Of a stretch of DNA of 64,000 nucleotides, positions 1 through 64,000 are shown piece by piece. A program made the position numbers and the translations under genes. The stretch's first letter is position 1. Each line of letters starts with the position of its first letter. Source of the stretch: Chloroflexota bacterium (GTDB lineage Bacteria > Chloroflexota > Anaerolineae > DUEN01); assembly GCA_013152435.1 (NCBI GenBank), contig JAADGJ010000062.1:18672-82671 (forward strand). The letters are read 5' to 3'. The notes beneath the pieces were generated by a model, which ran no database searches, was not told the origin of the DNA, and was given only the letters and a program-made list of their open reading frames with translations.

Positions 1-282
1 TGTTTTCACGGGGATCGCTGGTTCGACACGATCTACCATGGGCTGATCATCTTCCTGCGTCGCCACGTGCGAGACCCGCGGGTCAGCATCTATCGGGCGC
101 ACACGATCGAGGTCGATACGGCTCGGCCGTTGCCCGTCCATGTGGATGCCGAACCGTTCGGCACGACGCCGGTGCATATCCGGGTCGTCCCCCGTGCTTT
201 GCGATTGATCATTCCGCCCACGGCACCGGCTCATATCTTGTCCCGGACTGCGGCGCAAGAGCAGGAGCCCGTGCACGCGTAG
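1..282 (+). CDS. C-terminal fragment of a YegS/BmrU/DAGK-family lipid kinase; the N-terminus lies outside the window
   Basis: Frame 1 is open from nt 1 to the stop at 282. The C-terminal pattern EVDTARPLPVHVDAEPFGTTPVHIRVVPRALRLI resembles the C-terminus of DAGK_cat/YegS-type kinases (VxxDGE..G..P..I.V.P.AL). Confidence 0.4.
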   Translation, partial: CFHGDRWFDTIYHGLIIFLRRHVRDPRVSIYRAHTIEVDTARPLPVHVDAEPFGTTPVHIRVVPRALRLIIPPTAPAHILSRTAAQEQEPVHA

Positions 283-324
283 CGGACATGACGGCCGTAC
301 ACGCTCGTACACGCGAACACAGGG

Positions 325-1317
325 ATGAGGGGGGTTATGGCAAACATCTGGATATGGATCATCTTTAATCTCTTCGTCATCTTGATGCTGGCTTTGGATC
401 TGGGCATCTTTCATCGAAAATCCAAGGAGATTGAGGTTCGGGAGGCGTTGTTGTGGAGCGCCTTCTGGGTCGCCTTGTCCCTGGCGTTTAACGTGGGAAT
501 CTATTTCTGGCAAGGCCCGGAGAAGGCTCTGGAGTTCCTCGCCGGGTACCTGATCGAGAAGTCCTTGAGCGTGGATAACATCTTCGTGTTTCTGCTCATC
601 TTCTCCTATTTCGGCGTGCCCCCTCGCTATCAGCATCGAGTCCTCTTTTACGGGATCCTGGGGGCCCTGGTGATGCGTGGGATCTTCATCGCCGCCGGGG
701 TCACCCTCGTCGAGAAATTCCACTGGACGATCTACGTGCTCGGGGCCTTCCTCGTGTATACCGGTATCCGCATGGCCATCGAGAAGGATAAGGAGATCCA
801 TCCGGAGAAGAACCCGGTGATCCGGGCGTTCCAGTGGATCCTGCCGGTCACGCCGGAGTATGAGGGGAGCAAGTTCTTCGTCAAGCGGGCGGGAAAATAT
901 CTCGCCACGCCGTTGTTCGTGGTTCTCCTTGTGGTGGATACCGCGGATGTGATGTTTGCTGTGGATTCCATTCCGGCCATCCTGGCCGTTACGTTAGATC
1001 CTTTCATCGTGTACACGTCCAACGTGTTCGCGATCCTGGGGTTGCGGGCCCTCTACTTCGCTCTGGCCGGGATCATGCGGCTGTTCCACTATCTCCACTA
1101 TGGGCTCTCGCTCATCCTCGTCTTCATCGGCGTCAAGATGCTGATCGCCGAGTTCTACAAGGTGCCCATCGGCGTCGCCCTGGGGGTGATCGCCGCAGTC
1201 TTGACGGCCTCCGTCGTTGCCTCCCTCATCTGGCCGCAAGAGAAGGAGGAGACGCCCACTCCATCGATGCACGGTCGACATACGGTCGTACAGGTCTCCT
1301 CCGGCCAGGGGGAGTGA
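325..1317 (+). CDS. TerC-family integral membrane protein
   Basis: 330-aa polytopic membrane protein. N-terminal WIWIIFNLFVILMLALDLGIFH and EKSLSVDNIFVF are typical TerC-family blocks. The start may instead be the downstream Met (MANIW). Confidence 0.8.
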   Translation: MRGVMANIWIWIIFNLFVILMLALDLGIFHRKSKEIEVREALLWSAFWVALSLAFNVGIYFWQGPEKALEFLAGYLIEKSLSVDNIFVFLLIFSYFGVPPRYQHRVLFYGILGALVMRGIFIAAGVTLVEKFHWTIYVLGAFLVYTGIRMAIEKDKEIHPEKNPVIRAFQWILPVTPEYEGSKFFVKRAGKYLATPLFVVLLVVDTADVMFAVDSIPAILAVTLDPFIVYTSNVFAILGLRALYFALAGIMRLFHYLHYGLSLILVFIGVKMLIAEFYKVPIGVALGVIAAVLTASVVASLIWPQEKEETPTPSMHGRHTVVQVSSGQGE

Positions 1318-1346
1318 TGATCTGGGCCGTATGAGGTAGAGAGCGG

Positions 1347-2564
1347 ATGTCATTACCCGTCTATACCGTCTCCCAACTTACGGGCTATATCAAGGGCCTG
1401 TTCCTCCAGGATGATCGGCTGCAGGACATCTGGGTGGAAGGGGAGATCAGCAATTTCTCCCGTGCGGCCTCCGGGCATTGCTACTTCACCCTGAAGGATG
1501 CCTCCGCCTCGCTGAGCTGCGTCATGTGGCGGCAGCAGGCCGCCCAGCTTCCCCGAGACCCGCGCAATGGCGATGCCGTGCTGGTCCATGGGTATGTGTC
1601 CGTTTACGAGCAGAGGGGCGTCTACCAGCTTTACGTGGACCTGTTGCAATCGGCGGGGCTGGGCCGGCTGTACCTGGAGCTCGAGGCTTTGAAGGCCCGT
1701 CTGGCGGCCGAAGGGCTCTTCGCGGAGGAGCGAAAGCGCCCGATCCCCCCGTGGCCCCAGCGGATTGGAGTGGTCACCTCGGCGGACGCGGCCGCCCTGC
1801 GCGATATCCTGCGCACGCTGGCTGCCCGTTATCCGCTGGCGGAGGTGATCCTGTCCAGCACGCTGGTGCAGGGGGAGGAGGCACCCGCGCAGATCGTGGA
1901 GGCTTTGGCCAGGGTCCACCGCTGGTCGCGGGAGCGAGAGCCCGTCGACGTGATCATCCTGGCGCGCGGCGGCGGAAGCCTGGAGGAGCTGTGGGCGTTC
2001 AACGATGAGCGGGTGGTGCGGGCCATCGTGGCCTCTCCCATCCCGGTGATCAGCGGTGTAGGACACGAGACGGACTTCACGCTGGCGGATTTCGCGGCCG
2101 ATCGACGGGCGCCGACGCCCACCGGCGCGGCCGCCATGGCCGTGCCGGATGCTCAGGAGCTGGCGCGGCAGGTCCGGGCGCTGCGCGATCGGCTTGTCGT
2201 CCTGGTGAATGGCCGGTTGCTCGAGAGCCGAGAGCGGATCGAGCGGTTGGAGCGCTCCCTGCGGCGGGCCTCTCCGTTGGCCGTGATCGCCGATCGACGG
2301 CAGCGGGTGGATGAGCTCGCTCGCGCGCTGCAGACGCAGTTCCTGCATGGGTTGGAGCTGCGCCGGGCGCGGGTCGAGGGGATGCGCGCCCGATTGGAGG
2401 GGCTCAGCCCCGTGGGCGTGCTCCAACGGGGATACGCCATCGTGCGCCAGGTGGATTCGGGACGGATCGTGCGCTCCGTTCGGGAGGCGGTCCCTGGCCT
2501 GGGGTTGCGCGTGCGCGTGGCGGATGGCGAGTTCGGCGCCCACGTGGACTCGGATGGAGGGTGA
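1347..2564 (+). CDS. xseA: Exodeoxyribonuclease VII large subunit
   Basis: 405 aa. Has an N-terminal OB-fold (YTVSQLTGYIKGLF...VWVEGEISNFSRAASGHCYFTLKD) and a central catalytic region typical of XseA. The stop overlaps the xseB start region. Confidence 0.9.
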   Translation: MSLPVYTVSQLTGYIKGLFLQDDRLQDIWVEGEISNFSRAASGHCYFTLKDASASLSCVMWRQQAAQLPRDPRNGDAVLVHGYVSVYEQRGVYQLYVDLLQSAGLGRLYLELEALKARLAAEGLFAEERKRPIPPWPQRIGVVTSADAAALRDILRTLAARYPLAEVILSSTLVQGEEAPAQIVEALARVHRWSREREPVDVIILARGGGSLEELWAFNDERVVRAIVASPIPVISGVGHETDFTLADFAADRRAPTPTGAAAMAVPDAQELARQVRALRDRLVVLVNGRLLESRERIERLERSLRRASPLAVIADRRQRVDELARALQTQFLHGLELRRARVEGMRARLEGLSPVGVLQRGYAIVRQVDSGRIVRSVREAVPGLGLRVRVADGEFGAHVDSDGG

Positions 2565-2575
2565 GAGGGCGAAGT

Positions 2576-2818
2576 ATGGAAGAGAAGGAAAAGTTGACCT
2601 TTGAGGAGGCGTTCTCGCAACTGGAGGAGGCGGTGCGGCGTCTGGAGGAGGGCGGCCTCACTCTGGAGGAATCGCTGGCGTTGTACGAGCGGGGAATGGA
2701 GCTGGCCGCGCTGTGCGCGGAGCGGCTGGATCAGGCGGAGCTGCGCGTGCGTCAACTCATGCCCGCGCCCGACGGCGAGCTGACCGCTGAGCCTTTCGAG
2801 GGGTGGCAGGACTCGTGA
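2576..2818 (+). CDS. xseB: Exodeoxyribonuclease VII small subunit
   Basis: MEEKEKLTFEEAFSQLEEAVRRLEEGGLTLEESLALYERGMELAALC matches the XseB helical consensus. It lies immediately downstream of xseA. The ORF track begins at GTG 2561 (a GTGA overlap with the xseA stop); the ATG at 2576 behind GGAGGG/GAGAGGG is the more likely start. Confidence 0.85.
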   Translation: MEEKEKLTFEEAFSQLEEAVRRLEEGGLTLEESLALYERGMELAALCAERLDQAELRVRQLMPAPDGELTAEPFEGWQDS

Positions 2819-3276
2819 ATGTATTGGTGGCGAAGTCGGGCGTGTGGCAGAATTCCGCCCTCTGGTTGCCCCTGGCCTCCGGTGCACTGGTTCAGCTCAT
2901 CAAGTTCCTGGTCTTCTGGGTTCGCAAGCGTCGTATCGACTTTCGCATCTTCGTTCAGGCAGGAGGCATGCCCAGCTCCCACTCGGCCATGGTGACCGCT
3001 CTGGCGACGGTCGTGGGAGTGCGCGATGGGACGGACTCCACCATCTTCGCGTTGACGTGCATCATGGCCGCTATCGTCATGTACGATGCCGCGGGGGTGC
3101 GCCGCGCGGCGGGGCGTCAGGCTCGCGTGTTGAACCACATCCTGGAGGACCTGTATCAGGGGCGCCCCGTCGCGGAGGAGCGATTGCGTGAGCTGCTGGG
3201 GCACACCCCGATCGAGGTGATCGTGGGCGCCCTGCTGGGGTTCATATTCACGTGGGGATGGCTGCGATGGATGTAA
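2803..3276 (+). CDS. Divergent PAP2/DUF212-family membrane protein (acid phosphatase / vanadium haloperoxidase-related)
   Basis: 157 aa. GGMPSSHSAMVTALATVVG and MYDAAGVRRAAGRQARVLNHILEDL are characteristic DUF212 (YuiD-like) motifs. It overlaps the xseB end by 16 nt. Confidence 0.7.
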   Translation: MAGLVNVLVAKSGVWQNSALWLPLASGALVQLIKFLVFWVRKRRIDFRIFVQAGGMPSSHSAMVTALATVVGVRDGTDSTIFALTCIMAAIVMYDAAGVRRAAGRQARVLNHILEDLYQGRPVAEERLRELLGHTPIEVIVGALLGFIFTWGWLRWM

Positions 3277-3351
3277 GCGGCCTTCGGACGCGATGAGAGG
3301 CCGGCGATCACCGGCCCCTCATCCCCTTGCGATCCTCTCCTCCTTCTCGGC

Positions 3352-4935
3352 CTACTGGCGTCGTCGGCGCATTCCCGCCACTCCGCCAGCCAGGACGAGC
3401 CCTATCGTCACCAGCGCCATCGCCCCCGGCGCTCCCGGGGATTGGGCGCTGGCCGAAAGCGAAGCCAGCGTCACGGCCGTCGGTATGCCGCCGCTCACCC
3501 AGTAGTCCTCGACCTCGCCGTTGTTCCACAGCCCTGTGTAGGTCAGGGCCCCGTTGGGGTTGTCCTGGGTGAACCGGAAGCGAGCGTAGATCCGCTTGCT
3601 CGCCGCCCCGCTGGGGACGGGGAAGCACAGGTTGTTGGTGCCGGCCGTGACGGCCTGATCGAAGAAGACCCGCTCGCCGCTGTCATCCCAATCCCCATCA
3701 CCGTTGAAGTCGAACCAGGCGTTCAGGTATCCATCCACGGAGACGGAGACGTCGATGCAGTTCTGCTGCCCCGGGGTCAGCGCCGCCGGCAGGGTCACGC
3801 CGTCCTCGTCATTCGCCCCGTTCAGGTCATCCCCCACGGCATCCCCATGAGGCTGTCCGTCCGATTCGGAGTCCACGGAGTTCCCCATGTAGACTCCGGG
3901 CACGATGAAGTGTCGGGCCCCATCGTCGCTGAACAGCGTCGGATAGTGGTAGGTCATGCCCAGCTCGGGCAGATATCCCGTGGGGGCATCCCCGAAGTCC
4001 CGCTCCCAGCTGACCTGGGAGGTCGCCACACGCGCCCCCTGGGTCGGCGTCGCCAGGACCAGCTTCTGCTTGTCATTGGGCGCCGACACATGGATGTACC
4101 GGGTACCCTGCGGGATGATGACGTTCGCCGTCGCCGTGATGGTCGCCTGGAATCCGTTGCTATTCCGGGTAACCGTGATCGTGCCGGTCGCTCCATTGCT
4201 ACCCGTCGTGGCGGTGCTTGCGCTCAGCGTCCCGCCGGTGACGGAGAGGTTGATCTGTACCCCCGCCACGCCGTTCCCGTTATGGTCGCGGGCGATCACG
4301 ATGAACTGCACCGTCGTGTCGTCCTGACCGGTGATCTGGATCTCCAGCGTGTCCACAGGGGTGGTCGTCCCGGCGTTGGCGTTCGCGTCGGCCACGATGG
4401 CCAGAGCCCGATTTCGGATCTCCTTCGGCTGCGTCTTCGTCACGTCGATCCCGTCGGAGAAGTGCCAGATGGCCACCTGGACCGCCGCCGCCTCCTTCCC
4501 CTTCGTGCTCAGCTCGTCCCCTCGGGTCCCATAGGCCACGTGGGGGTAGTAATGGTTCAGGATGTATGTGATCTTGGACGGGGTAGGCCCGTCATCGGTG
4601 TAGTTCTGGTTCGTGGCCAGGCGGTGGTTCACGTCGATGCAGTAGAACGACGCTGCATTTCCATCGACCGTGCCCACCAGCGTGCCTGCGAAGACGCTGT
4701 TCCCACCGTTGATCTGTGGGTGGGTGACACTGACGCCGTCGCCAGTGCCCGTGACGATGGCGATGGAGCCACCGCTAATGGATCCCTCGCCGATCAGCGG
4801 CGGGGTCCCTATCTGCACATCTCCCTTTTCCGTCCCGTCCCCTGCCGATGCAGCCACCGGGTAGGTGATGAGCAGGGATAGTAGAACAGCGGCAAAAACC
4901 ACTGCCAATCGCGTCCAAACGGAAGTCCGATACAT
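3352..4935 (-). CDS. Secreted TQXA thioester-domain surface protein with Ig-like repeats, a GEVED domain and a C-terminal TM anchor with a basic tail
   Basis: True start is Met13 of the ORF (ATG at 4935 behind GGAGA), followed by a signal peptide MYRTSVWTRLAVVFAAVLLSLL. Contains the AAAVQVAIWHF (TQxA[IV]W) thioester motif with an upstream Cys (FYCIDVNH). Has T/G/N-rich Ig-like repeats (ITVTRNSNGFQATITATANV). A GEVEDYW motif sits near the C-terminus, followed by a hydrophobic helix and MRRRRQ. Confidence 0.7.
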   Translation of the reverse strand: MYRTSVWTRLAVVFAAVLLSLLITYPVAASAGDGTEKGDVQIGTPPLIGEGSISGGSIAIVTGTGDGVSVTHPQINGGNSVFAGTLVGTVDGNAASFYCIDVNHRLATNQNYTDDGPTPSKITYILNHYYPHVAYGTRGDELSTKGKEAAAVQVAIWHFSDGIDVTKTQPKEIRNRALAIVADANANAGTTTPVDTLEIQITGQDDTTVQFIVIARDHNGNGVAGVQINLSVTGGTLSASTATTGSNGATGTITVTRNSNGFQATITATANVIIPQGTRYIHVSAPNDKQKLVLATPTQGARVATSQVSWERDFGDAPTGYLPELGMTYHYPTLFSDDGARHFIVPGVYMGNSVDSESDGQPHGDAVGDDLNGANDEDGVTLPAALTPGQQNCIDVSVSVDGYLNAWFDFNGDGDWDDSGERVFFDQAVTAGTNNLCFPVPSGAASKRIYARFRFTQDNPNGALTYTGLWNNGEVEDYWVSGGIPTAVTLASLSASAQSPGAPGAMALVTIGLVLAGGVAGMRRRRQ

Positions 4936-5298
4936 TTCCCAATCTCCTTGCCCTATACGACTCAATCCCAAATAGTTTTCTTACTCATACGAGTCGTAAA
5001 TGATTTCTGGGCGTCTCCTCCATCTCACTTCTCGTCTGCATTATCCCTCATTTTCAGGGTGGATGTCAATTGCCTTGGCTTACGGTAAGCTTACAGGCAA
5101 TAATGGGAGCAGTCGGGGTGCTTTTGGCCTGCTTCCGCGCGAACGCGGCGAGAGGACTCGCTTGGCGGTCATGGGTGTAGACATAAGAGGTTGTCGGTTG
5201 GGGCGTGGGCGGGGAGGATAGGGGCGCCTTGCCCGCTGATCACGCTCGCGCGTGCGTGGAGCAGGAGGCGGGAGGTTGGAGGGGAGCGCTTCGGACGG

Positions 5299-5991
5299 CT
5301 ACCGGCTGGCCTGGGCTGAGGACGTGTGCTCGCCGGGCTCCTGCCGTTCGATCCACAGCACGGCCGCCAGCTCGCTCCCGATCACGCACTCTTCCCCTCC
5401 CAGGCCGATCCTCAGCGGGCCGTTGAACGGGGCCCGTGCCAGCAGTCGGATCTCCACACCGGGAAGTAAGCCCAGCTCGGCCAGATAGCGGAGCTTATCC
5501 GGATCGTGGGTGCGCACCCGGCTGAGGCGCCCTCGCGTGCCGGGCTCCACGGCGATCAGGCGTACATCGTTCAGGGGCGGCATTTTCCCATCACGGCTGG
5601 GGATTGGCTCGCCGTGCGGGCATCGGGTGGGGTGCCCCGTCAGCTCGTCGATGCGGTCCTCCAGCACCTGGTTGATCCCCGGTTCCAGCGCGTCGGCCAG
5701 GTGATGGACCTCCTCCCACCCGAAGCGCATGATCTGCACCAGGAATACCTCCGTCAGGCGGTGGCGTCGGATCACCGGCAGGGCAATGCGCTCGCCCTCC
5801 GGGGTGAGCCGGACCCCCTGATAGGGCTCGTGAGCGATCAATCCGGCGTCCTTCAGCCGCCGGATCATGCGCGAGGCCGCTTGTAGGGATGTCTCCGCCT
5901 GCTCCGCCAATGCGGATAGGGGGACAAAGGGTAGATCTTGTTGGAGTCGGTACACCTCGGCGGCATATCGCCGCATGGCAGGACTGACCAT
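5299..5991 (-). CDS. DtxR/MntR-family metal-dependent transcriptional repressor with a C-terminal FeoA/SH3-like domain
   Basis: 230 aa. Has an N-terminal wHTH (YAAEVYRLQQD...LSALAEQAETSLQAASRMIRRLKDAGLI) and a metal-binding/dimerisation region (RRHRLTEVFL...HHLADALEPG...TRCPHGEPIP). The C-terminal FeoA-like segment reads RGRLSRV...LGLLPGVEI. It is divergent from the FTR1 permease gene. Confidence 0.8.
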   Translation of the reverse strand: MVSPAMRRYAAEVYRLQQDLPFVPLSALAEQAETSLQAASRMIRRLKDAGLIAHEPYQGVRLTPEGERIALPVIRRHRLTEVFLVQIMRFGWEEVHHLADALEPGINQVLEDRIDELTGHPTRCPHGEPIPSRDGKMPPLNDVRLIAVEPGTRGRLSRVRTHDPDKLRYLAELGLLPGVEIRLLARAPFNGPLRIGLGGEECVIGSELAAVLWIERQEPGEHTSSAQASR

Positions 5992-6017
5992 CTCCTCCTC
6001 TATGTTTGAACCGCGTT

Positions 6018-6030
6018 GAAACCTGGTTTC
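6018..6030. promoter_or_regulatory. Candidate metalloregulator operator: 6-1-6 palindrome GAAACC-T-GGTTTC in the DtxR/FTR1 divergent intergenic region
   Basis: GAAACCTGGTTTC is a perfect inverted repeat, flanked by the related TTGAACC / TTGAAACC. It lies between the divergently transcribed DtxR-family and FTR1 genes. Confidence 0.3.
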
Positions 6031-6063
6031 TACGCGATCGAAAGCGAGATTTCATATAGAGGC

Positions 6064-6097
6064 CTTGACGCTGACAGCGATGACCCGGTAGAGTATA
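6064..6097 (+). promoter_or_regulatory. Putative sigma70-like promoter for the FTR1 permease gene
   Basis: TTGACG (6064-6069), an 18-nt spacer, then TAGAGT/TATAAC (6088-6097). It sits about 50 nt upstream of the RBS GGGAGGAG and the ATG at 6149. Confidence 0.3.
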
Positions 6098-6148
6098 ACA
6101 CGAGTGCAAACGAGTCGCAATAGCAATGACGTAGACGGGAGGAGATGA

Positions 6149-6964
6149 ATGGGATCCGCGTTGCTGATCACGCTGCGAGAGGGTATGGAAGCGGCATTGA
6201 TCCTGGGGATCGTGTTGGGCGTGTTGACCCGGCTGGGCCAGGATCATCTCAAGCGTTTCGTGTGGATCGGCGCCCTGGTGGCGAGCCTGCTCAGCCTGGT
6301 GGCCGGGGGGATCCTGTATAGCACCGGCGTCGCGTTCGAGGGGAGGTGGGAGGAGGCCTTTGAGGGGGCGACGATGCTTCTGGCCGCCGGCTTCCTCACC
6401 TGGATGATCTTCTGGATGAGGCGTTACGGACGTGAGCTGGCCCATGCCCTGGAGATGAACGCCCGCCGGGCCGTCTCGACGGGAGGCCGGGCGCTTTTTG
6501 GCATCTCGTTCTTCGCCGTGCTGCGCGAGGGGCTGGAGACAGCCCTTTTCCTGACCGCCGCCGCGTTTCAGGGGCACGCGCTGGCGACGCTGGGGGGAGG
6601 GGTGGCCGGGCTCGTGTTGGCGATCCTGTTGGGTGTGTTGATCTTCAAGGCCGGTTTGCGTTTGAACATCAGCATGTTCTTCCGCGTGACGGGGTGGCTC
6701 CTGCTTCTCGTGGCGGCGGGCCTGGTGGCCCACGGCGTTTACGGGCTGCAGGAAGCCGGGCTTTTGCCGGTCTTCGTTGAGCATGTCTGGGATCTGAGCC
6801 CCATCCTCACGGAGGACGGGGCGGTGGGAGGCGTCCTGAAGACGTTATTCGGCTACGACAGCAATCCCTCCCTCCTGGAGGTCGTCGCTTATCTTATCTA
6901 TTTGCTCGTCGTCGGTGCTGTAGGGGTATCGCGTCCTGCGCTCCCGCGGCGGGCGGCCGCGTGA
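6149..6964 (+). CDS. FTR1/EfeU-family high-affinity iron permease
   Basis: 271-aa polytopic protein with two REGxE motifs (TLREGMEAAL and VLREGLETAL), diagnostic of FTR1-type Fe2+ permeases. Confidence 0.8.
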   Translation: MGSALLITLREGMEAALILGIVLGVLTRLGQDHLKRFVWIGALVASLLSLVAGGILYSTGVAFEGRWEEAFEGATMLLAAGFLTWMIFWMRRYGRELAHALEMNARRAVSTGGRALFGISFFAVLREGLETALFLTAAAFQGHALATLGGGVAGLVLAILLGVLIFKAGLRLNISMFFRVTGWLLLLVAAGLVAHGVYGLQEAGLLPVFVEHVWDLSPILTEDGAVGGVLKTLFGYDSNPSLLEVVAYLIYLLVVGAVGVSRPALPRRAAA

Positions 6965-7020
6965 TGGTCGCCCGTAGGGTGAGCCGGAGCTGAGCAACTG
7001 CACATCGGCCTGCGTCCGAT

Positions 7021-7944
7021 TTGACCTGCGGGCCGATATGTACTATAAAGGCGATCACAATCGTCTTTGTAGATTTTGCATTTTTACTATCCGGCGGAGG
7101 ACGGACAGCATTGGTGAACGAGGAAGGAAGCATCGCGAGCAGGCGAGGATGGGCGCGTTCTCGGCCCCGGTTGCGATCGATCGCGCTTCCCACCGAGCAT
7201 GGCGGCTGGGGGTTCCTGATCGAGCCCCTCCTGTTGGGGCTTGGGGTGGCTCTCTCAGCCGCTGGGGGATGGCTGGGACTGGCGACGTTGGGGGGCTTTC
7301 TGGCCCGCCATCCCTTGAAGCTGGCGTGGGGCGATCGGCGCCGGGGACGATATTACCCTCGCACCCTGTGGGCGGAGCGATTCGCCCTTCTCTATAGCCT
7401 GGTGGCTCTGGCGGCCTTCGCGTTGGCCTTGCGAAGCGCTCGCTCGGCCTTTTGGGTCCCTCTGATCCTGGGGGCTCCTTTTGCCCTTGTGCAGATCTAC
7501 TCCGACATCCAGAACCGGGGACGACAATGGATCTCGGAGGTCTCCGGAGCGATCGCCCTGGGGACGGTGGCCTCGGCGATCGCGATGGCCGGTGGGTGGT
7601 CGCTTGGGGATGCCCTGGTGCTGTGGTGGATCCAGATCGCGAGGGCGATCACCTCGATCTCGTACGTGCGCGCCCGGCTGCGTCTGGAGCGCCAAGAGCC
7701 CGCGGACGTCTTGTCGTCCTGGGGCATGCATCTCGCGGCGCTGATCGTGCTGGCCGCGCTCTCCTATGCCGGTCGCGCCCCGTGGTTGGCCGCGGTGGCG
7801 ATGGGCATCCAGCTGGCCCGGGCGCTCAAGGGCCTTTCTCCTTATCGTCGCCCCGCGCGCCCGCAGGCGATCGGCTTCGGCGAGATCGCGTTCGGCCTGA
7901 TCAACGCGACGCTGGTGGTTGTGGGGTACGCCTTCGGCCTGTAG
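7021..7944 (+). CDS. YwiC-like polytopic membrane protein (hypothetical)
   Basis: The hydrophobic multi-TM protein contains EHGGWGFLIEPLLLG, resembling the YwiC-family N-terminal block (QHGAWAMLLVPFLLG). The real start is probably an internal GTG/ATG around 7100-7180, because the annotated N-terminus is unusual. Confidence 0.5.
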   Translation: MTCGPICTIKAITIVFVDFAFLLSGGGRTALVNEEGSIASRRGWARSRPRLRSIALPTEHGGWGFLIEPLLLGLGVALSAAGGWLGLATLGGFLARHPLKLAWGDRRRGRYYPRTLWAERFALLYSLVALAAFALALRSARSAFWVPLILGAPFALVQIYSDIQNRGRQWISEVSGAIALGTVASAIAMAGGWSLGDALVLWWIQIARAITSISYVRARLRLERQEPADVLSSWGMHLAALIVLAALSYAGRAPWLAAVAMGIQLARALKGLSPYRRPARPQAIGFGEIAFGLINATLVVVGYAFGL

Positions 7945-7947
7945 CGC

Positions 7948-8634
7948 TCATTGGGGAGGGGGGCTAAGAGGGCCGCCCGTGCGCTCACGAAGGTAGGAGA
8001 GGGCTTTCTGTCGCTCCGGCGCCACGTCCGCCAGGAGCTGATCCAGCGCCTGGCGCTTCTCCCGCACAAAGGCACGATCCTCGACGCCGGACAGGTTGAT
8101 ATGGATGTTGAGGCGAGCGCCTTGCAGGCCCGCATCCGCCAGAAGCGCCCCCACGCTCATGTCGCTGCGAGCGTTCGGATTCACCAGGGAGATCGCCTGG
8201 CCGGCCAGGCGGATGACATGAGCGCACGCCTCCGCGATCTCCAGCGGGACCCGCGTGGCCTCTTTCAGCGCCGCCTGTACGGCCTCGTGCCGCTCCTCCC
8301 GTTGCGCCTGGGTTTCCTTGGGCAGGCGATATGCCGCCATCACCTGATCGAAGGCGCGTCGATCACTGTCCGCCAGCTCCATTAGGCGGTCCCGCAGGCG
8401 CTCGGCCTGATCCAGGATGTCCCTGACCTCCTCCTCGACGGCGGCGAATCGCGCTCGTCCGCTGGTGAGCCTGCACGCCATACTCACCAGCGCGGCCCCC
8501 ATCGCTCCGGCCAGCGCGGTGGCCGCACCTCCCCCCGGCGCGGCTGATGCGGCGGCCAGCCGATCCAGGAACTCTCGGACGCTCCCCTCCGCGATCTCGG
8601 CCCCCGGATGGGGGGCAGGTGTCCCCTGGCTCAT
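7948..8634 (-). CDS. Cyclodeaminase/cyclohydrolase family protein (FTCD C-terminal domain-like; methenyl-THF cyclohydrolase-like)
   Basis: 228-aa all-helical protein. REFLDRLAAASAAPGGGAATALAGAMGAALVSMACRLT is the hallmark of PF04961. It is the last gene of the minus-strand operon that follows the nos cluster. Confidence 0.75.
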   Translation of the reverse strand: MSQGTPAPHPGAEIAEGSVREFLDRLAAASAAPGGGAATALAGAMGAALVSMACRLTSGRARFAAVEEEVRDILDQAERLRDRLMELADSDRRAFDQVMAAYRLPKETQAQREERHEAVQAALKEATRVPLEIAEACAHVIRLAGQAISLVNPNARSDMSVGALLADAGLQGARLNIHINLSGVEDRAFVREKRQALDQLLADVAPERQKALSYLRERTGGPLSPPPQ

Positions 8635-8653
8635 CCTCCGTCCTTCCGCCCGC

Positions 8654-9781
8654 TTATGCCCTGGCGTCGTGGGTGGGCTCGTGGGGAGCCGCCTGGCGCG
8701 TGGTGGACCGGATCGTGTTGCCCAGGAACAGGAGCACGGCGATCACGTTCAGGAGGCCGCCCCATCGTCGCCCTGGCCACCAAAACGCCAGGTCGCCCAC
8801 CAGCCGGATCAGCAGGGAGAGGTGTAACAGGATGAGGTGGGCGTAGAAGCTCCGTTGGAAGGTCACCGGGATTCCCAACAGTGCTGGGAAGATGATGGGC
8901 GCGTGCCCGAAGATCATGGCCATGACGAAGCCCAGGAGCACGGCGTGGAGCATGGCGTCGTACTGGGGTCCGGCCGTCATTCCGCCGATGAGCAGCCCGA
9001 TCAGCCCTCCGATCCCCAGCCAGACGTATCCGGAGAGCAGGCTGATGGCGATGAACCGGGATTGTCCCGGCCGCCTGATGGTGCGTCGGGCGATGTCATA
9101 GCGCAACAGCCATATGGCGATGGCCAGCATGCCCAGGCCCGATAGATGCGCCCCGGGGGCGAAGCGAATGCTGGAGACGACGAGCCCGATGAGGAGGATG
9201 GCGATGGAGGCCAGGAAGCTGGCGTATCCCCACCTGGACAGACGGCGCAGACGGCTGAGCTCCAGGCGCTCCCCGGCGATGGTCAACACCAGGAATCCCA
9301 CCCACCAGAGCACGGCGACCGGTATCGGGCGGCCCGCCAGCCACAGGAGATTCCCGACGAGCCAGGCGATCGCCCCCGTTTCCATGACCGCGATGGAGAG
9401 CTCGGGGCGTCGCCGGATCACCGCGACGAAGATCAGCACGACGCCGAAGGCGCCCAACGTCATCAGCAGGGGGCCGATGGCGCCGGGCAGGCCGATGATC
9501 AGGAGCAGGCCCCCGAGCCCCGTCGAGAGCGGCGCCAGATAGGGCCACCACCGCCAGGGCCCCGGTTTCCCCGTGGTGGCCAGGGCTACCGCTCGCTCCA
9601 GGCCGATGACGGTGCCCAGGAATCCCGAGATCATCAGCGGGCCATGGGAGATGGGTAGACCCGGTTGCCAGGTGGGCAGGCTCCACCCCAGCCGGATAAG
9701 CCCTGCCCACATCGCCGCCAGCAGGGCGACCATACCCATGAACAGCAGTGGCAAGCGACCTTTTCCTGCTGGTGCCATCAC
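8654..9781 (-). CDS. Polytopic membrane protein of unknown function (~12 TM; possibly NnrS-like)
   Basis: 375 aa and almost entirely hydrophobic helices. It follows the DUF1858 gene in an operon directly downstream of the nos cluster. A weak resemblance to the NnrS family (MLHAVLLGFVMAMIFGH) could not be verified. Confidence 0.6.
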   Translation of the reverse strand: MMAPAGKGRLPLLFMGMVALLAAMWAGLIRLGWSLPTWQPGLPISHGPLMISGFLGTVIGLERAVALATTGKPGPWRWWPYLAPLSTGLGGLLLIIGLPGAIGPLLMTLGAFGVVLIFVAVIRRRPELSIAVMETGAIAWLVGNLLWLAGRPIPVAVLWWVGFLVLTIAGERLELSRLRRLSRWGYASFLASIAILLIGLVVSSIRFAPGAHLSGLGMLAIAIWLLRYDIARRTIRRPGQSRFIAISLLSGYVWLGIGGLIGLLIGGMTAGPQYDAMLHAVLLGFVMAMIFGHAPIIFPALLGIPVTFQRSFYAHLILLHLSLLIRLVGDLAFWWPGRRWGGLLNVIAVLLFLGNTIRSTTRQAAPHEPTHDARA

Positions 9782-9850
9782 GCTCCTCTCGTTGCGGTCC
9801 GTCTTGCTCGTGACGCCACCGGCTGGCCTAACCCGGTTCCGGCGATGGCG

Positions 9851-10123
9851 TCACCGGTAGTCCTCCCGGCAGGTGAAGAGGTGAGGGCCGGGCGCGGAGA
9901 TGACCTGGCGCAGCTCGCCGAGGAAGCGATTCAGATCAAGGTTGTAGGCCGCCGCTACATCGGCCAGGGTGTCGAAGGGGGACATGGCGCAGCCGATGCA
10001 GGCCATTCGGTGGCGGAAGAAAACCTGCGCCGCTTGGGGCCAGTGTGAAAGCGTCTCAGCCACTGTCAAGCTGGCTTTAAGATCCGGGTGCTTCATAAGC
10101 GATTCCTCGGCTTGTGGGGGCAC
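9851..10123 (-). CDS. DUF1858 domain protein (hybrid-cluster-protein-associated redox disulfide domain, ScdA N-terminal-like)
   Basis: 90 aa. MACIGCAMSPFDTLADVAAAYNLDLNRFLGEL matches the small CxxC DUF1858 domain commonly found near NO/N2O-stress genes. Confidence 0.65.
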   Translation of the reverse strand: MPPQAEESLMKHPDLKASLTVAETLSHWPQAAQVFFRHRMACIGCAMSPFDTLADVAAAYNLDLNRFLGELRQVISAPGPHLFTCREDYR

Positions 10124-10354
10124 GCATGGGATACGAGATCCTCACGTCATTGCAAGCGAGACCCTGGGCGATCCCTGGCGGGATGTCGGGATCGGCTTGG
10201 CTGCTGATGCGCGTATCCGTAACCCCGAGGGCGCTTGCGTCATCGGGCCGTTTCACTCGCGACGTCGTCGCACGGGTTCCCGTTTGTTCGCCCCACGGTG
10301 CGCTCGATCGGGGGATATACCCCCGGGGTATGCGCAAGGGTGGGGGCTGATGTG

Positions 10355-10392
10355 GAAAAAAGGAATCTGCGGAGCGCTCCCCGCAGATTCCT
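10355..10392 (-). terminator. Rho-independent terminator of the nos operon (after the cytochrome c gene)
   Basis: On the minus strand there is a perfect 12-bp stem (AGGAATCTGCGG ... CCGCAGATTCCT) with an 8-nt loop, followed immediately by TTTTTT (plus-strand A-run 10356-10361). It sits 25 nt after the cytochrome c stop. Confidence 0.55.
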
Positions 10393-10415
10393 GCTCATGT
10401 CCGTGTGCTCCCTCG

Positions 10416-10820
10416 TCACTCCTGCAGCGAGCGTATATATCCGATGATCACCTGGATCTGTTCGTCGGTCAGCGCCGGGTTCCCGCCCTTCGGCGGCATG
10501 TCCACGCCCGTGGTGTTCTCCGGATCGCTGGCCGGCCGTCCCTTCTTGATGAACCCCAGCAGCTCCTCGTCGGTCATCCCCTTGACGAACTCGCTGGTCG
10601 TCAGGTCCTTGCCCAGCCCCGGCAATCCCTTCGCATCCGGGCCGTGGCAGGCGGAGCAGCTTTGCTCGAACAGCTTCTTCCCCTGCGCCAGGTCCTCAGC
10701 CGAGGGCCCCGATGGCGTGGGCACGGGTGTGGGCGTGGGCTCCTTCTTCTTGCCACACCCGGTCACGATCAGCGTGAAAGCCAACAAGATGATCAGGATC
10801 CACGATAGTTTGCGCATCAA
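10416..10820 (-). CDS. Class I c-type cytochrome lipoprotein, the likely electron donor of the nos cluster (NosC-like)
   Basis: 134 aa. Has a signal peptide with a lipobox (LIVTGC), a Pro/Thr linker, and a single CSACHG haem-binding motif. It lies directly downstream of nosL. Confidence 0.8.
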   Translation of the reverse strand: MMRKLSWILIILLAFTLIVTGCGKKKEPTPTPVPTPSGPSAEDLAQGKKLFEQSCSACHGPDAKGLPGLGKDLTTSEFVKGMTDEELLGFIKKGRPASDPENTTGVDMPPKGGNPALTDEQIQVIIGYIRSLQE

Positions 10821-10861
10821 TGTGCCTCTCCCTTCGCCTGTTCTCTGGGATCGGGACGGGA

Positions 10862-11470
10862 TCAGTGCCCGCCTCCCGAGTGCTCGGTTTGCATGTCCTT
10901 ATCCTGCTGCGTGTCCTTCTGCATATCCATTTGCATGTCTTGCTTCGTGTCCGACTCCGACTCCGTGTCCATTTGCATGTCCATCTGCATGTCCTTGTCG
11001 TGCATGGAGCCGGACATCGTCATCTCGCCTGAGGCGAATCGCTCGTGTAGCTCCTTAAAGGACACGACCTCACCCTGGTTCTCAGCGGCCAGCTTCTTGG
11101 CCCGTTCCTCATCGCCGAGGGCTACCACGCCATATCCCATGGGCGTGTACAGGGCCTGGCTGATCACGAAGAACGCTTGATCGGCTTTCAGCCAATCCTC
11201 GGTCTCATAATCGTGCACCCAGAGCGTGCCCTCCTCCTGCTGGTCCAGCAGGAAGAGCACCATATCGCCGATGTCGTCGAAGCGACGTACCTCGCCCTGG
11301 GGTGTCACGTAGGCCGCCGCAAAGCGCGGCTCGCTGATGATCATGCGGCATTGATCGCAGGCATCTTCACCATACCGAATGTCAGGTGGCTTGTCAAGTG
11401 GTGGGCTTGCCTGACACCCCATGGAGACCAGGAGGATCGATAGGAGACCCAAGAAAATCCGTGACATCAT
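10862..11470 (-). CDS. nosL: NosL copper chaperone lipoprotein with a Met-rich repetitive C-terminal tail
   Basis: True start is ATGATG at 11470 (MMSRIFLGLLSILLVSMGC lipoprotein signal), which overlaps the nosY stop as ATGA. Has the NosL-like core (EDACDQCRM...YVTPQGEVRRFDDIGDMVLFL...WVHDYET). The C-terminus is DKDMQMDMQMDTESESDTKQDMQMDMQKDTQQDKDMQT. Confidence 0.75.
   Translation of the reverse strand: MMSRIFLGLLSILLVSMGCQASPPLDKPPDIRYGEDACDQCRMIISEPRFAAAYVTPQGEVRRFDDIGDMVLFLLDQQEEGTLWVHDYETEDWLKADQAFFVISQALYTPMGYGVVALGDEERAKKLAAENQGEVVSFKELHERFASGEMTMSGSMHDKDMQMDMQMDTESESDTKQDMQMDMQKDTQQDKDMQTEHSGGGH
10895..11010. repeat. Imperfect tandem microrepeat (GCATGTCC-like 9-12 nt units) encoding the Met/Asp/Gln-rich NosL tail
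   Basis: Repeated ...tgcatgtccttatcc...catttgcatgtcttg...catttgcatgtccatctgcatgtccttg... On the opposite strand it produces the artefactual HLHVLLRVRL ORF at 10820-11032. Confidence 0.6.
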
Positions 11471-12300
11471 AGTGCCCCTCGCTGTCGAAAGATGAAATAG
11501 GCCAGGATCAGGGGCAGTACGATCCACGCCGTCAGGATGGCGATCAGGAGGGCCATCGCCCATTCGCCGTAGGTGCGCAGAGCGTATAGCCCCGCCGGCC
11601 CGAGAACTTCCCAGTTGCCGCGAATCGTCAGGATGGCGGCGATCTTGAAGACCTGAAGGGGGTTGAGCAGGGCCAGGGCGAACAGCTCTCCGATCTTCAT
11701 CCGGAGCATGATCGCCGTCCCCATCACCCCCAAATCGCCGAAGAAGACCAGCACGAGCCATAGGAAGAGGGCGATGCCGATGGCCATCGAGCCCTTCCGC
11801 AGGAAGGCGGATATGAGGAACCCCAGGCTCAGGCTGATCAGGGCGAGGAAGAAGGCCAGCACGGTCAGGCTCAGGTAATCCCACGTGTGGGCCGTGCTCC
11901 CTTGCCACGCGATCAGCAGGCCGCTCAACCCGAACCCCAGGGCTAGGGCCGCCAGGAGGGCCAGTCCCAGGCCCAGGTATTTGCCCGCCAGGACCTCAAA
12001 TTGGGTAATCGGCTGGGATAGGAGATAGAGCAGGGAGCCGCGCTCCCGCTCGCCCGCCAGGCTCAGCGCGCCCAGGGTCAGCCCCATGAGGGGGACGATC
12101 AGCAGCACCAGGTTGATGAGGCTGGCTCCCGTGCGCCCGAAGCCGGCCAACCCATACGACCCCGCTCCCGACAGCCCTAGCCACGCCAGGGCCAGCGCCA
12201 ACCCGGCGAAGGCCACGGTGTAGAGCAGGAACCACCGGTTGCGGCGCGCATCCAGCAACTCCTTTTGGGCCAGCACCAGGATATTGGTCAAATCGATCAT
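11467..12300 (-). CDS. nosY: NosY ABC-2-type permease
   Basis: 277-aa six-TM protein with the LAQKELLDARRNRWF N-terminus typical of NosY/ABC-2 permeases. It is positioned between nosDF and nosL. Confidence 0.8.
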   Translation of the reverse strand: MIDLTNILVLAQKELLDARRNRWFLLYTVAFAGLALALAWLGLSGAGSYGLAGFGRTGASLINLVLLIVPLMGLTLGALSLAGERERGSLLYLLSQPITQFEVLAGKYLGLGLALLAALALGFGLSGLLIAWQGSTAHTWDYLSLTVLAFFLALISLSLGFLISAFLRKGSMAIGIALFLWLVLVFFGDLGVMGTAIMLRMKIGELFALALLNPLQVFKIAAILTIRGNWEVLGPAGLYALRTYGEWAMALLIAILTAWIVLPLILAYFIFRQRGAL

Positions 12301-12304
12301 GGGC

Positions 12305-14617
12305 TCATATCCTCTCTTGCAGGCTGTGCACGTCGAAATCTTCTACCGGGATGCCCGCCTGCGCCAGCAGGGAGATGGGCTTTCCCTTCTCACGGAGCGC
12401 GACGGGCACTCGCACCCCCGCCCCGTTTCGGCTGGCGGCGAACCCCTGTCCCTTCAGGAGCGCGATGGCGGCCTCGACCTGTTCGGCCGGCACGTGGAGT
12501 CGCAATTCGGTGTGTCTCCCCAGGTGCGCGTCCAGCTCGTCCGGCGAGCAGTCGGCCACGATCCGCCCGTTCTCCATGAGGAGCACGCGGTCGGCCAGGT
12601 TGACCACCTCGTCCAGGCGATGGGAGGAGAAGATGAGCGTCTTCCCCTTCTTCTTGACCTCGGCCAGCAGGGCCAGGATGTCCTCCCTCGCCCGGGCGTC
12701 CAGGTTCGTCGTCGGCTCGTCGAGCACCAGCAGCGGCGGATCGGCCAGCAGCGCCGCGGCCAGCGCGAGCCGTTGCTTCATCCCGCCGGATAGGGTCTGC
12801 ACCGCCTGGTGAACCACCGATGTGAGCCCCATCTCCTGCAGGGAGCGCTCGATGGATTCGGGCGAGGCCCCCTTGAGGTACGCGTAGAAGCGCATGGTCT
12901 CCCACACCGTCATATCGTCATAGAAGCTCAGCTCCTGGGGCACGAAGCCCATCTGTCGGCGCGCGGCCTTGCCCTCTCTCCGGACGTCGTGGCCTGCCAC
13001 GTGTACCGTTCCCTGGAAGGGAAGGAGCCCCAGCAGGCATCGGAGCGCGGTGGTCTTCCCCGCACCGTTCGCTCCCCATAACGCCACAGCTTGTCCGGCC
13101 TCAACATCGAACGAGAGTCGGTCCACGGCGACCAGTGAGCCGAAGCGCTTGGTCAGATCGCGAACGTGGATCATGAGTTCTCCCTCATTATTGGACAATC
13201 TCTTGCCTCCTCCCTGCCGCCTGATGGGAACCTGGGTGAGGAAAATCAGCATGGCGGCCAGGGCCAGCAGGCCAATGGACGGCACCCCCAGTTGCCGGGC
13301 GGCCTGTTGGGGGATGGCGGGGAGGCCCTCGGGTATGCGCGGCGCCATCAGCGGACGATCGTCCACCAGCTTCGGCTGCGGCTTGATCAGCGGGAACGCT
13401 CGGGCGGCGAAGTCCAGCGCCTGGGTCGCCGGGCTGTAATCGAACAGCCGCAACATCGGGTAGCGGTCCATAAGGTTCTCGAACAGCCGCGTGGCCCGGT
13501 AGGGAAGATCGCCGATCCCATCCTGGTCCGCGTCGTAGCCCGTGTAGTCGCTCCAATAGTTCCCCAGGCCGTTGACGGTCCAGATGTTCCCTTGCAGTTG
13601 TCCACCGCCCGACACGCCGACCTGTTCCCGATTCTCGATGAACCCGTTTTCAGTGAGGCGGTTGCGTCGTACCGATGGCTGGAACAGGATGCCGACATCG
13701 TTGAAAGCGAAGATGTTCCCGCGGAACAACACGGTGCTGTCGATCTCGCGCGGCGAGTTGTCCACGAACGCTCCCACGCGGTTGTCCAGGAAGAGGTTCT
13801 CCTCGATCACCGCGTCGTCCATGTCCTTGAGGCCGATGCCGAAGCCGCTGGGGCCGCGATTGTAGGCGAAGGTGTTCCGTCGTAAATGCAGGCGGCGGCT
13901 GTACATCAGGAAGGCGCCCACGGAGTTATTGGACAGCCGGTTCCCCTCGATGAGGGCATCATCGCAGTACATGAAGTGCAGGCCGTAGCGTCCTCCCTGG
14001 ATCACGTTCCCGCGCACGGTGAGGCGCTCCGAATACCAGAGCACCACGTCCCGGCCCTGCTCCACCACGTTGTCCTCCACCCGCACGTCATTGCTGTACC
14101 AGACCCGGATGGGATCCCCCCGGCGGGGCAGGGGCAGGTCCTTGCTATAGATCGTGTTCCCCCGGATCACGCTGCCGACCGCCTTGCGCAGGTAGATGCC
14201 GAACAGGGTTCCCTCTAGCCGGTTGCCCTCGACCACGACCTCCGGGGCTTCGACGGCGATGCCGGAGTTCTCCTGGTCCAGCGCGTCGCCGCTGTTTTGA
14301 ACCACGAACCCCTTCAGCATGGCGCCCCGGGCGGTCAGGCGGACCACGGTGCCCTGGCCGCCGCCGTCGATCACGGGCCAGCCATAGCCGATGATCTTGA
14401 CGCTTCGGTCTACCACCAGGGGACCGCTGTAAATACCCTCGCGCACCTCGATGGTGTCCCCATCCCGGGCCTCCGCCAGCGCCTCCGCGATGGTGCGGTA
14501 TGGCCCTTGCGGGGAGACGACCAGGGTCGCGGGGCCCTCCTGGGCCAGGAGCGGTGTGGCGCCGCTGGCCCACAGGAGGAGAGCTATCCCCAGGAACATC
14601 CAATTGCGACGTCGCAT
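12305..14617 (-). CDS. nosDF: NosD-NosF fusion: periplasmic right-handed beta-helix copper-processing protein fused via a TM helix to an ABC ATPase
   Basis: Single 770-aa ORF. Residues 1-~440 have a signal peptide plus NosD-like parallel beta-helix repeats (GNRLEG..., RGNTIYS..., VEDNVV..., RGNVIQGGRYGLHFMY..., EGNRLSNN...). There is a hydrophobic segment VPSIGLLALAAMLIFLTQV. Residues ~480-770 form an ABC ATPase with Walker A GANGAGKTT, signature LSGGMKQRL and Walker B LLVLDEPT. Confidence 0.8.
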   Translation of the reverse strand: MRRRNWMFLGIALLLWASGATPLLAQEGPATLVVSPQGPYRTIAEALAEARDGDTIEVREGIYSGPLVVDRSVKIIGYGWPVIDGGGQGTVVRLTARGAMLKGFVVQNSGDALDQENSGIAVEAPEVVVEGNRLEGTLFGIYLRKAVGSVIRGNTIYSKDLPLPRRGDPIRVWYSNDVRVEDNVVEQGRDVVLWYSERLTVRGNVIQGGRYGLHFMYCDDALIEGNRLSNNSVGAFLMYSRRLHLRRNTFAYNRGPSGFGIGLKDMDDAVIEENLFLDNRVGAFVDNSPREIDSTVLFRGNIFAFNDVGILFQPSVRRNRLTENGFIENREQVGVSGGGQLQGNIWTVNGLGNYWSDYTGYDADQDGIGDLPYRATRLFENLMDRYPMLRLFDYSPATQALDFAARAFPLIKPQPKLVDDRPLMAPRIPEGLPAIPQQAARQLGVPSIGLLALAAMLIFLTQVPIRRQGGGKRLSNNEGELMIHVRDLTKRFGSLVAVDRLSFDVEAGQAVALWGANGAGKTTALRCLLGLLPFQGTVHVAGHDVRREGKAARRQMGFVPQELSFYDDMTVWETMRFYAYLKGASPESIERSLQEMGLTSVVHQAVQTLSGGMKQRLALAAALLADPPLLVLDEPTTNLDARAREDILALLAEVKKKGKTLIFSSHRLDEVVNLADRVLLMENGRIVADCSPDELDAHLGRHTELRLHVPAEQVEAAIALLKGQGFAASRNGAGVRVPVALREKGKPISLLAQAGIPVEDFDVHSLQERI

Positions 14618-14621
14618 AGAT

Positions 14622-15290
14622 CTATCCTTCAGTCGGTGACCGCTCGGTGGCTTCCACCAGCGGCTTATAGGCTCGTCGATGGAAGTAGAGGCCCAGCAGG
14701 ATCAGGAACGAGGCCAATGCCGCCAGGTAGAACCCTCGATCTACGGAGGCAATGGTCTGGAACTGTCCGATTTTCCCCTCACCGAGCACGGGGGGAACGA
14801 ATGGCTCGATGGCGTTGCTCAGCGGCGCGCTGGGGTCCAGGTTCTGACCGAAATGGCGCAGCCAGAAGTACAGATCGCCCAGGAAGATGGCCGGGAACAG
14901 CAGGGCCGGCAGGGAGAGCAGCGCTGCCCACTGGTTGTGCACGTAGATCGCTGCGATGACCAGCAACGAGATCACCGCGATGGCGAAGATGCTCAGGGAG
15001 CGCTCCAGTTGTGCCGCCTCCTCCAGGGGGCGCATGCCGATATAGTGGTTCAGCCCGTCGATCTCTTTCACATCTCCGGTCATACGGTTCACGTAGACCT
15101 GGACCTCCAGCCCGTCCGGGTATTGGGGAGCCAGGAGCTTCAGTCGCCAGTAGGGCACGAAGATGGATACCAGCAGGCAGAAGGCTGCCAGTCCTAGGAA
15201 GACCGTGGGCAGGAGATAGCGTAACTGTTGTTCCGCCGTCTGCTCCGCAGGCAGGCGTGGCCCGATCAGCTTGTCCCATAACCCTGTCAT
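14622..15290 (-). CDS. nosB: NosB-like membrane protein (clade II nos clusters)
   Basis: 222-aa protein with ~4 TM helices. Its position immediately downstream of nosZ and upstream of nosD matches the nosB gene of clade II clusters. No informative motifs were found. Confidence 0.45.
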   Translation of the reverse strand: MTGLWDKLIGPRLPAEQTAEQQLRYLLPTVFLGLAAFCLLVSIFVPYWRLKLLAPQYPDGLEVQVYVNRMTGDVKEIDGLNHYIGMRPLEEAAQLERSLSIFAIAVISLLVIAAIYVHNQWAALLSLPALLFPAIFLGDLYFWLRHFGQNLDPSAPLSNAIEPFVPPVLGEGKIGQFQTIASVDRGFYLAALASFLILLGLYFHRRAYKPLVEATERSPTEG

Positions 15291-15371
15291 CGGTAGTTTC
15301 CTTCCGATATGGGCCGAGGGTGGTGGGCGGGGAGGTCCTCCCCGCCCACCACCGATGGTCCGTTCTGTATT

Positions 15372-17420
15372 TTACGGTTGCACCAGGAAGTAGCCCGTCA
15401 TCTCCAGGTGCAGGGCAGAGCAGAACTCGGTGCAGTAGAAGGTGTAGACGCCGTCCTGGTCTGCCACGAACTCAAAGGTGGCCGTCTCTCCCGGCTCCAG
15501 GCTCAGGTTGATGTTGTACCCGGGCAGCGCGAAGCCGTGAGTGGCATCCTTGGCCCGCTCGATGTTGGTGATGTGCCAGATCACGCGGTCGCCCTTCTTC
15601 ACCTCGATGCGCTCGGGGTTGTAGTGGCTGCGCACGGCCGTCATCCAGATCTCCACGGTGTTGCCGTTGCGCACCACCCGCTCCTGTCCGGCCTCCACCG
15701 CGTTGGGATCCTTGCTCTGGGTGTTCGGGTTCCATCCGATCTCCGGATATACCTCCCAGGGCTGGAGCTTGTCGGCTTTGATGATCTGCGCGTAGTGCGG
15801 CTCGCCGATACCGATGGGCATATCATACAGGAGCTGGAGCTGGTCCCCCGGCTGAGAGATGTCGATGAGCTGGAAGTTCTGCGGCAGCAGCGGCCCCACC
15901 GTCAGGAACCGGTCCACCGACCACTTGTTCAGGGAGACCAGGTACTTGCCGTCCGGGCTGACCGTGTCCCCCTCGGCGGCGGCGATGTGCCCCACGTTGT
16001 AGTGGACGGGGATCTTGGTGACCAGGGACCACTCGGGATCGCTGTGCAACTCCTGGTAGGGGCCACCCAGCGTCCAGCGGGCCACCGCGCTGTCCAGGAA
16101 GAGGCTGGTGTAGGCGTACCCCTGGTTGTCGAACTGGGTGTGGAGAGGCCCCAGACCCAGCTCCACCTGGGCCTCCATCACATCGTCCAGGTTCAGGATG
16201 GTCACGCCGTACTGGTCCTTCTCGCCCGCGCCGCTCTCGATGGCCTTCTGGATCTTGTCGAAGCTGTACACGGTCACGTGGGGATCGAGCTTACCCGAGA
16301 CCACGATGTAGTCCCCGCCGGGTGCCACATCGACGCCGTGAGGGCTCTTGGGCTCCGGGGCGAAGTACAGCAGCCCTTCCGCGATCGACGTCTCCAGCGG
16401 GATCACGTTGAACCCGTTGACCTGGGTCACCTGGCCCGCCGCCGCCACCTCGGCGGCCTTCTTGAGGTTGATGATGTGGAGGTAATCCATGTCCTGCTGA
16501 GACGCGCCCGCCTCGAACGGAGGATTCCCCTCCTCGACGCCGCCGGTGCTCATCTCCGTGTTGAAGGAGTTGCAGAACACCCACCCTTCGCTCACCTTCT
16601 TGCCGGCGTCACAGATGTCCTGCCAGTAGGGGGGCAGCTCCATGGCGAAGGATTCCTCCGGCAGGATGCGGCCCTTCTCCCGATCGAACTTCCAGAAGGT
16701 GATCATGCCGCGGTAGGCCTCCGCGTAGTCGTTCAGGGAGGCGTACGTCCAGCCCAGCGGCGTGGCATACTGGCCGCCCTCGATCACCCACTCGGTGTTG
16801 GGGGTGGCCATGGTCCCGCCGTGATCGTTGATGGCGATGGGGTTCTTGACGATCTGCTTGGTCTCAAAATCTCGCAGATCGATGACCGCCACCCGGGCGT
16901 TGGCCTTGTCGTTGATGAACAGGAATTGGCCATCATAGTCTCCGCCCGTCTCGCTCAGGGCCGGATGATGGGTATCTCCCCAGGTGATCTTCTTCCCATT
17001 CACCGCCCCCTCGGCCAGCACTCGGTCCGTCTCCTCCGCGCCGTACCCCCAGCCCTGCCATGGCTCGGGCGTGAACACGCCGATCACCTTGAGCAGGCGC
17101 ATGGACGGCAGCCCGATGACCAGCACCTGGCCGGAGTGACCGCCGGAGGAGAACATCACGTAGTCGTCCTGCTTCCCCGTGGGGAGGTACGTCTTCAGGG
17201 CGGCGACGACGTCATCCGGCGTGAGTCCGCGTTCCTGGGCGATCGCCATGGCATCGCCGGATAGCTCCGTGGCTGGTTCGGCCACTGCCGTGGTAGCCTC
17301 CGGTGTGGCAGCCGGCTCCCCTGGCCCCCGCACGATGATCGCGACGACGATCAGGACGATGATGACGATGAGGGCCGCGACGAGAAGGGGGAGATACCGT
17401 TGCAAACTCTGGCTTTGCAT
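15372..17420 (-). CDS. nosZ: Nitrous-oxide reductase NosZ, Sec-type (clade II)
   Basis: The ORF spans 15372-17540, but the likely start is Met41 (ATG ~17420, behind AAGGAGG), followed by a hydrophobic anchor LPLLVAALIVIIVLIVVAIIV with no twin-arginine motif. It has the seven-bladed propeller CuZ region and a C-terminal CuA motif (YTFYCTEFCSALHLEMTGYF). Confidence 0.9.
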   Translation of the reverse strand: MQSQSLQRYLPLLVAALIVIIVLIVVAIIVRGPGEPAATPEATTAVAEPATELSGDAMAIAQERGLTPDDVVAALKTYLPTGKQDDYVMFSSGGHSGQVLVIGLPSMRLLKVIGVFTPEPWQGWGYGAEETDRVLAEGAVNGKKITWGDTHHPALSETGGDYDGQFLFINDKANARVAVIDLRDFETKQIVKNPIAINDHGGTMATPNTEWVIEGGQYATPLGWTYASLNDYAEAYRGMITFWKFDREKGRILPEESFAMELPPYWQDICDAGKKVSEGWVFCNSFNTEMSTGGVEEGNPPFEAGASQQDMDYLHIINLKKAAEVAAAGQVTQVNGFNVIPLETSIAEGLLYFAPEPKSPHGVDVAPGGDYIVVSGKLDPHVTVYSFDKIQKAIESGAGEKDQYGVTILNLDDVMEAQVELGLGPLHTQFDNQGYAYTSLFLDSAVARWTLGGPYQELHSDPEWSLVTKIPVHYNVGHIAAAEGDTVSPDGKYLVSLNKWSVDRFLTVGPLLPQNFQLIDISQPGDQLQLLYDMPIGIGEPHYAQIIKADKLQPWEVYPEIGWNPNTQSKDPNAVEAGQERVVRNGNTVEIWMTAVRSHYNPERIEVKKGDRVIWHITNIERAKDATHGFALPGYNINLSLEPGETATFEFVADQDGVYTFYCTEFCSALHLEMTGYFLVQP

Positions 17421-17562
17421 GGGCAAGAACCTCCTTTCTTTGGCTCTGTGGCCGGGAACTTGAAGGTAGCACCGGGGGAAAGTGCCCATGGTGCCGCGTG
17501 AAGAGGCCACGTTCAGTGGCCACTCCTCCCGACCCAGCATACGACAAACCGAGGGAGGTTTC

Positions 17563-17578
17563 TTTGCGCCAACGCAAA
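17563..17578. promoter_or_regulatory. Candidate Crp/Fnr-family binding site, TTTGCG-N4-CGCAAA, between crp and nosZ
   Basis: A perfect 6-4-6 palindrome TTTGCGCCAACGCAAA lies 20 nt after the crp stop and ~145 nt upstream of the nosZ start codon. It resembles the FNR/Dnr-type TTGAT-N4-ATCAA architecture. Confidence 0.4.
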
Positions 17579-17597
17579 TAGCGGCAAGCGTGTGAGC

Positions 17598-18356
17598 TTA
17601 TCGTGCGGTGGGGGCTTCTGCGGGGATGTCCGGAGGCAGATCTTCAGCGATAGTCACCAGGCCATGAGGCCTCAGTACGACCACGCGGGCTCGTCCGCTG
17701 GCGATGAGTCCCTGCTCCTCCCATCGGCTCAGGACGCGACTGACCGTGTACAGGGTCGTGCCCGTCATCTCCGCCAGGTCCTGGCGGGTCAGAGCCAGAT
17801 CGATCAGGATCCCGCCTTCCACCTTGCGCCCGAGCTGGCGCACCAGGCGGAGCAGAGCGCGGGCGATGCGTCGCTCCACCCGCTCCGTCACCAGCTCTCG
17901 AAGGCGGTCTTGCAGATCTCGAACGTGTTGTGCCATCAGATCGATCGCGTTCAGGGCCAGTCGGGGGTAGATCTCCATCAGCCGGGCCATGCGCTCCCCG
18001 TCCCAGGCCAGCGCCTCACAATCCTCCATCGCCTCGGCCGATACGGGGTACGACATGGCGCTCAGCACCGCGATGCACCCGAACATGCGCCCCGGCTCGA
18101 TGAATCCCAGGACGGTCTGGTGTCCCTCTGGAGTGACCTGGGTCAGCTTCACCTGCCCCCGGACGAGCACGTAGAGGAATGAGGCGGCGTCGTCCTGGAG
18201 GAAGAAGAAGCTCCCCCGGGCCACCCGTTTGAAGTAGGCGGTCTGGATCACGTGCATCAGGGTGCTCGGATCCAGGCCCCGGAACAGGTAGATCCGTTGC
18301 AGGTGCTCGACCTGTTGGCTGAGAGGTTCAGAAGCGCTCATGCTTGGATTGTACAC
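17598..18356 (-). CDS. Crp/Fnr-family transcriptional regulator (Dnr/NnrR-like, no Fe-S cysteine cluster)
   Basis: 252 aa. Has an N-terminal cNMP-binding beta-barrel (RGSFFFLQDDAASFLYVLVRGQVKL) and a C-terminal HTH (TRQDLAEMTGTTLYTVSRVLSRWEEQGLI). It lies directly upstream of nosZ on the same strand. Confidence 0.8.
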   Translation of the reverse strand: MYNPSMSASEPLSQQVEHLQRIYLFRGLDPSTLMHVIQTAYFKRVARGSFFFLQDDAASFLYVLVRGQVKLTQVTPEGHQTVLGFIEPGRMFGCIAVLSAMSYPVSAEAMEDCEALAWDGERMARLMEIYPRLALNAIDLMAQHVRDLQDRLRELVTERVERRIARALLRLVRQLGRKVEGGILIDLALTRQDLAEMTGTTLYTVSRVLSRWEEQGLIASGRARVVVLRPHGLVTIAEDLPPDIPAEAPTAR

Positions 18357-18506
18357 GATACCGGAGAAAAGAAAAGGGTTGAGGGGGGCGAGGGGACGTG
18401 CGTTCCCTTTCCTTTTGCTGGCCTTTCATGGATCTGTCTTACCTCCTCTCGGCGATGGCGTATCCGCGTGCGGTGTGGAAGAGAGCACCTCTGGTCGAGA
18501 TCTGGG

Positions 18507-19853
18507 CTACCATGTGCCCGACGGGCGAGGACGCCAGTGACCATCCCCTGAGGGGGGCCTGTAGGGGTGCGATGGGGTTGACTCCAGGCGTGCCGGCGTC
18601 GTCAGCGCCGCCTCGATCGCGTCGTCCCGGCGCACGACGTAGGCGGGGATGTTGCTCGCGTACAGGAGCCTCAGCGTCTCGTGCCATGACGGCGCGGGCC
18701 CGAACGTGTTCGCCGCCAATAGCACGGCCACGCTGCGCACGCCGCGACGCCCCAACTCCCGCAGTGCGATGACCCAGTCCGGGGATATGGAGGGCGTGAT
18801 CGCGATGAGGGTCACGCTCCGGTTCAGGTGCTGTCCTTCCATGGCGATCACCTGGGCGAACGGCATGCGGCCCTGCGCCTCGACCACCGCCAGGGTCTCC
18901 AGGATTCGATCCAGCTGCCGCTCGCCGCGATCCGCCTGGATCACCTCCCGGGTTTGGGCGTGCGTGATGAATCCCACGGCCCGGTTGCGGCGCAGGAAGT
19001 GGCGAGCCAGCGATGCGGCCGCCGTGACCCCGTACTCCTCTGTGCTGGGGATCAGCTCCAGGCGGGTGGGCTCCCGGCGCAGCAGGAACGGCTGTCGGAA
19101 GCCGTTGTCGGTGGGCGGCGTCCAGGGCGCCTCGACGTGGACCGATTGGTCCATATCGAGGAAGATCCAGACGTCGGCCGTGGGATCGAGCTCGAACTCC
19201 TTCACGATCAGCCGGCCTGTGCGGGCGGTGGAGGGCCAGTGGATGCGGCTGAAGGAATCCCCCGGCTGATAATCGCGCACGCCGGAGACGTTCGTGGTCA
19301 CGTGGTGGATGCGGCGTCGCATGGCATCGCCCCCGGGCATCTCGCCCACGGGGAGCATGAAGCCGGGCAGCTCCACCGTTGCCGGATAGATGACCAGGGA
19401 GGACGTGGCGGGCAGCACGCGCTCCATCCGGAACAGCCCCAGGGGGTCGCCGGAGGCCAGGACCATGGGGCCCAGCGTATAGCGGCCGCGCTGCCGGCAT
19501 AGTGTGCGCACCAGCCAGCGCTGCCTTCGATGGCCGCCCAGGGCGCTGATCACCCGGCTCGTGTGATGCCCGGGCAGATCGGACAGGTCGCGAATCTCCA
19601 GCCACAGCTTGGGGAATCGGGAGCGGTTTTGGACCTCGAACTGCTCCTCCACGAATCGTCCGACCTGTGAGCGAAGCGAGCGCGTATATCGCCTGATCTG
19701 GACCCAGTTGACTCCCGACCAGGCCCACACGAAGGAGAAGATCACCACAGCGGTGATCAGATAGGCGACCGTATATGCGATTTCCCGGCCGGTGTTCAGT
19801 GCGAAGATCCAGGCGGCCAGGCCGAGGAGGATGACGCCCCATGAGCGTCGCAA
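18507..19853 (-). CDS. DUF58 domain protein (vWA-like, MoxR-associated)
   Basis: 448 aa. Has two N-terminal TM helices and the DUF58 signature DYQPGDSFSRIHWPSTARTGRLIVKEFE. It is directly downstream of the MoxR ATPase. Confidence 0.75.
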   Translation of the reverse strand: MRRSWGVILLGLAAWIFALNTGREIAYTVAYLITAVVIFSFVWAWSGVNWVQIRRYTRSLRSQVGRFVEEQFEVQNRSRFPKLWLEIRDLSDLPGHHTSRVISALGGHRRQRWLVRTLCRQRGRYTLGPMVLASGDPLGLFRMERVLPATSSLVIYPATVELPGFMLPVGEMPGGDAMRRRIHHVTTNVSGVRDYQPGDSFSRIHWPSTARTGRLIVKEFELDPTADVWIFLDMDQSVHVEAPWTPPTDNGFRQPFLLRREPTRLELIPSTEEYGVTAAASLARHFLRRNRAVGFITHAQTREVIQADRGERQLDRILETLAVVEAQGRMPFAQVIAMEGQHLNRSVTLIAITPSISPDWVIALRELGRRGVRSVAVLLAANTFGPAPSWHETLRLLYASNIPAYVVRRDDAIEAALTTPARLESTPSHPYRPPSGDGHWRPRPSGTW

Positions 19854-19952
19854 GGTTTCACCTCAGATCAAGGGGAGGATAAGGGGAAGATGTCGTCGGC
19901 GAAGATCCCCAGAGCTGCCCTCCACCGGCGTGATGGAGTGTAGGGCCGGTGG

Positions 19953-20906
19953 TTAGCGCGCCCGCACGCGGGTGCCGGGCACGGGCACGGAGCCGAGCGT
20001 CTCCTCCACCACGGCGCGTGGGTCGACGTTCTTGATGCGGGCTGATGGGCTGATGATGAGCCGGTGTGCCAGGGTGGGCTCGGCCAACGCCTTGATGTCA
20101 TCCGGGATGACATAATCGCGGCCCAGCACGGCTGCCCTCGCCCGGCTCGTCTTATATAGCGCCAGGGAGGCTCTCGGCGATGCCCCCAGGTAGACATCCG
20201 GGTGCTGCCGCGTTGCGGTGACCAGCGAGATGATGTATTCCTTGATCAGATCGTCTACGTAGATCTTCTTCACCGCCTCCTGCGCGGCCAATAGCTCGTT
20301 CACCTCGATGACCTGTCCGATCGTCTCGATGGGGTGGACCTCCCGTTGCATATCCAGCATGGCCATCTCGTCCTTGGGCGTCGGATACCCCAGGCTGATG
20401 CGCATCATGAAGCGGTCCACCTGAGCTTCCGGCAGAGGGAACGTGCCCTCGTATTCGATCGGGTTCTGGGTGGCCAGAACCAGGAAGGGGCGCGCCATCG
20501 GATAGGTCACTCCATCGACCGTGATCTGGCGCTCTTCCATGGCCTCCAGCAGGGCGGATTGGGTCTTCGGGGTGGCCCGGTTGATCTCGTCCGTCAACAC
20601 GATCTGGGCCATGATCGGCCCCGGTCGAAACTCGAACTCCCCCGTCTTCTGGTTGAACACGGACACGCCCGTGACGTCGCTGGGGAGCATGTCCGGCGTG
20701 AACTGGATGCGTCGGAAGCTGCACCCGATGGATCGAGCGATGGCCCGGGCCAGCATGGTCTTGCCGACGCCCGGCACATCCTCGATCAGGATATGCCCTT
20801 CACACAGCAGGGCGAAAAGGATCAGTTGGATCTCGTCCGTTTTGCCGATGATGACCTTCTCGACGTTGTCCACGACTCTCGTTACGACACTCTGCACTTG
20901 GTTCAT
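19953..20906 (-). CDS. MoxR-family AAA+ ATPase
   Basis: Likely start at the ATG at 20906 (MNQVQSVV..., behind AAGGAGAG). Walker A is GVPGVGKT, Walker B is VLTDEINRA, and the sensor/arginine-finger region is typical of MoxR ([23 protein letters not shown]). Confidence 0.85.
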
Positions 20907-21184
20907 ATGTCGACTTTCTCTCCTTAAGACACGCACGCTGTGGGCCCAGGACATCTCCCGGCCCTCTCAGTTCGAGAAAGATTATACCAGCAATTCATGA
21001 AAGGAGTAAGCGGGCTCGCATACATTCTTCCTCTTGCCGGGGTCGGCCCACCGACTCGAGGCGGGTATGCGAGCCCGGGCGAGGAAGGTCCCTTCGCCCT
21101 TCCCCTGAGGGCTTGCGATGAGCGTCGTGGGTCGTCTCGCGGGACTTTCACTATTTTGGATACACTACCCTGGGCGTTGTCATG

Positions 21185-21213
21185 TTGTCGGGAGGTCACG
21201 GAGGTGCTATACT
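21185..21213 (+). promoter_or_regulatory. Putative promoter of the mvk operon
   Basis: TTGTCG, a 17-nt spacer, then TATACT. It sits ~35 nt upstream of the mvk ATG (21250) with RBS GGGGCGAGAGG. Confidence 0.35.
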
Positions 21214-21249
21214 GCGCTGTGTGGTAACCTTCCATAGGGGCGAGAGGTC

Positions 21250-22206
21250 ATGGGATCTGCCATCCTGGGGAGCGGCCACGCTCCCGGCAAGGTGATCCTG
21301 TTCGGCGAACATGCGGTGGTGTATGGCCGCCCGGCCATCGCCGTGCCGGTGACCCGCGTTCGGGCGGAGGCAACCGTCGCCTCGGGGGAGCCCGGGTCGG
21401 GGCTCTCCATCCATGCCCCGGACCTGGGACGCACCATCTCGCTGGCGGCCGCCCCGGCGGATGAGCCTCTGGCCGCCATCGTGCGGGTGACGCTGGACGC
21501 GTTGGGGGTGACGCCTCCCCCGGATTGGGTCGTGACGGTGCGTTCCACGATCCCGATCGCGGCCGGCATGGGGAGCGGGACCGCCGTATCCGCCGCGATC
21601 GCCCGGGCCCTGGCCGACGCGGCAGGGCGTGATCTGGCACTGCCCGTCCTCTCCGATCTCGTGTACCAGATCGAGAGGCTGCACCATGGCTCCCCATCCG
21701 GGGTGGACAACACCGTGGTCTGCTATGGGCGCCCGGTGTACTTCGTGCGCGGGCGATCCCCTCAGTTGCTTCGGATCGCCCAACCCTTCTGGCTGGTCAT
21801 CGGGGATACGGGCGTGCCCAGCTCCACCCGGGAAGCGGTTGCGCATGTGCGCCGGGCCTGGGAGGCGGATCGCGCTCGCCTGGAGTCCCTGTTTGATGGG
21901 GTGGCGGCGCTGGTGGAACGGGCCCGCGAGGCGATCGAGGCTGGCCGCGTGGAGGTTCTGGGGACGCTGATGGACGAGAATCACGCGCTGCTGTGTGAGA
22001 TGGGAGTGAGCTCTCCCGAGCTGGACCGGCTGGTCTCGGCAGCCCGGGAGCACGGCGCGGCCGGTGCCAAGCTGGCGGGGGCGGGACGTGGCGGCAACAT
22101 GATCGCGCTGGTCCCACCCGAACGGGCGATCTCGGTGGCCGATGCCCTGCGCGCCGCCGGCGCCGTGCGCACCATCACGACCGAGGTGGGCTCGGAGGCG
22201 ACATGA
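21250..22206 (+). CDS. mvk: Mevalonate kinase (GHMP kinase family)
   Basis: Has the N-terminal PGKVILFGEHAVVYG motif, the GHMP ATP-binding loop PIAAGMGSGTAVSAAI, and the C-terminal GAKLAGAGRGGNMIAL. Confidence 0.85.
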   Translation: MGSAILGSGHAPGKVILFGEHAVVYGRPAIAVPVTRVRAEATVASGEPGSGLSIHAPDLGRTISLAAAPADEPLAAIVRVTLDALGVTPPPDWVVTVRSTIPIAAGMGSGTAVSAAIARALADAAGRDLALPVLSDLVYQIERLHHGSPSGVDNTVVCYGRPVYFVRGRSPQLLRIAQPFWLVIGDTGVPSSTREAVAHVRRAWEADRARLESLFDGVAALVERAREAIEAGRVEVLGTLMDENHALLCEMGVSSPELDRLVSAAREHGAAGAKLAGAGRGGNMIALVPPERAISVADALRAAGAVRTITTEVGSEAT

Positions 22207-23579
22207 GCGAACCTTTCCCGACCCTGCGCTCGTTCCTGGCCGACGCGGAGGCCGCGGGCCATCTGATCACCATTCGACGCTCGGTGAGCCCTCACCTGGA
22301 GATGGCCCGGGTGATCCTCGCCCTGGACGGCCGCCCGGTGCTCTTCACCGATGTGCCCGGCTATGCGTATCGCGTGGCCGCCGGGATCTGCTCTGATCGA
22401 CGGTATTTCGCCATGGCGTTGGGCTGTAGGCCGGAGGAGGTCTCCTTCCGCCTGGCCGACGCCCTCTCCTCCCCGCGAAGGCCGCCTGTGTTACAGGACG
22501 CGCCCTGTCAGGAGGTGGTCGAGGAGGACGTCGATCTGGAGCGTATCCCGTTCCTCACCCATTGGGAGGGAGATGCCGGCCCCTACGCGACGGCCGCCGT
22601 GGCGATCGTGAACGACCCGGATACCGGCCCGAACGCGTCCTATCACCGGCTGCTGAGGCTGGATCGGCGTCGTCTCGTGGCGCGGATCATCGAGCAGCGC
22701 GGGACCGATACGGCGCTGCGCAAAGCCGAGGGGGATCTGCCGGTGGCGATCTGCATCGGGCTCCCGCCTCATATCCTGCTGGCCGCGGCCATGTCCCCGC
22801 CGCCTGAGGTGGACGAGATGCACATCGCCCAGGCGCTGGCGCCCACCCCGCTGGTGGCCTGTCGCACGGTTCCCCTGCACGTGCCCGCCGCCGCGGAGAT
22901 CGTCCTGGAGGGCCGGATCACCCGACAGACGGCTGCCGAGGGGCCTTTCATGGATCTGACCGGCACCTGGGATATCGTCCGTCAGCAGCCGGTGATCGAG
23001 ATCGATTGTATCACGCATCGCCGGGACCCCATTTACCAGGCGCTGCTCCCAGGGCGGCTGGAGCATCGGTTGCTGATGGGGATGCCGCGGGAGCCGACCA
23101 TCTTCGCCGCCGTCAACCAGGTGTGCCAGTGTCTCAACGTGTACGTCACGCCCGGCGGGGCCTCCTGGCTGCACGCTGTGGTGCAGATCCGAAAGCGCCA
23201 CCCCGAGGATGGACGGCGCGCGGCCGAGGCCGCCTTTCGGGGGCATGGCTCGCTCAAGCACGTGTGGGTCGTGGATGAGGATGTGGACCTCTTCGATCCC
23301 AACGACGTGGAGTGGGCCATGGCGACCCGGTTCCAGGCGGATCGGGATCTGCTGATCTGGCGGGATCAGCCGTCCAGCTCGCTGGATCCGTCGGCCACCC
23401 ACGTGCCCGGGGAGAAATCTCGCTCGGCCAAGATGGGGCTGGATTGCACGATCCCGTGGGACTCACCCCAGGGGCCCAGCGACCCGGCCGCGTTCCAACG
23501 CGTCCCGATCCCGCACGTCGATCTCACCCCTTACCTGGAGGAGCAGGGAGGGGCGAAGCCATCTCGCGAGCGAGGATAG
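22203..23579 (+). CDS. UbiD-family (prenyl-FMN-dependent) decarboxylase; candidate anhydromevalonate-phosphate decarboxylase
   Basis: 458 aa with UbiD-like architecture throughout. Its start overlaps the mvk stop (ATGA), implying co-translation with mevalonate kinase. Confidence 0.8.
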   Translation: MSEPFPTLRSFLADAEAAGHLITIRRSVSPHLEMARVILALDGRPVLFTDVPGYAYRVAAGICSDRRYFAMALGCRPEEVSFRLADALSSPRRPPVLQDAPCQEVVEEDVDLERIPFLTHWEGDAGPYATAAVAIVNDPDTGPNASYHRLLRLDRRRLVARIIEQRGTDTALRKAEGDLPVAICIGLPPHILLAAAMSPPPEVDEMHIAQALAPTPLVACRTVPLHVPAAAEIVLEGRITRQTAAEGPFMDLTGTWDIVRQQPVIEIDCITHRRDPIYQALLPGRLEHRLLMGMPREPTIFAAVNQVCQCLNVYVTPGGASWLHAVVQIRKRHPEDGRRAAEAAFRGHGSLKHVWVVDEDVDLFDPNDVEWAMATRFQADRDLLIWRDQPSSSLDPSATHVPGEKSRSAKMGLDCTIPWDSPQGPSDPAAFQRVPIPHVDLTPYLEEQGGAKPSRERG

Positions 23580-23580
23580 C

Positions 23581-24209
23581 ATGAGCACACGACACGCATC
23601 TCGATCATCGTCTCCGGGGAATTCCTCGCCGGACATCCTGCGGACCTTCATCGCCATCGAGCTGGACGAGACCGTGGCGATCGCTTTGGGTGCGATTCAG
23701 GAGGAGCTGAAGTCTCGGGTTCCGAAGGGAAGCGTTCGGTGGGTGAATCCGGCCAGCATCCATCTGACGTTGAAGTTCTTGGGCGATACGCCGAGATCGC
23801 GACTCTCGGAGATCGAGGAGGCCCTGCGGGAGGCGTGCGCGCGCCTCTGGATCTGACGATCGAGGGGCGCGGTTGTTTTCCCAACTTTCGGCGCCCCAAT
23901 GTGATCTGGGTGGCGGTGCGGGATCATGGAGGGGCGTTGACCCGGCTGCAGGAGGCCGTCGAGGCGCACGTCGCGCCGCTGGGCTGGCCGACGGAGAAAC
24001 GGCCCTTCCGCCCGCACCTCACCCTGGGGCGGGTGAATCGCCGGGTCTCCTCACGGGAGCGGGCGGCCATCGGCGCGGCCGTGGAGTCTCTGGAGGTGGA
24101 ACAGATCGCGACCGTTCACGTGACCCATGTCAGCTTCATGCGCAGCGATCTGCGCCCGACCGGCGCCGTATATACCCGGTTGTTCGCGGCCGCTCTGGGC
24201 GGGGGATGA
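23581..24209 (+). pseudogene. thpR: RNA 2',3'-cyclic phosphodiesterase (ThpR/LigT, 2H family), frameshifted
   Basis: The first HxTx motif (HLTLKFLG) is in the frame of ORF 23581-23856. The second (HLTLGRV) and the C-terminus are in the +2 frame (ORF 23739-24209). The shift is at the GC run around 23835-23850 (gcgtgcgcgcgcctctgg). Confidence 0.55.
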
Positions 24210-24243
24210 CAGCTACGGAATGAGGCGGCGCTCCGGATCGCCC

Positions 24244-25773
24244 TCACGCGATGGAGGAATCTTGCTCGTAGAAACGGGGATCGGCTGCCTCGGCCTGTTG
24301 AGCCTCTGAGGGCTCGAACAGCGGCTCGTCCGCCGGTAAGGGTTCCGGGACTGATGCGGTCGTGCCCTCCCAGATGCGGGCCAGCATCGCGATGAGGCCG
24401 TACCAGACCGAGGCCGCCAGGAAGGCGATGAGGGCGACCGCGGCCAGGCCCACGATCTGGGCCTCCATCTGGCCGGGCCAGTCCGGTTGCATCCGGGCCG
24501 CGGCGAGCAGGCCGGTGACCCCCTGCCCGACGACGCCCTGGTACTGCTCAATGCCGATCCTGTTCCAGCCAACGCCTGCCGTTCCATCGGCGAACAGGCC
24601 CACCGCCAGCAGGCTTAGGACGGCCCCGATCCCGTGGGTGCTGATGACGGCGGTGGGATCGTCCAGGCGCAGGACGTGATCGATGATGTACGTTGCCAGC
24701 GGTACCAGCAGGCCAGCGATCGTCCCGATGAGCAGGGCGGCCCAGGGCGGCATGAAGGGGCCCGCTGCCAGCGCGGCGATCGCCCCGGCGGCCACGCCTC
24801 GGGCGGACATCAGTGGGTCATGTCGGCCGGCCACGAACCAGGTGTAGGCCATGGGGGCCAGGACGCCGCCGGTGGCGGCCAGCAGGCCGTTGAGGGCGCC
24901 GCGAATGGGCTGGACGGATGACGGATCCAGCAGGGGATTCCCGTAGCTCCATCCCAACCCTCCCACGATGAGCAGGATCGCCCCCAGGGCGGATAGCAGC
25001 GGGAGATGCACGGGGGGGAGCTCGATGGGCTCTTGATCCGAGTGTGGCGGGCGACGCGTGCAGAAGATCAGGATGCCGGCCACGGCCACGGTAGCGCCGA
25101 GCAAGTGCACGCCGGCGGCGCCGCCGAAGTCGACCAGGCCGTGCCCCAGGCCCAGATTGTTGCCCAGATTGGCCAGCCACCCGCCGCCCCAGATCCAATT
25201 ACCGACCAGCGGGTAAAGCAATGCGCCGATCAGCAGCCCGCCGATCGCCGAGGCGAAGGTGGGAGATCGGCCTCGCAGGCTGAGCAGCGGGATGAGCACC
25301 GCCGTCGTGACCCAGGGGAGTTGTGCGAAGAACAGCGCGTATGCGGCCGGGGTCGCCGCCTCGTGCAGCAGTCCCCATCCGCTCAGGCCCACCATGCCCC
25401 AGCCGGGGCCCCAATCCGGCCCCAATGCGGACCACTCCCACACCAGGCCCTCCAGCCCCGGCAGATCGTGGACCAATCCAACGCCGCCGAACTGGATCCC
25501 GAAGCCGATGGCCCAGTATCCTAAAGTGGCCAGGCCCACGGCGGACAGCCCGGTGAGCGCGGCCTGGCGGGATAAGGAGGGTTCCATCCCACCGGCCGCG
25601 ATCAGGACGAAGCCGATGGGGACGAGCCAGGAGAGGCTTCCGGCGATCAACGTCCAGGGGAAGCTCCCGTTCGTGGTGGATTGGGAGGCATCGCCGGCGG
25701 CGGCGACGCCGTAAGAGAGCAGGATCAGCGCGAGGACGCCGGCTGTCGCTCGTGCGAGTTGGCGCTTGCTCAT
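24244..25773 (-). CDS. amt: Ammonium transporter (Amt family)
   Basis: Likely start at the ATG at 25773 (MSKRQLARATAGVLALILL signal). Has 11-12 TM helices with the Amt signature region GLVDFGGAAGVHLLGA. No glnK gene is adjacent. Confidence 0.85.
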   Translation of the reverse strand: MSKRQLARATAGVLALILLSYGVAAAGDASQSTTNGSFPWTLIAGSLSWLVPIGFVLIAAGGMEPSLSRQAALTGLSAVGLATLGYWAIGFGIQFGGVGLVHDLPGLEGLVWEWSALGPDWGPGWGMVGLSGWGLLHEAATPAAYALFFAQLPWVTTAVLIPLLSLRGRSPTFASAIGGLLIGALLYPLVGNWIWGGGWLANLGNNLGLGHGLVDFGGAAGVHLLGATVAVAGILIFCTRRPPHSDQEPIELPPVHLPLLSALGAILLIVGGLGWSYGNPLLDPSSVQPIRGALNGLLAATGGVLAPMAYTWFVAGRHDPLMSARGVAAGAIAALAAGPFMPPWAALLIGTIAGLLVPLATYIIDHVLRLDDPTAVISTHGIGAVLSLLAVGLFADGTAGVGWNRIGIEQYQGVVGQGVTGLLAAARMQPDWPGQMEAQIVGLAAVALIAFLAASVWYGLIAMLARIWEGTTASVPEPLPADEPLFEPSEAQQAEAADPRFYEQDSSIA

Positions 25774-25802
25774 GGTATGCAATGTAAACGCCCCCTTGCA
25801 AG

Positions 25803-26321
25803 GTGAGTGAATTGTATCAGAATCCCGGGGAACACACAAAAGACGAGGCGCCGCGCCTGTTGGTCGATGCCATGCTGGGCAGGCTGGCGCGCTGGCTCCG
25901 CCTGCTGGGCTGCGATGCCGTGCTGGCTCCCAACGACGCGACCGATATGGAGCTGGTGCGGCGCGCTCGCGCCGAGGGACGCACCATCCTGACGCGGGAT
26001 ACCGCCCTCGCGCGGCGACGCGGCGTGGCCGTGTTGCTGGTCGCCAGCATGGAGTTGACGGCCCAGCTCCGGCAGGTGGTCGGGCAGCTGGGGATCGGTC
26101 GGGAGCGCATCGGCACGCGCTGCCTGGTCTGCAATCACGAGCTCGTTTCCCTGAGCCGGGAGGACGCCCGCGGTCGGGTCCCCCTCTACGTGTGGGAGAC
26201 GCAGCATCAGTTCCACTATTGTCCGCAATGCGATCGGGTCTACTGGGCGGGCACGCACTGGGAACAGATGCGCGCCCGGCTGGATGCCATACTGGACCCG
26301 GACGACCGGACGAGCCGGTGA
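25803..26321 (+). CDS. Mut7-C RNase domain (DUF82) protein with a C-terminal zinc ribbon
   Basis: RLLVDAMLGRLARWLRLLGCDA is the conserved Mut7-C N-terminal block. The C-terminal motifs CLVCNHEL...YCPQCDRVYW form a zinc ribbon. The ORF starts with GTG, so the start is uncertain. Confidence 0.7.
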   Translation: MSELYQNPGEHTKDEAPRLLVDAMLGRLARWLRLLGCDAVLAPNDATDMELVRRARAEGRTILTRDTALARRRGVAVLLVASMELTAQLRQVVGQLGIGRERIGTRCLVCNHELVSLSREDARGRVPLYVWETQHQFHYCPQCDRVYWAGTHWEQMRARLDAILDPDDRTSR

Positions 26322-28192
26322 TCGATCGTCACCGCGCTCCACGGCAGGACCAGCGGATCTCCCAACGGGACCAGATCCGGCCCGGCGTAAAGCCCGATGC
26401 GAAGGCTGTACGGGCCGGGCGGGAGGGTATCCGGCAGGGGGATTGAGTGGCGGTCGCGCAGCACCTCGCCGGGCTGCCACAGCGACGTGGGGTAGTACAT
26501 CCCGCCGGGGGGGGCGTCGTGCTGTCCGATCTTCTCCCCATTTCCCGCCAGCAAGTGCACAAAGGACGTGTAGTCCCGTTCCAGGGACCTCTTCGGCTCC
26601 CAGTAGAGCGTCAGCTCTAGCGGCTGCCCCGGCTGCGGATCGGGCGTGTCGGTTGCCACGGCCAGCAGGATAAGGGCGTCCCCCACGACGCCCAATGGCT
26701 CACCGGGCGGCCTGGTCACGCTCCCCTCGACCTGCACGACGGCTCCCACGGGCCGTAAATCGAAGCGCACGTCCAGCCCCGGCATCGGCTTGACCAGGAA
26801 GACCGGACGCCCCGTGTCCAGGGCGGACGCCGTCACCTGGCCCACGTTGAGCCATCCCGGTCGCATCACCATCAGGGGGAAGAGCCCGGTGAGATCCGGC
26901 CGTCGATGTTCCACCTGCTGGAGGTAGATCAGCGGCACCATCTCATCGCGATCGTTGCTGACCAGGATCGCCTGCTGGGGCAGCGGCTCGCTCAGGATGT
27001 TCTCCCAGAACGTTCGGGCCTCTCGATCGGCGCTCCGGTCCACGCGCGGGAAAAAGGTCACCATGAGGAAGATCGGCAACAGGAGTCCCGCGGCCGCGAT
27101 CGCGAGCGCCAGCGCCCGTCTCCATCGAATCGCCAGCGTCGCCAGCGCGGAGAGCCCCACGCCGGCCCATAGGGCTGCGATGAGATAGACCGGCACGTAC
27201 AGGACGTACACGTCGCCGATGCCGTAGAACAGGTTGAAGCCCACCTGCGCCAGGAGCATGAGGCCGGTGGGCGCCAGGAGGTCCCAGCTTCTCCGCTCGA
27301 TCATCCAGGCCAGCCCGATGATGGCCAGGGCCAGACCTATCTCGCTCAGGTTTTGGGATATGAGGGAGAGGGCGGCGGGGATCTGTCCCCAGGCCGCCGC
27401 GGGCGTCAGCAGCTCCCCGGCGAAGACGCGTCCCGTCACGAACGCCAGGAAGCCGTCCAACGAGCGATCGTACAGGGGGAGCGTCTCGCCGGGGCCGAGC
27501 GGGACCCACAGGTACGGCGTGGCCGGCGCCCGCAACGGGATGTACAGGTAGAGCAGTTGGGGCAGGATCAGACCGGCCAGCATCCTCCCCACCGTGCCAC
27601 GATCCACGGCGGGACGCTTCAGCCAGGCCCACGCCAGCAATCCAGGCAGCCAGAGGATCGTCGTGCGGTGGTGGGCCAGGCCGAGCCCGACGACCCAGGC
27701 CAGGAGCACCGGGGCTCGTTGGCCTTCATCCTCCCGCACGATCAGCCACAGCGCGCAGGCCAGCAAGAGCGCGTGCAGCGTGTACACCTCGGCGATGACG
27801 GCCTGGGACCAGAAGGTGGGATTGGCCGCGAATGCCAGCGTCGCGCTCGCGGCGGCCAATCGTCGCGCCGAAAGGGGTAGCCGGGGCGACACGCGGCTGA
27901 TCATCCCCAGGGCGACGAGGTAGCCGATGCCCACGGCCGTCCCGCCCCAGGCGGCCGATAGGAGGTTCATGCGCCAGGGGGGCGTGCCCAGGACAAGCAG
28001 GTGGCTCCACAGCCAGCCCAGCAGGAGGTATAGAGGGTATCCCGTGGGGTGTGCCAGCCCCGCGATCCACGCCGCGACCTGGAACTCGGCCGGATCGCCG
28101 AAGAGGAGCCCCGGGGCCAGCGTGCGCAGGTAGAGGATGCCGGCGGACAGGCCGCATCCCGCCGCCAGCCAGCGATCCACCCTCCGGCTCAT
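26240..28192 (-). CDS. GT-C-fold polytopic membrane glycosyltransferase-like protein (DUF2723/PMT-like) with a C-terminal beta-rich module
   Basis: Real start is the ATG at 28192 (MSRRVDRW...), which overlaps the upstream gene's stop as ATGA. It has ~12 TM helices with PMT/ArnT-like N-terminal loops, then a soluble C-terminal domain containing LELTLYWEP...DYTSFVHLL...YYPTSLWQPGEVLRDRHSIPLPDTLPPGPYSLRIGLYAG. Confidence 0.65.
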   Translation of the reverse strand: MSRRVDRWLAAGCGLSAGILYLRTLAPGLLFGDPAEFQVAAWIAGLAHPTGYPLYLLLGWLWSHLLVLGTPPWRMNLLSAAWGGTAVGIGYLVALGMISRVSPRLPLSARRLAAASATLAFAANPTFWSQAVIAEVYTLHALLLACALWLIVREDEGQRAPVLLAWVVGLGLAHHRTTILWLPGLLAWAWLKRPAVDRGTVGRMLAGLILPQLLYLYIPLRAPATPYLWVPLGPGETLPLYDRSLDGFLAFVTGRVFAGELLTPAAAWGQIPAALSLISQNLSEIGLALAIIGLAWMIERRSWDLLAPTGLMLLAQVGFNLFYGIGDVYVLYVPVYLIAALWAGVGLSALATLAIRWRRALALAIAAAGLLLPIFLMVTFFPRVDRSADREARTFWENILSEPLPQQAILVSNDRDEMVPLIYLQQVEHRRPDLTGLFPLMVMRPGWLNVGQVTASALDTGRPVFLVKPMPGLDVRFDLRPVGAVVQVEGSVTRPPGEPLGVVGDALILLAVATDTPDPQPGQPLELTLYWEPKRSLERDYTSFVHLLAGNGEKIGQHDAPPGGMYYPTSLWQPGEVLRDRHSIPLPDTLPPGPYSLRIGLYAGPDLVPLGDPLVLPWSAVTIDHRLVRSSGSSMASSRARICSQCVPAQ

Positions 28193-30975
28193 GGCGTCGG
28201 CTCCAACCTCACCCAGTCCACGGCGGCCGCCAGCGCCCGGCGGTCCGGGTTGCGCCCGATGCGGAGATAGGCCCCGCCGGATCGGACGACCTCCGCGGCG
28301 CTCCCGGGCGGCGCCCCCTTCACACCGATCAGCGCGTGGGAGGCGCCCGGCACCATCCTGGGATCCTGCCCCGCGCCGATGGTCTGCAGCGCGGCCCATG
28401 CCTGGTCCGTCAGGTGATCGATGGCCGGACCTCGCGTGGCCACGACTACCAGCATGCCGTCTGGCACGTCCTGCAGGAACTGCGCCAGCCGCTCGGCCTC
28501 GTAGATGTTGGCGGCGGTGTCGAACCCTCGCTTCTCCAACAGGCGACCGTCGCGGGGATCCACCACGGCCACGTTGTACCCGCGTCGTCCGGCCGAGGCG
28601 TCCACCCGCTCGCCCGCGTCGTCCTCCAGCGTGATGTAGGCGAAATCGGCCGATGCGTTGATCTCGATGTCCACCGGCGTTTCCACGCCCGTCTGCCCGA
28701 TGCGCGCGTCGGCCGGGAGCACATCGCGAGGGCGGGCCGCCCAGGCGAACTCCAGGGCGATCCGGTTGAGTCCACTCCGCACGATCCCCGCTGGGACCTG
28801 GACCTCGTAGGTCTCCCAGTCGGCGGCCAGTGTGATCCGATCCCCCACCGGCCGGCCGTTGAGCAGCACCCGCATGTGTTGAGGAGGGGCATCGGGGTAG
28901 GCGAAGGGATGGACGCGCAGGGAGAGCCGGTAGGGGGGCGCCGGCGATGTCAGGCGTATCGGCAGGAACAGGCGCGCCCGTCGTGCCCCCGCCCAGTTGG
29001 CCGTGACCCCGAAGATCTGCTCGTCGTCGTGCCAGCCCTCGCCGCGATAGGGGGCCGATCCCTCGACCCCGAGGTCCAGCTCGAAGTCCGGGCGCCCTTC
29101 CGGCTGATAAACCCGGTAGGCCTGCACGCCATCGCGATCGTAGAACGGCTGGCGGTCGACCGGCAGCAGCTCCAGCGTGTAGTCTCGGACGGCCGCGTAG
29201 GTGTCCGCGTAGGGGAACCGGCCGGGGATGGGCGGCAGGACGATGAGGTAGCGCACGTCGTAAAGATACATGAGATCGGCCGCCTGGGCGCGCGCGGCCG
29301 CGTCCACCTCCGGCGGGACTGGCCGCCCGAACTCCGTTTCCGTGATGGCCTGGAACAGCGGCAGGCGGCGGAAATACGCCATCTTGAACTCAGGGGCACG
29401 GCTGATGTTTCCGCCCAGCATGGGCTTCCCGTGCACCGTCTGGTAGAACTGCACCTGCGTTCGCTCCGATCCGAGGACGCCGAAGGAGTTGCGCCACCCC
29501 AGCGGCAGTTGTAGGAGGGCGAAGTCCCCCGGCTCGTTGGCGATCTGCTCGTAGATCGGAGGCACGCGGGCGTCGGTCAGCGGGAGGGGCACGGCCGCGT
29601 GCTCGAACAAGATCGCCGCGGCCAACAGCCCGGCCAGCGCGCCGGCGATCCCCTCGCGTCGATGGCCGGGTGAGAGCCTGCGGATGGCCCACGCGATGGC
29701 ATAGGCGGCCAGCACCGCGATCCCCAGCATCAGGATCACGCTGTTGCGGTTGGGAGCCCGGTTGGCCTTGACGAAAGGGATATAGTGTAAGAGCGCGAAG
29801 GGCATGGGGAACGTGACGCCGCGGTCCCCCAGCAAGCGGTCCAGGCTAAACTCGTATCGGCCGTTGATCTGAAGCAGCGGTCCCAGGCAGAACGCCCCGA
29901 AGAGGACCGCCACCCAGCGCCAGGGACGGCCCCGCTTCCAGGCGGCCACAGCCCCGATGACGGCCAGCGCCAGGGTCACCCATCCGACGAACACGGTGTT
30001 GATGTCGGAGAAGCGCGCTGTGCCCTCCTCCACCGCCCGCAGCGCGCGGGGCCACTCCTCGCCCCAGAGGGGATGGAGGGCGGTGGGCGTGATGAACCCC
30101 AGCAGATCTGTGCTGAGCTTCAGGCCCTCTCCCCATCCCTCCAGCGCGTAGTCGCCGCTCACGAATTCACGCACGATGGGCACCAGCGCCGGGCTCCAGA
30201 TGAGGGCGGCCACCACGGCCACGATGGCCATGCGGGCTGCCAGCGAGGCGATCTCGCGTCCCGCGTCCTTAGGCTGTTTGTGGGCGCGCACGGATTGCGC
30301 CAGACGGAACCCCAGAAGCACCACGGTCAGGATCGCCAGGAAGACGGCGAAGATCATCTCGGCCAGCGCGGCCAACGCCAGGAAGAACCCGGCCAGGGAT
30401 GCATCCCGCCATCCCGGGCGACGCAGCGTGCGTATGAGGTACAGGGCGTAGAAGGGGATCCACTGGGTGGTCACCATGTCGTAATGCCCCAGCGCGGCGT
30501 AGATGGCCCGGTTGGATCCGAAGGCGTAGATCAGGCCGGCGATCAGCGGGACCAGGTGGCCGAGGGTCCCGGACGGCAGGCGGTGCTCATCGGCCAGCAA
30601 CTGGCGCACGAGCAGGTAGGTTCCATAGCCGCTGAGGGTCGTCGCCAGGATCAGCGTGGCGTTGGAGGCGGGCACCACTCCCCACGCCAGCAGCATCGGC
30701 AGGGCCATCAGCGCGTTGAAGAAGTTGTACGTGTACAGGATCAGGTCAATGCCCAGCGGATACCAGATGAGGTCGGTGTGCAGGGGGGAGGTGTGCAGGT
30801 CCAGGAGGGCGTGTTTGAAATACCAGATGTTCCAGAGGAACGTGGACTCGTCAAAGGCCCAGGTCGCGCTGCCGGGCGTGTGGGTGGCGAAGCGCAGGAG
30901 CAACGGGTAGCTCAAGAGAAGAGCCAGGATCAGGAAGGCGGCCGGGATCAGCCACTGCCATCGCTTGCGTATCAT
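28189..30975 (-). CDS. Large (928 aa) polytopic membrane protein with a GT-C/YfhO-like N-terminal domain and a large extracytoplasmic C-terminal domain
   Basis: The N-terminal ~470 aa are multi-TM. The C-terminal ~450 aa are soluble. The extreme C-terminus ([49 protein letters not shown]) tentatively resembles an ILEI/FAM3-like domain. It is translationally coupled to the flanking GT-C genes. Confidence 0.6.
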
Positions 30976-31002
30976 ATCCTCCCACTCGCGTGCGCCATGG
31001 GG

Positions 31003-33408
31003 TTAGGGCGCCAGGGTCACCGAGAGCTCAATGCGATCCGTCAGCGGCTGGCCGGCCTCGTCCAGGATCGACAGCCGCTCCCCGGTGCGCCAGTCGTACC
31101 AGCCCAGCGCGATGGTGTAACGCCCGGCGGGCGCCCCGGGCGGCAAGGCGACCTCCACCTGATCGCGCACCGGCACCCCGGGCGGCCAGGCATCCGTCGG
31201 GAACAGCCCGGCGACCGGAATGGTGTCCGCCTGGGTGACGAGCTCGTTCTCCTGGTTGATCAGGTGCACGAACATCGTGTACGACTTCTCCGGTAGTCGC
31301 TTGAAGCGCCACACCGTGTCGATGATCACCCGGGCTGGGTCGCCGATGGCCGGCCGGGTCTGGATGTCCAGCAGTTGCAGTCCCTCGCTGAACTCCGCCG
31401 GGACGACGCGCGGCAGCTCGAAATCGGGATCGGGGCCGCCCGGCGATAGCCGAACCTCCGCTACCCCCGGGTAATCCATGCCGACGCGCACGGCGTAAAG
31501 CCCGAACGGCGCGTCCTGGCCGATGGTGACCCGTTGCCAGGTCGCCACCACGTCTCCCGCGTGCCACTCCCCGTAGCGATAGGGCAGCGTCCCCGTCCAC
31601 ACGCCGCGTGGTATCCCCTCCGCATCCTCCACCACCAGCTGCACCGAGGGGGCCTCCGTGGGGGGCACATCCCCGGGATCATCCACCATCCAGTAGAGGG
31701 TCACCTCCAACGCGCCGCCGGGCCGCGCCTCGCCGGCGATGTCGTATCCGACCAGTCGGGGCAGCCCCTGGCCGGGCAATCCCTGGGTGCGGGCAGGTGG
31801 CCCCCCTTGATCGACGCGGTAGACCTCCAGTCCCGGCTCCCCTCTGGGGCTCTTCACCACGGCCAGCGGCGTCATCACGGGCAGCAGGCGTTGTAACCGT
31901 TCCCGATCCGGCATGGCCGAGTTGCCCAACAGGTAGATCGCCCCGCCGGGCGGCGGCATAAGGAGCGCCTTCCTGGCGTCGAACCATCGCAGCTTCGGAT
32001 CGCTGCGATCGAAGAACTCGGTCAGCGGCACCTCCTCGTACAGGAGCATGAACGAGGGATGGCGGTAGATATCGGCCGAGAGGTAGGCCAGTTGCTCCGG
32101 CTGGTTGCGCTTTAGCCAACGCGCCGCGGCGACCACATCTCCATCGAACGCCTCGAACGCGCCCGCGGAGCGTCCCCACGACACGAAGTACCCCCACCAG
32201 TTCAGCGTGGCATGGAAGATGAGCGCGCCGGCCAGCACCGCGGCGAAGGCCGTCTGTCGGTCCTTGGGGTTTACCCGGGCCCGCGCCCACTCCGCCACCT
32301 GCCAGGCTCCGATGGCCGGGAAGAAGTAGAGCCCGGGGAGCACTCCCAATGCTCGCGGCAGCGCGGGAATGCGGTCCACGGCCAGGAAGGTGGGGATCAT
32401 CATGACGGGCCACCACAGGAGGAGGAAGAGGAACCGCCGTCTGCGCCACTGTTGGATCAGATAGAGCACGCCGACGATGGCCAGGGCGCCGGTGATCACG
32501 TCGAACACTGGACGGCCCGGCAGGTTGTAGAACCAGTCCCGGTCCCCCAGCCCCGCCACGAAGAACTGCAACGTGTTGCCGAACAGCGCCAATACCGATT
32601 TCACGATCGGATTGCCGGAGCTGACGTGCGGGTTGCCGACGAACACCTCGCCCGCGCGAGAGGTGAAGCTGCCGGGGTGCTGGATGAAATAGCGGAACAG
32701 GGGGAGGAAGATCACGGTGGCGGCCGCGTACATGGCCAGGATGCCGCCCGGGAAGCGGCGCAGGATGGATGGCCGTCCCCGGCGGCCGTTGATCCACCAC
32801 TCGACGGCCAGATAGAGCGCCAGGAAGCAGGGCACCAGCCGGGAGGCGGTGTAGAAGTACAGGTTGATCCCCATGGCGACGCCGGATCCCACCATCCAGC
32901 GCCAATCTCGCCGGTTGATCCCCCGCCAGAACGCCCAGAAGCCGATGGTGGTCATCAGCGGCGTGAACACGCCCCGCACCCCGAAGCGGCTGAAGTGCAC
33001 ATGCCAGAAGCTGGTGGCCAGGAACCCGGCGGCCAGCAGCGGCACGGGGGTGTCCTCCAACGGGGTGCGGCGCAATAGCTCCTTGCCCAACCAATACGTC
33101 ATGGGCACGGTGATCAGCCCGGCGACGACGGAGGGGAAACGCACGGCGAACTCGTTAACGCCGAAGAGGAGGAAGCTGAAGGCGACCAGGAACATGTGCA
33201 GGCCCTCGCGCCCGTAGTTGGCGGGGAAGAAGACCTGCCCTCGCCCGGCGAGGACGTCGAGCGCGTCCAGCCCGTCGACCGCCTCATCGCCGAAGAGGCC
33301 GGGTGGGATAGTCCCGATCCGCCACAGCCGGAAGGCCACGGCGACGACGATCAGGAGAAACAGTGGGCTGATCGGCCAACGCCGACGGAGAAAGGATTTC
33401 ATGTCCAT
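31003..33408 (-). CDS. PMT/ArnT-family (GT39/GT83-like) polyprenyl-phosphate-sugar-dependent glycosyltransferase with a duplicated C-terminal module
   Basis: The N-terminal motif IPPGLFGDEAVDGLDALDVLAGRGQVFFPANYGREGLHMF is characteristic of the first periplasmic loop of GT-C mannosyl/arabinosyl transferases. It has ~12 TM helices, and its C-terminal domain carries two copies of the TLYW...FVHL...GLYD-type module. Confidence 0.7.
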   Translation of the reverse strand: MDMKSFLRRRWPISPLFLLIVVAVAFRLWRIGTIPPGLFGDEAVDGLDALDVLAGRGQVFFPANYGREGLHMFLVAFSFLLFGVNEFAVRFPSVVAGLITVPMTYWLGKELLRRTPLEDTPVPLLAAGFLATSFWHVHFSRFGVRGVFTPLMTTIGFWAFWRGINRRDWRWMVGSGVAMGINLYFYTASRLVPCFLALYLAVEWWINGRRGRPSILRRFPGGILAMYAAATVIFLPLFRYFIQHPGSFTSRAGEVFVGNPHVSSGNPIVKSVLALFGNTLQFFVAGLGDRDWFYNLPGRPVFDVITGALAIVGVLYLIQQWRRRRFLFLLLWWPVMMIPTFLAVDRIPALPRALGVLPGLYFFPAIGAWQVAEWARARVNPKDRQTAFAAVLAGALIFHATLNWWGYFVSWGRSAGAFEAFDGDVVAAARWLKRNQPEQLAYLSADIYRHPSFMLLYEEVPLTEFFDRSDPKLRWFDARKALLMPPPGGAIYLLGNSAMPDRERLQRLLPVMTPLAVVKSPRGEPGLEVYRVDQGGPPARTQGLPGQGLPRLVGYDIAGEARPGGALEVTLYWMVDDPGDVPPTEAPSVQLVVEDAEGIPRGVWTGTLPYRYGEWHAGDVVATWQRVTIGQDAPFGLYAVRVGMDYPGVAEVRLSPGGPDPDFELPRVVPAEFSEGLQLLDIQTRPAIGDPARVIIDTVWRFKRLPEKSYTMFVHLINQENELVTQADTIPVAGLFPTDAWPPGVPVRDQVEVALPPGAPAGRYTIALGWYDWRTGERLSILDEAGQPLTDRIELSVTLAP

Positions 33409-33409
33409 G

Positions 33410-34252
33410 TCAGTCTGGAACGGCGATGAGGTAGCGGTGGTGCGCCCAGATCGCCTTCACCCACCAGGGCAGCGGGGCACGTTCAAGCCACGCGTGGCGC
33501 ATCACCCGTTCGTACAGGTCCGGCTCTTTCCCCAAATAGTAGGCCATCGTGGACCATTGCCAGTTGTCGCCGCTAAATCGGGCGTTGAGTCGCGATGAGC
33601 GGATCCCGAGGCGCCGCAGCACCTCCGTGGCGGGCATCACCGTGTCAGGCCAGGGCGGGACGTCCAACACCCCCTGTTCCACCACGCGGGCGCCGGCCCC
33701 CTCGATCAACCGACGGATGTACCCCATGCGCGTCCATTGCTCGTCCACCGTTCGGAAGAAATCGCGGTCGATGAGGTACTTGCGCATGAAGTAGCCCACC
33801 TGCCAGCGGTTCGGCATGGCCACGAATACGACCTTGCGGGAACAGCGCACCAGCTCGCGCAACAGATCGCCTGGGTTGGGCAGATACCAGAGGCCGGCCC
33901 ACTCCCAGCATAGGTCGAAGGAGCGATCGTCGAAGGGAAGGGGATACCAGCCGGATTCGCTCACGTCCACCAGCGCCACGTCCAGCCCCAGCTCATCCCA
34001 GATGCGCTGCACGCCGGCCAGCCGCTCCGGCTCATCGTCGACCAGGGTGACCTCGCAGCCGGCCTGGGCCAGGACCACGCTGTTGATCCCGCTGACGCCG
34101 GCCATGCCGTACAGGGGCGCCTCCAGGACGCTCTGGACGTGGAATCGCTTGCGCAGGTGGTCCAGGAAATCGTTGAGGACGAAGCGCTCGTAAACCAGCC
34201 CCAGCCCCTCGTCGTAGTCGGTCAGGTAGCGTTTCCAGTCGGGTTTGGCCAC
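33410..34252 (-). CDS. Class I SAM-dependent methyltransferase
   Basis: Has the Rossmann motif VLEAPLYGMAGVSGINSVVLAQAGCEVTLVDDEPERL. A 2-nt gap separates it from the downstream GT-C gene. Confidence 0.75.
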   Translation of the reverse strand: MAKPDWKRYLTDYDEGLGLVYERFVLNDFLDHLRKRFHVQSVLEAPLYGMAGVSGINSVVLAQAGCEVTLVDDEPERLAGVQRIWDELGLDVALVDVSESGWYPLPFDDRSFDLCWEWAGLWYLPNPGDLLRELVRCSRKVVFVAMPNRWQVGYFMRKYLIDRDFFRTVDEQWTRMGYIRRLIEGAGARVVEQGVLDVPPWPDTVMPATEVLRRLGIRSSRLNARFSGDNWQWSTMAYYLGKEPDLYERVMRHAWLERAPLPWWVKAIWAHHRYLIAVPD

Positions 34253-34267
34253 GGTGACTCCCCGGCG

Positions 34268-35488
34268 TCAGTGGGCGGTATCTTCCGGTTCCGACGCTTC
34301 GCCGTCTTCCGGGGCGAAGGTGACGACCAGCCGGTCGCCATCGTAGCGAGCCCCCACCACCTCGAGCCCGGCCAGGACGCGAGGCAGCATCAGGTTTCGC
34401 TTCCAATTCCCGATGCGGATCACCAGTTCGTCGTGAGCCGTCTTCGTCAGATGGATCCGGGAGCGGTCGGCCAGGGGCAGCGGCAGGCTCAGGTAATATC
34501 GATCGCCTCGCTTGGTGATCCGCTGCGTTCGGCCCCGATAGAACACCTGCGCCGGATCCCGGTCGCCGAAGATAGCCGTCGCCATCTTGCGTAACATCTC
34601 GGGGCCCACCACCTCCTGATCGAAGAGCGGGACGTCGAAGATGGGTAGCGGGCTGAACGTCTCCTCGATCGTGCGATGGTAGCGTTCCTGGATATCCTTC
34701 CACGTGGCGAAATAGCTGTCCCCGACCCGGTCGGGGATCATGCGGTTGCAGATGATGGCGTCCGTGGCGTATCCGTAGAGGTTCAGGTAGGTGAACGCTC
34801 GTTGTGCTTCCTTGATCACCATCTTCTCAGGGTTGAGCACCAGTCGGGCGGTGGTGCGCTTCGGGTTGCTCAGCAGACCATGCATGCGATCGAGCTGTCG
34901 GAGGAGTTCGGCCGCCGCGTCGAACACGGCCTCGTCGGGCAGAGGGACATCTGTGACGGCCTTGAGGAGGGGACGCGCCACCTGCATCGCTTTGCGCTCG
35001 ATGGGGAAGATCTTCTCCAGATACCAGCGCGCCATCTCAGGAAAGGCCAATAGTTGCAACGTGGCCCCCGTCGGCGCGCAATCCACGACGATCACATCGT
35101 ACTCGCCCAGATCGTTCAGATGGGTGATCTGCATGAGGCTGGCCAGCTCCTCCATGCCGGGGAGGACGCTGGTCTCCTCGGCAAGCAGTTCGTCCATGCC
35201 GCGCCAGGCGAAAACGGCGGCCAGGTACTCCTGGACCTTGCCCCAATACTTCTCCATCTGGTACAGGAGGTCGATCTCCTGCCCCCATAGGTTCGACGCG
35301 ATCTGGGTCGGCTCCGGCCCGATGGAGCAATCGAAGCTGTCCGCCAGGCTGTGCGCCGCGTCTGTACTTAACACGATGGTGCGGTACCCTAGCTCGGCGC
35401 AGAGCACCGCGGTCGCCGCGCTGACGCTGGTCTTCCCGACTCCTCCTTTGCCCGTGTACAGGATGATGCGAGCCTGCTCATCCCTCAT
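34268..35488 (-). CDS. ArsA/GET3-family P-loop ATPase with a C-terminal HSP20-like domain
   Basis: Has the P-loop GKGGVGKTSVSAATAV and the DAAHSLADSFD switch. The C-terminal ~100 aa are a beta-sandwich-like extension. It is the first gene of the operon that continues into the methyltransferase and the three GT-C genes. Confidence 0.8.
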   Translation of the reverse strand: MRDEQARIILYTGKGGVGKTSVSAATAVLCAELGYRTIVLSTDAAHSLADSFDCSIGPEPTQIASNLWGQEIDLLYQMEKYWGKVQEYLAAVFAWRGMDELLAEETSVLPGMEELASLMQITHLNDLGEYDVIVVDCAPTGATLQLLAFPEMARWYLEKIFPIERKAMQVARPLLKAVTDVPLPDEAVFDAAAELLRQLDRMHGLLSNPKRTTARLVLNPEKMVIKEAQRAFTYLNLYGYATDAIICNRMIPDRVGDSYFATWKDIQERYHRTIEETFSPLPIFDVPLFDQEVVGPEMLRKMATAIFGDRDPAQVFYRGRTQRITKRGDRYYLSLPLPLADRSRIHLTKTAHDELVIRIGNWKRNLMLPRVLAGLEVVGARYDGDRLVVTFAPEDGEASEPEDTAH

Positions 35489-35510
35489 CTTTCCTCAACC
35501 CGATCCCATC

Positions 35511-35673
35511 CTCTCAAAGCGTATCTGAAGATTTACCGGTATGGTATCTGAGGGAGACCTTCAGATACCAGCTCTACAGGGGGAGGTGTGGAGGGGAACT
35601 CCCCTCTCGGAGGAACTCCGCTCCTCCGGGCCTCCATACAGAGGCAACGACATTTCTCAGACACGCTCTCAGA
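35511..35673 (-). promoter_or_regulatory. Structured 5'-leader element of the ArsA-glycosyltransferase operon; copy 1 of the TCAGACACGCTCTCAGA-type motif
   Basis: On the minus-strand RNA, segment A (UCUGAGAGCGUGUCUGA, 35673-35657) and segment B (GUAUCUGAAGG, 35568-35559) can each pair with segment C (CUUCAGAUACGCUUUGAGAG, 35530-35511). The A:C pairing keeps 15 of 16 positions with two G-U wobbles. Internal GGAGGA...UCCUCC and GAGGGGA..UCCCCUC hairpins are present. The SD GAGGAAAG and the ATG follow C. Confidence 0.35.
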
Positions 35674-35826
35674 TCTCGGTAGGGTGTCCTCTTCCTTGGA
35701 TACGCTGTCCAGACCTCATCTACCTTCGTTGGCCCGCCGGCGGGGCCGGAAGCGGCGCCCTCATCTCTCGCGGGCTTCGTCCCACGTCCAGGGGGAGCGT
35801 GCCTCGGCCGTGGCTCGATGTCCGGG

Positions 35827-37749
35827 CTACGGGGTACGATCGATCTGTTCTCGCTCCCGGAACACCCGATAGTCCAGCGTAGAGAAGGGGTTGTCCAGCT
35901 CTTCGGTTTGCCGCAGGAACAGGCGGTCCTCATCGGTGAGGGATCCCCGCCGCGCCATGCTGATCAGGTGGTTGAAGCGCGCCAGGTGTCCCTGGAAGCG
36001 GTTGATCGCGTACTCCCTCGCCTGTCCCGTGGTGATCAGGAACGGCCAGTCGCTGGATTCCAGCAGCAGGAGCTCCCGACCGGCCTGGTTCAGCACCTCC
36101 GCGATCTCTCCCTCGGCATCCGGATAGCGCGCCACCATCTCTTCCATCATCCGCTCGGCCGCGTGGATCAGCGGCCACATCCACTCCGTGTCCGGGTTGA
36201 GCCAGGTCCAGTGCCCTCCGCCGTTGCCCCAGGAGCTCTCCGGGATCTCCAGGACCTCCTCCGGCGGATGGGCTTCCAGATAGGCCCGCGCCGTGGTCAG
36301 TTCCACCTGCGGGTCACGGGCGAGGCGGCGCAATACCTCTTTCAGCCAGGCGACGCCCTCAAACCACCAGTGCCCAAACAGCTCGGCGTCGTAGGCGGAC
36401 ACGATCACGCCGTACTCGCCGGTGCGATCGTGGTATTCCGCCAGTCGGTCTCGCACCAAGTTAACGAAGTGATCCGCGTGGAGGTTCACCTGCTGAAAGG
36501 CCGGGTATGGATCGTACAGCTCCTTCTGTCCCAGATCGACCCGTGCCCCGGTGATGCGCCAGTATTGGATGCCGGAGACGTCGTCCTTGCGATGGAACTC
36601 GCGGTAGAGGAAATCGCCCGGGTAGCCGTGGGAGGCTGACCACACCTGGAGCCCGGTGCGTTCGTCCCTTCCAAATACCGCCACGTCCGTGCCGTGGACG
36701 TAGTAGGGGCGAAAGGTGGTGCCGGCCCGGGCGCGCGGCCGCTCGTATTCTCGCGTGACGAGCTTGCGCTTGGGGATCGCGCCATAGGGGCCGATGGCGT
36801 CCCCCGCGGCCTTGCCGACCACTGCCCCGCCTTCGATGACGTGGGTGTCGGTGAAGAAGTACCCGATGTTAAAATCGGCCAGGAACTCCTCGATCCCCGG
36901 CTTCACATAACTCCGCCCTCCCTCCTCTTTGATGTAGGCCGGGCGGTATCCGCATTCGGGCAGCCAGATCCCCTTCGAGAACTGCCCCATGTGGCGATGC
37001 GTGGTCTCCACGCCGGTGTGTAGTTGGGCGTATATGCTGGAGTCCCGCTCCAGCAGGGGGGTATAGCAGTGGGTGGCCATGGAGGTGAGCACGTCGATCA
37101 CGCCCATCTCCTGCAGGCGGCGAAACGCGCCGGCGAGATCTCGGCCGTAGCGTTTGCGGAATGAATCCTGGATGCCCTGATACCAGTCTCGATACCATTT
37201 GGCCAGGTAGAGCAGGTGATCCCGTTGCTTCTGGACTTGCTCGGCCGCTTTTTCATCGACCGGGATGGGGGGCGGCGGCAGCGAGGGGTCCCGTTCGAGC
37301 TCGGCCAATGCCTTCTGGACCTCTTCGGCGTCCTCGTCCAGCCCGCGCTCGGCCGCGTCCTCCAGCAGCTCCTGGCGCCTCCGCTCCAGGGCGGCCTGCC
37401 GACGAGCCAGCGCCGCGTCGTGTGCCTCCCGCCACTCCTCCAGAACGGGGCGGCTGAACCGCTGGATGTCCGCCTCCACCAGGGCCATCCGTTCGTCCAG
37501 GTAGACATCGAAGTGGTCGCACACGTCTGGATCGGCGATCTGCTCCAGGAGGATCGGTGTGAGCCCGATGGTGAGTCGGGGCTGCTCGCCTTCCTCCACC
37601 AGATCGTATAGCGCGTTCAGAAGCGGGATGTACGTCTCCGCCATGGCCTCATGCACCATCTCCTCGCCGTGCGGCCAGCGCCCTGCCCGACGGACGTATG
37701 GTAGATGGCTGTGCAGTACGAGGACGAAGGCCCCGATCTCTTCCGCCAT
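35827..37749 (-). CDS. GH57-family 1,4-alpha-glucan branching enzyme
   Basis: The N-terminal FVLVLHSHLPYVR is the GH57 signature. The 640-aa length and C-terminal helical domain fit the TK1436/Thermus-type branching enzyme. Confidence 0.85.
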   Translation of the reverse strand: MAEEIGAFVLVLHSHLPYVRRAGRWPHGEEMVHEAMAETYIPLLNALYDLVEEGEQPRLTIGLTPILLEQIADPDVCDHFDVYLDERMALVEADIQRFSRPVLEEWREAHDAALARRQAALERRRQELLEDAAERGLDEDAEEVQKALAELERDPSLPPPPIPVDEKAAEQVQKQRDHLLYLAKWYRDWYQGIQDSFRKRYGRDLAGAFRRLQEMGVIDVLTSMATHCYTPLLERDSSIYAQLHTGVETTHRHMGQFSKGIWLPECGYRPAYIKEEGGRSYVKPGIEEFLADFNIGYFFTDTHVIEGGAVVGKAAGDAIGPYGAIPKRKLVTREYERPRARAGTTFRPYYVHGTDVAVFGRDERTGLQVWSASHGYPGDFLYREFHRKDDVSGIQYWRITGARVDLGQKELYDPYPAFQQVNLHADHFVNLVRDRLAEYHDRTGEYGVIVSAYDAELFGHWWFEGVAWLKEVLRRLARDPQVELTTARAYLEAHPPEEVLEIPESSWGNGGGHWTWLNPDTEWMWPLIHAAERMMEEMVARYPDAEGEIAEVLNQAGRELLLLESSDWPFLITTGQAREYAINRFQGHLARFNHLISMARRGSLTDEDRLFLRQTEELDNPFSTLDYRVFREREQIDRTP

Positions 37750-37998
37750 ACCTCCCCCTTATCCGGTGATTCTGGAATCTCGCGTTTCGCGGCCGCATTA
37801 TACCATCCCCCAAGGGCATTGCCAACAGAACACGAGCGACGGGCGGCGTATCCAAAGTTGCCCCTAAACCTCCCCGCCGTATTTTCACCGAGGCGGTAAC
37901 TCCATTTGCCGGCTTCGAGGGAGCGCAAAACAACAAAAGGCCGCGTCCACGAACCGTCGACGCGGCCCTCGCTTGTCTCGTACGGCGTTGGGTGATGG

Positions 37999-40704
<2,706 letters not shown>

Positions 40705-40991
40705 ATCACACCATCCATGGAACGAGATCGCTTGGCAAAGGGTCGAAACTGATGACAGTATACGCAGAAACCTGCCGGGCGTCCAAAAGGTGAAGCGCCG
40801 TGGGAATATGGAGGAGACCACAGCAGCCCGGTGAGGGAGATGAACACAAGGGGCTCGCTTATCGTTGGAGAGATCGGCCTCTCCGGGGGTAGATCGATGG
40901 GGCTGTAGCACGCTCACGCTCAGCTCACGTCTCCACGTGGCGTCGCCTGGGGGGCGTGGGCGGGAAAGCGAGCGGGGCCGGTGTTCGCGAG

Positions 40992-41016
40992 AAGGGGGCC
41001 GAATGGTTCGGCCCCT
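40992..41016. repeat. Palindromic hairpin element, copy A (GGGGGCCGAAT-G-GTTCGGCCCC)
   Basis: An 8-10-bp GC-rich stem with a 3-nt loop. It is near-identical to copy B, ~300 bp away, within the acnA upstream non-coding block. Confidence 0.5.
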
Positions 41017-41293
41017 ATTCGCATCAACTGAACAGCATAAGCGAAGCCCCCGCCTGTCGCTTTTTCCCTCCACGGGCGGTCGCGCCTGAAAGGGGTGGTG
41101 CGGAGGAAACCCCTCTGCAGAAAAACGCTTTCTCTCGCCTTTTCCCCGCCTGGTTTGGAGCTTTGGCCGGTGGCCTCCGGCCCCACGGGGCAGGTGAGGG
41201 GCTGAAAATAGATTTCTTCGGAGGGGCGGTAGCCCCTCCGAGCCACCCCGGAGATGCGGGGCCGCGCTTCCGTATCGCTTAATCTGATACCAA

Positions 41294-41318
41294 TGGGGGC
41301 CGAATAGTTCGGCCCCCA
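41294..41318. repeat. Palindromic hairpin element, copy B (GGGGGCCGAAT-A-GTTCGGCCCCC)
   Basis: A 10-bp stem with a TAG loop. It lies 65 nt downstream (minus strand) of the ABC permease stop. It may act as the operon terminator despite having no U-tract. Confidence 0.5.
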
Positions 41319-41382
41319 TGGCGGGTGGTGGAAGTTGGGTGATCGAGCGGTTGTGAGTCGAGCCTTTGCGGGTTCGGCGTAT

Positions 41383-42291
41383 TTATCCCTTCAACCCGGT
41401 CACGGTGATGCCCTCTACAAACGTGCGCTGGGCGAAGAAGAAGATCAGGATCACGGGCAGAATGGTGACCGTGCTGGCGGCCATCAGATAGGGCCAGACG
41501 AGCTTCTCTTGGAACTGGCTGCGGAATAGCTGTAGGCCGAGCGCTACGGGGTACAGTTCCTCGCGATTCAGGTAGATCAAGGGGCCCAGGTAGTCGTTCC
41601 AGGCGCCCATGAACTGAAAGAGCGCTACAACGGCCAGGGCCGGCTTGGAAAGCGGAAGGATGATGCGCAGGAAGATCCCAAGCTCACCTGCGCCGTCGAC
41701 CCGGGCCGCGTCGGAGATCTCCTGCGGAATGGTCAGGAAGAACTGACGCAGCAGGAAGATGTAGTATGCGTTGCCGAAGAAGGTGGGGATCACCAGCGCT
41801 TTGTAGCTGTTGAGCCACCCGAAGTCCTTGAAAATAATGTACAGAGGGATCATGACGACCTGGAAGGGGACCATCATCGTGGCGATGCAGATGAAGAACA
41901 GGATGTCACGTCCCCACCAGCGCAGCCGTGCGAAGCCGTAAGCCGCCAGGGCGGAGGATGCGACGGCCCCGAACGCGGAGGGCAGCGCGTATTTGAGCGT
42001 GTTCAGGAAGAACAGGTCAAAGGGCTGCTTCGTTAGAGCCTCTGGGTAGTTTCGAAGTCGAACCGGATTTGGGATCCAAACCGGAGGGACGCGATAAACT
42101 TGTGGATCGTCTTTGAGCGATGTGGAAAGCATCCACAGGAAGGGCAATGCGAAGACCAAGCTCAAAAAGGAGACGGTCGTGTAGAGGATGATGGATCGAA
42201 TCAACTTGCGGCGGCGCTTGCGTCGCTGAGCTGCTTCGCGCTCGTCAATCGAGGGTGCGTATAGAGTTCGCTTGACCGTGGTTTCGCTCAT
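41383..42291 (-). CDS. Sugar ABC transporter permease (MalG-like)
   Basis: Six TM helices with the EAA-loop region SLKDDPQVY...GAGELGIFLRIILPLSKPAL. Confidence 0.85.
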   Translation of the reverse strand: MSETTVKRTLYAPSIDEREAAQRRKRRRKLIRSIILYTTVSFLSLVFALPFLWMLSTSLKDDPQVYRVPPVWIPNPVRLRNYPEALTKQPFDLFFLNTLKYALPSAFGAVASSALAAYGFARLRWWGRDILFFICIATMMVPFQVVMIPLYIIFKDFGWLNSYKALVIPTFFGNAYYIFLLRQFFLTIPQEISDAARVDGAGELGIFLRIILPLSKPALAVVALFQFMGAWNDYLGPLIYLNREELYPVALGLQLFRSQFQEKLVWPYLMAASTVTILPVILIFFFAQRTFVEGITVTGLKG

Positions 42292-42326
42292 GCTGGCTCA
42301 CCCTTGTGTCTATGGTTGCAGGATGT

Positions 42327-43253
42327 TTATTCCATGCTTCCGCCGTAATACACCCATCTAGCCGAGCTGCGGAAGACGATAATGGTAAAAACGACGACGA
42401 GAAGGAACAGCAGCCAGGCCAGTGCGGAAGCGTATCCCATCTTGAAGAATTGGAAAGCGTTGCGGTAGAGATAAATGCCATAAAACTCTGTGGCCAGATT
42501 GGGGCCGCCACCTGTGAGAAGCCATCCCAGGGTGAAGTATTGGAACATGCCGATCAAGCTGGTGATCAGCACGAACAGGATAGCCGGCGTGCACATAGGG
42601 ATGGTGACATTCCAGAATCGTTGCCAGGCGTTAGCGCCATCCACAAGGGCGGCATCATAAAGGGATCTGGGCACATCCTGCAACGCGGCCAGGAAGATCA
42701 CGATGGCGCTTCCCTGTGCCCATGCATGAATGATGATGAGCGAAGGTTTGGCCATCGCCGGCGAGGAAAGCCAGGGGATGGCCGTCTGTCCCAGGCTGGC
42801 CAGGATGGAGTTGATCAATCCATAACGGGGGTTATAGATCCACAGCCAGACCATGGCGGTGGCGACGGCGGGCACGATGGCGGGCAGGAAGAAGATCGTG
42901 CGAAAGAAGGATCGCCCCCTCATCTCGTTGTTTAGGAGGCTGGCCAGCCCGAAAGCGACGACCACGCCGATCGGAACTCCCAGAAGGACGAAGTACAGGG
43001 TATTTCCCAATACAATGCGAAATTTCTCATCCTCTAAGAGCAATTCCAGATAATTACGCAGGCCGACCCATTTCGGTGGATTCAGCACGTCATACTGGGT
43101 GAAACTGTAGTAGAAGGATGCCAGGATAGGGTAAACCGTCCACGCGAGGAAACCAATCAGCCAGGGGGAGATGAAGGCGATCCCCTTCGTGAAGTTGCGG
43201 ATCTCAGTGCGGTGTATTCGCCGCAATGGGCCTACGATGGACATTGTGTGCAC
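42327..43253 (-). CDS. Sugar ABC transporter permease (MalF-like)
   Basis: Six TM helices with the EAA motif AALVDGANAWQRFWNVTIPM. Confidence 0.85.
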   Translation of the reverse strand: MHTMSIVGPLRRIHRTEIRNFTKGIAFISPWLIGFLAWTVYPILASFYYSFTQYDVLNPPKWVGLRNYLELLLEDEKFRIVLGNTLYFVLLGVPIGVVVAFGLASLLNNEMRGRSFFRTIFFLPAIVPAVATAMVWLWIYNPRYGLINSILASLGQTAIPWLSSPAMAKPSLIIIHAWAQGSAIVIFLAALQDVPRSLYDAALVDGANAWQRFWNVTIPMCTPAILFVLITSLIGMFQYFTLGWLLTGGGPNLATEFYGIYLYRNAFQFFKMGYASALAWLLFLLVVVFTIIVFRSSARWVYYGGSME

Positions 43254-43314
43254 CTCTGTTCGAAATGTGGAGAGCTGGCCAACCCGGGGAGGGCTGGCCA
43301 GCTCTAAGTCGGGG

Positions 43315-44703
43315 TCAGCTGCCGCCGAAGCGCTTGGCGTATTCCTTCGTGAGGGCTTCTTGCATATCAGCCGCGGCTTCCTGTGGGGTCTTGCTGTGAT
43401 GGGTCACGGCTGATACGGCATCCCACCACTGGTTGCCGGTGAACCCTTCGATGGGATCGACGGGCATGCCGTGCATCTCGTCTGCCTCGGTGGCGGAGCG
43501 GATGTAGAAGTCGAGACCCGGATATCGCGAGGTGTCCACTCGCGCCAGGTAGGACTTTCGGGCGCCGATCCAACCCGTCCCATCGTAGATGATATCCATG
43601 GCTTTGTCGGTGAGCAGGAATTCGATGAACTTGAACGCCTCGTCGGGGTGCTTGGCCCCCTTGGGGATCTGAGAGTTGTGGCCGCCGGTGGATTGCACTT
43701 TCTTCCCCTTGCGGTCGGCAGGCACCAACATCCAGGCATAGCCGAAGGTCTTGTCGGGTGCGGCATGGGCCAGCTCGCCGGGCTGCCAATACCCATTGAT
43801 GATCATGGCCTCCACACCGGCCGGGAAGCTGGATGTTGGGCTCTCGGTCCATGTACCATAGCTGTTGCGATAGCCATCGATCTTCTCGGCGCCCACCAGA
43901 TCATAGAACTTCTGAATCGTGGCGAGGACCTCAATGAACCAATCCTCGTTCACGTGGTAGGTCCCGGTGTCCTCGTCGAAGGCCTTCTTGTTGTAGGCCG
44001 CGCCCCAGTAGAACGGATCTCCACCGCCCCATGAGCCACCCATGGCGTCCATCGGGTCAAAGCCCAGGATAGCCACGTTCCCGGCCTGATCCAGCTCGGT
44101 GAGGATCTTGTGCCACTCGTAGGCTTCGTCAAAGGTCTGCGGCGGCGACTCGGGGTCTAGCCCTTTCGCCTTCACCAGATCGACGTTGAAGGAGAGCGCG
44201 TACCGCAGGAAGCTCTCGACGGAGGGGATCCCGTAGATGACACCCTGCCAGCTCGCGTAGTCCCAGGAGGAGTCAAAGATATCCTCCCGATCGATGGACG
44301 AGGCGTTCAGGTAGTCCTCCAGCGGCTGCATGGCCCCGCGGGAGTAGAACTCGGAGTAGGCGATGTTGCCCGTCTCTACGTCTGGTGGCGTGCCGCCCGC
44401 GATGGCCGTGAGCAGCTTGTCGCTCACACTGGCGACCTGGGTGCGCTTGACCTGGAAGCCCGTGTTCTGCTCGTTAAACGCGTCGGCGACCTTCTGCAGG
44501 GTTTCCAGGGCTACTTGGCCGCCCCAGCCATGCCACCAATCTATGACGATGGCCTCGGCCGGAGCCGCAGCGGGTGCCTTTTCTTCAGCGGGTTTCGGCG
44601 CTTCAGACGGGGCTGCTGGAGCGCACGCGGCCAGGATCAACGTTCCTACTGTGCCCCCGGCTACTTTGAGGAAACTCCGTCGGCTGATCCTTTCATTCGC
44701 CAT
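43315..44703 (-). CDS. ABC transporter extracellular solute-binding lipoprotein (family 1, carbohydrate)
   Basis: Has a Tat-type signal with a lipobox (RRSFLKVAGGTVGTLILAAC) and a Pro/Ala/Glu linker, followed by an SBP_bac_1-like fold. It is the first gene of the three-gene transporter operon. Confidence 0.85.
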   Translation of the reverse strand: MANERISRRSFLKVAGGTVGTLILAACAPAAPSEAPKPAEEKAPAAAPAEAIVIDWWHGWGGQVALETLQKVADAFNEQNTGFQVKRTQVASVSDKLLTAIAGGTPPDVETGNIAYSEFYSRGAMQPLEDYLNASSIDREDIFDSSWDYASWQGVIYGIPSVESFLRYALSFNVDLVKAKGLDPESPPQTFDEAYEWHKILTELDQAGNVAILGFDPMDAMGGSWGGGDPFYWGAAYNKKAFDEDTGTYHVNEDWFIEVLATIQKFYDLVGAEKIDGYRNSYGTWTESPTSSFPAGVEAMIINGYWQPGELAHAAPDKTFGYAWMLVPADRKGKKVQSTGGHNSQIPKGAKHPDEAFKFIEFLLTDKAMDIIYDGTGWIGARKSYLARVDTSRYPGLDFYIRSATEADEMHGMPVDPIEGFTGNQWWDAVSAVTHHSKTPQEAAADMQEALTKEYAKRFGGS

Positions 44704-45233
44704 GTTTTACCTCCTGCTGGCGGAAGGAAATGTGTTGAAGAGGAAAGCAATAGAGGATGGTATGCAGAGGATAGGGACTCCCTGTTTCACCTCCTTTCCC
44801 CCCGGGAGCTTGAAGAGTGCCTTCTGAGTTGGTAACTATAGGCTGTATGCCGACGGTTATGCGAGGATTCACATATCTTATACCACCCGGTCGGGCAGTT
44901 GTCAACCCTTTTCCCCAGGGCCTTTTCAAAGTCCAGCGTTCATGTCGGCATCCATGACACCTGCAGGGACGAGGATTGGCCTGCTTCTCGAGATTGGCCT
45001 TTCGAGTGGCGAAAGGCGCTGCCTCCCGCCACCCGCACCAAGACACGAAGCCGTATAGGCAAAGCCGGCCCCGTGAGACACGGCAAGAAGCTGTGTCTGC
45101 ATATGCCTTCTCGGATTTCTCCCCAGCACACGACGTGGCCAGACGTACCCCACCCCCCACCGAAGAGCCCCCTTCTCCCGAGCTCGAGAGAAGGGATGTT
45201 GGGGGATGAGGGCCGTTTTCCCTATGCCTTTGT

Positions 45234-45263
45234 TTGACAGTGACGCTCACTCGATGGTATGCT
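45234..45263 (+). promoter_or_regulatory. Putative promoter of the MtaB/MiaB-like gene
   Basis: TTGACA (45234-45239), an 18-nt spacer, then TATGCT (45258-45263). The transcript would begin inside a hairpin with alternative pairings (CTCACTC / CTCTCAC vs GAGTGAGAG) at 45245-45295. Confidence 0.35.
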
Positions 45264-45326
45264 CTCACGGTTTGAGTGAGAGCATGAGACACATGTCGAT
45301 CGGATAAGCGGGGTGTAGGATCGCGT

Positions 45327-46628
45327 ATGCGGGTGTATCTGGAGACGTTGGGGTGCCGGCTGAATTACAGCGAGATGGAGCGCTTGGCCCGGGATCTCAT
45401 GGCGCGCGGCCACCACGTGGTCGCCTCTCCAGAGGAGGCGGATGTCTGCGTGCTGAATACCTGCGCGGTGACGGTGACCGCCGAGGCCAAGTCTCGCTCC
45501 CTGGCCCGTGCCATGGCGCGGGCCAACCCGCGCGCCCGGCTGGCCATTACCGGCTGTTATGCCACCCTCTCCCCGGATGCCGTGGAGCGTCTGCCCCAGG
45601 TGCGCCTGGTGGTGGATAACCAGGGGAAGGATCGGCTGGCCGAGCTCCTGGAGGCCTGGGCGCGGGAGTTCCCCGAGTTGCCGGCGGAGGAGCTGACCCG
45701 GCCGGATCGCTCGCCTTTCGCCAGCACCCGCACGCGCGCTTTCGTCAAGGTCCAGGACGGTTGCCACAATCGCTGTACATTCTGCATCGTCACCATCGCT
45801 CGTGGCGAGGAGCGCAGCCGCCCTGTGGATCTGGTGGTGGATGAGATCAATCGGCTGGTGGCGGAGGGATATCAGGAGGCTGTGCTCACCGGCGTCCACC
45901 TCGGCTCCTATGGCCGGGATCTGGGTGGCGATCTGGCCACGCTGGTGCGGGCGATCTTGCAACGGACCCGTCTGCCACGGCTGCGCCTTTCCTCTCTGGA
46001 GCCGTGGGACCTGACGCCGGAGTTCTTCGACCTGTGGGCCGAGAGTGATGGCCGCCTGTGTCCGCATTTGCATCTGCCTTTGCAGTCCGGGTGTGATGCC
46101 ACGCTGCGCCGCATGGCCCGCCGGTACACGGCGGAGGCTTATGCCCGCCTGGTGGAGGCCGCGCGGGATCGCATCCCTGACCTCATGATCACCACGGATA
46201 TCATCGTCGGGTTCCCGGGCGAGACGGACGCGGAGTTTCAACAGAGCTACCGCTTTGTCGAATCGATGGGGTTTGCCCATCTGCACGTGTTCCCATACTC
46301 CCCGCGGCCGGGGACGGCGGCGGCCCGGATGCCAGACCAGGTGCCCGACGCGGTGAAGCGGGAGCGGAGCGCGATCATGCGGGAGTTGGACGTTCGGGCC
46401 GGCCGGGCGGCCCGTCGATCGCAGTTGGGCCGGGTCCGCCCGGTCCTGTGGGAGGGAGAAGGGCGGAGGGCGGCCGAGCCCGGATATCGCGTGTGGACCG
46501 GGCTGACGGATCATTACCTGCGCGTCCTGACGTTGGTGCCCTCCGATGTGAACCTGCATAACCGGATCACCCCGGTGCGGCTGGCTCGATTGGATGGGGA
46601 TGCTCTTTGGGGAGAGGTGCTCGCATGA
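45327..46628 (+). CDS. MiaB/RimO/MtaB-family radical-SAM methylthiotransferase (MtaB-like)
   Basis: Has the N-terminal MTTase domain Cys triad (LGCRLN...NTCAV...ITGCY), the radical-SAM CHNRCTFC motif, and a C-terminal TRAM-like region. Confidence 0.85.
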   Translation: MRVYLETLGCRLNYSEMERLARDLMARGHHVVASPEEADVCVLNTCAVTVTAEAKSRSLARAMARANPRARLAITGCYATLSPDAVERLPQVRLVVDNQGKDRLAELLEAWAREFPELPAEELTRPDRSPFASTRTRAFVKVQDGCHNRCTFCIVTIARGEERSRPVDLVVDEINRLVAEGYQEAVLTGVHLGSYGRDLGGDLATLVRAILQRTRLPRLRLSSLEPWDLTPEFFDLWAESDGRLCPHLHLPLQSGCDATLRRMARRYTAEAYARLVEAARDRIPDLMITTDIIVGFPGETDAEFQQSYRFVESMGFAHLHVFPYSPRPGTAAARMPDQVPDAVKRERSAIMRELDVRAGRAARRSQLGRVRPVLWEGEGRRAAEPGYRVWTGLTDHYLRVLTLVPSDVNLHNRITPVRLARLDGDALWGEVLA

Positions 46629-46972
46629 AGGACGATTGCATCTTCTGCCGCATCGTGCGTCGTGAGGCGTACGGCGACATCGTCTATCAGGACGAGGAAG
46701 TGACCGCCTTCCGGGATATCAACCCCCAGGCTCCGGTCCACATTCTGATCGTGCCCAATCGTCATATCCCTGCCGTCTCTGCCCTACAGCCGGAGGACGC
46801 CGCCCTGATCGGCCGGCTGTTCCTGATCGCTCGTGATCTGGCCGAGCAGGAGGGGATCGCCCGGGGAGGGTATCGGCTGGTGTTGAACAATGGGCCGGAG
46901 GCCGGGCAATCCGTGTATCACATCCATCTCCATCTGCTGGGCGGCCGTCGCATGCGTTGGCCTCCCGGATAA
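46607..46972 (+). CDS. HIT-family hydrolase
   Basis: CIFCRIV... plus the histidine triad HIHLHLLGG. It overlaps the MtaB end by 22 nt. Confidence 0.85.
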   Translation: MGRGARMKDDCIFCRIVRREAYGDIVYQDEEVTAFRDINPQAPVHILIVPNRHIPAVSALQPEDAALIGRLFLIARDLAEQEGIARGGYRLVLNNGPEAGQSVYHIHLHLLGGRRMRWPPG

Positions 46973-46976
46973 TGAT

Positions 46977-47005
46977 TTGACGCGGGGGGTGTCGGCGGGT
47001 ATAAT
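46977..47005 (+). promoter_or_regulatory. Strong consensus sigma70-type promoter (TTGACG-N17-TATAAT) upstream of yqeY
   Basis: A -35 TTGACG and a -10 TATAAT with a 17-nt spacer. It precedes a ~200-nt leader containing the inverted repeat GTCTGACA...TGTCAGAC (47018-47095) before the ATG at 47213. Confidence 0.45.
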
Positions 47006-47212
47006 CCCCCCGGTCTGACAATTGCAGATCGCGATCGTATGGTTCCTTGTGCAAAGTGACTAGGGGGCCCCTCCTCTTATGTCAGACGGCTAGCCCGACT
47101 GCAGGACATCGGAGGTATGTGGGCGCCCTTTTCTGTACTTCGCGTATCGGCGGTATCCTTGGGGCGGCGGCGTTCACGCCGCGAAGCCCGGAGAGATTGG
47201 GGAGATAAAAAG

Positions 47213-47662
47213 ATGAAGCTCATCGATCGCCTGAACGAGGATCTGAAGGAGGCCCTGCGTACCAAGGACGAGCCTCGTAAGCTGGCCATTCGCGCTGTGA
47301 AGACGGCGATCCGCAACGCGGAGGTGGAGAAGATGGCCTCGTTGGACGAGGGTGAGGTGCTGGCCATCATCGCGAAAGAGGCGAAGATGCGGCGGGAGGC
47401 CATCGAGGAGTTCAAGCGCGGGGAGCGGCCGGATCTGGTGGCCAAAGAGGAGGCCGAGCTGGCCGTGTTGGAGGCCTACCTCCCACGGCAGCTGACGGAG
47501 GAGGAGATCGAGGCTCGGGCGCGAGAGGTCATCGATGAGCTGAAGGCCGCGGGTCAGGCGAACATGGGGAATGTCATGCGTCGCCTGATGAGCGAGCTCA
47601 GAGGTCGGGCGGATGGCCGTCTGGTCAATCAGATCGTGCGCCGCCTGTTGGAGCAGGGATGA
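47213..47662 (+). CDS. GatB/YqeY domain protein
   Basis: MKLIDRLNEDLKEALRTKDEPRKLAIRAVKTAIRNAEVEK matches the YqeY N-terminal helical domain. The start is the ATG at 47213 behind GGGGAGA. Confidence 0.8.
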   Translation: MKLIDRLNEDLKEALRTKDEPRKLAIRAVKTAIRNAEVEKMASLDEGEVLAIIAKEAKMRREAIEEFKRGERPDLVAKEEAELAVLEAYLPRQLTEEEIEARAREVIDELKAAGQANMGNVMRRLMSELRGRADGRLVNQIVRRLLEQG

Positions 47663-47727
47663 GCCATCCGGCGTGCGGATAGTGGCGATCCCTGGGCGGC
47701 GCGGTCGCCCGACCATCGGAGTGACGC

Positions 47728-49959
47728 GTGGTACAGACAGAGTCCACGGCTCAACAATCGGATAAAGCGTCCGTTCGCCTGCGTGATACCGTCTGGTGGC
47801 GGCGGATTCAGGCGATCTTTTGGGGGGTGGTCTTCACCGCCGGTGCCTCGCTGACCCTCGCCTTTCCGATCCCGCTGAATGGACAGGTCGCGCTCTCCGT
47901 CGGGGATGTGAGTCCCACGGATATCCGATCGCCTCGCCAGATCACGTACGAGAGCGAGGTGCTGACGGAGCAGGCGCGCGAGCGCGCCGCTGCGGCCGTG
48001 CCTGATGTGTACGATCCCCCCGAGGCGCGCGTGCGGCGCGAGCAACTCGCCCGCGCGCGGGAGGTCCTGGACTTCATCGACAGCGTGCGCCATGATGAGT
48101 ACGCCAGCACGGAGCAGCGGGTCGCATGGATCAACGCGATCCCGGACATCTCCCTGTCACGTTCTACCATTGAGCTGCTGTTGGCGTTGGATGAGGACTC
48201 TTGGCGTCGCGTCGCCAACGAGGTTCAGACGGTCCTGGACCGGATCATGCGGGAGGAGATCCGCGAGAACCAGTTGGAGCTGTATCAGCGGCGGGTGCCC
48301 GGCCTGGTCAGCCTGGACCTCACCGATGAGGAGGCCGCGGTCACCATCGAGCTGGTGCAGACCCTGATGCGCCCGAACAGCTTCTTCAACGCCGAACGCA
48401 CGCAGGCCGAGCGGGAGGCCGCGCGCAATCGGGTGCCTCCCCAGACCCGCACTCTGGAGGCCGGGGAGATCATCCTGCGGGCCGGGGACGTCGTGGGCCC
48501 CGAGCACATCGAGGCGTTGGAGGCGCTGGGCCTGCGTCAATCCCATACCTCGCGCCGGGATCTCCTGCAGGCCGTCCTCTTCGTCTTGCTCATCGCCTCC
48601 GTGTTGGGCGTCTACCTGTATCGGCTGGCCCCGTCCTTCTGGACGGAGCGGCGGTGGCCTCCCTTGCTGGCCACCTTGATGCTCAGCTTCATCGTCCTGG
48701 CCCGCGTGATGATCGCCAAGGACTCCCTGCTCTCCTATTTCTTCCCCATGGCCGCCATGGCCATGTTGCTGAGCGCCCTGTTGGATCTGCGGGTCTCCAT
48801 CCTGGCGACGATCAGCCTGGCGCTCATCGTCGCCTATTTGACCTCCGGCTCTCCGGATTTGGTCACCTATTTGCTGACGGGCAGCCTTGTGGGGGCGTTC
48901 ATCCTGGGCCGTGGAGAGCGGCTTAGCACCTTCGTGTGGGCCGGCGTCTCCGTCGCCCTCACGAACCTCGCCGTGTTGTTGGTCTTCCGGCTGCCGACGG
49001 AGCCGCTGGACGCGACCACCCTGACGTCGTTGGTCGGCACGTCCATGGCCAACGGCGGGCTCTCCGCCAGCATCACGCTCATCAGCCTGTTCCTCCTCGG
49101 CTCCGTCTTTGGCATCGTCACCTCTTTGCAGCTCATGGAGCTCTCCCGCCCGACCCATCCCCTGTTGCGGCAGCTATTGCTCAAGGCGCCCGGCACATAT
49201 CATCACACGATCCTGGTCAGCAATCTGGGCGAGCGGGCCGCAGAGGCGGTGGGGGCGGATCCTCTGCTCACCCGGGTGGGCGCCTACTATCATGACATCG
49301 GCAAGACGCTGCGCCCCTACTTCTTCGTCGAGAACCTGGCGGATGGCGCCAACCCGCACGATCGTCTGGATCCATACACCAGTGCCCAGATCATCATCAG
49401 CCACGTCAAGGACGGGCTGGAGATCGCGCGCAAGTATCATCTGCCGCCGCGAATTCAGGATTTCATCCCGGAGCATCATGGCACCACGTTGGTGAGCTAC
49501 TTCTATCACCGGGCGCAGGAGCGGGCGGGCGAGGGCGAGACGGTGGACGAGGCGGCCTTCCGGTATCCCGGCCCGCGGCCGCGCAGCAAGGAGACGGCCA
49601 TTGTCATGTTGGCGGACTCGTGTGAGTCCGCCGTACGGGCCACCCGGCCCGACTCGCGCGAGGAGCTGGATCAGATCGTGGCCAGGCTCATCCGCAAGCG
49701 CCTGCTTGACGGCGAGCTGGACGAGTGCGATCTGACGTTGCGGGACCTGGATCGCATCCGGCAGGCCTTCGTGCGCACGTTGCAGGGCCTTCACCACCCG
49801 CGCATCCAGTACCCCGAGCCGACGCAGCCCGCCGAGCAGCCCGCGGAGCCGGCCGTCGAAGGCGTCGCTCAGGGGGAGGAGGTCGCCTCGGCGACGGAGC
49901 GGCGGGCATCACCGATCCCCCCCGATGGAAACAGGAGTCCGGGCAATGGCGTGGGATGA
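47728..49959 (+). CDS. 7TM-receptor HD-domain phosphohydrolase (7TMR-HDED + 7TM + HDIG; PgpH-like)
   Basis: Has an N-terminal TM helix plus an extracellular domain, seven TM helices (residues ~270-470), and an HD domain with HHTILVSNL...YYHDIGKT (HDIG). Confidence 0.8.
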   Translation: MVQTESTAQQSDKASVRLRDTVWWRRIQAIFWGVVFTAGASLTLAFPIPLNGQVALSVGDVSPTDIRSPRQITYESEVLTEQARERAAAAVPDVYDPPEARVRREQLARAREVLDFIDSVRHDEYASTEQRVAWINAIPDISLSRSTIELLLALDEDSWRRVANEVQTVLDRIMREEIRENQLELYQRRVPGLVSLDLTDEEAAVTIELVQTLMRPNSFFNAERTQAEREAARNRVPPQTRTLEAGEIILRAGDVVGPEHIEALEALGLRQSHTSRRDLLQAVLFVLLIASVLGVYLYRLAPSFWTERRWPPLLATLMLSFIVLARVMIAKDSLLSYFFPMAAMAMLLSALLDLRVSILATISLALIVAYLTSGSPDLVTYLLTGSLVGAFILGRGERLSTFVWAGVSVALTNLAVLLVFRLPTEPLDATTLTSLVGTSMANGGLSASITLISLFLLGSVFGIVTSLQLMELSRPTHPLLRQLLLKAPGTYHHTILVSNLGERAAEAVGADPLLTRVGAYYHDIGKTLRPYFFVENLADGANPHDRLDPYTSAQIIISHVKDGLEIARKYHLPPRIQDFIPEHHGTTLVSYFYHRAQERAGEGETVDEAAFRYPGPRPRSKETAIVMLADSCESAVRATRPDSREELDQIVARLIRKRLLDGELDECDLTLRDLDRIRQAFVRTLQGLHHPRIQYPEPTQPAEQPAEPAVEGVAQGEEVASATERRASPIPPDGNRSPGNGVG

Positions 49960-50431
49960 GCCTACGGAGACGTCGGAGAACGTGGAAGTCCAAAGCGACT
50001 TCCAGATAGATGTCGCCGTTGACGAGGAGGATCTGAAACGTGCTGCCCAGGCGGCGCTGACGGCCGAGGGGTACCCGGACGGCGAGATCACCATCGTGCT
50101 CACCGATGATGCTCGCGTGCGGTGGCTCAATCGGACGTATGCGGGCGTGGACGCTCCCACCGACGTGCTGGCCTTTGGCGCGCAAGAGGGGGATCCCTCC
50201 TTCGTCGTCCCACCGGAGGCCGGCCATTACCTGGGCGATATCGTGATCTCGGTGCCGTTTGCGGCGCGTCAGGCTGCCGAGCAGGGGAACTCGCTGGCAG
50301 CCGAGCTTCGTCTCCTGGTCGTCCACGGGACGCTGCATCTTCTGGGATACGACCATTTGACGGAGGAGGAACGGAGGGAGATGTGGCGGCGCCAGGAGTC
50401 CATACTCAACGCGTTACCTCCGATATCATGA
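49925..50431 (+). CDS. ybeY: rRNA maturation RNase YbeY
   Basis: Has the HGTLHLLGYDH metal-binding motif. The stop overlaps the dgkA start (ATGA). The start may be the second Met (MAWDEPT). Confidence 0.85.
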   Translation: METGVRAMAWDEPTETSENVEVQSDFQIDVAVDEEDLKRAAQAALTAEGYPDGEITIVLTDDARVRWLNRTYAGVDAPTDVLAFGAQEGDPSFVVPPEAGHYLGDIVISVPFAARQAAEQGNSLAAELRLLVVHGTLHLLGYDHLTEEERREMWRRQESILNALPPIS

Positions 50432-50796
50432 GCGATTTGAACCGTTGGCAGAGCTTCCGCTGCGCGCTGTCCGGCGTGGTCCACGTGCTGCGCACGCAGC
50501 GGAACGCTCAAATCGAGATCATCATCGCGGCGATGGTGATCGCTGCCGGGCTGTGGCTGCGGGTGTCTCGGCTGGAGTGGATCCTGTTGGTAGTCGCCAT
50601 TGGCATCGTCCTCTCGGCGGAGATGATGAACACCGCCGTGGAACACGCGGTGGATGTCGCCATCCGTGATCCGGATCCGCTGGCTCGGGTCGCGAAAGAT
50701 GCCGCCGCCGCGAGCGTCCTCGTCGCCATCGCCATCTCCGTCGTGATCGGTCTCCTCATCTTTGGCCCTCGTTTGCTATCTGTGGTGCCGTTCTGA
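50428..50796 (+). CDS. dgkA: Diacylglycerol kinase / undecaprenol kinase family protein
   Basis: 122 aa, 3 TM helices, with the conserved SAEMMNTAVEHAVD block. The ATG is at 50428. Confidence 0.8.
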   Translation: MSDLNRWQSFRCALSGVVHVLRTQRNAQIEIIIAAMVIAAGLWLRVSRLEWILLVVAIGIVLSAEMMNTAVEHAVDVAIRDPDPLARVAKDAAAASVLVAIAISVVIGLLIFGPRLLSVVPF

Positions 50797-50861
50797 ACCC
50801 TGAATTGGGAGATCGCACCGCGCGTGGCCGTCATGCAAGAGCCTATATCCCTGGAGGACCC

Positions 50862-51791
50862 ATGACGATCCCGATCATCCTGGATACCGACATCGGATCA
50901 GATGTGGACGACGCGCTGGCTCTGGCGCTCTTGTTGAGCCACCCCGACGTCGAGCTGGTGGGCGTGTCCACCGTCTATGGAGACGTCGCCTGCCGGGCAC
51001 GCATCGCCCAGAAGTTGCTGCGGCTGGCTGGCCGTCCGGATGTCCCCGTCTTTCCCGGCGCGGGACAGCCTCTCTCCCTGGATCGCTCCGTCTGGTGGGG
51101 TGGCCACGAGGGCGAAGGGATCCTGGAGGGGGACGAGTGGCATGAGCCGGTTCGCGGGACCCACGCGGTGGATTGGCTGGTGGATACGATCATGGCCCGG
51201 CCGGGGGAGATCACGCTGGTCATCATCGGCCCGATGACGAATATCGCCCTGGCGTTGCGTCGCGAGCCACGGCTGGCTCGGGCGGTGAAGGCCGTGGTCA
51301 GCATGGGGGGCGTCGCTCGCGTCGCGAGCAACGCGTTGGACCTGCCCGTGGCCGAGCACAACATCCGCTGTGATCCTGTGGCCGCCCGCATCGTGTTCGA
51401 GGCGGGATGGGTGGTGACCATGATCGGGCTGGATGTGACCATGCAGGCCATGATCACGCGGGAGGACATGCGGCGGGTGACGGCGGCGGGAACACCGTTC
51501 CACGCCGCGTTGGGGCGGCTGGTCGATCGCTGGCTCCGATTCGTCGGCCGCGATCGGACGGCCCTGCACGATCCGCTGGCGGCCGCGACCGCTATGGGGA
51601 TGCCATTCGTCACCTGCCAGGACCTGCGCGTGGATGTGGAGACGGAAGGGCGGATCACGGACGGCGCGACGGTTGTGCGACGCGCGTCGGCACAAGCGCC
51701 CGCTAACGCCCGGGTCGCGCTGGCTGTGGAGGCGGACGCCTTCGTGCGCTATTACGTGGAGCAGGTCAGCGGCTTTCGTCCGGATGCGTGA
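50862..51791 (+). CDS. Nucleoside hydrolase (IU-NH family)
   Basis: The N-terminal DTDIGSDVDDALAL aspartate cluster is diagnostic. The ATG at 50862 sits behind GGAGGA. Confidence 0.85.
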   Translation: MTIPIILDTDIGSDVDDALALALLLSHPDVELVGVSTVYGDVACRARIAQKLLRLAGRPDVPVFPGAGQPLSLDRSVWWGGHEGEGILEGDEWHEPVRGTHAVDWLVDTIMARPGEITLVIIGPMTNIALALRREPRLARAVKAVVSMGGVARVASNALDLPVAEHNIRCDPVAARIVFEAGWVVTMIGLDVTMQAMITREDMRRVTAAGTPFHAALGRLVDRWLRFVGRDRTALHDPLAAATAMGMPFVTCQDLRVDVETEGRITDGATVVRRASAQAPANARVALAVEADAFVRYYVEQVSGFRPDA

Positions 51792-52524
51792 TCTTGGGCT
51801 CCTCGCCCGAGGGAGAGGGACGGGTGATCTCCCAGAGCGCCACCAGGGCCGCGATGAGCCCCAGCACCTGGAAGCCTCGATAGCCGCCTTCCCAGATCCA
51901 CGGCTCCGCCCGGAACGGCTCAAAAGCCAGCCGGGTTAACCCATAGCCCAGCACCAGCGCCCAGGCCATCCAGCCTGGGCGTGCCCGTTCTCGTCGCCAC
52001 CACAGTATGGCCAGGACCCCTAGCAACGCCAGCGCCTCGTAGAGCTGTACCGGATGTCGGCGCGCATCCCATAGGGGGATGGCCCACGGCACGTCGGAAG
52101 GGGTCCCGAAGGCTTCCCCGCTGAGGAAGTTACTCAGGCTGAGAAGTACCAGGGCTAATGCTGCGCCGGGAGCGATCCCGTCCAGCACCTCCACCCGGAT
52201 CAATTGAGCTCGGGCGAGGTACGCAAGGGCGGCCACCAGCCCCACGACCAGAGCCGAATAGAAGGAGATGGTCCCCGGCGTCAGCGATAGGATCGCTCCC
52301 AGGTCCTCTCGATAGGCGGACCAGTGCTGGATGACATAGGCCAGCCGTCCGCCGATCAGGCCGGCTGCCAGCCCCAGGAACCCTGCGCTCCAGAGGGTCT
52401 CCCCATCGAAGCCGCGCCGGGTGACCTCCCGGCTGGCCAGCCATAGGCCGGCGTAGAAGGTGATCAACAGCATCAGCGGCTGGGTGGGGAGCGCCACCCG
52501 GCCGACCTGGATGACAGGTAACAT
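51766..52524 (-). CDS. lgt: Prolipoprotein diacylglyceryl transferase
   Basis: Seven-TM protein with the Lgt signature region (AIPLWDARRHPVQLYEALALLG). It lies directly downstream of the tlpA-like gene. Confidence 0.85.
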   Translation of the reverse strand: MLPVIQVGRVALPTQPLMLLITFYAGLWLASREVTRRGFDGETLWSAGFLGLAAGLIGGRLAYVIQHWSAYREDLGAILSLTPGTISFYSALVVGLVAALAYLARAQLIRVEVLDGIAPGAALALVLLSLSNFLSGEAFGTPSDVPWAIPLWDARRHPVQLYEALALLGVLAILWWRRERARPGWMAWALVLGYGLTRLAFEPFRAEPWIWEGGYRGFQVLGLIAALVALWEITRPSPSGEEPKITHPDESR

Positions 52525-52533
52525 GCGGTCTCC

Positions 52534-53094
52534 TTATCTCCCCAACAGGGCGTCGACCTTGCTCCGGAGCAACGCCTCGCTCATGGGGCCCCCGATGACC
52601 ATATCCCGGATCACTCCCCGCGCGTCGATGAAGTAGGTCGTGGGGTACGCTCGCACCCGGTACAGGCGCCCTACCTCGCCGCGGGTGTCCAGCACGATGG
52701 GGAACGTCAGGTTGTACTCTTCCAGGAAGCGCTGCACCTGGGGGCGAGCTTCCATCTGATTGACCCCCAGAACGACCACGCCGTCCTCGCGGTGATCGCG
52801 ATAGATCTTCTCCAGCGCGGGCATCTCCTCCTTGCAAGGGGGACACCAGGTGGCCCAGAAGTTCAGGATCACGGCCTTCCCTTGCAGGTCACGGAGGGAC
52901 ATGGGCTGTCCGTCCATCCCCTCCAGCGTGAAATCCGGGGCCAGGAATCCCACTCTGGCCCCGCGGCCGAGAGGGGTCTCGGCCGATTGTACCCGATTCG
53001 TCTGGATCCACAGCAGCCCGATCAGGGCCACCAGGGCGAGGAGAATCCATCTCGCCTGGGAGCGAATCGAGGCGCTTGTCTCCGTCGTTTGCAT
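52534..53094 (-). CDS. TlpA/ResA-family thiol-disulfide oxidoreductase (membrane-anchored thioredoxin)
   Basis: Real start is the ATG at 53094 (MQTTETS..., behind GGAGGAG), followed by a TM anchor LLALVALIGLLWI and a thioredoxin fold with WATWCPPC. Confidence 0.8.
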   Translation of the reverse strand: MQTTETSASIRSQARWILLALVALIGLLWIQTNRVQSAETPLGRGARVGFLAPDFTLEGMDGQPMSLRDLQGKAVILNFWATWCPPCKEEMPALEKIYRDHREDGVVVLGVNQMEARPQVQRFLEEYNLTFPIVLDTRGEVGRLYRVRAYPTTYFIDARGVIRDMVIGGPMSEALLRSKVDALLGR

Positions 53095-53108
53095 GGTAAA
53101 ACTCCTCC

Positions 53109-53330
53109 GAGCGTGTCTGGGAGATCCCGTTGTTCCTGCCACGGGGAGCTCCTCCGGAAGAAGCCTTTCTTTCACCTTTGACCTGCCCCTCCTCGGCCTG
53201 GATCCCTGCAGAAAGGGCTGAGAAGGGCCAGTGCAGGCCGGAAAGGTGGGATTTCCGTGGAGGGAAGAACCCCTTCCCACCTCCCTGTGGGGCTGGCAGC
53301 TGGGAGAGCCCTTCAGACACGCTCTCAGAA
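53109..53330 (-). promoter_or_regulatory. Structured 5'-leader element of tlpA; copy 2 of the TCAGACACGCTCTCAGA-type motif, with a long-range stem abutting the SD
   Basis: On the minus-strand RNA, the 5' arm GAGCGUGUCUG (53324-53314) pairs with the 3' arm CAGACACGCUC (53119-53109), a perfect 11 bp. It encloses ~190 nt containing the GGGAGGUGGGAAGGGG...UCCCUCCAC...UCCCACCU alternative hairpins. The 3' arm is followed directly by the SD GGAGGAG and the ATG. Confidence 0.35.
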
Positions 53331-53469
53331 AGGGTTACGTAGTCATACCGTCCGGCCACGAGACCGCTTGGGCCAGGGGATGAGGTATGATATAATGGAT
53401 TTGGCCGATGGGTGTCTGGGCGTTAGGCCAAGGTAGCCGGCCTCGATCTGGCCAATTCATCGCAGGGAG

Positions 53470-54120
53470 ATGCCCGTGCCCTTTTCTGGAATGACCTTGC
53501 CGCTGTTGCTCTCGCGGCTTGTGATTTTGGTGATCGCGTTGAGTTTTCATGAGTTAGCACACGCCTGGGTGGCGGTCCGGCTGGGCGATCCCACCCCGCG
53601 ACGGGATGGTCGTCTCACGCTCAATCCACTGGCCCATCTGGATGTATTGGGCTCCTTGATGTTCGTCGTCGCGGGGTTCGGCTGGGCCAAACCGGTGCGT
53701 TGGAGCCCCTGGAATATCCGTATCGATCAGCGGTGGGGGAGGCTTCTGGTGGCGGCTGCCGGCCCACTGTCCAACCTGCTCTTGGCGTTTCTGGCCGCCT
53801 GGGCGATACGGATCTCTGGTGCATCGTTATGGGGGCTCCAGGGGGGGATCTGGGCTATTCTACCCAGCCCGGGGCTCTTTTTTCAGGAATTTATCTTCCT
53901 GAACGTCGTCCTGTGTTTCTTTAACCTGTTGCCGATCGCCCCGCTGGATGGTTTTGAGGTCGCAACGGGGCTGTTGCCGCCCAATCTGGCTTACTACTTC
54001 CGAAGGTTGGCCCCTTATGGCCCTTTCATCCTGTTGGTTTTGATCATCCTGCCGATCAATCTGCTGGGGCTGATCCTGGGGCCGCCGGTGACGGCGACCG
54101 TGCGGTTGTTGTTGGGATAG
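53470..54120 (+). CDS. M50-family (site-2 protease-like) membrane metalloprotease
   Basis: Has HELAHAW (HExxH) in the first TM region and a downstream LDG motif (NLLPIAPLDGF). It is multi-TM. Confidence 0.75.
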   Translation: MPVPFSGMTLPLLLSRLVILVIALSFHELAHAWVAVRLGDPTPRRDGRLTLNPLAHLDVLGSLMFVVAGFGWAKPVRWSPWNIRIDQRWGRLLVAAAGPLSNLLLAFLAAWAIRISGASLWGLQGGIWAILPSPGLFFQEFIFLNVVLCFFNLLPIAPLDGFEVATGLLPPNLAYYFRRLAPYGPFILLVLIILPINLLGLILGPPVTATVRLLLG

Positions 54121-54245
54121 GCGTCGGGCGGTGGATTTTCAGAAGCGCTCTCGCGCCTTCGCGTGGTGCATCAAGGCGGGAGAGGATTTTCTTGGGGAGA
54201 GAAACGTGCGGGGCGTCCTGAAGCGCCCGCTGATCGAGAGGGGAT

Positions 54246-55220
54246 ATGGCTAAGGCAAAGATCACGATTGTAGGCCTGGGGCTCGTGGGGAGCTCTTTGG
54301 GCATGGCGTTGTGCAGCGGGAATCGTGAGTTTGAAGTGGTCGGGCACGATCGGGAACCCAAGGTCGCGGCCGCGGCCAAAAAGGCCGGAGCGGTGGATCG
54401 TACGGATTGGAACCTGCTTCGGGCTTGCGAGGAGGCGGACCTGGTGATCCTGGCTCTGCCGATGACGGCGATCCGCGATACGCTGGAGGCGATCGCGGAT
54501 ACGTTGAAGCCCGGCTGCGTGGTCACGGATACGGCCAGCATCAAGGTTCCCGTGCTTCAATGGGCCGAGGAGCTCCTTCCCCAAAATGTGCATTTCATCG
54601 GCGGAGATCCGATCGTGGGGGCTCCGGAGGAGGCCACGGGCGTTGAGGCCGCCTCGGCGGAGCTGTTGCATGAGGCGATCTATTGTCTGTGCCCCACATC
54701 TACGGCGGCTCCCGAGGCCGTGCAAGTCGCCGCCGACCTGGTCAGCCGGGTGGGTGCGCAGCCGCTGTTCCTGGACGCCGTCGAACATGACGGCCTCACC
54801 GCCGGTGTAGACCATCTGCCGTCCATCGTGGCGGCCGCGTTGTTGGAGATCACGGCATTGACCTCCCCATGGCGGGAGATGCGCAAGCTGGCGGGGGGGC
54901 AGTATCGGTCCGTGACGCATCTGACCTCCGACGATCCATCCGCCTACCGGGCGATGATGCTGGCCAATCGGGAGAACATCATCCATTGGATCGATGCGTT
55001 GATCGACAACCTGCAACAGTGGCGTCAGCGGATGGCGGATGATGAGGGGGAGACGTTGGAGGCGACGTTCCAGCAGGTGCTGGAGGCGCGCGATAAGTGG
55101 CTGCGGCAGAAGGCATCCGGTCGGTGGGAGGACCGGGAACCTGTGGATGTCGGCGGTATGGGGAGCTATTGGCGTGGCCTGTTCGGCTTCGGTGGACGCT
55201 CCCGTAAGCAAGAGGGATAG
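54246..55220 (+). CDS. tyrA: Prephenate/arogenate dehydrogenase
   Basis: Has an N-terminal Rossmann fold (ITIVGLGLVGSSLGMAL) and a TyrA-like catalytic region with the conserved His/Ser positions (SIKVPV...IGGDPIVG). Confidence 0.8.
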   Translation: MAKAKITIVGLGLVGSSLGMALCSGNREFEVVGHDREPKVAAAAKKAGAVDRTDWNLLRACEEADLVILALPMTAIRDTLEAIADTLKPGCVVTDTASIKVPVLQWAEELLPQNVHFIGGDPIVGAPEEATGVEAASAELLHEAIYCLCPTSTAAPEAVQVAADLVSRVGAQPLFLDAVEHDGLTAGVDHLPSIVAAALLEITALTSPWREMRKLAGGQYRSVTHLTSDDPSAYRAMMLANRENIIHWIDALIDNLQQWRQRMADDEGETLEATFQQVLEARDKWLRQKASGRWEDREPVDVGGMGSYWRGLFGFGGRSRKQEG

Positions 55221-55255
55221 GCTTTCAAGCCCCCTCGTGATGGAGGGGTCGGATC

Positions 55256-56011
55256 GTGCAGAGCACGACGTCAACGACGCGATCGGATGAGGGCGCTCAG
55301 CGGCAGACGGTGCGGAGCCTGTCTGTGTGCATGCCCGCTTATAACGAGGAGGCGAATCTCCCCGGCATGATCGCGGATGTGGTGAGGATCATGCGGGAGC
55401 GCTGCGATGATCTGGAGGTCGTCGTCACCAACGATGGCAGCACGGATCGGACCGGCGAGGTGTTGGAGGAACTCGCTCGCCAGTATCCGGAGTTGAAGCC
55501 GGTCCATCACGAGGTGAACCAGGGATACGGGGCGGCTGCCTATACGGCCATCAGTCACGCCACCAAGGAGATCATCCTTTTCACCGATTCCGATCGCCAG
55601 TTCGTGTTGGAAGAGATCGATCGCTTGTTGCCCCATTTGAACGAGGCGGACATGGTTGTGGGCTATCGTGCCCCCCGACGCGATCCGTTCCTGCGTGTGT
55701 TGTTTGGCCACGGGTGGAGCGCCCTAGTCACGCTGTTGTTCGGCTATACGGCGCGCGACATCGACTGCGCCTTCAAGCTGTTCCGGCGTGACGTGTTCGC
55801 GGCGGTCGGGCCGAGCATCCGATCTCGTGGGGCGACTTTCAGCGCGGAGTGGCTGGTGCGCACGAAGCGGGCGGGGTATCGCATCGTCGAGGTGCCCGTC
55901 AGCCATCTCCCCAGGCAAGCCGGGTCGCCAACCGGCGCGCGGTGGGATGTCATCTCCCGGGCATTTCGTGAACTCTGGCAATTCCGAATGCAACTCTGGC
56001 GGGAAGGTTAA
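55256..56011 (+). CDS. GT2-family polyprenyl-phosphate sugar synthase (Dpm1/GtrB-like)
   Basis: LSVCMPAYNEEANL...VVVTNDGSTDRT...NQGYGAA plus DxD (DSD) in FTDSDRQ. It is 251 aa with no TM anchor. Confidence 0.85.
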   Translation: MQSTTSTTRSDEGAQRQTVRSLSVCMPAYNEEANLPGMIADVVRIMRERCDDLEVVVTNDGSTDRTGEVLEELARQYPELKPVHHEVNQGYGAAAYTAISHATKEIILFTDSDRQFVLEEIDRLLPHLNEADMVVGYRAPRRDPFLRVLFGHGWSALVTLLFGYTARDIDCAFKLFRRDVFAAVGPSIRSRGATFSAEWLVRTKRAGYRIVEVPVSHLPRQAGSPTGARWDVISRAFRELWQFRMQLWREG

Positions 56012-57230
56012 ATCCCTGCGCATCCTGTTCATCGCACCTACTGGCTTCTTCGCGGACTACGGGTGCCACGTGCGTATTCGCGGCCATGCGGAGGCCCTCC
56101 AGCGGCGTGGCCACCGGGTCCGAATCGTCACATATCCGGCGGGGCGAGATGTGCCTGACCTGCGGATCACACGCCCGCCTATCCTCAGTCGTCATCGGCA
56201 GATGCCGGTGGGCTCCTCCTGGCGCAAGATCCTCCTGGATGCCATCCTGTTCCCGGTCGTCTTGAGCGCGGCCTGGCGGTTTCGCCCCCACGTGGTCCAT
56301 GCTTTTCTGCACGAAGGGGCGCTTCTGGGGCTGTTCCCCGCCCGCCTGGCTCGGGTCCCCCTGGTCTTCGACTTTCAGGGCAGCCTCACCAGCGAGATGC
56401 TCGATCACGGCTTTCTCTCCAGGCGCTCGCTCCTGGTCGGCGCATGGCGCCGCCTGGAGCGCTGGATCGATCATCGGCCCGACCTGATCCTGGCCAGCTC
56501 CCGACATGCGGTGGATCTCCTGTCCGCCCAGTTCGGGGTGGCGCGCCGCCGCGTGCGCGCCGTGCCGGACAGCGTGGACCCCCGCCAGTTCCACCCGGCC
56601 ACGGTCGAGGATGTCTCCCGGTTGGAAGCCCTGCGCGCTCGCTGGCATCTCCCCGCCGATCGGCCATTGGTGGTCTATCTGGGTCTGCTGGCTCCCTATC
56701 AGGGCATCGATCTGCTGTTGGAGGCCGCGCGCATCCTGCTCCAGATGGGGGATTCGTCTCCTGATGCTCGCGCGCATTTCCTGATCATGGGATTCCCTCA
56801 CGTGGATCGTTATCGCCGGCAGGCCCGGGCGTTGGGGATTGAAGAGCACGTCACGTTCACGGGGCAGATTCCGTTCGAGGACGCCCCGGCCTGTCTGCGG
56901 CTGGGCACCCTCGCGGTGGCCACCAAGCTCTCCGAGACGGAGGGGAGTGGGAAGATCCTGACGTATATGGCGACGGGGTTGCCGGTGGTCGCCTTTGACA
57001 CCCCGGTGCATCGGGAGTATCTGGGTGAGTGGGGGATTTATGCCCGTCCGGGGGATCCCGCCGAGCTTGCCGAGGGGATCCGGTCCCTGCTGGCTTCCCC
57101 GGCGCGAGCGCGCCGCCTTGGGACGATGCTGCGCGAGCGCGCCGTGCGCTCGTTCAGTTGGGATGTGGCCGCGCGGCAAATACTGGATGCCTACACGGAG
57201 GTTTGCGGCGCCCCTGGGGACGTGCTATAA
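55966..57230 (+). CDS. GT4-family glycosyltransferase
   Basis: Has the N-terminal LRILFIAPTGFFADYGCHVRIRG and the C-terminal EG...GK retaining-GT4 motif region (ETEGSGKILTYMATGLPVVAF). The start is uncertain (a GTG ~55966 overlaps the GT2 end). Confidence 0.7.
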
Positions 57231-57392
57231 TGCTTCCCGTAAGTCAAGGCCGGCGGATCGCATGATCCGCCTTTCTGCATGTTCGGGCGATGAGCGGGTC
57301 ATCCCCCGCCCTGTGGGATCGCAGACCGCCGGCGTGGGTGCAGGCGTGGCTCGGACCTGCATCATGAAGGGTGCCATTCACGAAGGTCGCTC

Positions 57393-59861
57393 ATGCAAGG
57401 GCTAAGCGAACGGCCGGTCGCCACCGAGACGATGTTCCCACGGCAGGCCCATCGACTGTATATCCGATGGTGGCAGTGGAGCCTGGCCGCTCTCCGGTCT
57501 CGTGGCGTCCTCGCGATCGTGCTGGGATATCTGGTGTTGGCCGTCAGCTATGGGGTGATCATCCCCCTGTGGGAGGCTGACAACGAGTGGGCGCATTACC
57601 GGTACGCCCGTTACATCGTCACTCACCACGCGCTGCCCGATCCCACGGAGCGTAAGCCTTCCGAGCGTCCCCCCCTGTTCGCCCGACGGAAGTGGCCAGC
57701 TCGGGAGTGGCATCAGTTCAGCCAGCCGCCGCTTTACTACCTCCTGGCCGCGGCGGTGATATCGCCGGTGGACATCAGCGATAACCTGTGGCCGGTGCCC
57801 AATCCGTACGTCCACAGTAGCACCGGCGTGGGCGGGGTGAACTTCGCCGTCCATGGCCCGGAGGAGTCGTTCCCCTATCGGGGCACGGTGCTGGCCGTCC
57901 ATCTGATCCGCCTGCTATCCGCTGTGTTGGGGCTGGTCGCCCTGGCCGGCGTCTACCGGCTGGCGCAAACCATCGCTCCGGGGCGGCCGGAGCTGGCCTG
58001 GGGCACGTTGGCGCTTACCGCCTTTTCCCCTCAGTTCCTGTTTGCGGCCAGCACGGTGAACAATGATGTCCTGGTCACCGCGGCCGGCGCGTGGACCCTG
58101 GTGTACGGCCTTCGCGTTGTTCAGTCTCCACGACGTTTGAGGAACTGGGGCGGGGCAGCGCTATGGCTCAGCCTGGCGATCCTGGCCAAATATAACGGGC
58201 TCGTGCTGGCGCCGTTCGTCGCGCTCTGTTTCCTCATCGGCTTCGTCCGATTGGCCCGGGAGCGGGAGGTGCGGTATCTGGCGCGGGCGTTATTGGGGTC
58301 GGGGATCGTCGTCTTCCTCCTCACGGGTGGATGGCTGATCAGCAACCGCGTGCGCTACGGCCGCTTCATCACGCGCTATCCCAATCTTGTGGATCGGTTC
58401 GTGAGCGATCTGAGCAGCCTGGGTGGAACCGATCTAAGTTGGTTGACGCGAGAGCGTCTGTGGCAGGCTGCGGTGTACTCCTTTGAGACGTACTGGGCTT
58501 CCTTTGGCTGGGGCAACCTGGGGCTGCCCAAGCTCGTCTACCAGGTGCTGGCCGTCTTCTGCCTCATGGCGGTCGCGGGGATCGCCTTGCGGTTGAGCCG
58601 ATCTCTGTTCGCCCGCAGAATCGAGCGGACGGTGTGGATCAGCCTGCTGCTCTTGGGGCTCGTGATGGTGGCCTGGCTTGTGGGCGCATACAAGGCGTTG
58701 CGCACCGGAGAGGGACGCCTGCACGGCCGCTATCTGTTGCCCGTGTTGCCGGCGATCAGCTTCCTTCTCGTGTGGGGGATCGGCGCATGGTCTTCGGGAC
58801 GTCGCCTGCGCTTCACCATGGCTGTCCTGGGCGGAGCGTTTCTCCTCTTCGCCGGGTGGACGGCGGCGGGCCCTTTGCGAGCCGCCTATGCGCCGCCGGC
58901 GTTCTCTACACAGGTCACCTTAGCTCCTGACGAGCGGCCTTTGGGGGCGCGCTTTGGGGAGAACGCGGAGCTGATCGCCTACACGATCTGGCCGGAGACC
59001 GTGTCCCCCGGGGAGGCTGTGGGCGTTCGGCTGCTCTGGCGTGTGTTGAAGCCGTTGGACCGCAACTATACGGTTGGAGTCCACGTCGTGGACGCGAGGG
59101 GTGTGAAGGTAGGGGAGACCAACATTTATCCGGGGCGCGGGAACTACGCCACGACGTTGTGGCGCCCGGGGGATGTCTTCCGGGAGACCTACTGGGTGGT
59201 CGTGCGGGAGCCCATCACGCGGCCGATCATGGGACACATTAAGGTGGCGTTGTTCATGGACGATGACACCCGGGAGCATCTTCCGGTCACGGATGCGCAC
59301 GGCAATCCGCTGGGTGGGGGCGTCTTTTTCGGCCGCATCAAGCTGGCGCCTTCCGAGCCGCCGACAGAGCCGTTGCCGGAGACCGGGCTGGCGCGGCTGG
59401 ATGATATCGCCTGGCTCAGCGAGGGGGACTGGCAGGCTGAGATCATGCCCGTGACGGCGGGCGAGACCTTTACCGTGACGTTGACGTGGCGCGCGCTGAG
59501 CAGGCCTGCGACGGACTACCAGGTGTTCGTGCATCTGGAGGGTCCCGATGGGCCTGTGGCGTTTGGGGACGGCCCGCCTGCCGGAGGAACGTATCCCACC
59601 GGCCTCTGGGATCGCGGTGAGCGCATCGTCGACGAGCATGTAGTGCGGGTGCCACCCGATCTTCCCGCCGGCACGTATGCGCTGGCGGTCGGCCTGTACG
59701 ACGCGGAGGGGCGCCGCCCGGCGACCTATGGCCCGGACGGCGAGCGGCTGCCTGCGGATCGGGTCGTCCTCGATCGCATTCGGGTGATCCGGCGGGATCA
59801 GAAAGCGTTCATCCCGCTCGTCACCCACCAGGAAGAGGTCAAGGGGCGCAAGAAGCGGTGA
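57393..59861 (+). CDS. Large GT-C-like polytopic membrane protein (DUF2142/ArnT-like) with a duplicated C-terminal module
   Basis: 822 aa. The N-terminal ~480 aa are multi-TM. The C-terminal domain carries two copies of the module shared with the 26-33 kb GT-C proteins (VRLLWRVL...YTVGVHVV...TTLWRPGDVF and TLTWRAL...DYQVFVHLE...YPTGLWDRGE...LPAGTYALAVGLYD). Confidence 0.6.
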   Translation: MQGLSERPVATETMFPRQAHRLYIRWWQWSLAALRSRGVLAIVLGYLVLAVSYGVIIPLWEADNEWAHYRYARYIVTHHALPDPTERKPSERPPLFARRKWPAREWHQFSQPPLYYLLAAAVISPVDISDNLWPVPNPYVHSSTGVGGVNFAVHGPEESFPYRGTVLAVHLIRLLSAVLGLVALAGVYRLAQTIAPGRPELAWGTLALTAFSPQFLFAASTVNNDVLVTAAGAWTLVYGLRVVQSPRRLRNWGGAALWLSLAILAKYNGLVLAPFVALCFLIGFVRLAREREVRYLARALLGSGIVVFLLTGGWLISNRVRYGRFITRYPNLVDRFVSDLSSLGGTDLSWLTRERLWQAAVYSFETYWASFGWGNLGLPKLVYQVLAVFCLMAVAGIALRLSRSLFARRIERTVWISLLLLGLVMVAWLVGAYKALRTGEGRLHGRYLLPVLPAISFLLVWGIGAWSSGRRLRFTMAVLGGAFLLFAGWTAAGPLRAAYAPPAFSTQVTLAPDERPLGARFGENAELIAYTIWPETVSPGEAVGVRLLWRVLKPLDRNYTVGVHVVDARGVKVGETNIYPGRGNYATTLWRPGDVFRETYWVVVREPITRPIMGHIKVALFMDDDTREHLPVTDAHGNPLGGGVFFGRIKLAPSEPPTEPLPETGLARLDDIAWLSEGDWQAEIMPVTAGETFTVTLTWRALSRPATDYQVFVHLEGPDGPVAFGDGPPAGGTYPTGLWDRGERIVDEHVVRVPPDLPAGTYALAVGLYDAEGRRPATYGPDGERLPADRVVLDRIRVIRRDQKAFIPLVTHQEEVKGRKKR

Positions 59862-60040
59862 TGACCCGCACCTTGCTGTGAAGTCACAGAGAGCGCTGGG
59901 GGAAAACGAAGAGGGGGGATCGTCGAGCGTAGGAACGGGCAATATGCCGGTGCGGAGCAGGACGAGTGCTCAGGCGGATGGCTCGTGGCACCCGGCTCTC
60001 CGTATCATTCGAGAAACTTTCCAATGCGAGAGGAGCGCTT

Positions 60041-60967
60041 ATGAGCAAGATCCTGGTTACAGGGGGGGCTGGATTCATCGGTTCTCACGTTGTGGATGCC
60101 TTCCTCGATGCCGGGCACGAGGTGGCGGTGATCGACAACCTGGTCACGGGCAAGCGGGAGAACGTGAATCCCAAGGCGAAGTTCTACGAGGTGGACATCC
60201 GGGACCAGGAGGCGGTGGAGGAGGTCTTCGCCGCCGAGCGGCCGGATGCCGTCTGTCACCAGGCCGCGCTGGCGAACGTGCGCGAGTCGTTGGAGAAGCC
60301 CATTGAGTATGGCGAGGTGAACATCCTGGGCTCTCTGGCGCTGCTGGAGGCGGCCCGCAGGCACGAATGTCGTCGCTTCATCTACGCGTCGACGGGGGGA
60401 GCCTGCTACGGTGAACCGGAGTTCCTGCCGGTCACGGAGGATCACCCGATCAATCCGCTGGATCCCTACGGTGCCAGCAAGCATGTGGTGGAGCATTATC
60501 TGTACCTGTATCGACATAATTATGGGTTGTCCTACGTGGTCTTGCGGTATCCCAACGTGTATGGCCCGCGCCAGGATCCCCTGGGCGAGGCGGGGGTTGT
60601 GGCGATCTTTACCGGCTTGATGCTGCAGGGTAAGCAGCCGACGATCAACGGCACCGGCGAACAGCAGCGCGATTTCGTCTACGTGGGTGACATCGCCCGG
60701 GCAAATGTGATCGCTTTGGAGCAGGGTGAGGGGATTTACAACATCGGCTCCGGCGTCCCGACCGATGTCAACACCATCTTCGCGGAGCTGAAGGAGATCA
60801 TCGGGTATCCGGGGGAGGCGCGTTATGGCCCGCCGAAGCTGGGCGAGGTGTTCCGTATCTACCTGGATGCCAGCAAGGCGCGCGAGGAGTTGGGATGGGA
60901 GCCGACGGTTCCTCTGAGGGAAGGCCTCACCCGAACGGTGGAGTTCTTCCGCCATCGTGAGGGATAA
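60041..60967 (+). CDS. galE: NAD-dependent epimerase/dehydratase (UDP-glucose 4-epimerase-like)
   Basis: ILVTGGAGFIGSH... Rossmann fold and the catalytic YGASK (YxxxK). The ATG at 60041 sits behind GAGAGGAG. Confidence 0.85.
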   Translation: MSKILVTGGAGFIGSHVVDAFLDAGHEVAVIDNLVTGKRENVNPKAKFYEVDIRDQEAVEEVFAAERPDAVCHQAALANVRESLEKPIEYGEVNILGSLALLEAARRHECRRFIYASTGGACYGEPEFLPVTEDHPINPLDPYGASKHVVEHYLYLYRHNYGLSYVVLRYPNVYGPRQDPLGEAGVVAIFTGLMLQGKQPTINGTGEQQRDFVYVGDIARANVIALEQGEGIYNIGSGVPTDVNTIFAELKEIIGYPGEARYGPPKLGEVFRIYLDASKAREELGWEPTVPLREGLTRTVEFFRHREG

Positions 60968-61038
60968 GAGGCGAGGGTGGCGAGTGTTCGGCGGCTCGTT
61001 CGCGGGCCGCCGAATTCATTTGTGCGAGGGGAATCCTC

Positions 61039-61958
61039 ATGCGGATCGCTCTCAACGGCTGGTTTTGGGGCCAGATGGGCACGGGCAGCGGGCAGGTGCT
61101 GCACGGGTTGGTGCGTTGGCTGCCGCGCGTCTCCCCAGGCGATGAGCGATGGTTGATCCTGCCCCGACACGCATCTTCCACAGAGGATGTGCCCGGCTGG
61201 CGGCTCGTGCGCGTGGCCACCCCGTTCGATCGCGTGCAGATCGACCTGGCCAAGGTCTGGTTCGAGCAGATCGCGTTTCCATGGGCGTGTCGGCGGCTGG
61301 GAGTGGAGATAGCCCACGTGCCTTATTGGGGATCGCCGTGGTGGCGGCCGTGTCGCGTCGTCGTCACCGTGCACGATCTGATCCCGCTGTTCGGGGCGGC
61401 CCGTTGCAGCGATTGTACACAGCGCTGGTCTCCCGGACCGCTCGCCGCTCTCATCTGATCCTGACGGATTCCGAGGCGGCGCGTCGGGATATCGTACAGC
61501 ATCTGGGTGTGTCACCGGAGCGGGTCCGCACCGTGTATTTAGCTGCGGACGAGCGATATGCCCGCTCTTTGACCGGGGAGGACCTGCAGCGGGTGCGGGA
61601 GCGGTATCGGCTACCGCATCGGTTCATCCTCTATTTCGGCGGCTTCGATGTGCGCAAGAATGTGCCGCGTTTGCTGGAGGCGTACGCCCGGCTGGTGCGT
61701 CAGGGGCGGCATCGCGACACGCCGCTGGTGATCGCGGGGCGGCTGCCGAGCCAGGATACCCCGTTCACGCCGGATCCTCGTCGCCTGGCGCGTGAGCTGG
61801 GGATCGAGGCGTGGGTGCATTTCCCCGGCTGGATCGCGGAGGAGGACAAGCCGGCATTGTACGCGCTGGCCGAGGTGTTCGTATTCGTGCCCACCTATGA
61901 GGGGTTTGGGCTCCCCGCGCTGGAGGCGATGTCGGTGGGCTTCCCGCCCGAGGTCTGA
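61039..61958 (+). pseudogene. GT4 glycosyltransferase, frameshifted and C-terminally truncated
   Basis: The N-terminal half (MRIALNGWFWGQMGTGSG...HVPYWG...VVVTVHDLIPL) is in the frame of ORF 61039-61458. The continuation (RGGPLQRLYTALVSRTARR...EGFGLPALEAM) is in the +2 frame (61149-61958). The shift falls at the G-run ~61395. The protein ends ~100 aa short of a typical GT4 (…SVGFPPEV*), and non-coding lower-GC DNA follows. Confidence 0.55.
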
Positions 61959-62231
61959 TATCGGAGGCCTTATCAGGCTACCCTCTAGACGTCATAGGCT
62001 CTCTTGTCTTCTCTCCCTGACCTACCCCTCTTGACCCCGATGGACGATCCAGGTCGGAGCTCAGGCGGAGGATCTGTCCATCACCTGTTTGCGAGCAAAA
62101 GCGGTTCGTGAGATCTATTTGTCCGTGCGCCCGGGAGCGGCGTTCCTCTCTTTGATGAGCCTCCATCGCTTGTAGATTCGGGTTGGTCGAGCAAGAAAGC
62201 TTGTTCTATTCCCGTGGTCAACAAAATGTGT

Positions 62232-62237
62232 TATGAT
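62232..62237 (+). promoter_or_regulatory. Putative extended -10 element (TGtTATGAT) for the SPFH gene
   Basis: TGTTATGAT at 62229-62237 lies in a lower-GC intergenic segment, ~80 nt upstream of the ATG at 62319 (SD CAGGAGG). Confidence 0.3.
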
Positions 62238-62318
62238 ATAGGTGGAGGGAGAGGTCCTCCTTGAGGGCCCTGGGTATTTGGGAAGGGTGCGTTTTCCCCA
62301 TCTGTCAGGAGGCGGATC

Positions 62319-63839
62319 ATGAGCGTGGGTACGTCTCAATCCAAATCCCAGCATCGCAGCCTTTCCATAGCCTCTGGGATATTCCTGATCGTACTGGGCT
62401 TTTCGACCTTGTTCGCCTCTGTCCTGCCCATGTCTCCGCGTTTGTTGATCAGCGCCGGCCTGCTGTCGGGCGGTGTCGTGCTGGTCGCCCCTCGGCGTGT
62501 CCGTCGGTTGGCGCTCTTTGGTGCTTCGTCTATCTTTCTGAGCATTGGGGTATTGATTGTTGTCTCTCCCATCGTTCTAGGCATACGCCTCGGCCAGATT
62601 GAGATGTCTAAGGACTTGGCCTATGCGATCCTTTTGTGGTTTGTATGTTTGTTGGCCGCCACCGGGTTGCTGGCCTCCGGGCTTTGGATCCTGGCCTACA
62701 TGAGCGGTGATCTTTTGTTACGAGCCCACCCAATAGGTGATCTTGGCCGTATGGAGGTTATACGCCAGCTCTTTACGCTCGCGTTGGGGCTCCAGGGGCC
62801 GTTCATGATCGTTGAAAAGGGGGAGATCCGTGGAGATGCGAGAATGGGGGTGCTACGGCGCTTGGGTGGGCCGGGGCTCTTGATCGTGCGTCCCTGTCAA
62901 GCCGTTGTGTTGGAGTGGGGGGGGAAGATCACCGGGATTCGGGAGCCTGGGGTCATTCGCTTGAAGCCATTTGAGCGTGTGCGACACGTGATCCTCTTGG
63001 AACCCAAGTTTATCCAGGTGGAGTTTCACGACGTGCTCACCAAGGACGGTGTGACGCTGTCCAGCGTTACTGGTGCCGTTGGTTATCGGTTTCCACCTGT
63101 TGACAAATCCGCCTTCGGATCTGGGGAGGGGATTATCCGGGATGATTTATATCCGACGCGTCGGTCAGATCTGGAACGTATGTTACAGATAGTCCCGGAC
63201 CCGGCGAAGTGGGATGAGGCTATTGCGGAGGTGGTGGAGCGAGCGGCGCGTCGTGCTATCAGCCGTTGCACATTGGAGGATCTGTTTCCTCTTGAAGAAT
63301 CTGGTGAGGAGTCTGATGGGAAGATTGACGCAGGGATTGATTCGGCTGCGCTGGAAATGGTCTCCGAAATCGTCTTTGAGGAAGTTCGCCAGCGAACGAG
63401 ACACTGGGGGGTGCAAATTACGGCGATGGAAATTACAGCAATGACTTTACCGGAGGAGATACCGGATTGGGTTTTGAGTTCGTGGGTTGCGGACCGAAAC
63501 AAGGTGATCAGCGTAGTTCAGGGGGAGGTAGATGCCAAGCGAGCGTATGCCTTTGAGTCGGTGCGGTTAGCCGCACGACGTAGGGCAGTCGAGGACTTCA
63601 TCGCGGCACTCGCTTTGGCACGTGAGACATTGGATTCTCAGGAAGTGGATCGAGTTGCGCGTTTGATGGCGTGGCTAATGGCTCATGTCGCGGAGGATAA
63701 ATCGACTGGAATGCGCTTGGTTGGAGCTCTGGAGCAACTGATGGAGAACCCCAATGCTCATATCATCATTGGATCGCCCGATATGGGAGGCGCGCCAGCC
63801 GGACAACCACCGGCAGTCAGCGATGGTAGCGAGGAGTGA
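62319..63839 (+). CDS. SPFH/band-7 domain membrane protein with an N-terminal 4-TM domain and a long C-terminal helical extension
   Basis: Has four N-terminal TM helices, then an SPFH-like core (CQAVVLEWGGKITGIREPGVIRLKPFERVRHVILLEPKFIQVEFHDVLTKDGVTLSSVTGAVGYRF), then acidic/helical C-terminal ~200 aa. Codon usage and GC are lower than in the neighbouring genes. Confidence 0.7.
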   Translation: MSVGTSQSKSQHRSLSIASGIFLIVLGFSTLFASVLPMSPRLLISAGLLSGGVVLVAPRRVRRLALFGASSIFLSIGVLIVVSPIVLGIRLGQIEMSKDLAYAILLWFVCLLAATGLLASGLWILAYMSGDLLLRAHPIGDLGRMEVIRQLFTLALGLQGPFMIVEKGEIRGDARMGVLRRLGGPGLLIVRPCQAVVLEWGGKITGIREPGVIRLKPFERVRHVILLEPKFIQVEFHDVLTKDGVTLSSVTGAVGYRFPPVDKSAFGSGEGIIRDDLYPTRRSDLERMLQIVPDPAKWDEAIAEVVERAARRAISRCTLEDLFPLEESGEESDGKIDAGIDSAALEMVSEIVFEEVRQRTRHWGVQITAMEITAMTLPEEIPDWVLSSWVADRNKVISVVQGEVDAKRAYAFESVRLAARRRAVEDFIAALALARETLDSQEVDRVARLMAWLMAHVAEDKSTGMRLVGALEQLMENPNAHIIIGSPDMGGAPAGQPPAVSDGSEE

Positions 63840-64000
63840 CGTCTATGGTGCGCGTGATGGCGTCTTGCTTCTTTGGGGGACGGTAATTTAGGCCGAATGC
63901 CTCCGCGATCGCCCGGATAGCTGCCTCGAAACCACGGCGATATAAGCGCATCTCCGGAGAGTCGATCTCGCTTGCGATATCCAGATTCGCTGAATCTACC
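63814..64000 (-). CDS. Partial ORF of unknown function; the N-terminus lies beyond the window end
   Basis: The minus-strand frame is open from the window edge (..VDSANLDIASEIDSPEMRLYRRGFEAAIRAIAEAFGLNYRPPKKQDAITRTIDVTPRYHR*). It is convergent with the SPFH gene and overlaps its last ~25 nt. Confidence 0.3.

Follow-up and report, generated by a model that had tools for sequence, protein, structure and literature searches.

The locus raises the question of whether five adjacent genes, encoding an ArsA/Get3-like ATPase, a SAM-dependent methyltransferase (MT) and three large membrane proteins of GT-C type (GTC1, GTC2 and GTC3), form a dedicated glycosylation machine, as an earlier note on this DNA had proposed. 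The genes lie in a 64,000-nt stretch (here called the window) from a Chloroflexota genome of Anaerolineae/Caldilineae type. The five-gene operon is real; gene structure, domain and fold assignments, and synteny statistics make up the demonstrated part of the case.

Layout and borders of the operon

Reading of the open reading frames placed five consecutive genes on the minus strand, from 35488 down to 26240 (Table 1), as the earlier note had stated. The junctions, read directly, are 15 nt (ATPase-MT), 1 nt (MT-GTC1), 27 nt (GTC1-GTC2) and -4 nt (GTC2-GTC3). This bears out the operon-like spacing of 0-30 nt; of the ATGA overlaps that had been announced in the plural, however, there is a single one, between the stop of GTC2 and the start of GTC3, through which GTC3 is predicted to be translationally coupled to GTC2. 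MT starts with GTG preceded by GGGGAG, and GGGAGG precedes the GTC2 start. The longest GTC3 frame (719 aa) would overlap GTC2 by 210 nt, while a start at the ATGA gives 650 aa; homologues measure 650-690 aa and their alignments begin at residues 3-21. The 719-aa start was set aside on these grounds, so that of the 719-928 aa range given previously the GTC2 figure of 928 aa stands and the lower figure does not. Conservation does not extend to the final ~47 residues of GTC3, homologue alignments ending at residue 602-603. Coding character is strong in all five genes (GC3 0.83-0.89 vs GC2 0.41-0.50).

The overlap of the GTC3 tail with a convergent gene, presumably Mut7-C-like from a motif in its sequence, indicates that the operon ends here; the same arrangement is found in a near-identical relative (L005). 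At the opposite border, the interval between the ATPase and GH57 genes is the presumed promoter region. It carries a perfect 9-bp hairpin (GGTATCTGA-N9-TCAGATACC, about 35540-35566); neither a sigma-70-like promoter nor an Rfam family was found in this interval, where terminator-like sites are no more frequent than expected by chance. Among relatives, the corresponding spacer varies from -4 to about 840 nt. GH57, which scores 502-525 bits with NCBIfam branching-enzyme models (below equivalog cut-offs), falls outside the coordinates originally assigned to the cluster. It lies directly 5' of the ATPase or MT gene in nine related loci, with gaps down to -4 to 28 nt, and is by this synteny part of the block that the window's clade conserves, possibly sharing one transcription unit with the operon in relatives.

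Table 1. Features of the operon, its borders and the second glycosylation cluster (positions in the window).
Feature	Position (nt)	Strand	Size or residues	Basis or remark
Convergent gene, presumably Mut7-C-like	25803..26321	+		Translation; overlaps last 82 nt of GTC3
GTC3, TMEM260-like (DUF2723) GT-C	26240..28192	-	650 aa	Pfam TMEM260-like, E = 1e-26
GTC3, shared C-terminal domain (one copy)	26387-26710	-	aa 495-602	BLAST
GTC2, ILEI-bearing GT-C (predicted)	28189..30975	-	928 aa	Pfam ILEI, E = 4e-18
GTC2, GT-C-fold membrane domain (predicted)			aa 1 to about 460
GTC2, mixed alpha/beta region			about aa 465-605
GTC2, CBM-like beta-sandwich			about aa 610-790
GTC2, C-terminal ILEI domain	28312-28584	-	aa 798-888	Pfam
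GTC1, PMT_2-type GT-C glycosyltransferase	31003..33408	-	801 aa	Pfam PMT_2, E = 1.4e-9
GTC1, shared ~100-aa domain, copy 2	31096-31386	-	aa 675-771	BLAST
GTC1, shared ~100-aa domain, copy 1	31477-31800	-	aa 537-644	BLAST
MT, class I SAM-dependent methyltransferase	33410..34252	-	280 aa	Pfam Methyltransf_11, E = 2e-7; conserved Trp-rich C-terminal extension
ArsA/Get3/TRC40-family P-loop ATPase	34268..35488	-	406 aa	First operon gene; single-domain, C-terminal HSP20/alpha-crystallin domain
Intergenic region	35489..35826	.	338 nt	Read directly
GH57 1,4-alpha-glucan branching enzyme	35827..37749	-	640 aa	Pfam Glyco_hydro_57, BE_C
GT2, polyprenyl-phosphate sugar synthase type	55256..56011	+	251 aa	Pfam Glycos_transf_2, E = 2.5e-29
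Fourth GT-C, PMT_2-type	57393..59861	+	822 aa	Pfam PMT_2, E = 1.7e-11; two copies of the GTC1/GTC3 C-terminal domain

Protein families

Pfam searches confirmed the ArsA-type ATPase with an HSP20-like tail (ArsA_ATPase, E = 1e-93; ArsA_HSP20, E = 4.5e-19) and the methyltransferase, and found PMT_2 in GTC1, ILEI in GTC2 and TMEM260-like (formerly DUF2723) in GTC3. The ATPase, whose P-loop GKGGVGKT begins at residue 13, passes the TRC40/GET3/ArsA subfamily model, as Get3 homologues do (NCBIfam TIGR00345, 278 bits; cut-off 135). It stays below the cut-offs of the NCBIfam equivalog models for true ArsA and for Get3d/NosAFP (142.7 bits vs 325 for the latter), its ATPase domain being nearer to archaeal Get3 structures (closest solved relatives, 3zq6 and 3ug6). 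With one Get3 domain and one alpha-crystallin domain, it resembles plant and cyanobacterial Get3d and the bacterial "Group 6", a described group of functionally uncharacterised alpha-crystallin-tailed proteins; in its Chloroflexi members, as in this ATPase, the P-loop is intact and includes the Walker A lysine (PMC6593721, PMC10248533). Unlike the arsenite-pump ArsA it is not two-domain, and no ars genes were found among the annotated genes of the window. Identity across Chloroflexota is about 65-70%. Our literature search found no operonic link between alpha-crystallin-tailed Get3/ArsA proteins and methyltransferase or GT-C genes.

The AlphaFold model of MT (pLDDT 83) is that of a soluble protein whose C-terminus forms a beta-strand of the fold; no transmembrane segment was seen in model or sequence. 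Foldseek returned generic small-molecule and sugar O-methyltransferases (SpnF, AtmM, RebM) at an unspecific TM of about 0.5, and by profile comparison AtmM, a D-glucose O-methyltransferase, and RebM are among the solved sequences closest to MT (E about 1e-4). There are 1894 homologues, the best 120 of which are all at least 66% identical, and 386 GTDB species encode a relative. From an alignment of 16 sequences (mean column identity 70%), MT appears to be about 70% identical across these 386 Chloroflexota species, often without a GT-C neighbour.

All three large proteins can be assigned to the GT-C type, as claimed. GTC1 is recognised by two Pfam models, PMT_2 (38.8 bits against a cut-off of 26.1) and PMT (28 against 22.7), matches Agl23 and ArnT weakly in NCBIfam, and has an acidic motif, GDEAVDG, after TM1. 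GTC3 passes the TMEM260-like cut-off (94 bits vs 24.2); residues 18-435 match the human TMEM260 structure 9rql (E = 1.4e-11), and D33 aligns with D52, the predicted catalytic residue of the human protein (PMC10214176). Whereas metazoan TMEM260, a protein O-mannosyltransferase, ends in a TPR region, GTC3 ends in a beta-rich domain in which Pfam finds no TPR match. Bacterial TMEM260 homologues receive passing mentions in the literature, and we found no characterised member. For GTC2, whose membrane domain has no sequence-level match among characterised GT-Cs, the assignment comes from a structure prediction in which several loops have low confidence; its acidic first-loop residues D42/E43 do not vary among 30 homologues. 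Its sandwich is CBM35/6/22-like, and its ILEI domain is fused to a putative GT-C, in contrast to the ILEI-like stem domain of POMGnT1, which is fused to a GT-A enzyme.

The three had been called paralogous, a claim that finds no support: neither BLAST nor hhalign detected paralogy among the membrane domains, and they appear to represent three unrelated GT-C subfamilies (PMT_2-type, ILEI-bearing and TMEM260-like) rather than recent paralogues. Nor do their C-terminal domains all differ as proposed. That of GTC2 does, but a ~100-aa domain is common to GTC1, GTC3 and the fourth GT-C (internal and cross-protein BLAST); the repeat in the latter scores 29.0 bits with Wzt_C, just under the cut-off of 30.4.

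Gene neighbourhoods in related genomes

The earlier note had named lack of co-conservation as grounds for refutation, and the five genes are indeed found together only in L005. In relatives of 74-85% identity, GH57-ArsA-MT-GTC1-GTC2 is retained and GTC3 is missing; the orders seen in other clades are MT-GTC2-GTC3, ArsA-MT-x-GTC1-like, ArsA-MT-x-GTC2, or an MT that no GT-C gene directly follows. Of the 43 metagenome loci whose sequence runs on for 3 kb or more downstream of GTC2, 39 have a GTC3 homologue within 2.5 kb on that side, often overlapping GTC2, over 45-75% identity; the pair recurs in 11 further loci. The stable, evolutionarily conserved unit is the GTC2-GTC3 pair. Its companions are MT, a polyprenyl-phosphate-type GT2 or sugar-nucleotide enzymes, with MT or GT2 beside it in 19/25 well-flanked loci. 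Such a GT2, accompanied by a DegT aminotransferase or an epimerase, adjoins the pair in L085, L087 and 13/42 metagenome loci.

Could all five proteins nonetheless act as one machine, with the ATPase chaperoning or energising a step (its client being, for example, a hydrophobic protein, a tail-anchored partner or a lipid-linked intermediate) and MT methylating the GT-C product? We consider this unlikely. Besides the tight spacing, which between ArsA and MT is 15 nt here and ranges from -38 to 45 nt in seven related loci, what speaks for it is that the two genes are adjacent in three separate, non-sister clades of the MT tree. A GT-C gene, of a type that differs between clades, lies downstream in 7/8 ArsA-linked MT loci vs 7/49 without ArsA (Fisher p = 9e-5, a value that takes loci as independent while only three clades are involved). 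This recurrence and bias suggest that the ATPase is perhaps no mere bystander, which counts against the explanation that we prefer. Get3d relatives moreover have a closed hydrophobic chamber, with which a lipid-sized ligand co-purified (PMC10248533). Against the idea, the survey anchored on GTC2 found the ATPase within 6 kb in 2/28 loci and MT in 10/28. When anchored on the ATPase, neighbours vary: orthologues of 64-67% identity adjoin an epimerase, a Tricorn protease, RodZ/MGDG synthase or GH57. In the JARYMM01 genome, MT and the GT-C pair are on different contigs (L012 and L085). Around MT (80 genome loci, counted where flanks sufficed), a close GTC1- or GTC2-type gene is directly 3' in 16/65 loci and missing in 49/65, the former figure rising if divergent unclassified large membrane proteins are included; ArsA is directly 5' in 9/69. 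Finally, no operon protein is tail-anchored, MT having no transmembrane segment.

A less likely possibility is that the gene order is accidental, in which case three independent GT-Cs serving different pathways, a housekeeping ATPase and a housekeeping MT would do no more than share a transcript in this lineage. The gene content of the operon varies by clade like a mosaic, and Chloroflexota loci are rich in large GT-C-like membrane proteins, including the fourth GT-C of the window, two unclassified groups, a YfhO-like group and, in Caldilineaceae, GTC1-like genes encoded on the other strand. Yet the 39/43 adjacency argues that the pair is not accidental, and its frequent association with MT or GT2 is also at odds with chance.

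The neighbours that recur around MT are GT-C, GH57 (about 6 loci of the 80-locus survey), epimerases (several) and, in about 11 Caldilineaceae loci, a following phosphoglucomutase-like gene assigned by eye. In mycobacteria, the methyltransferase gene Rv3030 adjoins the GH57 gene Rv3031. This pairing belongs to the methylglucose lipopolysaccharide cluster (PMC2674218) and, with the GH57 gene 5' of ArsA or MT in the window's clade and five other loci and the AtmM/RebM-like profile, suggests that MT and GH57 might make a cytoplasmic methylated alpha-glucan of that kind beside unrelated GT-Cs. This is the least likely alternative, since no Rv3032-type alpha-1,4-glucosyltransferase, acyltransferase or GpgS was seen beside MT, the GH57-MT link occurs in about 10 of roughly 170 loci examined, MT is more often linked to GT-C genes than to GH57, and the sugar O-methyltransferase matches are weak and unspecific.

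Proposed pathway and known systems

The reading that we favour, with a probability of about 0.55, is an extracytoplasmic glycosylation dependent on lipid-linked sugars, in which uncharacterised families make up a variant of the known multi-component GT-C systems. Of the dedicated machine first proposed, GT-C identity, operon spacing and a donor-type GT2 are retained, but conservation of the whole set is not. What follows on the kind of donor, the topology, the acceptor, the sequence of steps and the parts played by MT and the ATPase is inferred. [quoted passage not shown] The modules in the soluble C-terminal part (ILEI and CBM-like in GTC2, the ~100-aa beta-rich domain in GTC1 and GTC3) would position the acceptor or the growing glycan. 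We prefer O-glycosylation of secreted or envelope proteins: GTC3, perhaps GTC1, would put the first hexose on Ser/Thr, and GTC2 would then bind it by its lectin-like modules and extend the glycan. The target could almost as well be a wall polysaccharide or a lipoglycan. MT, a lineage-wide, highly conserved and putatively cytoplasmic enzyme, has a sugar or glycan intermediate as its probable substrate. The ATPase would be a housekeeping membrane-protein chaperone, co-transcribed in this clade rather than a dedicated component.

No GT2, flippase or candidate acceptor gene was found inside the operon, so donor and acceptor can only be guessed. A GT2 encoded outside the operon would supply the donor; in related loci such a gene directly adjoins the pair, and the nearest candidate here is 20 kb away, in a 55-62 kb cluster with a GT4, the fourth GT-C, an epimerase and another GT4. 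This second cluster of the earlier note is real, and its GT2 resembles polyprenyl-phosphate sugar synthases, the best NCBIfam models (dolichyl-phosphate hexose transferase, ArnC, PgfS, PpgS and AglJ) all scoring below equivalog cut-offs.

Extracytoplasmic GT-Cs with an outer-loop acidic motif are also features of GtrA/GtrB/GtrC, CsbB/YfhO, ArnC/ArnT and the streptococcal Pgf cluster (PgfS-PgfE-PgfM1-PgfM2). Systems of the ArnC/ArnT, GtrB/GT-C and Pgf types likewise have a GT2 beside GT-C genes, and L085 and L087, in which two GT-C genes directly adjoin an epimerase or aminotransferase and a GT2 resembling GtrB/ArnC/PgfS, match the Pgf content (PMC8035078, PMC11127046, PMC11092751). The window operon differs in having no GT2 of its own, no GtrA-type flippase that we could find, and three GT-Cs in a row after a Get3-like ATPase and MT; these are not of YfhO or GtrC type but TMEM260-like, ILEI-bearing and PMT_2-type, and they bear large lectin-like domains at their C-termini. 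Compared with mycobacterial polyprenyl-phosphate GT-C arrays (Pmt, AftA-D, EmbA-C), there is neither a sequence-level relationship nor an arabinogalactan or lipoarabinomannan context. The statement that this is not a described system is apt for the families but not for the logic of a lipid-linked sugar used by extracytoplasmic GT-Cs, which described multi-component systems share (PMC8035078, PMC11127046, PMC11092751). In conclusion, the GTC2-GTC3 pair, so far unstudied, probably decorates surface proteins or glycans.

Layout and borders of the operon-like block

Five minus-strand genes, encoding an ArsA/Get3-like ATPase, a class I SAM methyltransferase (MT) and three large membrane proteins (GTC1 to GTC3), form an operon-like block (see the table below). 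Its junctions, read directly, show three spacers (15, 1 and 27 nt) and, at the last one, an ATGA in which the GTC2 stop and the GTC3 start overlap; the earlier note, which had reported 0-30-nt spacers or ATGA overlaps, was right about the spacers, the overlap being found at one junction only. In all five genes GC3 (0.83-0.89) far exceeds GC2 (0.41-0.50), as is typical of genuine genes of this genome. The GC content of the window is about 0.56-0.70 (2-kb windows), and the window's proteins are identical or near-identical to proteins of Chloroflexota metagenome-assembled genomes. The earlier observation was borne out with small corrections. One of these concerns the length of the last protein: the 719 aa first given correspond to the longest ORF of GTC3, implying a 210-nt overlap with GTC2, and we adopted 650 aa because of the ATGA start and the agreement with homologues (650-690 aa).

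Coordinates of the features of the operon region and of other parts of the window
Feature	Position	Strand	Remarks
ArsA-like ATPase	34268-35488	-	406 aa
MT	33410-34252	-	280 aa; GTG start, GGGGAG before start
GTC1	31003-33408	-	801 aa
GTC2	28189-30975	-	928 aa; GGGAGG before start
GTC3	26240-28192	-	650 aa from ATGA start
GH57 branching enzyme	35827-37749	-	338-nt gap to ATPase gene
Mut7-C-like gene	25803-26321	+	convergent with GTC3
~100-aa domain, GTC1	31096-31800		two copies
~100-aa domain, GTC3	26387-26710		one copy
~100-aa domain, GTC4	~58900-59800		two copies
GT2	55256-56011		
GTC4 (fourth GT-C)	57393-59861		
GHMP-family kinase and UbiD-family decarboxylase	21250-23579	+	genes overlap
Nitrous-oxide reductase cluster	10416-18356	-	
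NosZ-like protein	15372-17540		nos_propeller + cupredoxin
NosD-ABC ATPase fusion	12305-14617		770 aa
NosY-like permease	11467-12300		
Probable surface protein	3352-4971	-	TED, Big_1, GEVED

The operon ends where the Mut7-C-like gene overlaps the final 82 nt of GTC3 (26240-26321). A 47-residue GTC3 tail in the overlap with this gene is absent from homologues and thus may be read-through into the Mut7-C-like gene, not functional sequence. At the other border, the length of the spacer between the GH57 and ATPase genes differs widely among relatives. In the present case, the spacer holds a perfect 9-bp inverted repeat, GGTATCTGA-N9-TCAGATACC (~35540-35566), with no T-run. Consensus scans of the operon region found no promoter, and terminator-like sites at chance level only; Rfam and tRNA scans of the same region were empty. 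These results speak neither for nor against co-transcription.

Elsewhere in the window, a nitrous-oxide reductase cluster comprises, besides the NosZ-like protein, the NosY-like permease and an unusual fusion of NosD to an ABC ATPase, a cytochrome c, a Crp-type regulator and a 222-aa ORF without a Pfam match.

Three GT-C subfamilies and a common C-terminal domain

GTC1, GTC2 and GTC3 all have a polytopic N-terminal membrane module with the GT-C core fold and combine conserved acidic residues in the first loop with lectin-like extracellular modules; their assignment to GT-C glycosylation was upheld. Enzymes of this superfamily carry catalytic acidic residue(s) in the first extracytoplasmic loop after TM1. 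D33 of GTC3 aligns with D52, the predicted catalytic residue of human TMEM260 (PMC10214176). D42/E43 in the first loop of GTC2 are invariant in 30 homologues, and GTC1 carries GDEAVDG after TM1, as read from its sequence alone rather than from an alignment.

GTC3 scores 94.3 bits against Pfam PF11028 (cut-off 24.2) and is aligned by phmmer with the solved human TMEM260 structure (9rql) over residues 18-435, about 420 residues. TMEM260 O-mannosylates IPT-type domains from Dol-P-Man (PMC10214176). Unlike TMEM260, whose C-terminal TPR region serves in substrate selection, GTC3 carries at its C-terminus a ~100-aa domain common to GTC1 and GTC4, and no TPR family was matched in Pfam at E <= 0.01. 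GTC1 scores above cut-off against both PMT_2 (38.8 bits) and PMT (28.0 bits), with coverage of residues 71-207 only; a PDB sequence search gave no match at E <= 1. Enzymes of the PMT/GT39 type feature a luminal MIR domain loop and a PMT_4TMC C-terminal module. Since neither has a Pfam match in GTC1, this protein is classed in the broad PMT_2/ArnT-like group, not as a true GT39 Pmt. With GTC2, the sequence search yielded ILEI as the sole match, and the structure was therefore predicted from 30 homologues (pLDDT 81.8). The membrane domains of the three proteins have no mutual similarity by BLAST or hhalign, the latter giving probabilities below 1% for the GTC2 family against GTC1 and GTC3. Hence, the enzymes represent three subfamilies and not recent paralogues, against the previous proposal of a paralogous trio.

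The three had also been credited with different C-terminal domains, which is partly wrong since the ~100-aa domain is common to GTC1 and GTC3. This domain belongs to no named Pfam family; the nearest matches are Wzt_C, just under cut-off in GTC4, and, weakly, NPCBM_assoc in GTC1. It resembles a carbohydrate-binding module without a family of its own. The domain is beta-rich, with the rough motif L.L.W....Y..FVHL.....Q.D..P....PT..W.PGE...D......P...P.G.Y.L..GLY, and recurs at the C-terminus of many otherwise unrelated large Chloroflexota membrane proteins, including two groups of unclassified ones (f13 and f25) in related loci L042, L062, L074, L077 and others.

The operon lacks a gene for a polyprenyl-phosphate sugar synthase (GtrB/ArnC-type GT2). 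This differs from the three-component systems of GT2, flippase and GT-C, in which the GT2 is encoded together with the GT-C. The nearest GT2 lies beside GTC4, a GalE-like epimerase and GT4 genes, confirming the second glycosylation cluster described in the earlier note. No match to the GtrA flippase family came up among the scanned window proteins, a set that covers small ORFs unsystematically. In a separate part of the window, the genes for a GHMP-family kinase and a UbiD-family decarboxylase overlap at the start of the latter; such a pair may serve isoprenoid or mevalonate-type metabolism and would then be relevant to how polyprenyl carriers are supplied.

Gene order in relatives

Gene order was compared in 80 MT-anchored loci from GTDB species genomes (10-kb flanks). 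Counts were based on tblastn coordinates, since simple gene calling by GC3 overlooked MT in about 10 loci. The complete order of the five genes occurs only in L005, which is near-identical. At 74-85% identity, relatives (L007-L009, L094, L096) keep GH57-ArsA-MT-GTC1-GTC2 without GTC3, with only 18-28 nt between the GH57 and ATPase genes. Other arrangements are ArsA-MT-Uma2-GTC1-like (L014, L018 and L016, the latter from 'Ca. Amarolinea'), ArsA-MT-radical SAM-GTC2 (L043, L072), MT-GTC2-GTC3 without the ATPase (12 loci) and GH57-MT (L006, L048, L052). The Caldilineaceae loci have a RecN-like gene and NfeD ahead of MT and a second MT or a phosphoglucomutase-like gene behind it, with no GT-C directly downstream. 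The ATPase gene is directly upstream of MT in 9 of 69 loci with enough flank, and a GTC1- or GTC2-type gene follows MT in 16 of 65. A GT-C follows MT in 7 of 8 loci with the ATPase versus 7 of 49 without it (Fisher p = 9e-5), the ATPase-linked loci representing only three clades of the MT tree.

In the two other ArsA-MT clades, the genes inserted between MT and the GT-C differ, encoding a Uma2-family putative endonuclease (~10850-11550 in L014, L016 and L018) or a radical SAM/SPASM protein (~6000-7200 and 10850-12050 in L043 and L072), the latter family being present near MT also in L049 and L082.

A second set, anchored on GTC2, comprised 80 metagenome loci and four genome contigs. Here a TMEM260-like GT-C lies within 2.5 kb downstream of GTC2 in 39 of 43 loci, its start often within tens of nucleotides of GTC2. 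The GTC2-GTC3 pair is thus strongly conserved, and elsewhere it stands beside enzymes making lipid-linked sugars: a polyprenyl-phosphate-type GT2 is found within 2 kb of GTC2 in 13 of 42 metagenome loci, as well as, in the classical layout, in L085 (DegT aminotransferase-GT2-ILEI-GT-C-TMEM260-like) and L087 (LPG_synthase_TM-GT2-epimerase-ILEI-GT-C-TMEM260-like), whose GT2 matches ArnC and PgfS over its full length. MT is directly upstream of GTC2 in 7 of 55 loci and within 6 kb in 10 of 28; the ATPase comes within 6 kb in 2 of 28. These figures make it doubtful that the ATPase and MT are dedicated parts of a glycosylation machine, as had been suggested.

Among 25 well-flanked metagenome loci (L095-L174), 19 have either MT, at up to 6 kb, or a polyprenyl-phosphate-type GT2, at up to 2 kb, near the pair, and none has both. 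This resembles mutual substitution of MT and GT2, but the pattern is given no weight in view of L087, which holds both within 6.5 kb. In one metagenome sub-clade, the GT2 gene lies on the opposite strand between the two GT-C genes.

Possible functions of the pair and its partners

The pair, joined in this clade by GTC1, would use polyprenyl-phosphate donors to glycosylate an acceptor outside the cytoplasm, by analogy with described multi-component GT-C systems (PMC8035078, PMC11127046, PMC11092751). This donor type is the one expected from the family, with indirect support from the polyprenyl-phosphate-type GT2 genes next to the pair in related loci. The donor synthase would be encoded elsewhere in the genome, the GT2 of the second cluster being a candidate. 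As to the acceptor, protein O-glycosylation is favoured because the sequence affinities to TMEM260, PMT_2 and the POMGnT1 stem all lead to the machinery of O-mannosylation. By fold, protein-modifying GT-Cs match best, yet with scores hardly above those of AftA and AftD, which makes a wall glycan or lipoglycan nearly as likely an acceptor. A probable surface protein with thioester (TED), Big_1 and GEVED domains, unlinked to the operon, exemplifies one possible kind of extracytoplasmic acceptor. In its fullest form, the protein reading would make the pair an obligate initiator and extender of a bacterial O-glycosylation pathway, wired in some clades to the ATPase and a dedicated MT; we consider this improbable, at roughly one chance in eight. 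Such a pathway would draw on the two modules that also serve metazoan O-mannosylation: the catalytic one of TMEM260 and, from POMGnT1, the 'stem' lectin domain.

The simplest view of the ATPase is that of a housekeeping Get3-like chaperone, co-transcribed with the other genes in some clades. It passes the TRC40/GET3/ArsA subfamily model TIGR00345 (278 bits, cut-off 135), has an intact deviant Walker A/P-loop (GKGGVGKT, residue 13) and ends in an alpha-crystallin domain (Pfam ArsA_HSP20, E = 4.5e-19), as expected of a Get3/TRC40 protein with such a tail; the closest structures to the ATPase domain are archaeal Get3. Against the Get3d/NosAFP equivalog NF050088 it reaches 142.7 bits, below the cut-off of 325 despite a full-length match. 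Orthologues (64-67% identical) have varied neighbours: an epimerase and a Band_7 gene, Tricorn protease, RodZ and MGDG synthase, or GH57 with MT 4 kb further on. A functional link to MT and the GT-Cs has a low probability, kept alive by the recurrence of ArsA-MT-(x)-GT-C in three clades. Get3-type ATPases bind tail-anchored clients in a hydrophobic groove or chamber. The operon encodes no tail-anchored protein, and MT is ruled out as such a client since it has no hydrophobic stretch and ends in a beta-strand belonging to the fold. An arsenic-resistance role was rejected, given failure of the ArsA equivalog models (TIGR04291, 102 bits versus 650; NF041417, 130 versus 800) and the lack of any ars gene (ArsB/Acr3, ArsD, ArsR, ArsC) among Pfam-scanned genes of the window outside ~41.4-47.7 kb; moreover, the 406 residues hold one ATPase domain, not two homologous halves as in the ArsA pump.

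Just downstream of the ATPase orthologue in L090, a set consisting of an RVT_1 reverse transcriptase, a bAvd accessory protein and an Lcl_C-domain protein (7535-12622) resembles a diversity-generating retroelement.

MT has a distinctive Trp-rich C-terminal extension and is ~65-75% identical across 386 species representatives, those listed all being Anaerolineae- or Caldilineales-type Chloroflexota. Its AlphaFold model is that of a soluble protein (pLDDT 83). The fold matches only generic class I, small-molecule and sugar O-methyltransferases (TM ~0.5), and a profile search of the PDB gave weak matches only. Its recurrent neighbours (GT-C, GH57, a phosphoglucomutase-like gene, an epimerase) suggest a sugar or glycan methyltransferase. 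MT and GH57 might instead act in a methylated alpha-glucan pathway, as in the mycobacterial MGLP cluster, where Rv3030/Rv3031 pair a methyltransferase with a GH57 protein (PMC2674218). The two genes are indeed one gene apart here and directly adjacent in L006, L048 and L052; however, neither the genes flanking the operon nor the Pfam-annotated related loci include the dedicated alpha-1,4-glucosyltransferase, acyltransferase or GpgS of such a cluster.

GH57 directly precedes the ATPase or MT gene in L007-L009, L048, L052, L093, L094 and L096, which belong to several clades, with gaps of -4 to 28 nt in L009, L093 and L094. The window's GH57, with 640 aa, exceeds the 530-aa copy of L093 by ~110 aa; NCBIfam models match it in two stretches, the main one beginning near residue 175, and residues ~100-175 are rich in charged residues.

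Transfer of lipid-linked sugars by GT-C enzymes outside the membrane is well known as a general mechanism, so that the finding adds to an established kind of system and does not open a new one. Two elements are novel: an uncharacterised, widely conserved Chloroflexota pair of an ILEI-bearing and a TMEM260-like GT-C, and the fact that this pair is sometimes linked in an operon to an alpha-crystallin-tailed Get3 homologue. We found no published description of either, no characterised member among bacterial TMEM260-like (DUF2723) or ILEI-bearing GT-C proteins, and no literature on them beyond one sentence on distant bacterial TMEM260 homologues. We know of no function assigned to the alpha-crystallin-tailed bacterial Get3 homologues. 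Few genomic clues to it exist, the ATPase-MT-GT-C recurrence being among them, and the wiring of the ATPase to an O-glycosylation pathway, if true, would provide their first physiological context. Anaerolineae and Caldilineae, across which the pair is strongly conserved and often translationally coupled, are abundant, filamentous and poorly cultured, and their envelope chemistry is, to our knowledge, largely unknown. Once worked out, the product of the pair would bring a further glycosylation pathway into the known biology of the Chloroflexota envelope, and could also show the origin of the metazoan TMEM260 and ILEI modules.

Follow-up and report, generated by a model that had tools for sequence, protein, structure and literature searches.

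A previously unnamed Ig-like beta-sandwich module at the C-termini of Chloroflexota GT-C glycosyltransferases, a candidate acceptor- or glycan-binding domain

Three GT-C glycosyltransferases encoded in the 64,000-nt stretch of Chloroflexota DNA analysed here (the window) carry at their C-termini five copies of a genuine, previously unnamed Ig-like beta-sandwich domain of about 130 amino acids, with one copy in p719 and two each in p801 and p822. An earlier note on this DNA had described a recurrent module in three membrane proteins with the same 1 + 2 + 2 copies; the strings it quoted are present in the reading frames at 26240-28399 (minus strand), 31003-33408 (minus strand) and 57393-59861 (plus strand), and both BLASTP and HMM comparisons agree with it. 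We consider the chances about even that the domain serves polyprenyl-phosphate-sugar-dependent Chloroflexota GT-C enzymes as an accessory module, which would bind the acceptor or a glycan at their extracytoplasmic C-terminus; we infer both that it has a ligand and what this ligand is.

Pairwise BLASTP comparisons among the module copies gave E-values from about 1e-14 to 1e-3. The p719 module matched p822 copy 2 with E=5e-14 (C-terminal regions, composition-based statistics), p801 copy 2 with E=9e-12, p822 copy 1 with E=1e-11 and p801 copy 1 with E=1e-3, and the alignment of p801 with p822 spanned both copies (E=6e-11). When a five-copy HMM was run against the six-frame translation of the window, exactly the five copies were recovered, the next match having E=0.93, and no sixth copy was found in p928 or anywhere else in the window. 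An HMM derived from 412 copies in the database gave the five window copies scores of 44-130 bits (i-Evalues 4e-15 to 8e-42). The module is about 125-135 aa long, so that the length of about 80 aa given by the earlier note covers the conserved core only; within it, two Trp are near-invariant and the PT..W and G.Y motifs are conserved.

The high G+C content (0.647) is the sole point in favour of a compositional artefact, that is, of Pro/Gly/Ala/Arg-rich tails of a 65% G+C genome resembling each other with no real domain behind them, an explanation that we regard as next to impossible. The BLASTP E-values fall to 5e-14 under composition-based statistics, Trp, Tyr, Thr and His positions are near-invariant across the module alignments, and the beta-sandwich models are confident and consistent. 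In addition, the five-copy profile matched 26,102 clusters (50% identity clusters) at E<=1e-3 and 16,473 representative clusters at E<=1e-10. Since the two near-invariant Trp, PT..W and G.Y go together with a consistent predicted fold, the similarity is one of homology rather than composition; E-values, cluster counts, specificity of the five-copy HMM and structure models all oppose the artefact, which was dismissed. The earlier note's own worry, a likeness that would be compositional only, with no consistent structure and no family, was not borne out.

On the minus strand, p801 and p719 are encoded in one operon together with p928. The p801 gene (31003..33408) specifies a PMT_2-type GT-C core (Pfam PMT_2 E=1.4e-9, PMT E=2e-6), a soluble region and two modules. 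Copy 1 (31417..31773, aa 546-664) is degenerate, lacking FVHL and YPT, and scored 44.0 bits with the HMM (i-Evalue 3.6e-15); copy 2 (31009..31407, aa 668-800) is a canonical terminal copy with the motifs FVHL, TQAD, FPTDAW, LGWY and GERL (114.4 bits, i-Evalue 6.7e-37). The third large membrane protein of the operon, p928 (28189..30975), has an ILEI domain at its C-terminus (aa 798-888, Pfam ILEI E=4.2e-18) and no module: the module HMM gave E=2, and a Pfam match to DUF6541 was sub-threshold. The earlier note was right about the single module copy of p719 and probably wrong about the length of the protein. Because an ATG overlaps the p928 stop codon as ATGA (28189-28192), the reading frame first called as 719 aa (26240-28399) most likely starts at M70, and the corrected gene (26240..28192) would encode about 650 aa comprising a TMEM260-like core (formerly DUF2723; Pfam E=1.2e-26), a soluble region and one module. 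This canonical copy (26330..26704, aa ~566-690 of the 719-aa ORF; 125.6 bits, i-Evalue 2.4e-40) contains TLYW, FVHL, GQHD, YPTSLWQPGE and IGLY, and its AF2 model is an 8-strand sandwich with a pLDDT of 78.5. A methyltransferase gene (33410..34252, minus strand; Pfam Methyltransf_11 E=2.3e-7), separated by a 1-nt gap and directly upstream of p801, probably opens the operon.

The third host protein, p822 (822 aa, 57393-59861, plus strand), consists of a GT-C transmembrane core (57441..58889, aa 17-499) with 11 long helices, followed by two modules. As in p801, the first copy is degenerate and lacks FVHL: p822 copy 1 (58938..59351, aa 516-653, AF2 strands 515-651; 113.6 bits) is divergent, with VGVHVV and YPGRGNYATTLW in its sequence. 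It is nevertheless strongly conserved among p822 orthologues, with W549, P580, G583 and W590 invariant in a 72-sequence alignment. Copy 2 (59382..59792, aa 664-800, AF2 strands 667-799) is the canonical terminal copy (130.4 bits, i-Evalue 7.6e-42). A protein identical to p822 is on record at NCBI as a Chloroflexi MAG protein. Upstream of p822, on the same strand, lies a GT2 gene (55256..56011; Pfam Glycos_transf_2 E=2.5e-29) whose nearest NCBIfam models are dolichyl-phosphate hexose transferase, ArnC and PpgS, all below curated cut-offs; judged by this resemblance to polyprenyl-phosphate hexose transferases, its product may synthesise the lipid-linked sugar donor. Directly downstream there is a gene for a GalE-like NAD-dependent sugar epimerase (59966..60967, plus strand; Pfam Epimerase E=3.8e-70), with 219 bits for NCBIfam galE, under the 262-bit cut-off. 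No obvious GtrA-like flippase was seen beside the GT2/GT-C pair in the ORFs of 90 aa or more at 53-64 kb.

Pfam scores for the catalytic portions were 94.1 bits for p719 (TMEM260-like), 38.8 for p801 (PMT_2) and 45 for p822 (PMT_2), against cut-offs of 24.2 and 26.1, and the p822 core showed the GT-C membrane fold. Acidic residues with a putative catalytic role follow TM1 in all three proteins: in p822, E61 and E65 do not vary among 72 homologues, and P58 and H68 of the same loop are invariant too, while p801 has GDEAVDGLD and p719 GDPAEF at this place. The full-length AF2 model of p822 (pLDDT 91.4, pTM 0.86) has 11 TM helices and then two sandwiches, joined by short linkers (499 to 515 and 653 to 662). 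As an odd number of helices precedes the modules and the GT-C catalytic loop after TM1 faces outward, the p822 modules would lie outside the membrane, a topology taken from the AF2 helices of this one protein; by analogy, the modules of p719 and p801 would be extracytoplasmic as well. This supports the location that the earlier note had assigned to the module.

The note had also called the domain uncharacterised and beta-rich, and both descriptions hold. No Pfam-A 2025 or NCBIfam 20.0 model scored above its cut-off over the module in the window proteins, in 61 diverse copies or in consensus sequences; module-only fragments carried no precomputed Pfam assignment; and PDB sequence searches with the five-copy profile, a 61-copy profile and p822 copy 1 returned nothing below E=0.02. 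The Pfam, NCBIfam and PDB sequence searches likewise revealed no significant sequence relationship to a characterised CBM, and homologues are named solely 'GT family 39', 'ArnT family' or 'hypothetical'. The structure predictions consistently gave a two-sheet sandwich of 7-9 strands and about 100-130 aa with many Ig-like neighbours, that is, an Ig-like or E-set-type fold. Nearest to it were Ig-like domains of GH2 glycoside hydrolases and the Wzt carbohydrate-binding domain, and the glycan binders among its structural neighbours included the RbmA tandem pair and CBMs of agarases. Sub-threshold Pfam matches recurred for Wzt_C, NPCBM_assoc and DUF4832. The best Wzt_C score in the window was 24.1 bits (p822 aa 534-582) vs. 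the PF14524 gathering threshold of 30.4; Wzt_C appeared at E<1 in 6 of 61 diverse copies (best 2e-4), gave 17.3 bits with the consensus of p822-type copy 2 and reached E=1.7e-7 in 1 of 46 database proteins. Module consensus sequences matched MG2, ML and DUF4832 as weakly as Wzt_C. Membership in Wzt_C, MG2, ML, NPCBM_assoc or DUF4832 was rejected, all these matches being sub-threshold and in disagreement with one another.

The module is far more widespread than the earlier note, which took it to be specific to these GT-C enzymes, had assumed. It occurs in thousands of proteins of at least four GT-C Pfam families (PMT_2, PTPS_related, TMEM260-like and YfhO), usually as three C-terminal tandem copies and in a range from one to four. 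Every confirmed genome match was from Chloroflexota, among the matches listed from a pattern-biased scan with a consensus sequence; module-only fragment matches in a protein collection came from Chloroflexota and Myxococcales. In Myxococcales the module forms a standalone lipoprotein of about 180 aa, which is paired with HupE_UreJ_2, so it is not strictly GT-C-specific; these lipoproteins make up a divergent subfamily, perhaps with another function. Same-strand tandem arrays of module-bearing GT-C genes, as in the window, were present in 23 of 52 Chloroflexota loci, which fits with several enzymes acting on one substrate.

Evidence for function comes from the terminal copy. Across 128 proteins with three copies, the last one was the most canonical (median 160 bits vs. 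118 and 107), and it alone kept F47 (0.98), H49 (0.95), Q60 (0.97), D62 (0.99), D83 (0.98), Y105 (0.98) and R111 (1.00). The near-invariant F/H/Q/D/E/D/Y/R set, its E being E79, at 88-100% per position, is confined to the last copy across different catalytic families: in a random sample with PMT_2 (36), PTPS_related (8), TMEM260-like (5) and YfhO (2) catalytic domains, the terminal-copy residues were present in 43 of 46 or better. That the same residues recur across host families argues for a common ligand, one shared by terminal copies of different catalytic families. According to the AF2 register of the beta4-beta5 hairpin, H50/Q61 and F48/D63 (numbered as in the p719 fragment) would be neighbours across the strands, pointing away from the side that holds the hydrophobic core residues.

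If the module binds an acceptor or a glycan, the membrane core would transfer sugar from a lipid-linked donor at the outer face of the cytoplasmic membrane, over which the C-terminal sandwiches would be positioned. The polar/aromatic site of the last copy (F-x-H, Q-x-D, PT..W..GE...D, G-x-Y, R) would bind the acceptor and so keep it near the catalytic site; this acceptor would most likely be a glycan chain belonging to an envelope polymer or glycoprotein that the enzymes share. The degenerate inner copies would serve mainly as spacers or secondary contacts. Counted against acceptor binding is the p719 copy, which is without the Arg that is otherwise invariant in terminal copies, and the conserved H/Q/D/E/D residues might just as well coordinate a metal or form an interface within the protein.

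A purely structural role, as Ig-like spacers or oligomerisation elements that lack a specific ligand and project or stabilise the enzyme within a thick, multilayered envelope, seems fairly unlikely to us, since a passive spacer would not hold eight polar/aromatic positions at such levels in the last copy only and across catalytic families. We also consider it improbable that the terminal copy is an intramolecular lid, folding onto the outer loops of the GT-C core so that its conserved residues complete or gate the donor or acceptor site, e.g. by contacting the polyprenyl-phosphate head group. The pTM of the three-domain p822 model and its short linkers may suggest fixed packing of the sandwiches on the core, and phosphate or metal contacts could well be made by an invariant Arg and acidic residues; yet the same terminal-copy residues occur on four GT-C families with differing outer loops, a further soluble region of about 100-130 aa separates core and module in p801 and p719, and standalone lipoprotein versions exist. 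Quite unlikely, finally, is a metal- or lipid-binding domain, in which the H/Q/D/E/D cluster would hold a divalent cation or the sandwich a lipid tail like ML/NPC2: the similarities are all sub-threshold and are seen also with many unrelated sandwiches, canonical Chloroflexota copies have a single His, and the possibly different function of the Myxococcales lipoproteins weighs against it too.

Taken further, the acceptor- or glycan-binding reading leads to a bolder proposal, which we put forward tentatively and hold to be somewhat unlikely: the module would be a new, essentially Chloroflexota-specific CBM family in which the terminal copy recognises a single common envelope polymer, the arrays of module-bearing GT-C genes would encode extracytoplasmic machinery building the outer layers, of polysaccharide or glycoprotein, in these Gram-negative-staining, apparently monoderm bacteria, and the Myxococcales lipoproteins would be a recruited offshoot binding metal or another ligand. 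Layers of the multilayered Chloroflexota envelope have been 'suggested to be polysaccharides or proteins' (PMC13319060), and the module is concentrated, among the matches listed, in this phylum. A name for the domain would improve the annotation of thousands of 'hypothetical' or 'GT39' proteins, and the last-copy residue set is a concrete target for mutational and binding work aimed at identifying the molecules that these enzymes glycosylate.

Accessory binding modules outside the cytoplasm are already known from other GT-C enzymes, namely EmbC, AftD and protein O-mannosyltransferases with their MIR domain; new here is a module with no Pfam or NCBIfam model, no sequence-detectable solved relative and no description that we found, in at least 26,000 clusters at 50% identity. 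The MIR domain of the eukaryotic enzymes (PMC7759382) is a beta-trefoil placed in a loop, unrelated in sequence and fold to the C-terminal Ig-like sandwich. Ig-like domains of GH2 enzymes (e.g. 7RSK, 7CWD, 6HPD) share 6-15% identity and no motif likeness with the module; inside the soluble hydrolases to which they belong they are structural and have no ligand site of their own. The tandem FnIII-like biofilm matrix protein RbmA from Vibrio cholerae (4KKR, 4BE5) is secreted and not an enzyme appendage; its TM-score is low (0.35 on target) and its sequence shows no similarity (E=0.1-0.6). The Wzt C-terminal domain, which recognises O-antigen by its capped end (PMC9445017), is a beta-sandwich superposable on the module (PDB 6O14, 5HNO, 2R5O, 7K2T), but the module scores below the Wzt_C cut-off, and the Wzt domain is cytoplasmic and fused to an ABC-transporter ATPase, whereas the module is fused to GT-C enzymes, in tandem and apparently outside the membrane. 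In architecture the likeness is to mycobacterial EmbC, a GT-C enzyme with a C-terminal lectin-like CBM (PMC3044687), and to AftD, which also bears CBMs (bioRxiv 10.1101/2019.12.22.885152): as in the p822 model, a soluble, presumably extracytoplasmic domain lies C-terminal to a GT-C membrane core. There is no sequence relationship, as neither Arabino_trans_C nor any other CBM model matches the module even at E<=1, and while EmbC and AftD belong to Actinomycetota, the module is a Chloroflexota domain common to several GT-C families and arranged in tandem repeats.

Three GT-C glycosyltransferases encoded in the window, named here by ORF length as p719 (26240-28399, minus strand, 719 aa as first called), p801 (31003-33408, minus strand, 801 aa) and p822 (57393-59861, plus strand, 822 aa), were found exactly where the earlier note had placed them. 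The C-terminal module that it had proposed for all three was confirmed, with one copy in p719 and two each in p801 and p822 (BLASTP E values from 5e-14 to 1e-3). The p719 module matched copies 2 and 1 of p822 with E values of 5e-14 and 1e-11, and copies 2 and 1 of p801 with E values of 9e-12 and 1e-3, respectively; the p801-p822 alignment spanned both copies (E=6e-11). Eight columns are invariant in the five-copy alignment, two of them Trp. An HMM built from it, a check that had been suggested for this module, recovered exactly the five copies from a six-frame translation of the whole window; no further copy was found there (next match, E=0.93), and p928, a 928-aa membrane protein encoded between p801 and p719 (28189-30975, minus strand), was without the module in the same search. 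The five copies scored 44-130 bits against an HMM made from 412 database copies. Amino acid composition as the source of the similarity is refuted, and we leave it practically no probability.

The p719 module covers aa ~566-690 (26330-26704, minus strand). In p801 the two copies lie at aa 546-664 (31417-31773) and 668-800 (31009-31407), both on the minus strand, and in p822 at aa 516-653 (58938-59351) and 664-800 (59382-59792), both on the plus strand. These HMM boundaries define a domain of about 125-135 aa; the previously estimated ~80 aa is thus too short for the entire domain but holds for its conserved core.

The length of p719 itself had been over-extended. The first ATG of the ORF, at 28399, lies 210 nt within the upstream p928 gene, and the initial 69 codons (28193-28399) overlap the 3′ end of that gene. 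An in-frame ATG overlaps the p928 stop codon as ATGA at 28189-28192 (CC ATG AGC CGG AGG, encoding MSRR...), and on the basis of this overlap we place the start at M70, giving a protein of ~650 aa. The same overlap implies that translation of p928 and p719 is probably coupled. At its 3′ end (26240-26321) p719 overlaps a convergent Mut7-C RNase-domain gene (25803-26321, plus strand) by 82 nt, and its last ~27 residues, past the module, are only putative. The methyltransferase/GT-C operon is immediately preceded by a gene (34268-35488, minus strand) for an ArsA/Get3-type ATPase that ends in an HSP20-like domain. A 1106-aa aconitase ORF was also seen (37999-41319, minus strand), in which the Pfam Aconitase match begins only at residue 282; the N-terminal ~280 aa are either an unassigned extension or the result of an over-called start codon.

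By Pfam, p719 is a TMEM260-like protein (former DUF2723; E=1e-26), and p801 and p822 belong to PMT_2. The AlphaFold model of p822 (pLDDT 91.4, pTM 0.86; 72-sequence homologue alignment) has 11 long helices within aa 17-499, followed by beta-sandwiches at 515-651 and 667-799. All 72 aligned sequences share P58, E61, E65 and H68, which directly follow the first helix; in GT-C enzymes, as known from ArnT and PMT structures, the catalytic acidic loop occupies this position and faces away from the cytoplasm. With the N-terminus inside and 11 helices, the C-terminal modules of p822 would therefore be located outside the cytoplasmic membrane, and by analogy only, those of p801 and p719 may be as well. 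The module begins 15 residues past the last helix in p822, and p801 and p719 have an extra soluble region of ~100-130 aa between the last hydrophobic segment and the first module.

Structure prediction bore out the beta-rich character of the module: the isolated p719 copy was modelled as an eight-strand sandwich (pLDDT 78.5, from five sequences only), in line with the two sandwiches of full-length p822. Spo0M/arrestin-like and macroglobulin domains are lower-placed structural neighbours of this single copy. For the tandem pair, the top Foldseek match was RbmA, a biofilm protein of two domains (E=1e-6, with a TM-score of only 0.35). Pfam gave only sub-threshold matches to named families for the window copies, such as Wzt_C on p822 (24.1 bits vs. 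a cut-off of 30.4) and NPCBM_assoc on p801; weak matches among 61 diverse copies were scattered over Wzt_C (6), ML (5), MG2, DUF4832 and NPCBM_assoc (4 each), and module consensus sequences gave the same sub-threshold pattern. NCBIfam 20.0 gave no match, and profile searches of all PDB sequences nothing below E=0.02. As no match was significant at the sequence level, we assign the module neither to Wzt_C nor to another named family. Its Ig-like sandwich fold is a common one; in sequence it forms a family of its own, still uncharacterised, as had been supposed: it is absent from Pfam-A (2025 copy) and NCBIfam 20.0, sequence searches detect no relative of solved structure, and full-text literature searches yielded no published description.

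The family is large. Of 1.84 billion representative proteins searched with the five-copy profile, 26,102 matched at E<=1e-3, 16,473 at E<=1e-10 and 3,486 at E<=1e-30. Among the top 200, three copies were present in 134 proteins, two in 22 and four in 5, nearly always at the extreme C-terminus of proteins of ~900-1100 aa. N-terminal domains in a random 46 three-copy proteins were PMT_2 (36), PMT (12, overlapping), PTPS_related (8), TMEM260-like (5), YfhO (2) and STT3 (1). Existing annotations of the homologues go no further than 'glycosyltransferase family 39', 'ArnT family' or 'hypothetical'; p822 is identical to 'hypothetical protein GXP39_09125 [Chloroflexi bacterium]' of NCBI, the window being from a Chloroflexi MAG. 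A family-consensus scan with one genome per species, biased by its search patterns and hence no census, confirmed at least 52 module loci, all from Chloroflexota among the matches listed (Anaerolineae, Caldilineae including Caldilinea aerophila, Thermoflexales and Ardenticatenia). In 23/52 of the short loci listed (e.g., L010, L012, L015, L022), two or three module-bearing ORFs stand head-to-tail on the same strand, matching the window operon (methyltransferase, p801, p928, p719), which indicates that such paralogue arrays are a general feature.

Tandem copies are not equally conserved. In 128 three-copy proteins the canonical form is much the best preserved in the last copy (median 160 HMM bits, vs. 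118 for copy 1 and 107 for copy 2), and this copy alone keeps polar and aromatic residues at eight positions: F47 (0.98, vs. 0.34 and 0.23 in copies 1 and 2), H49 (0.95; R in copy 1, Q in copy 2), Q60 (0.97), D62 (0.99), E79 (0.88), D83 (0.98), Y105 (0.98) and R111 (1.00). Each of these residues was kept in at least 43 of 46 randomly sampled proteins across four catalytic families. Within the window, FVHL, Q/F-x-D, PT..W and G-x-Y are present in the single p719 copy, which is without the conserved Arg, and in copy 2 of both p801 and p822; copy 1 of each is degenerate. In the p719 model, strands 45-53 and 58-62 form the beta4-beta5 hairpin, on which the strand register predicts H50/Q61 and F48/D63 (fragment numbering) to be cross-strand neighbours, with V49 and L51 of the hydrophobic core on the other face; the long YPT..W.PGE loop appears to overlie the two pairs. 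A patch kept in one tandem copy, whatever the catalytic domain, is the signature of a putative binding site for a common ligand. Such conservation specific to the last copy speaks against a passive Ig-like spacer, which we regard as unlikely.

The module is not confined to GT-C enzymes, and the claim that it is specific to them was too narrow. Divergent single-copy versions occur as predicted lipoproteins of ~180 aa, with a signal peptide and an ...AACIERPFE lipobox, in Myxococcales/Deltaproteobacteria (including P0040, P0041 and P0045-P0047), all annotated as 'hypothetical'. An intramolecular lid that completes the active site would suit the high pTM of the p822 model; as the module occurs on four GT-C families, and on its own as a lipoprotein, we regard this as quite unlikely. 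The lipoproteins are His-enriched at the conserved-patch positions (WHIFVHLD...RIHAEHDP), and in two independent metagenome contigs a HupE_UreJ_2 membrane-protein gene directly follows (in L053, 6001-6549 and 6549-7583, with a stop/start overlap; adjacent coordinates in the second). These features hint at a metal-related role of the lipoprotein subfamily, and it is because of them that we considered a metal- or lipid-binding domain, very unlikely for the module as a whole.

We favour, with roughly even confidence, an extracytoplasmic acceptor-binding accessory module. The GT-C core would transfer a sugar from a polyprenyl-phosphate-sugar donor, the terminal sandwich would bind the acceptor, for which a glycan belonging to a shared envelope polymer or glycoprotein is the likeliest candidate, and the inner copies would serve as spacers. 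The p822 gene belongs to a small glycan-synthesis cluster (55256-61958, plus strand) encoding a GT2 similar to polyprenyl-phosphate hexose transferases, a GT4, p822 itself, a GalE-like epimerase and a second GT4; within NCBIfam the GT2 is closest, always below threshold, to dolichyl-phosphate hexose transferase, ArnC and PpgS, and no GtrA-like flippase was seen near p822 in ORFs of 90 aa or more. In the same operon as p801 and p719, p928 is a large multi-pass membrane protein (DUF6541 sub-threshold) with a soluble C-terminus of ~460 aa, which carries at the place equivalent to the module another domain, ILEI (PF15711; aa 798-888, E=4e-18), better known from eukaryotic FAM3/POMGNT1-type proteins.

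In practical terms, there is a large unnamed family to curate, and the last-copy residue set offers a handle on the glycosylation targets of the many Chloroflexota GT-C paralogues; the envelope layers of this phylum are not yet defined (PMC13319060). A GT-C enzyme with an accessory binding module of Ig-like sandwich fold on the outside is an arrangement already known. The p822 cluster, the ILEI domain of p928 and three precedents fit acceptor binding: EmbC with its lectin-like CBM at the C-terminus (PMC3044687), AftD with its CBMs (bioRxiv 10.1101/2019.12.22.885152), and Wzt, whose CBD recognises the cap (PMC9445017).
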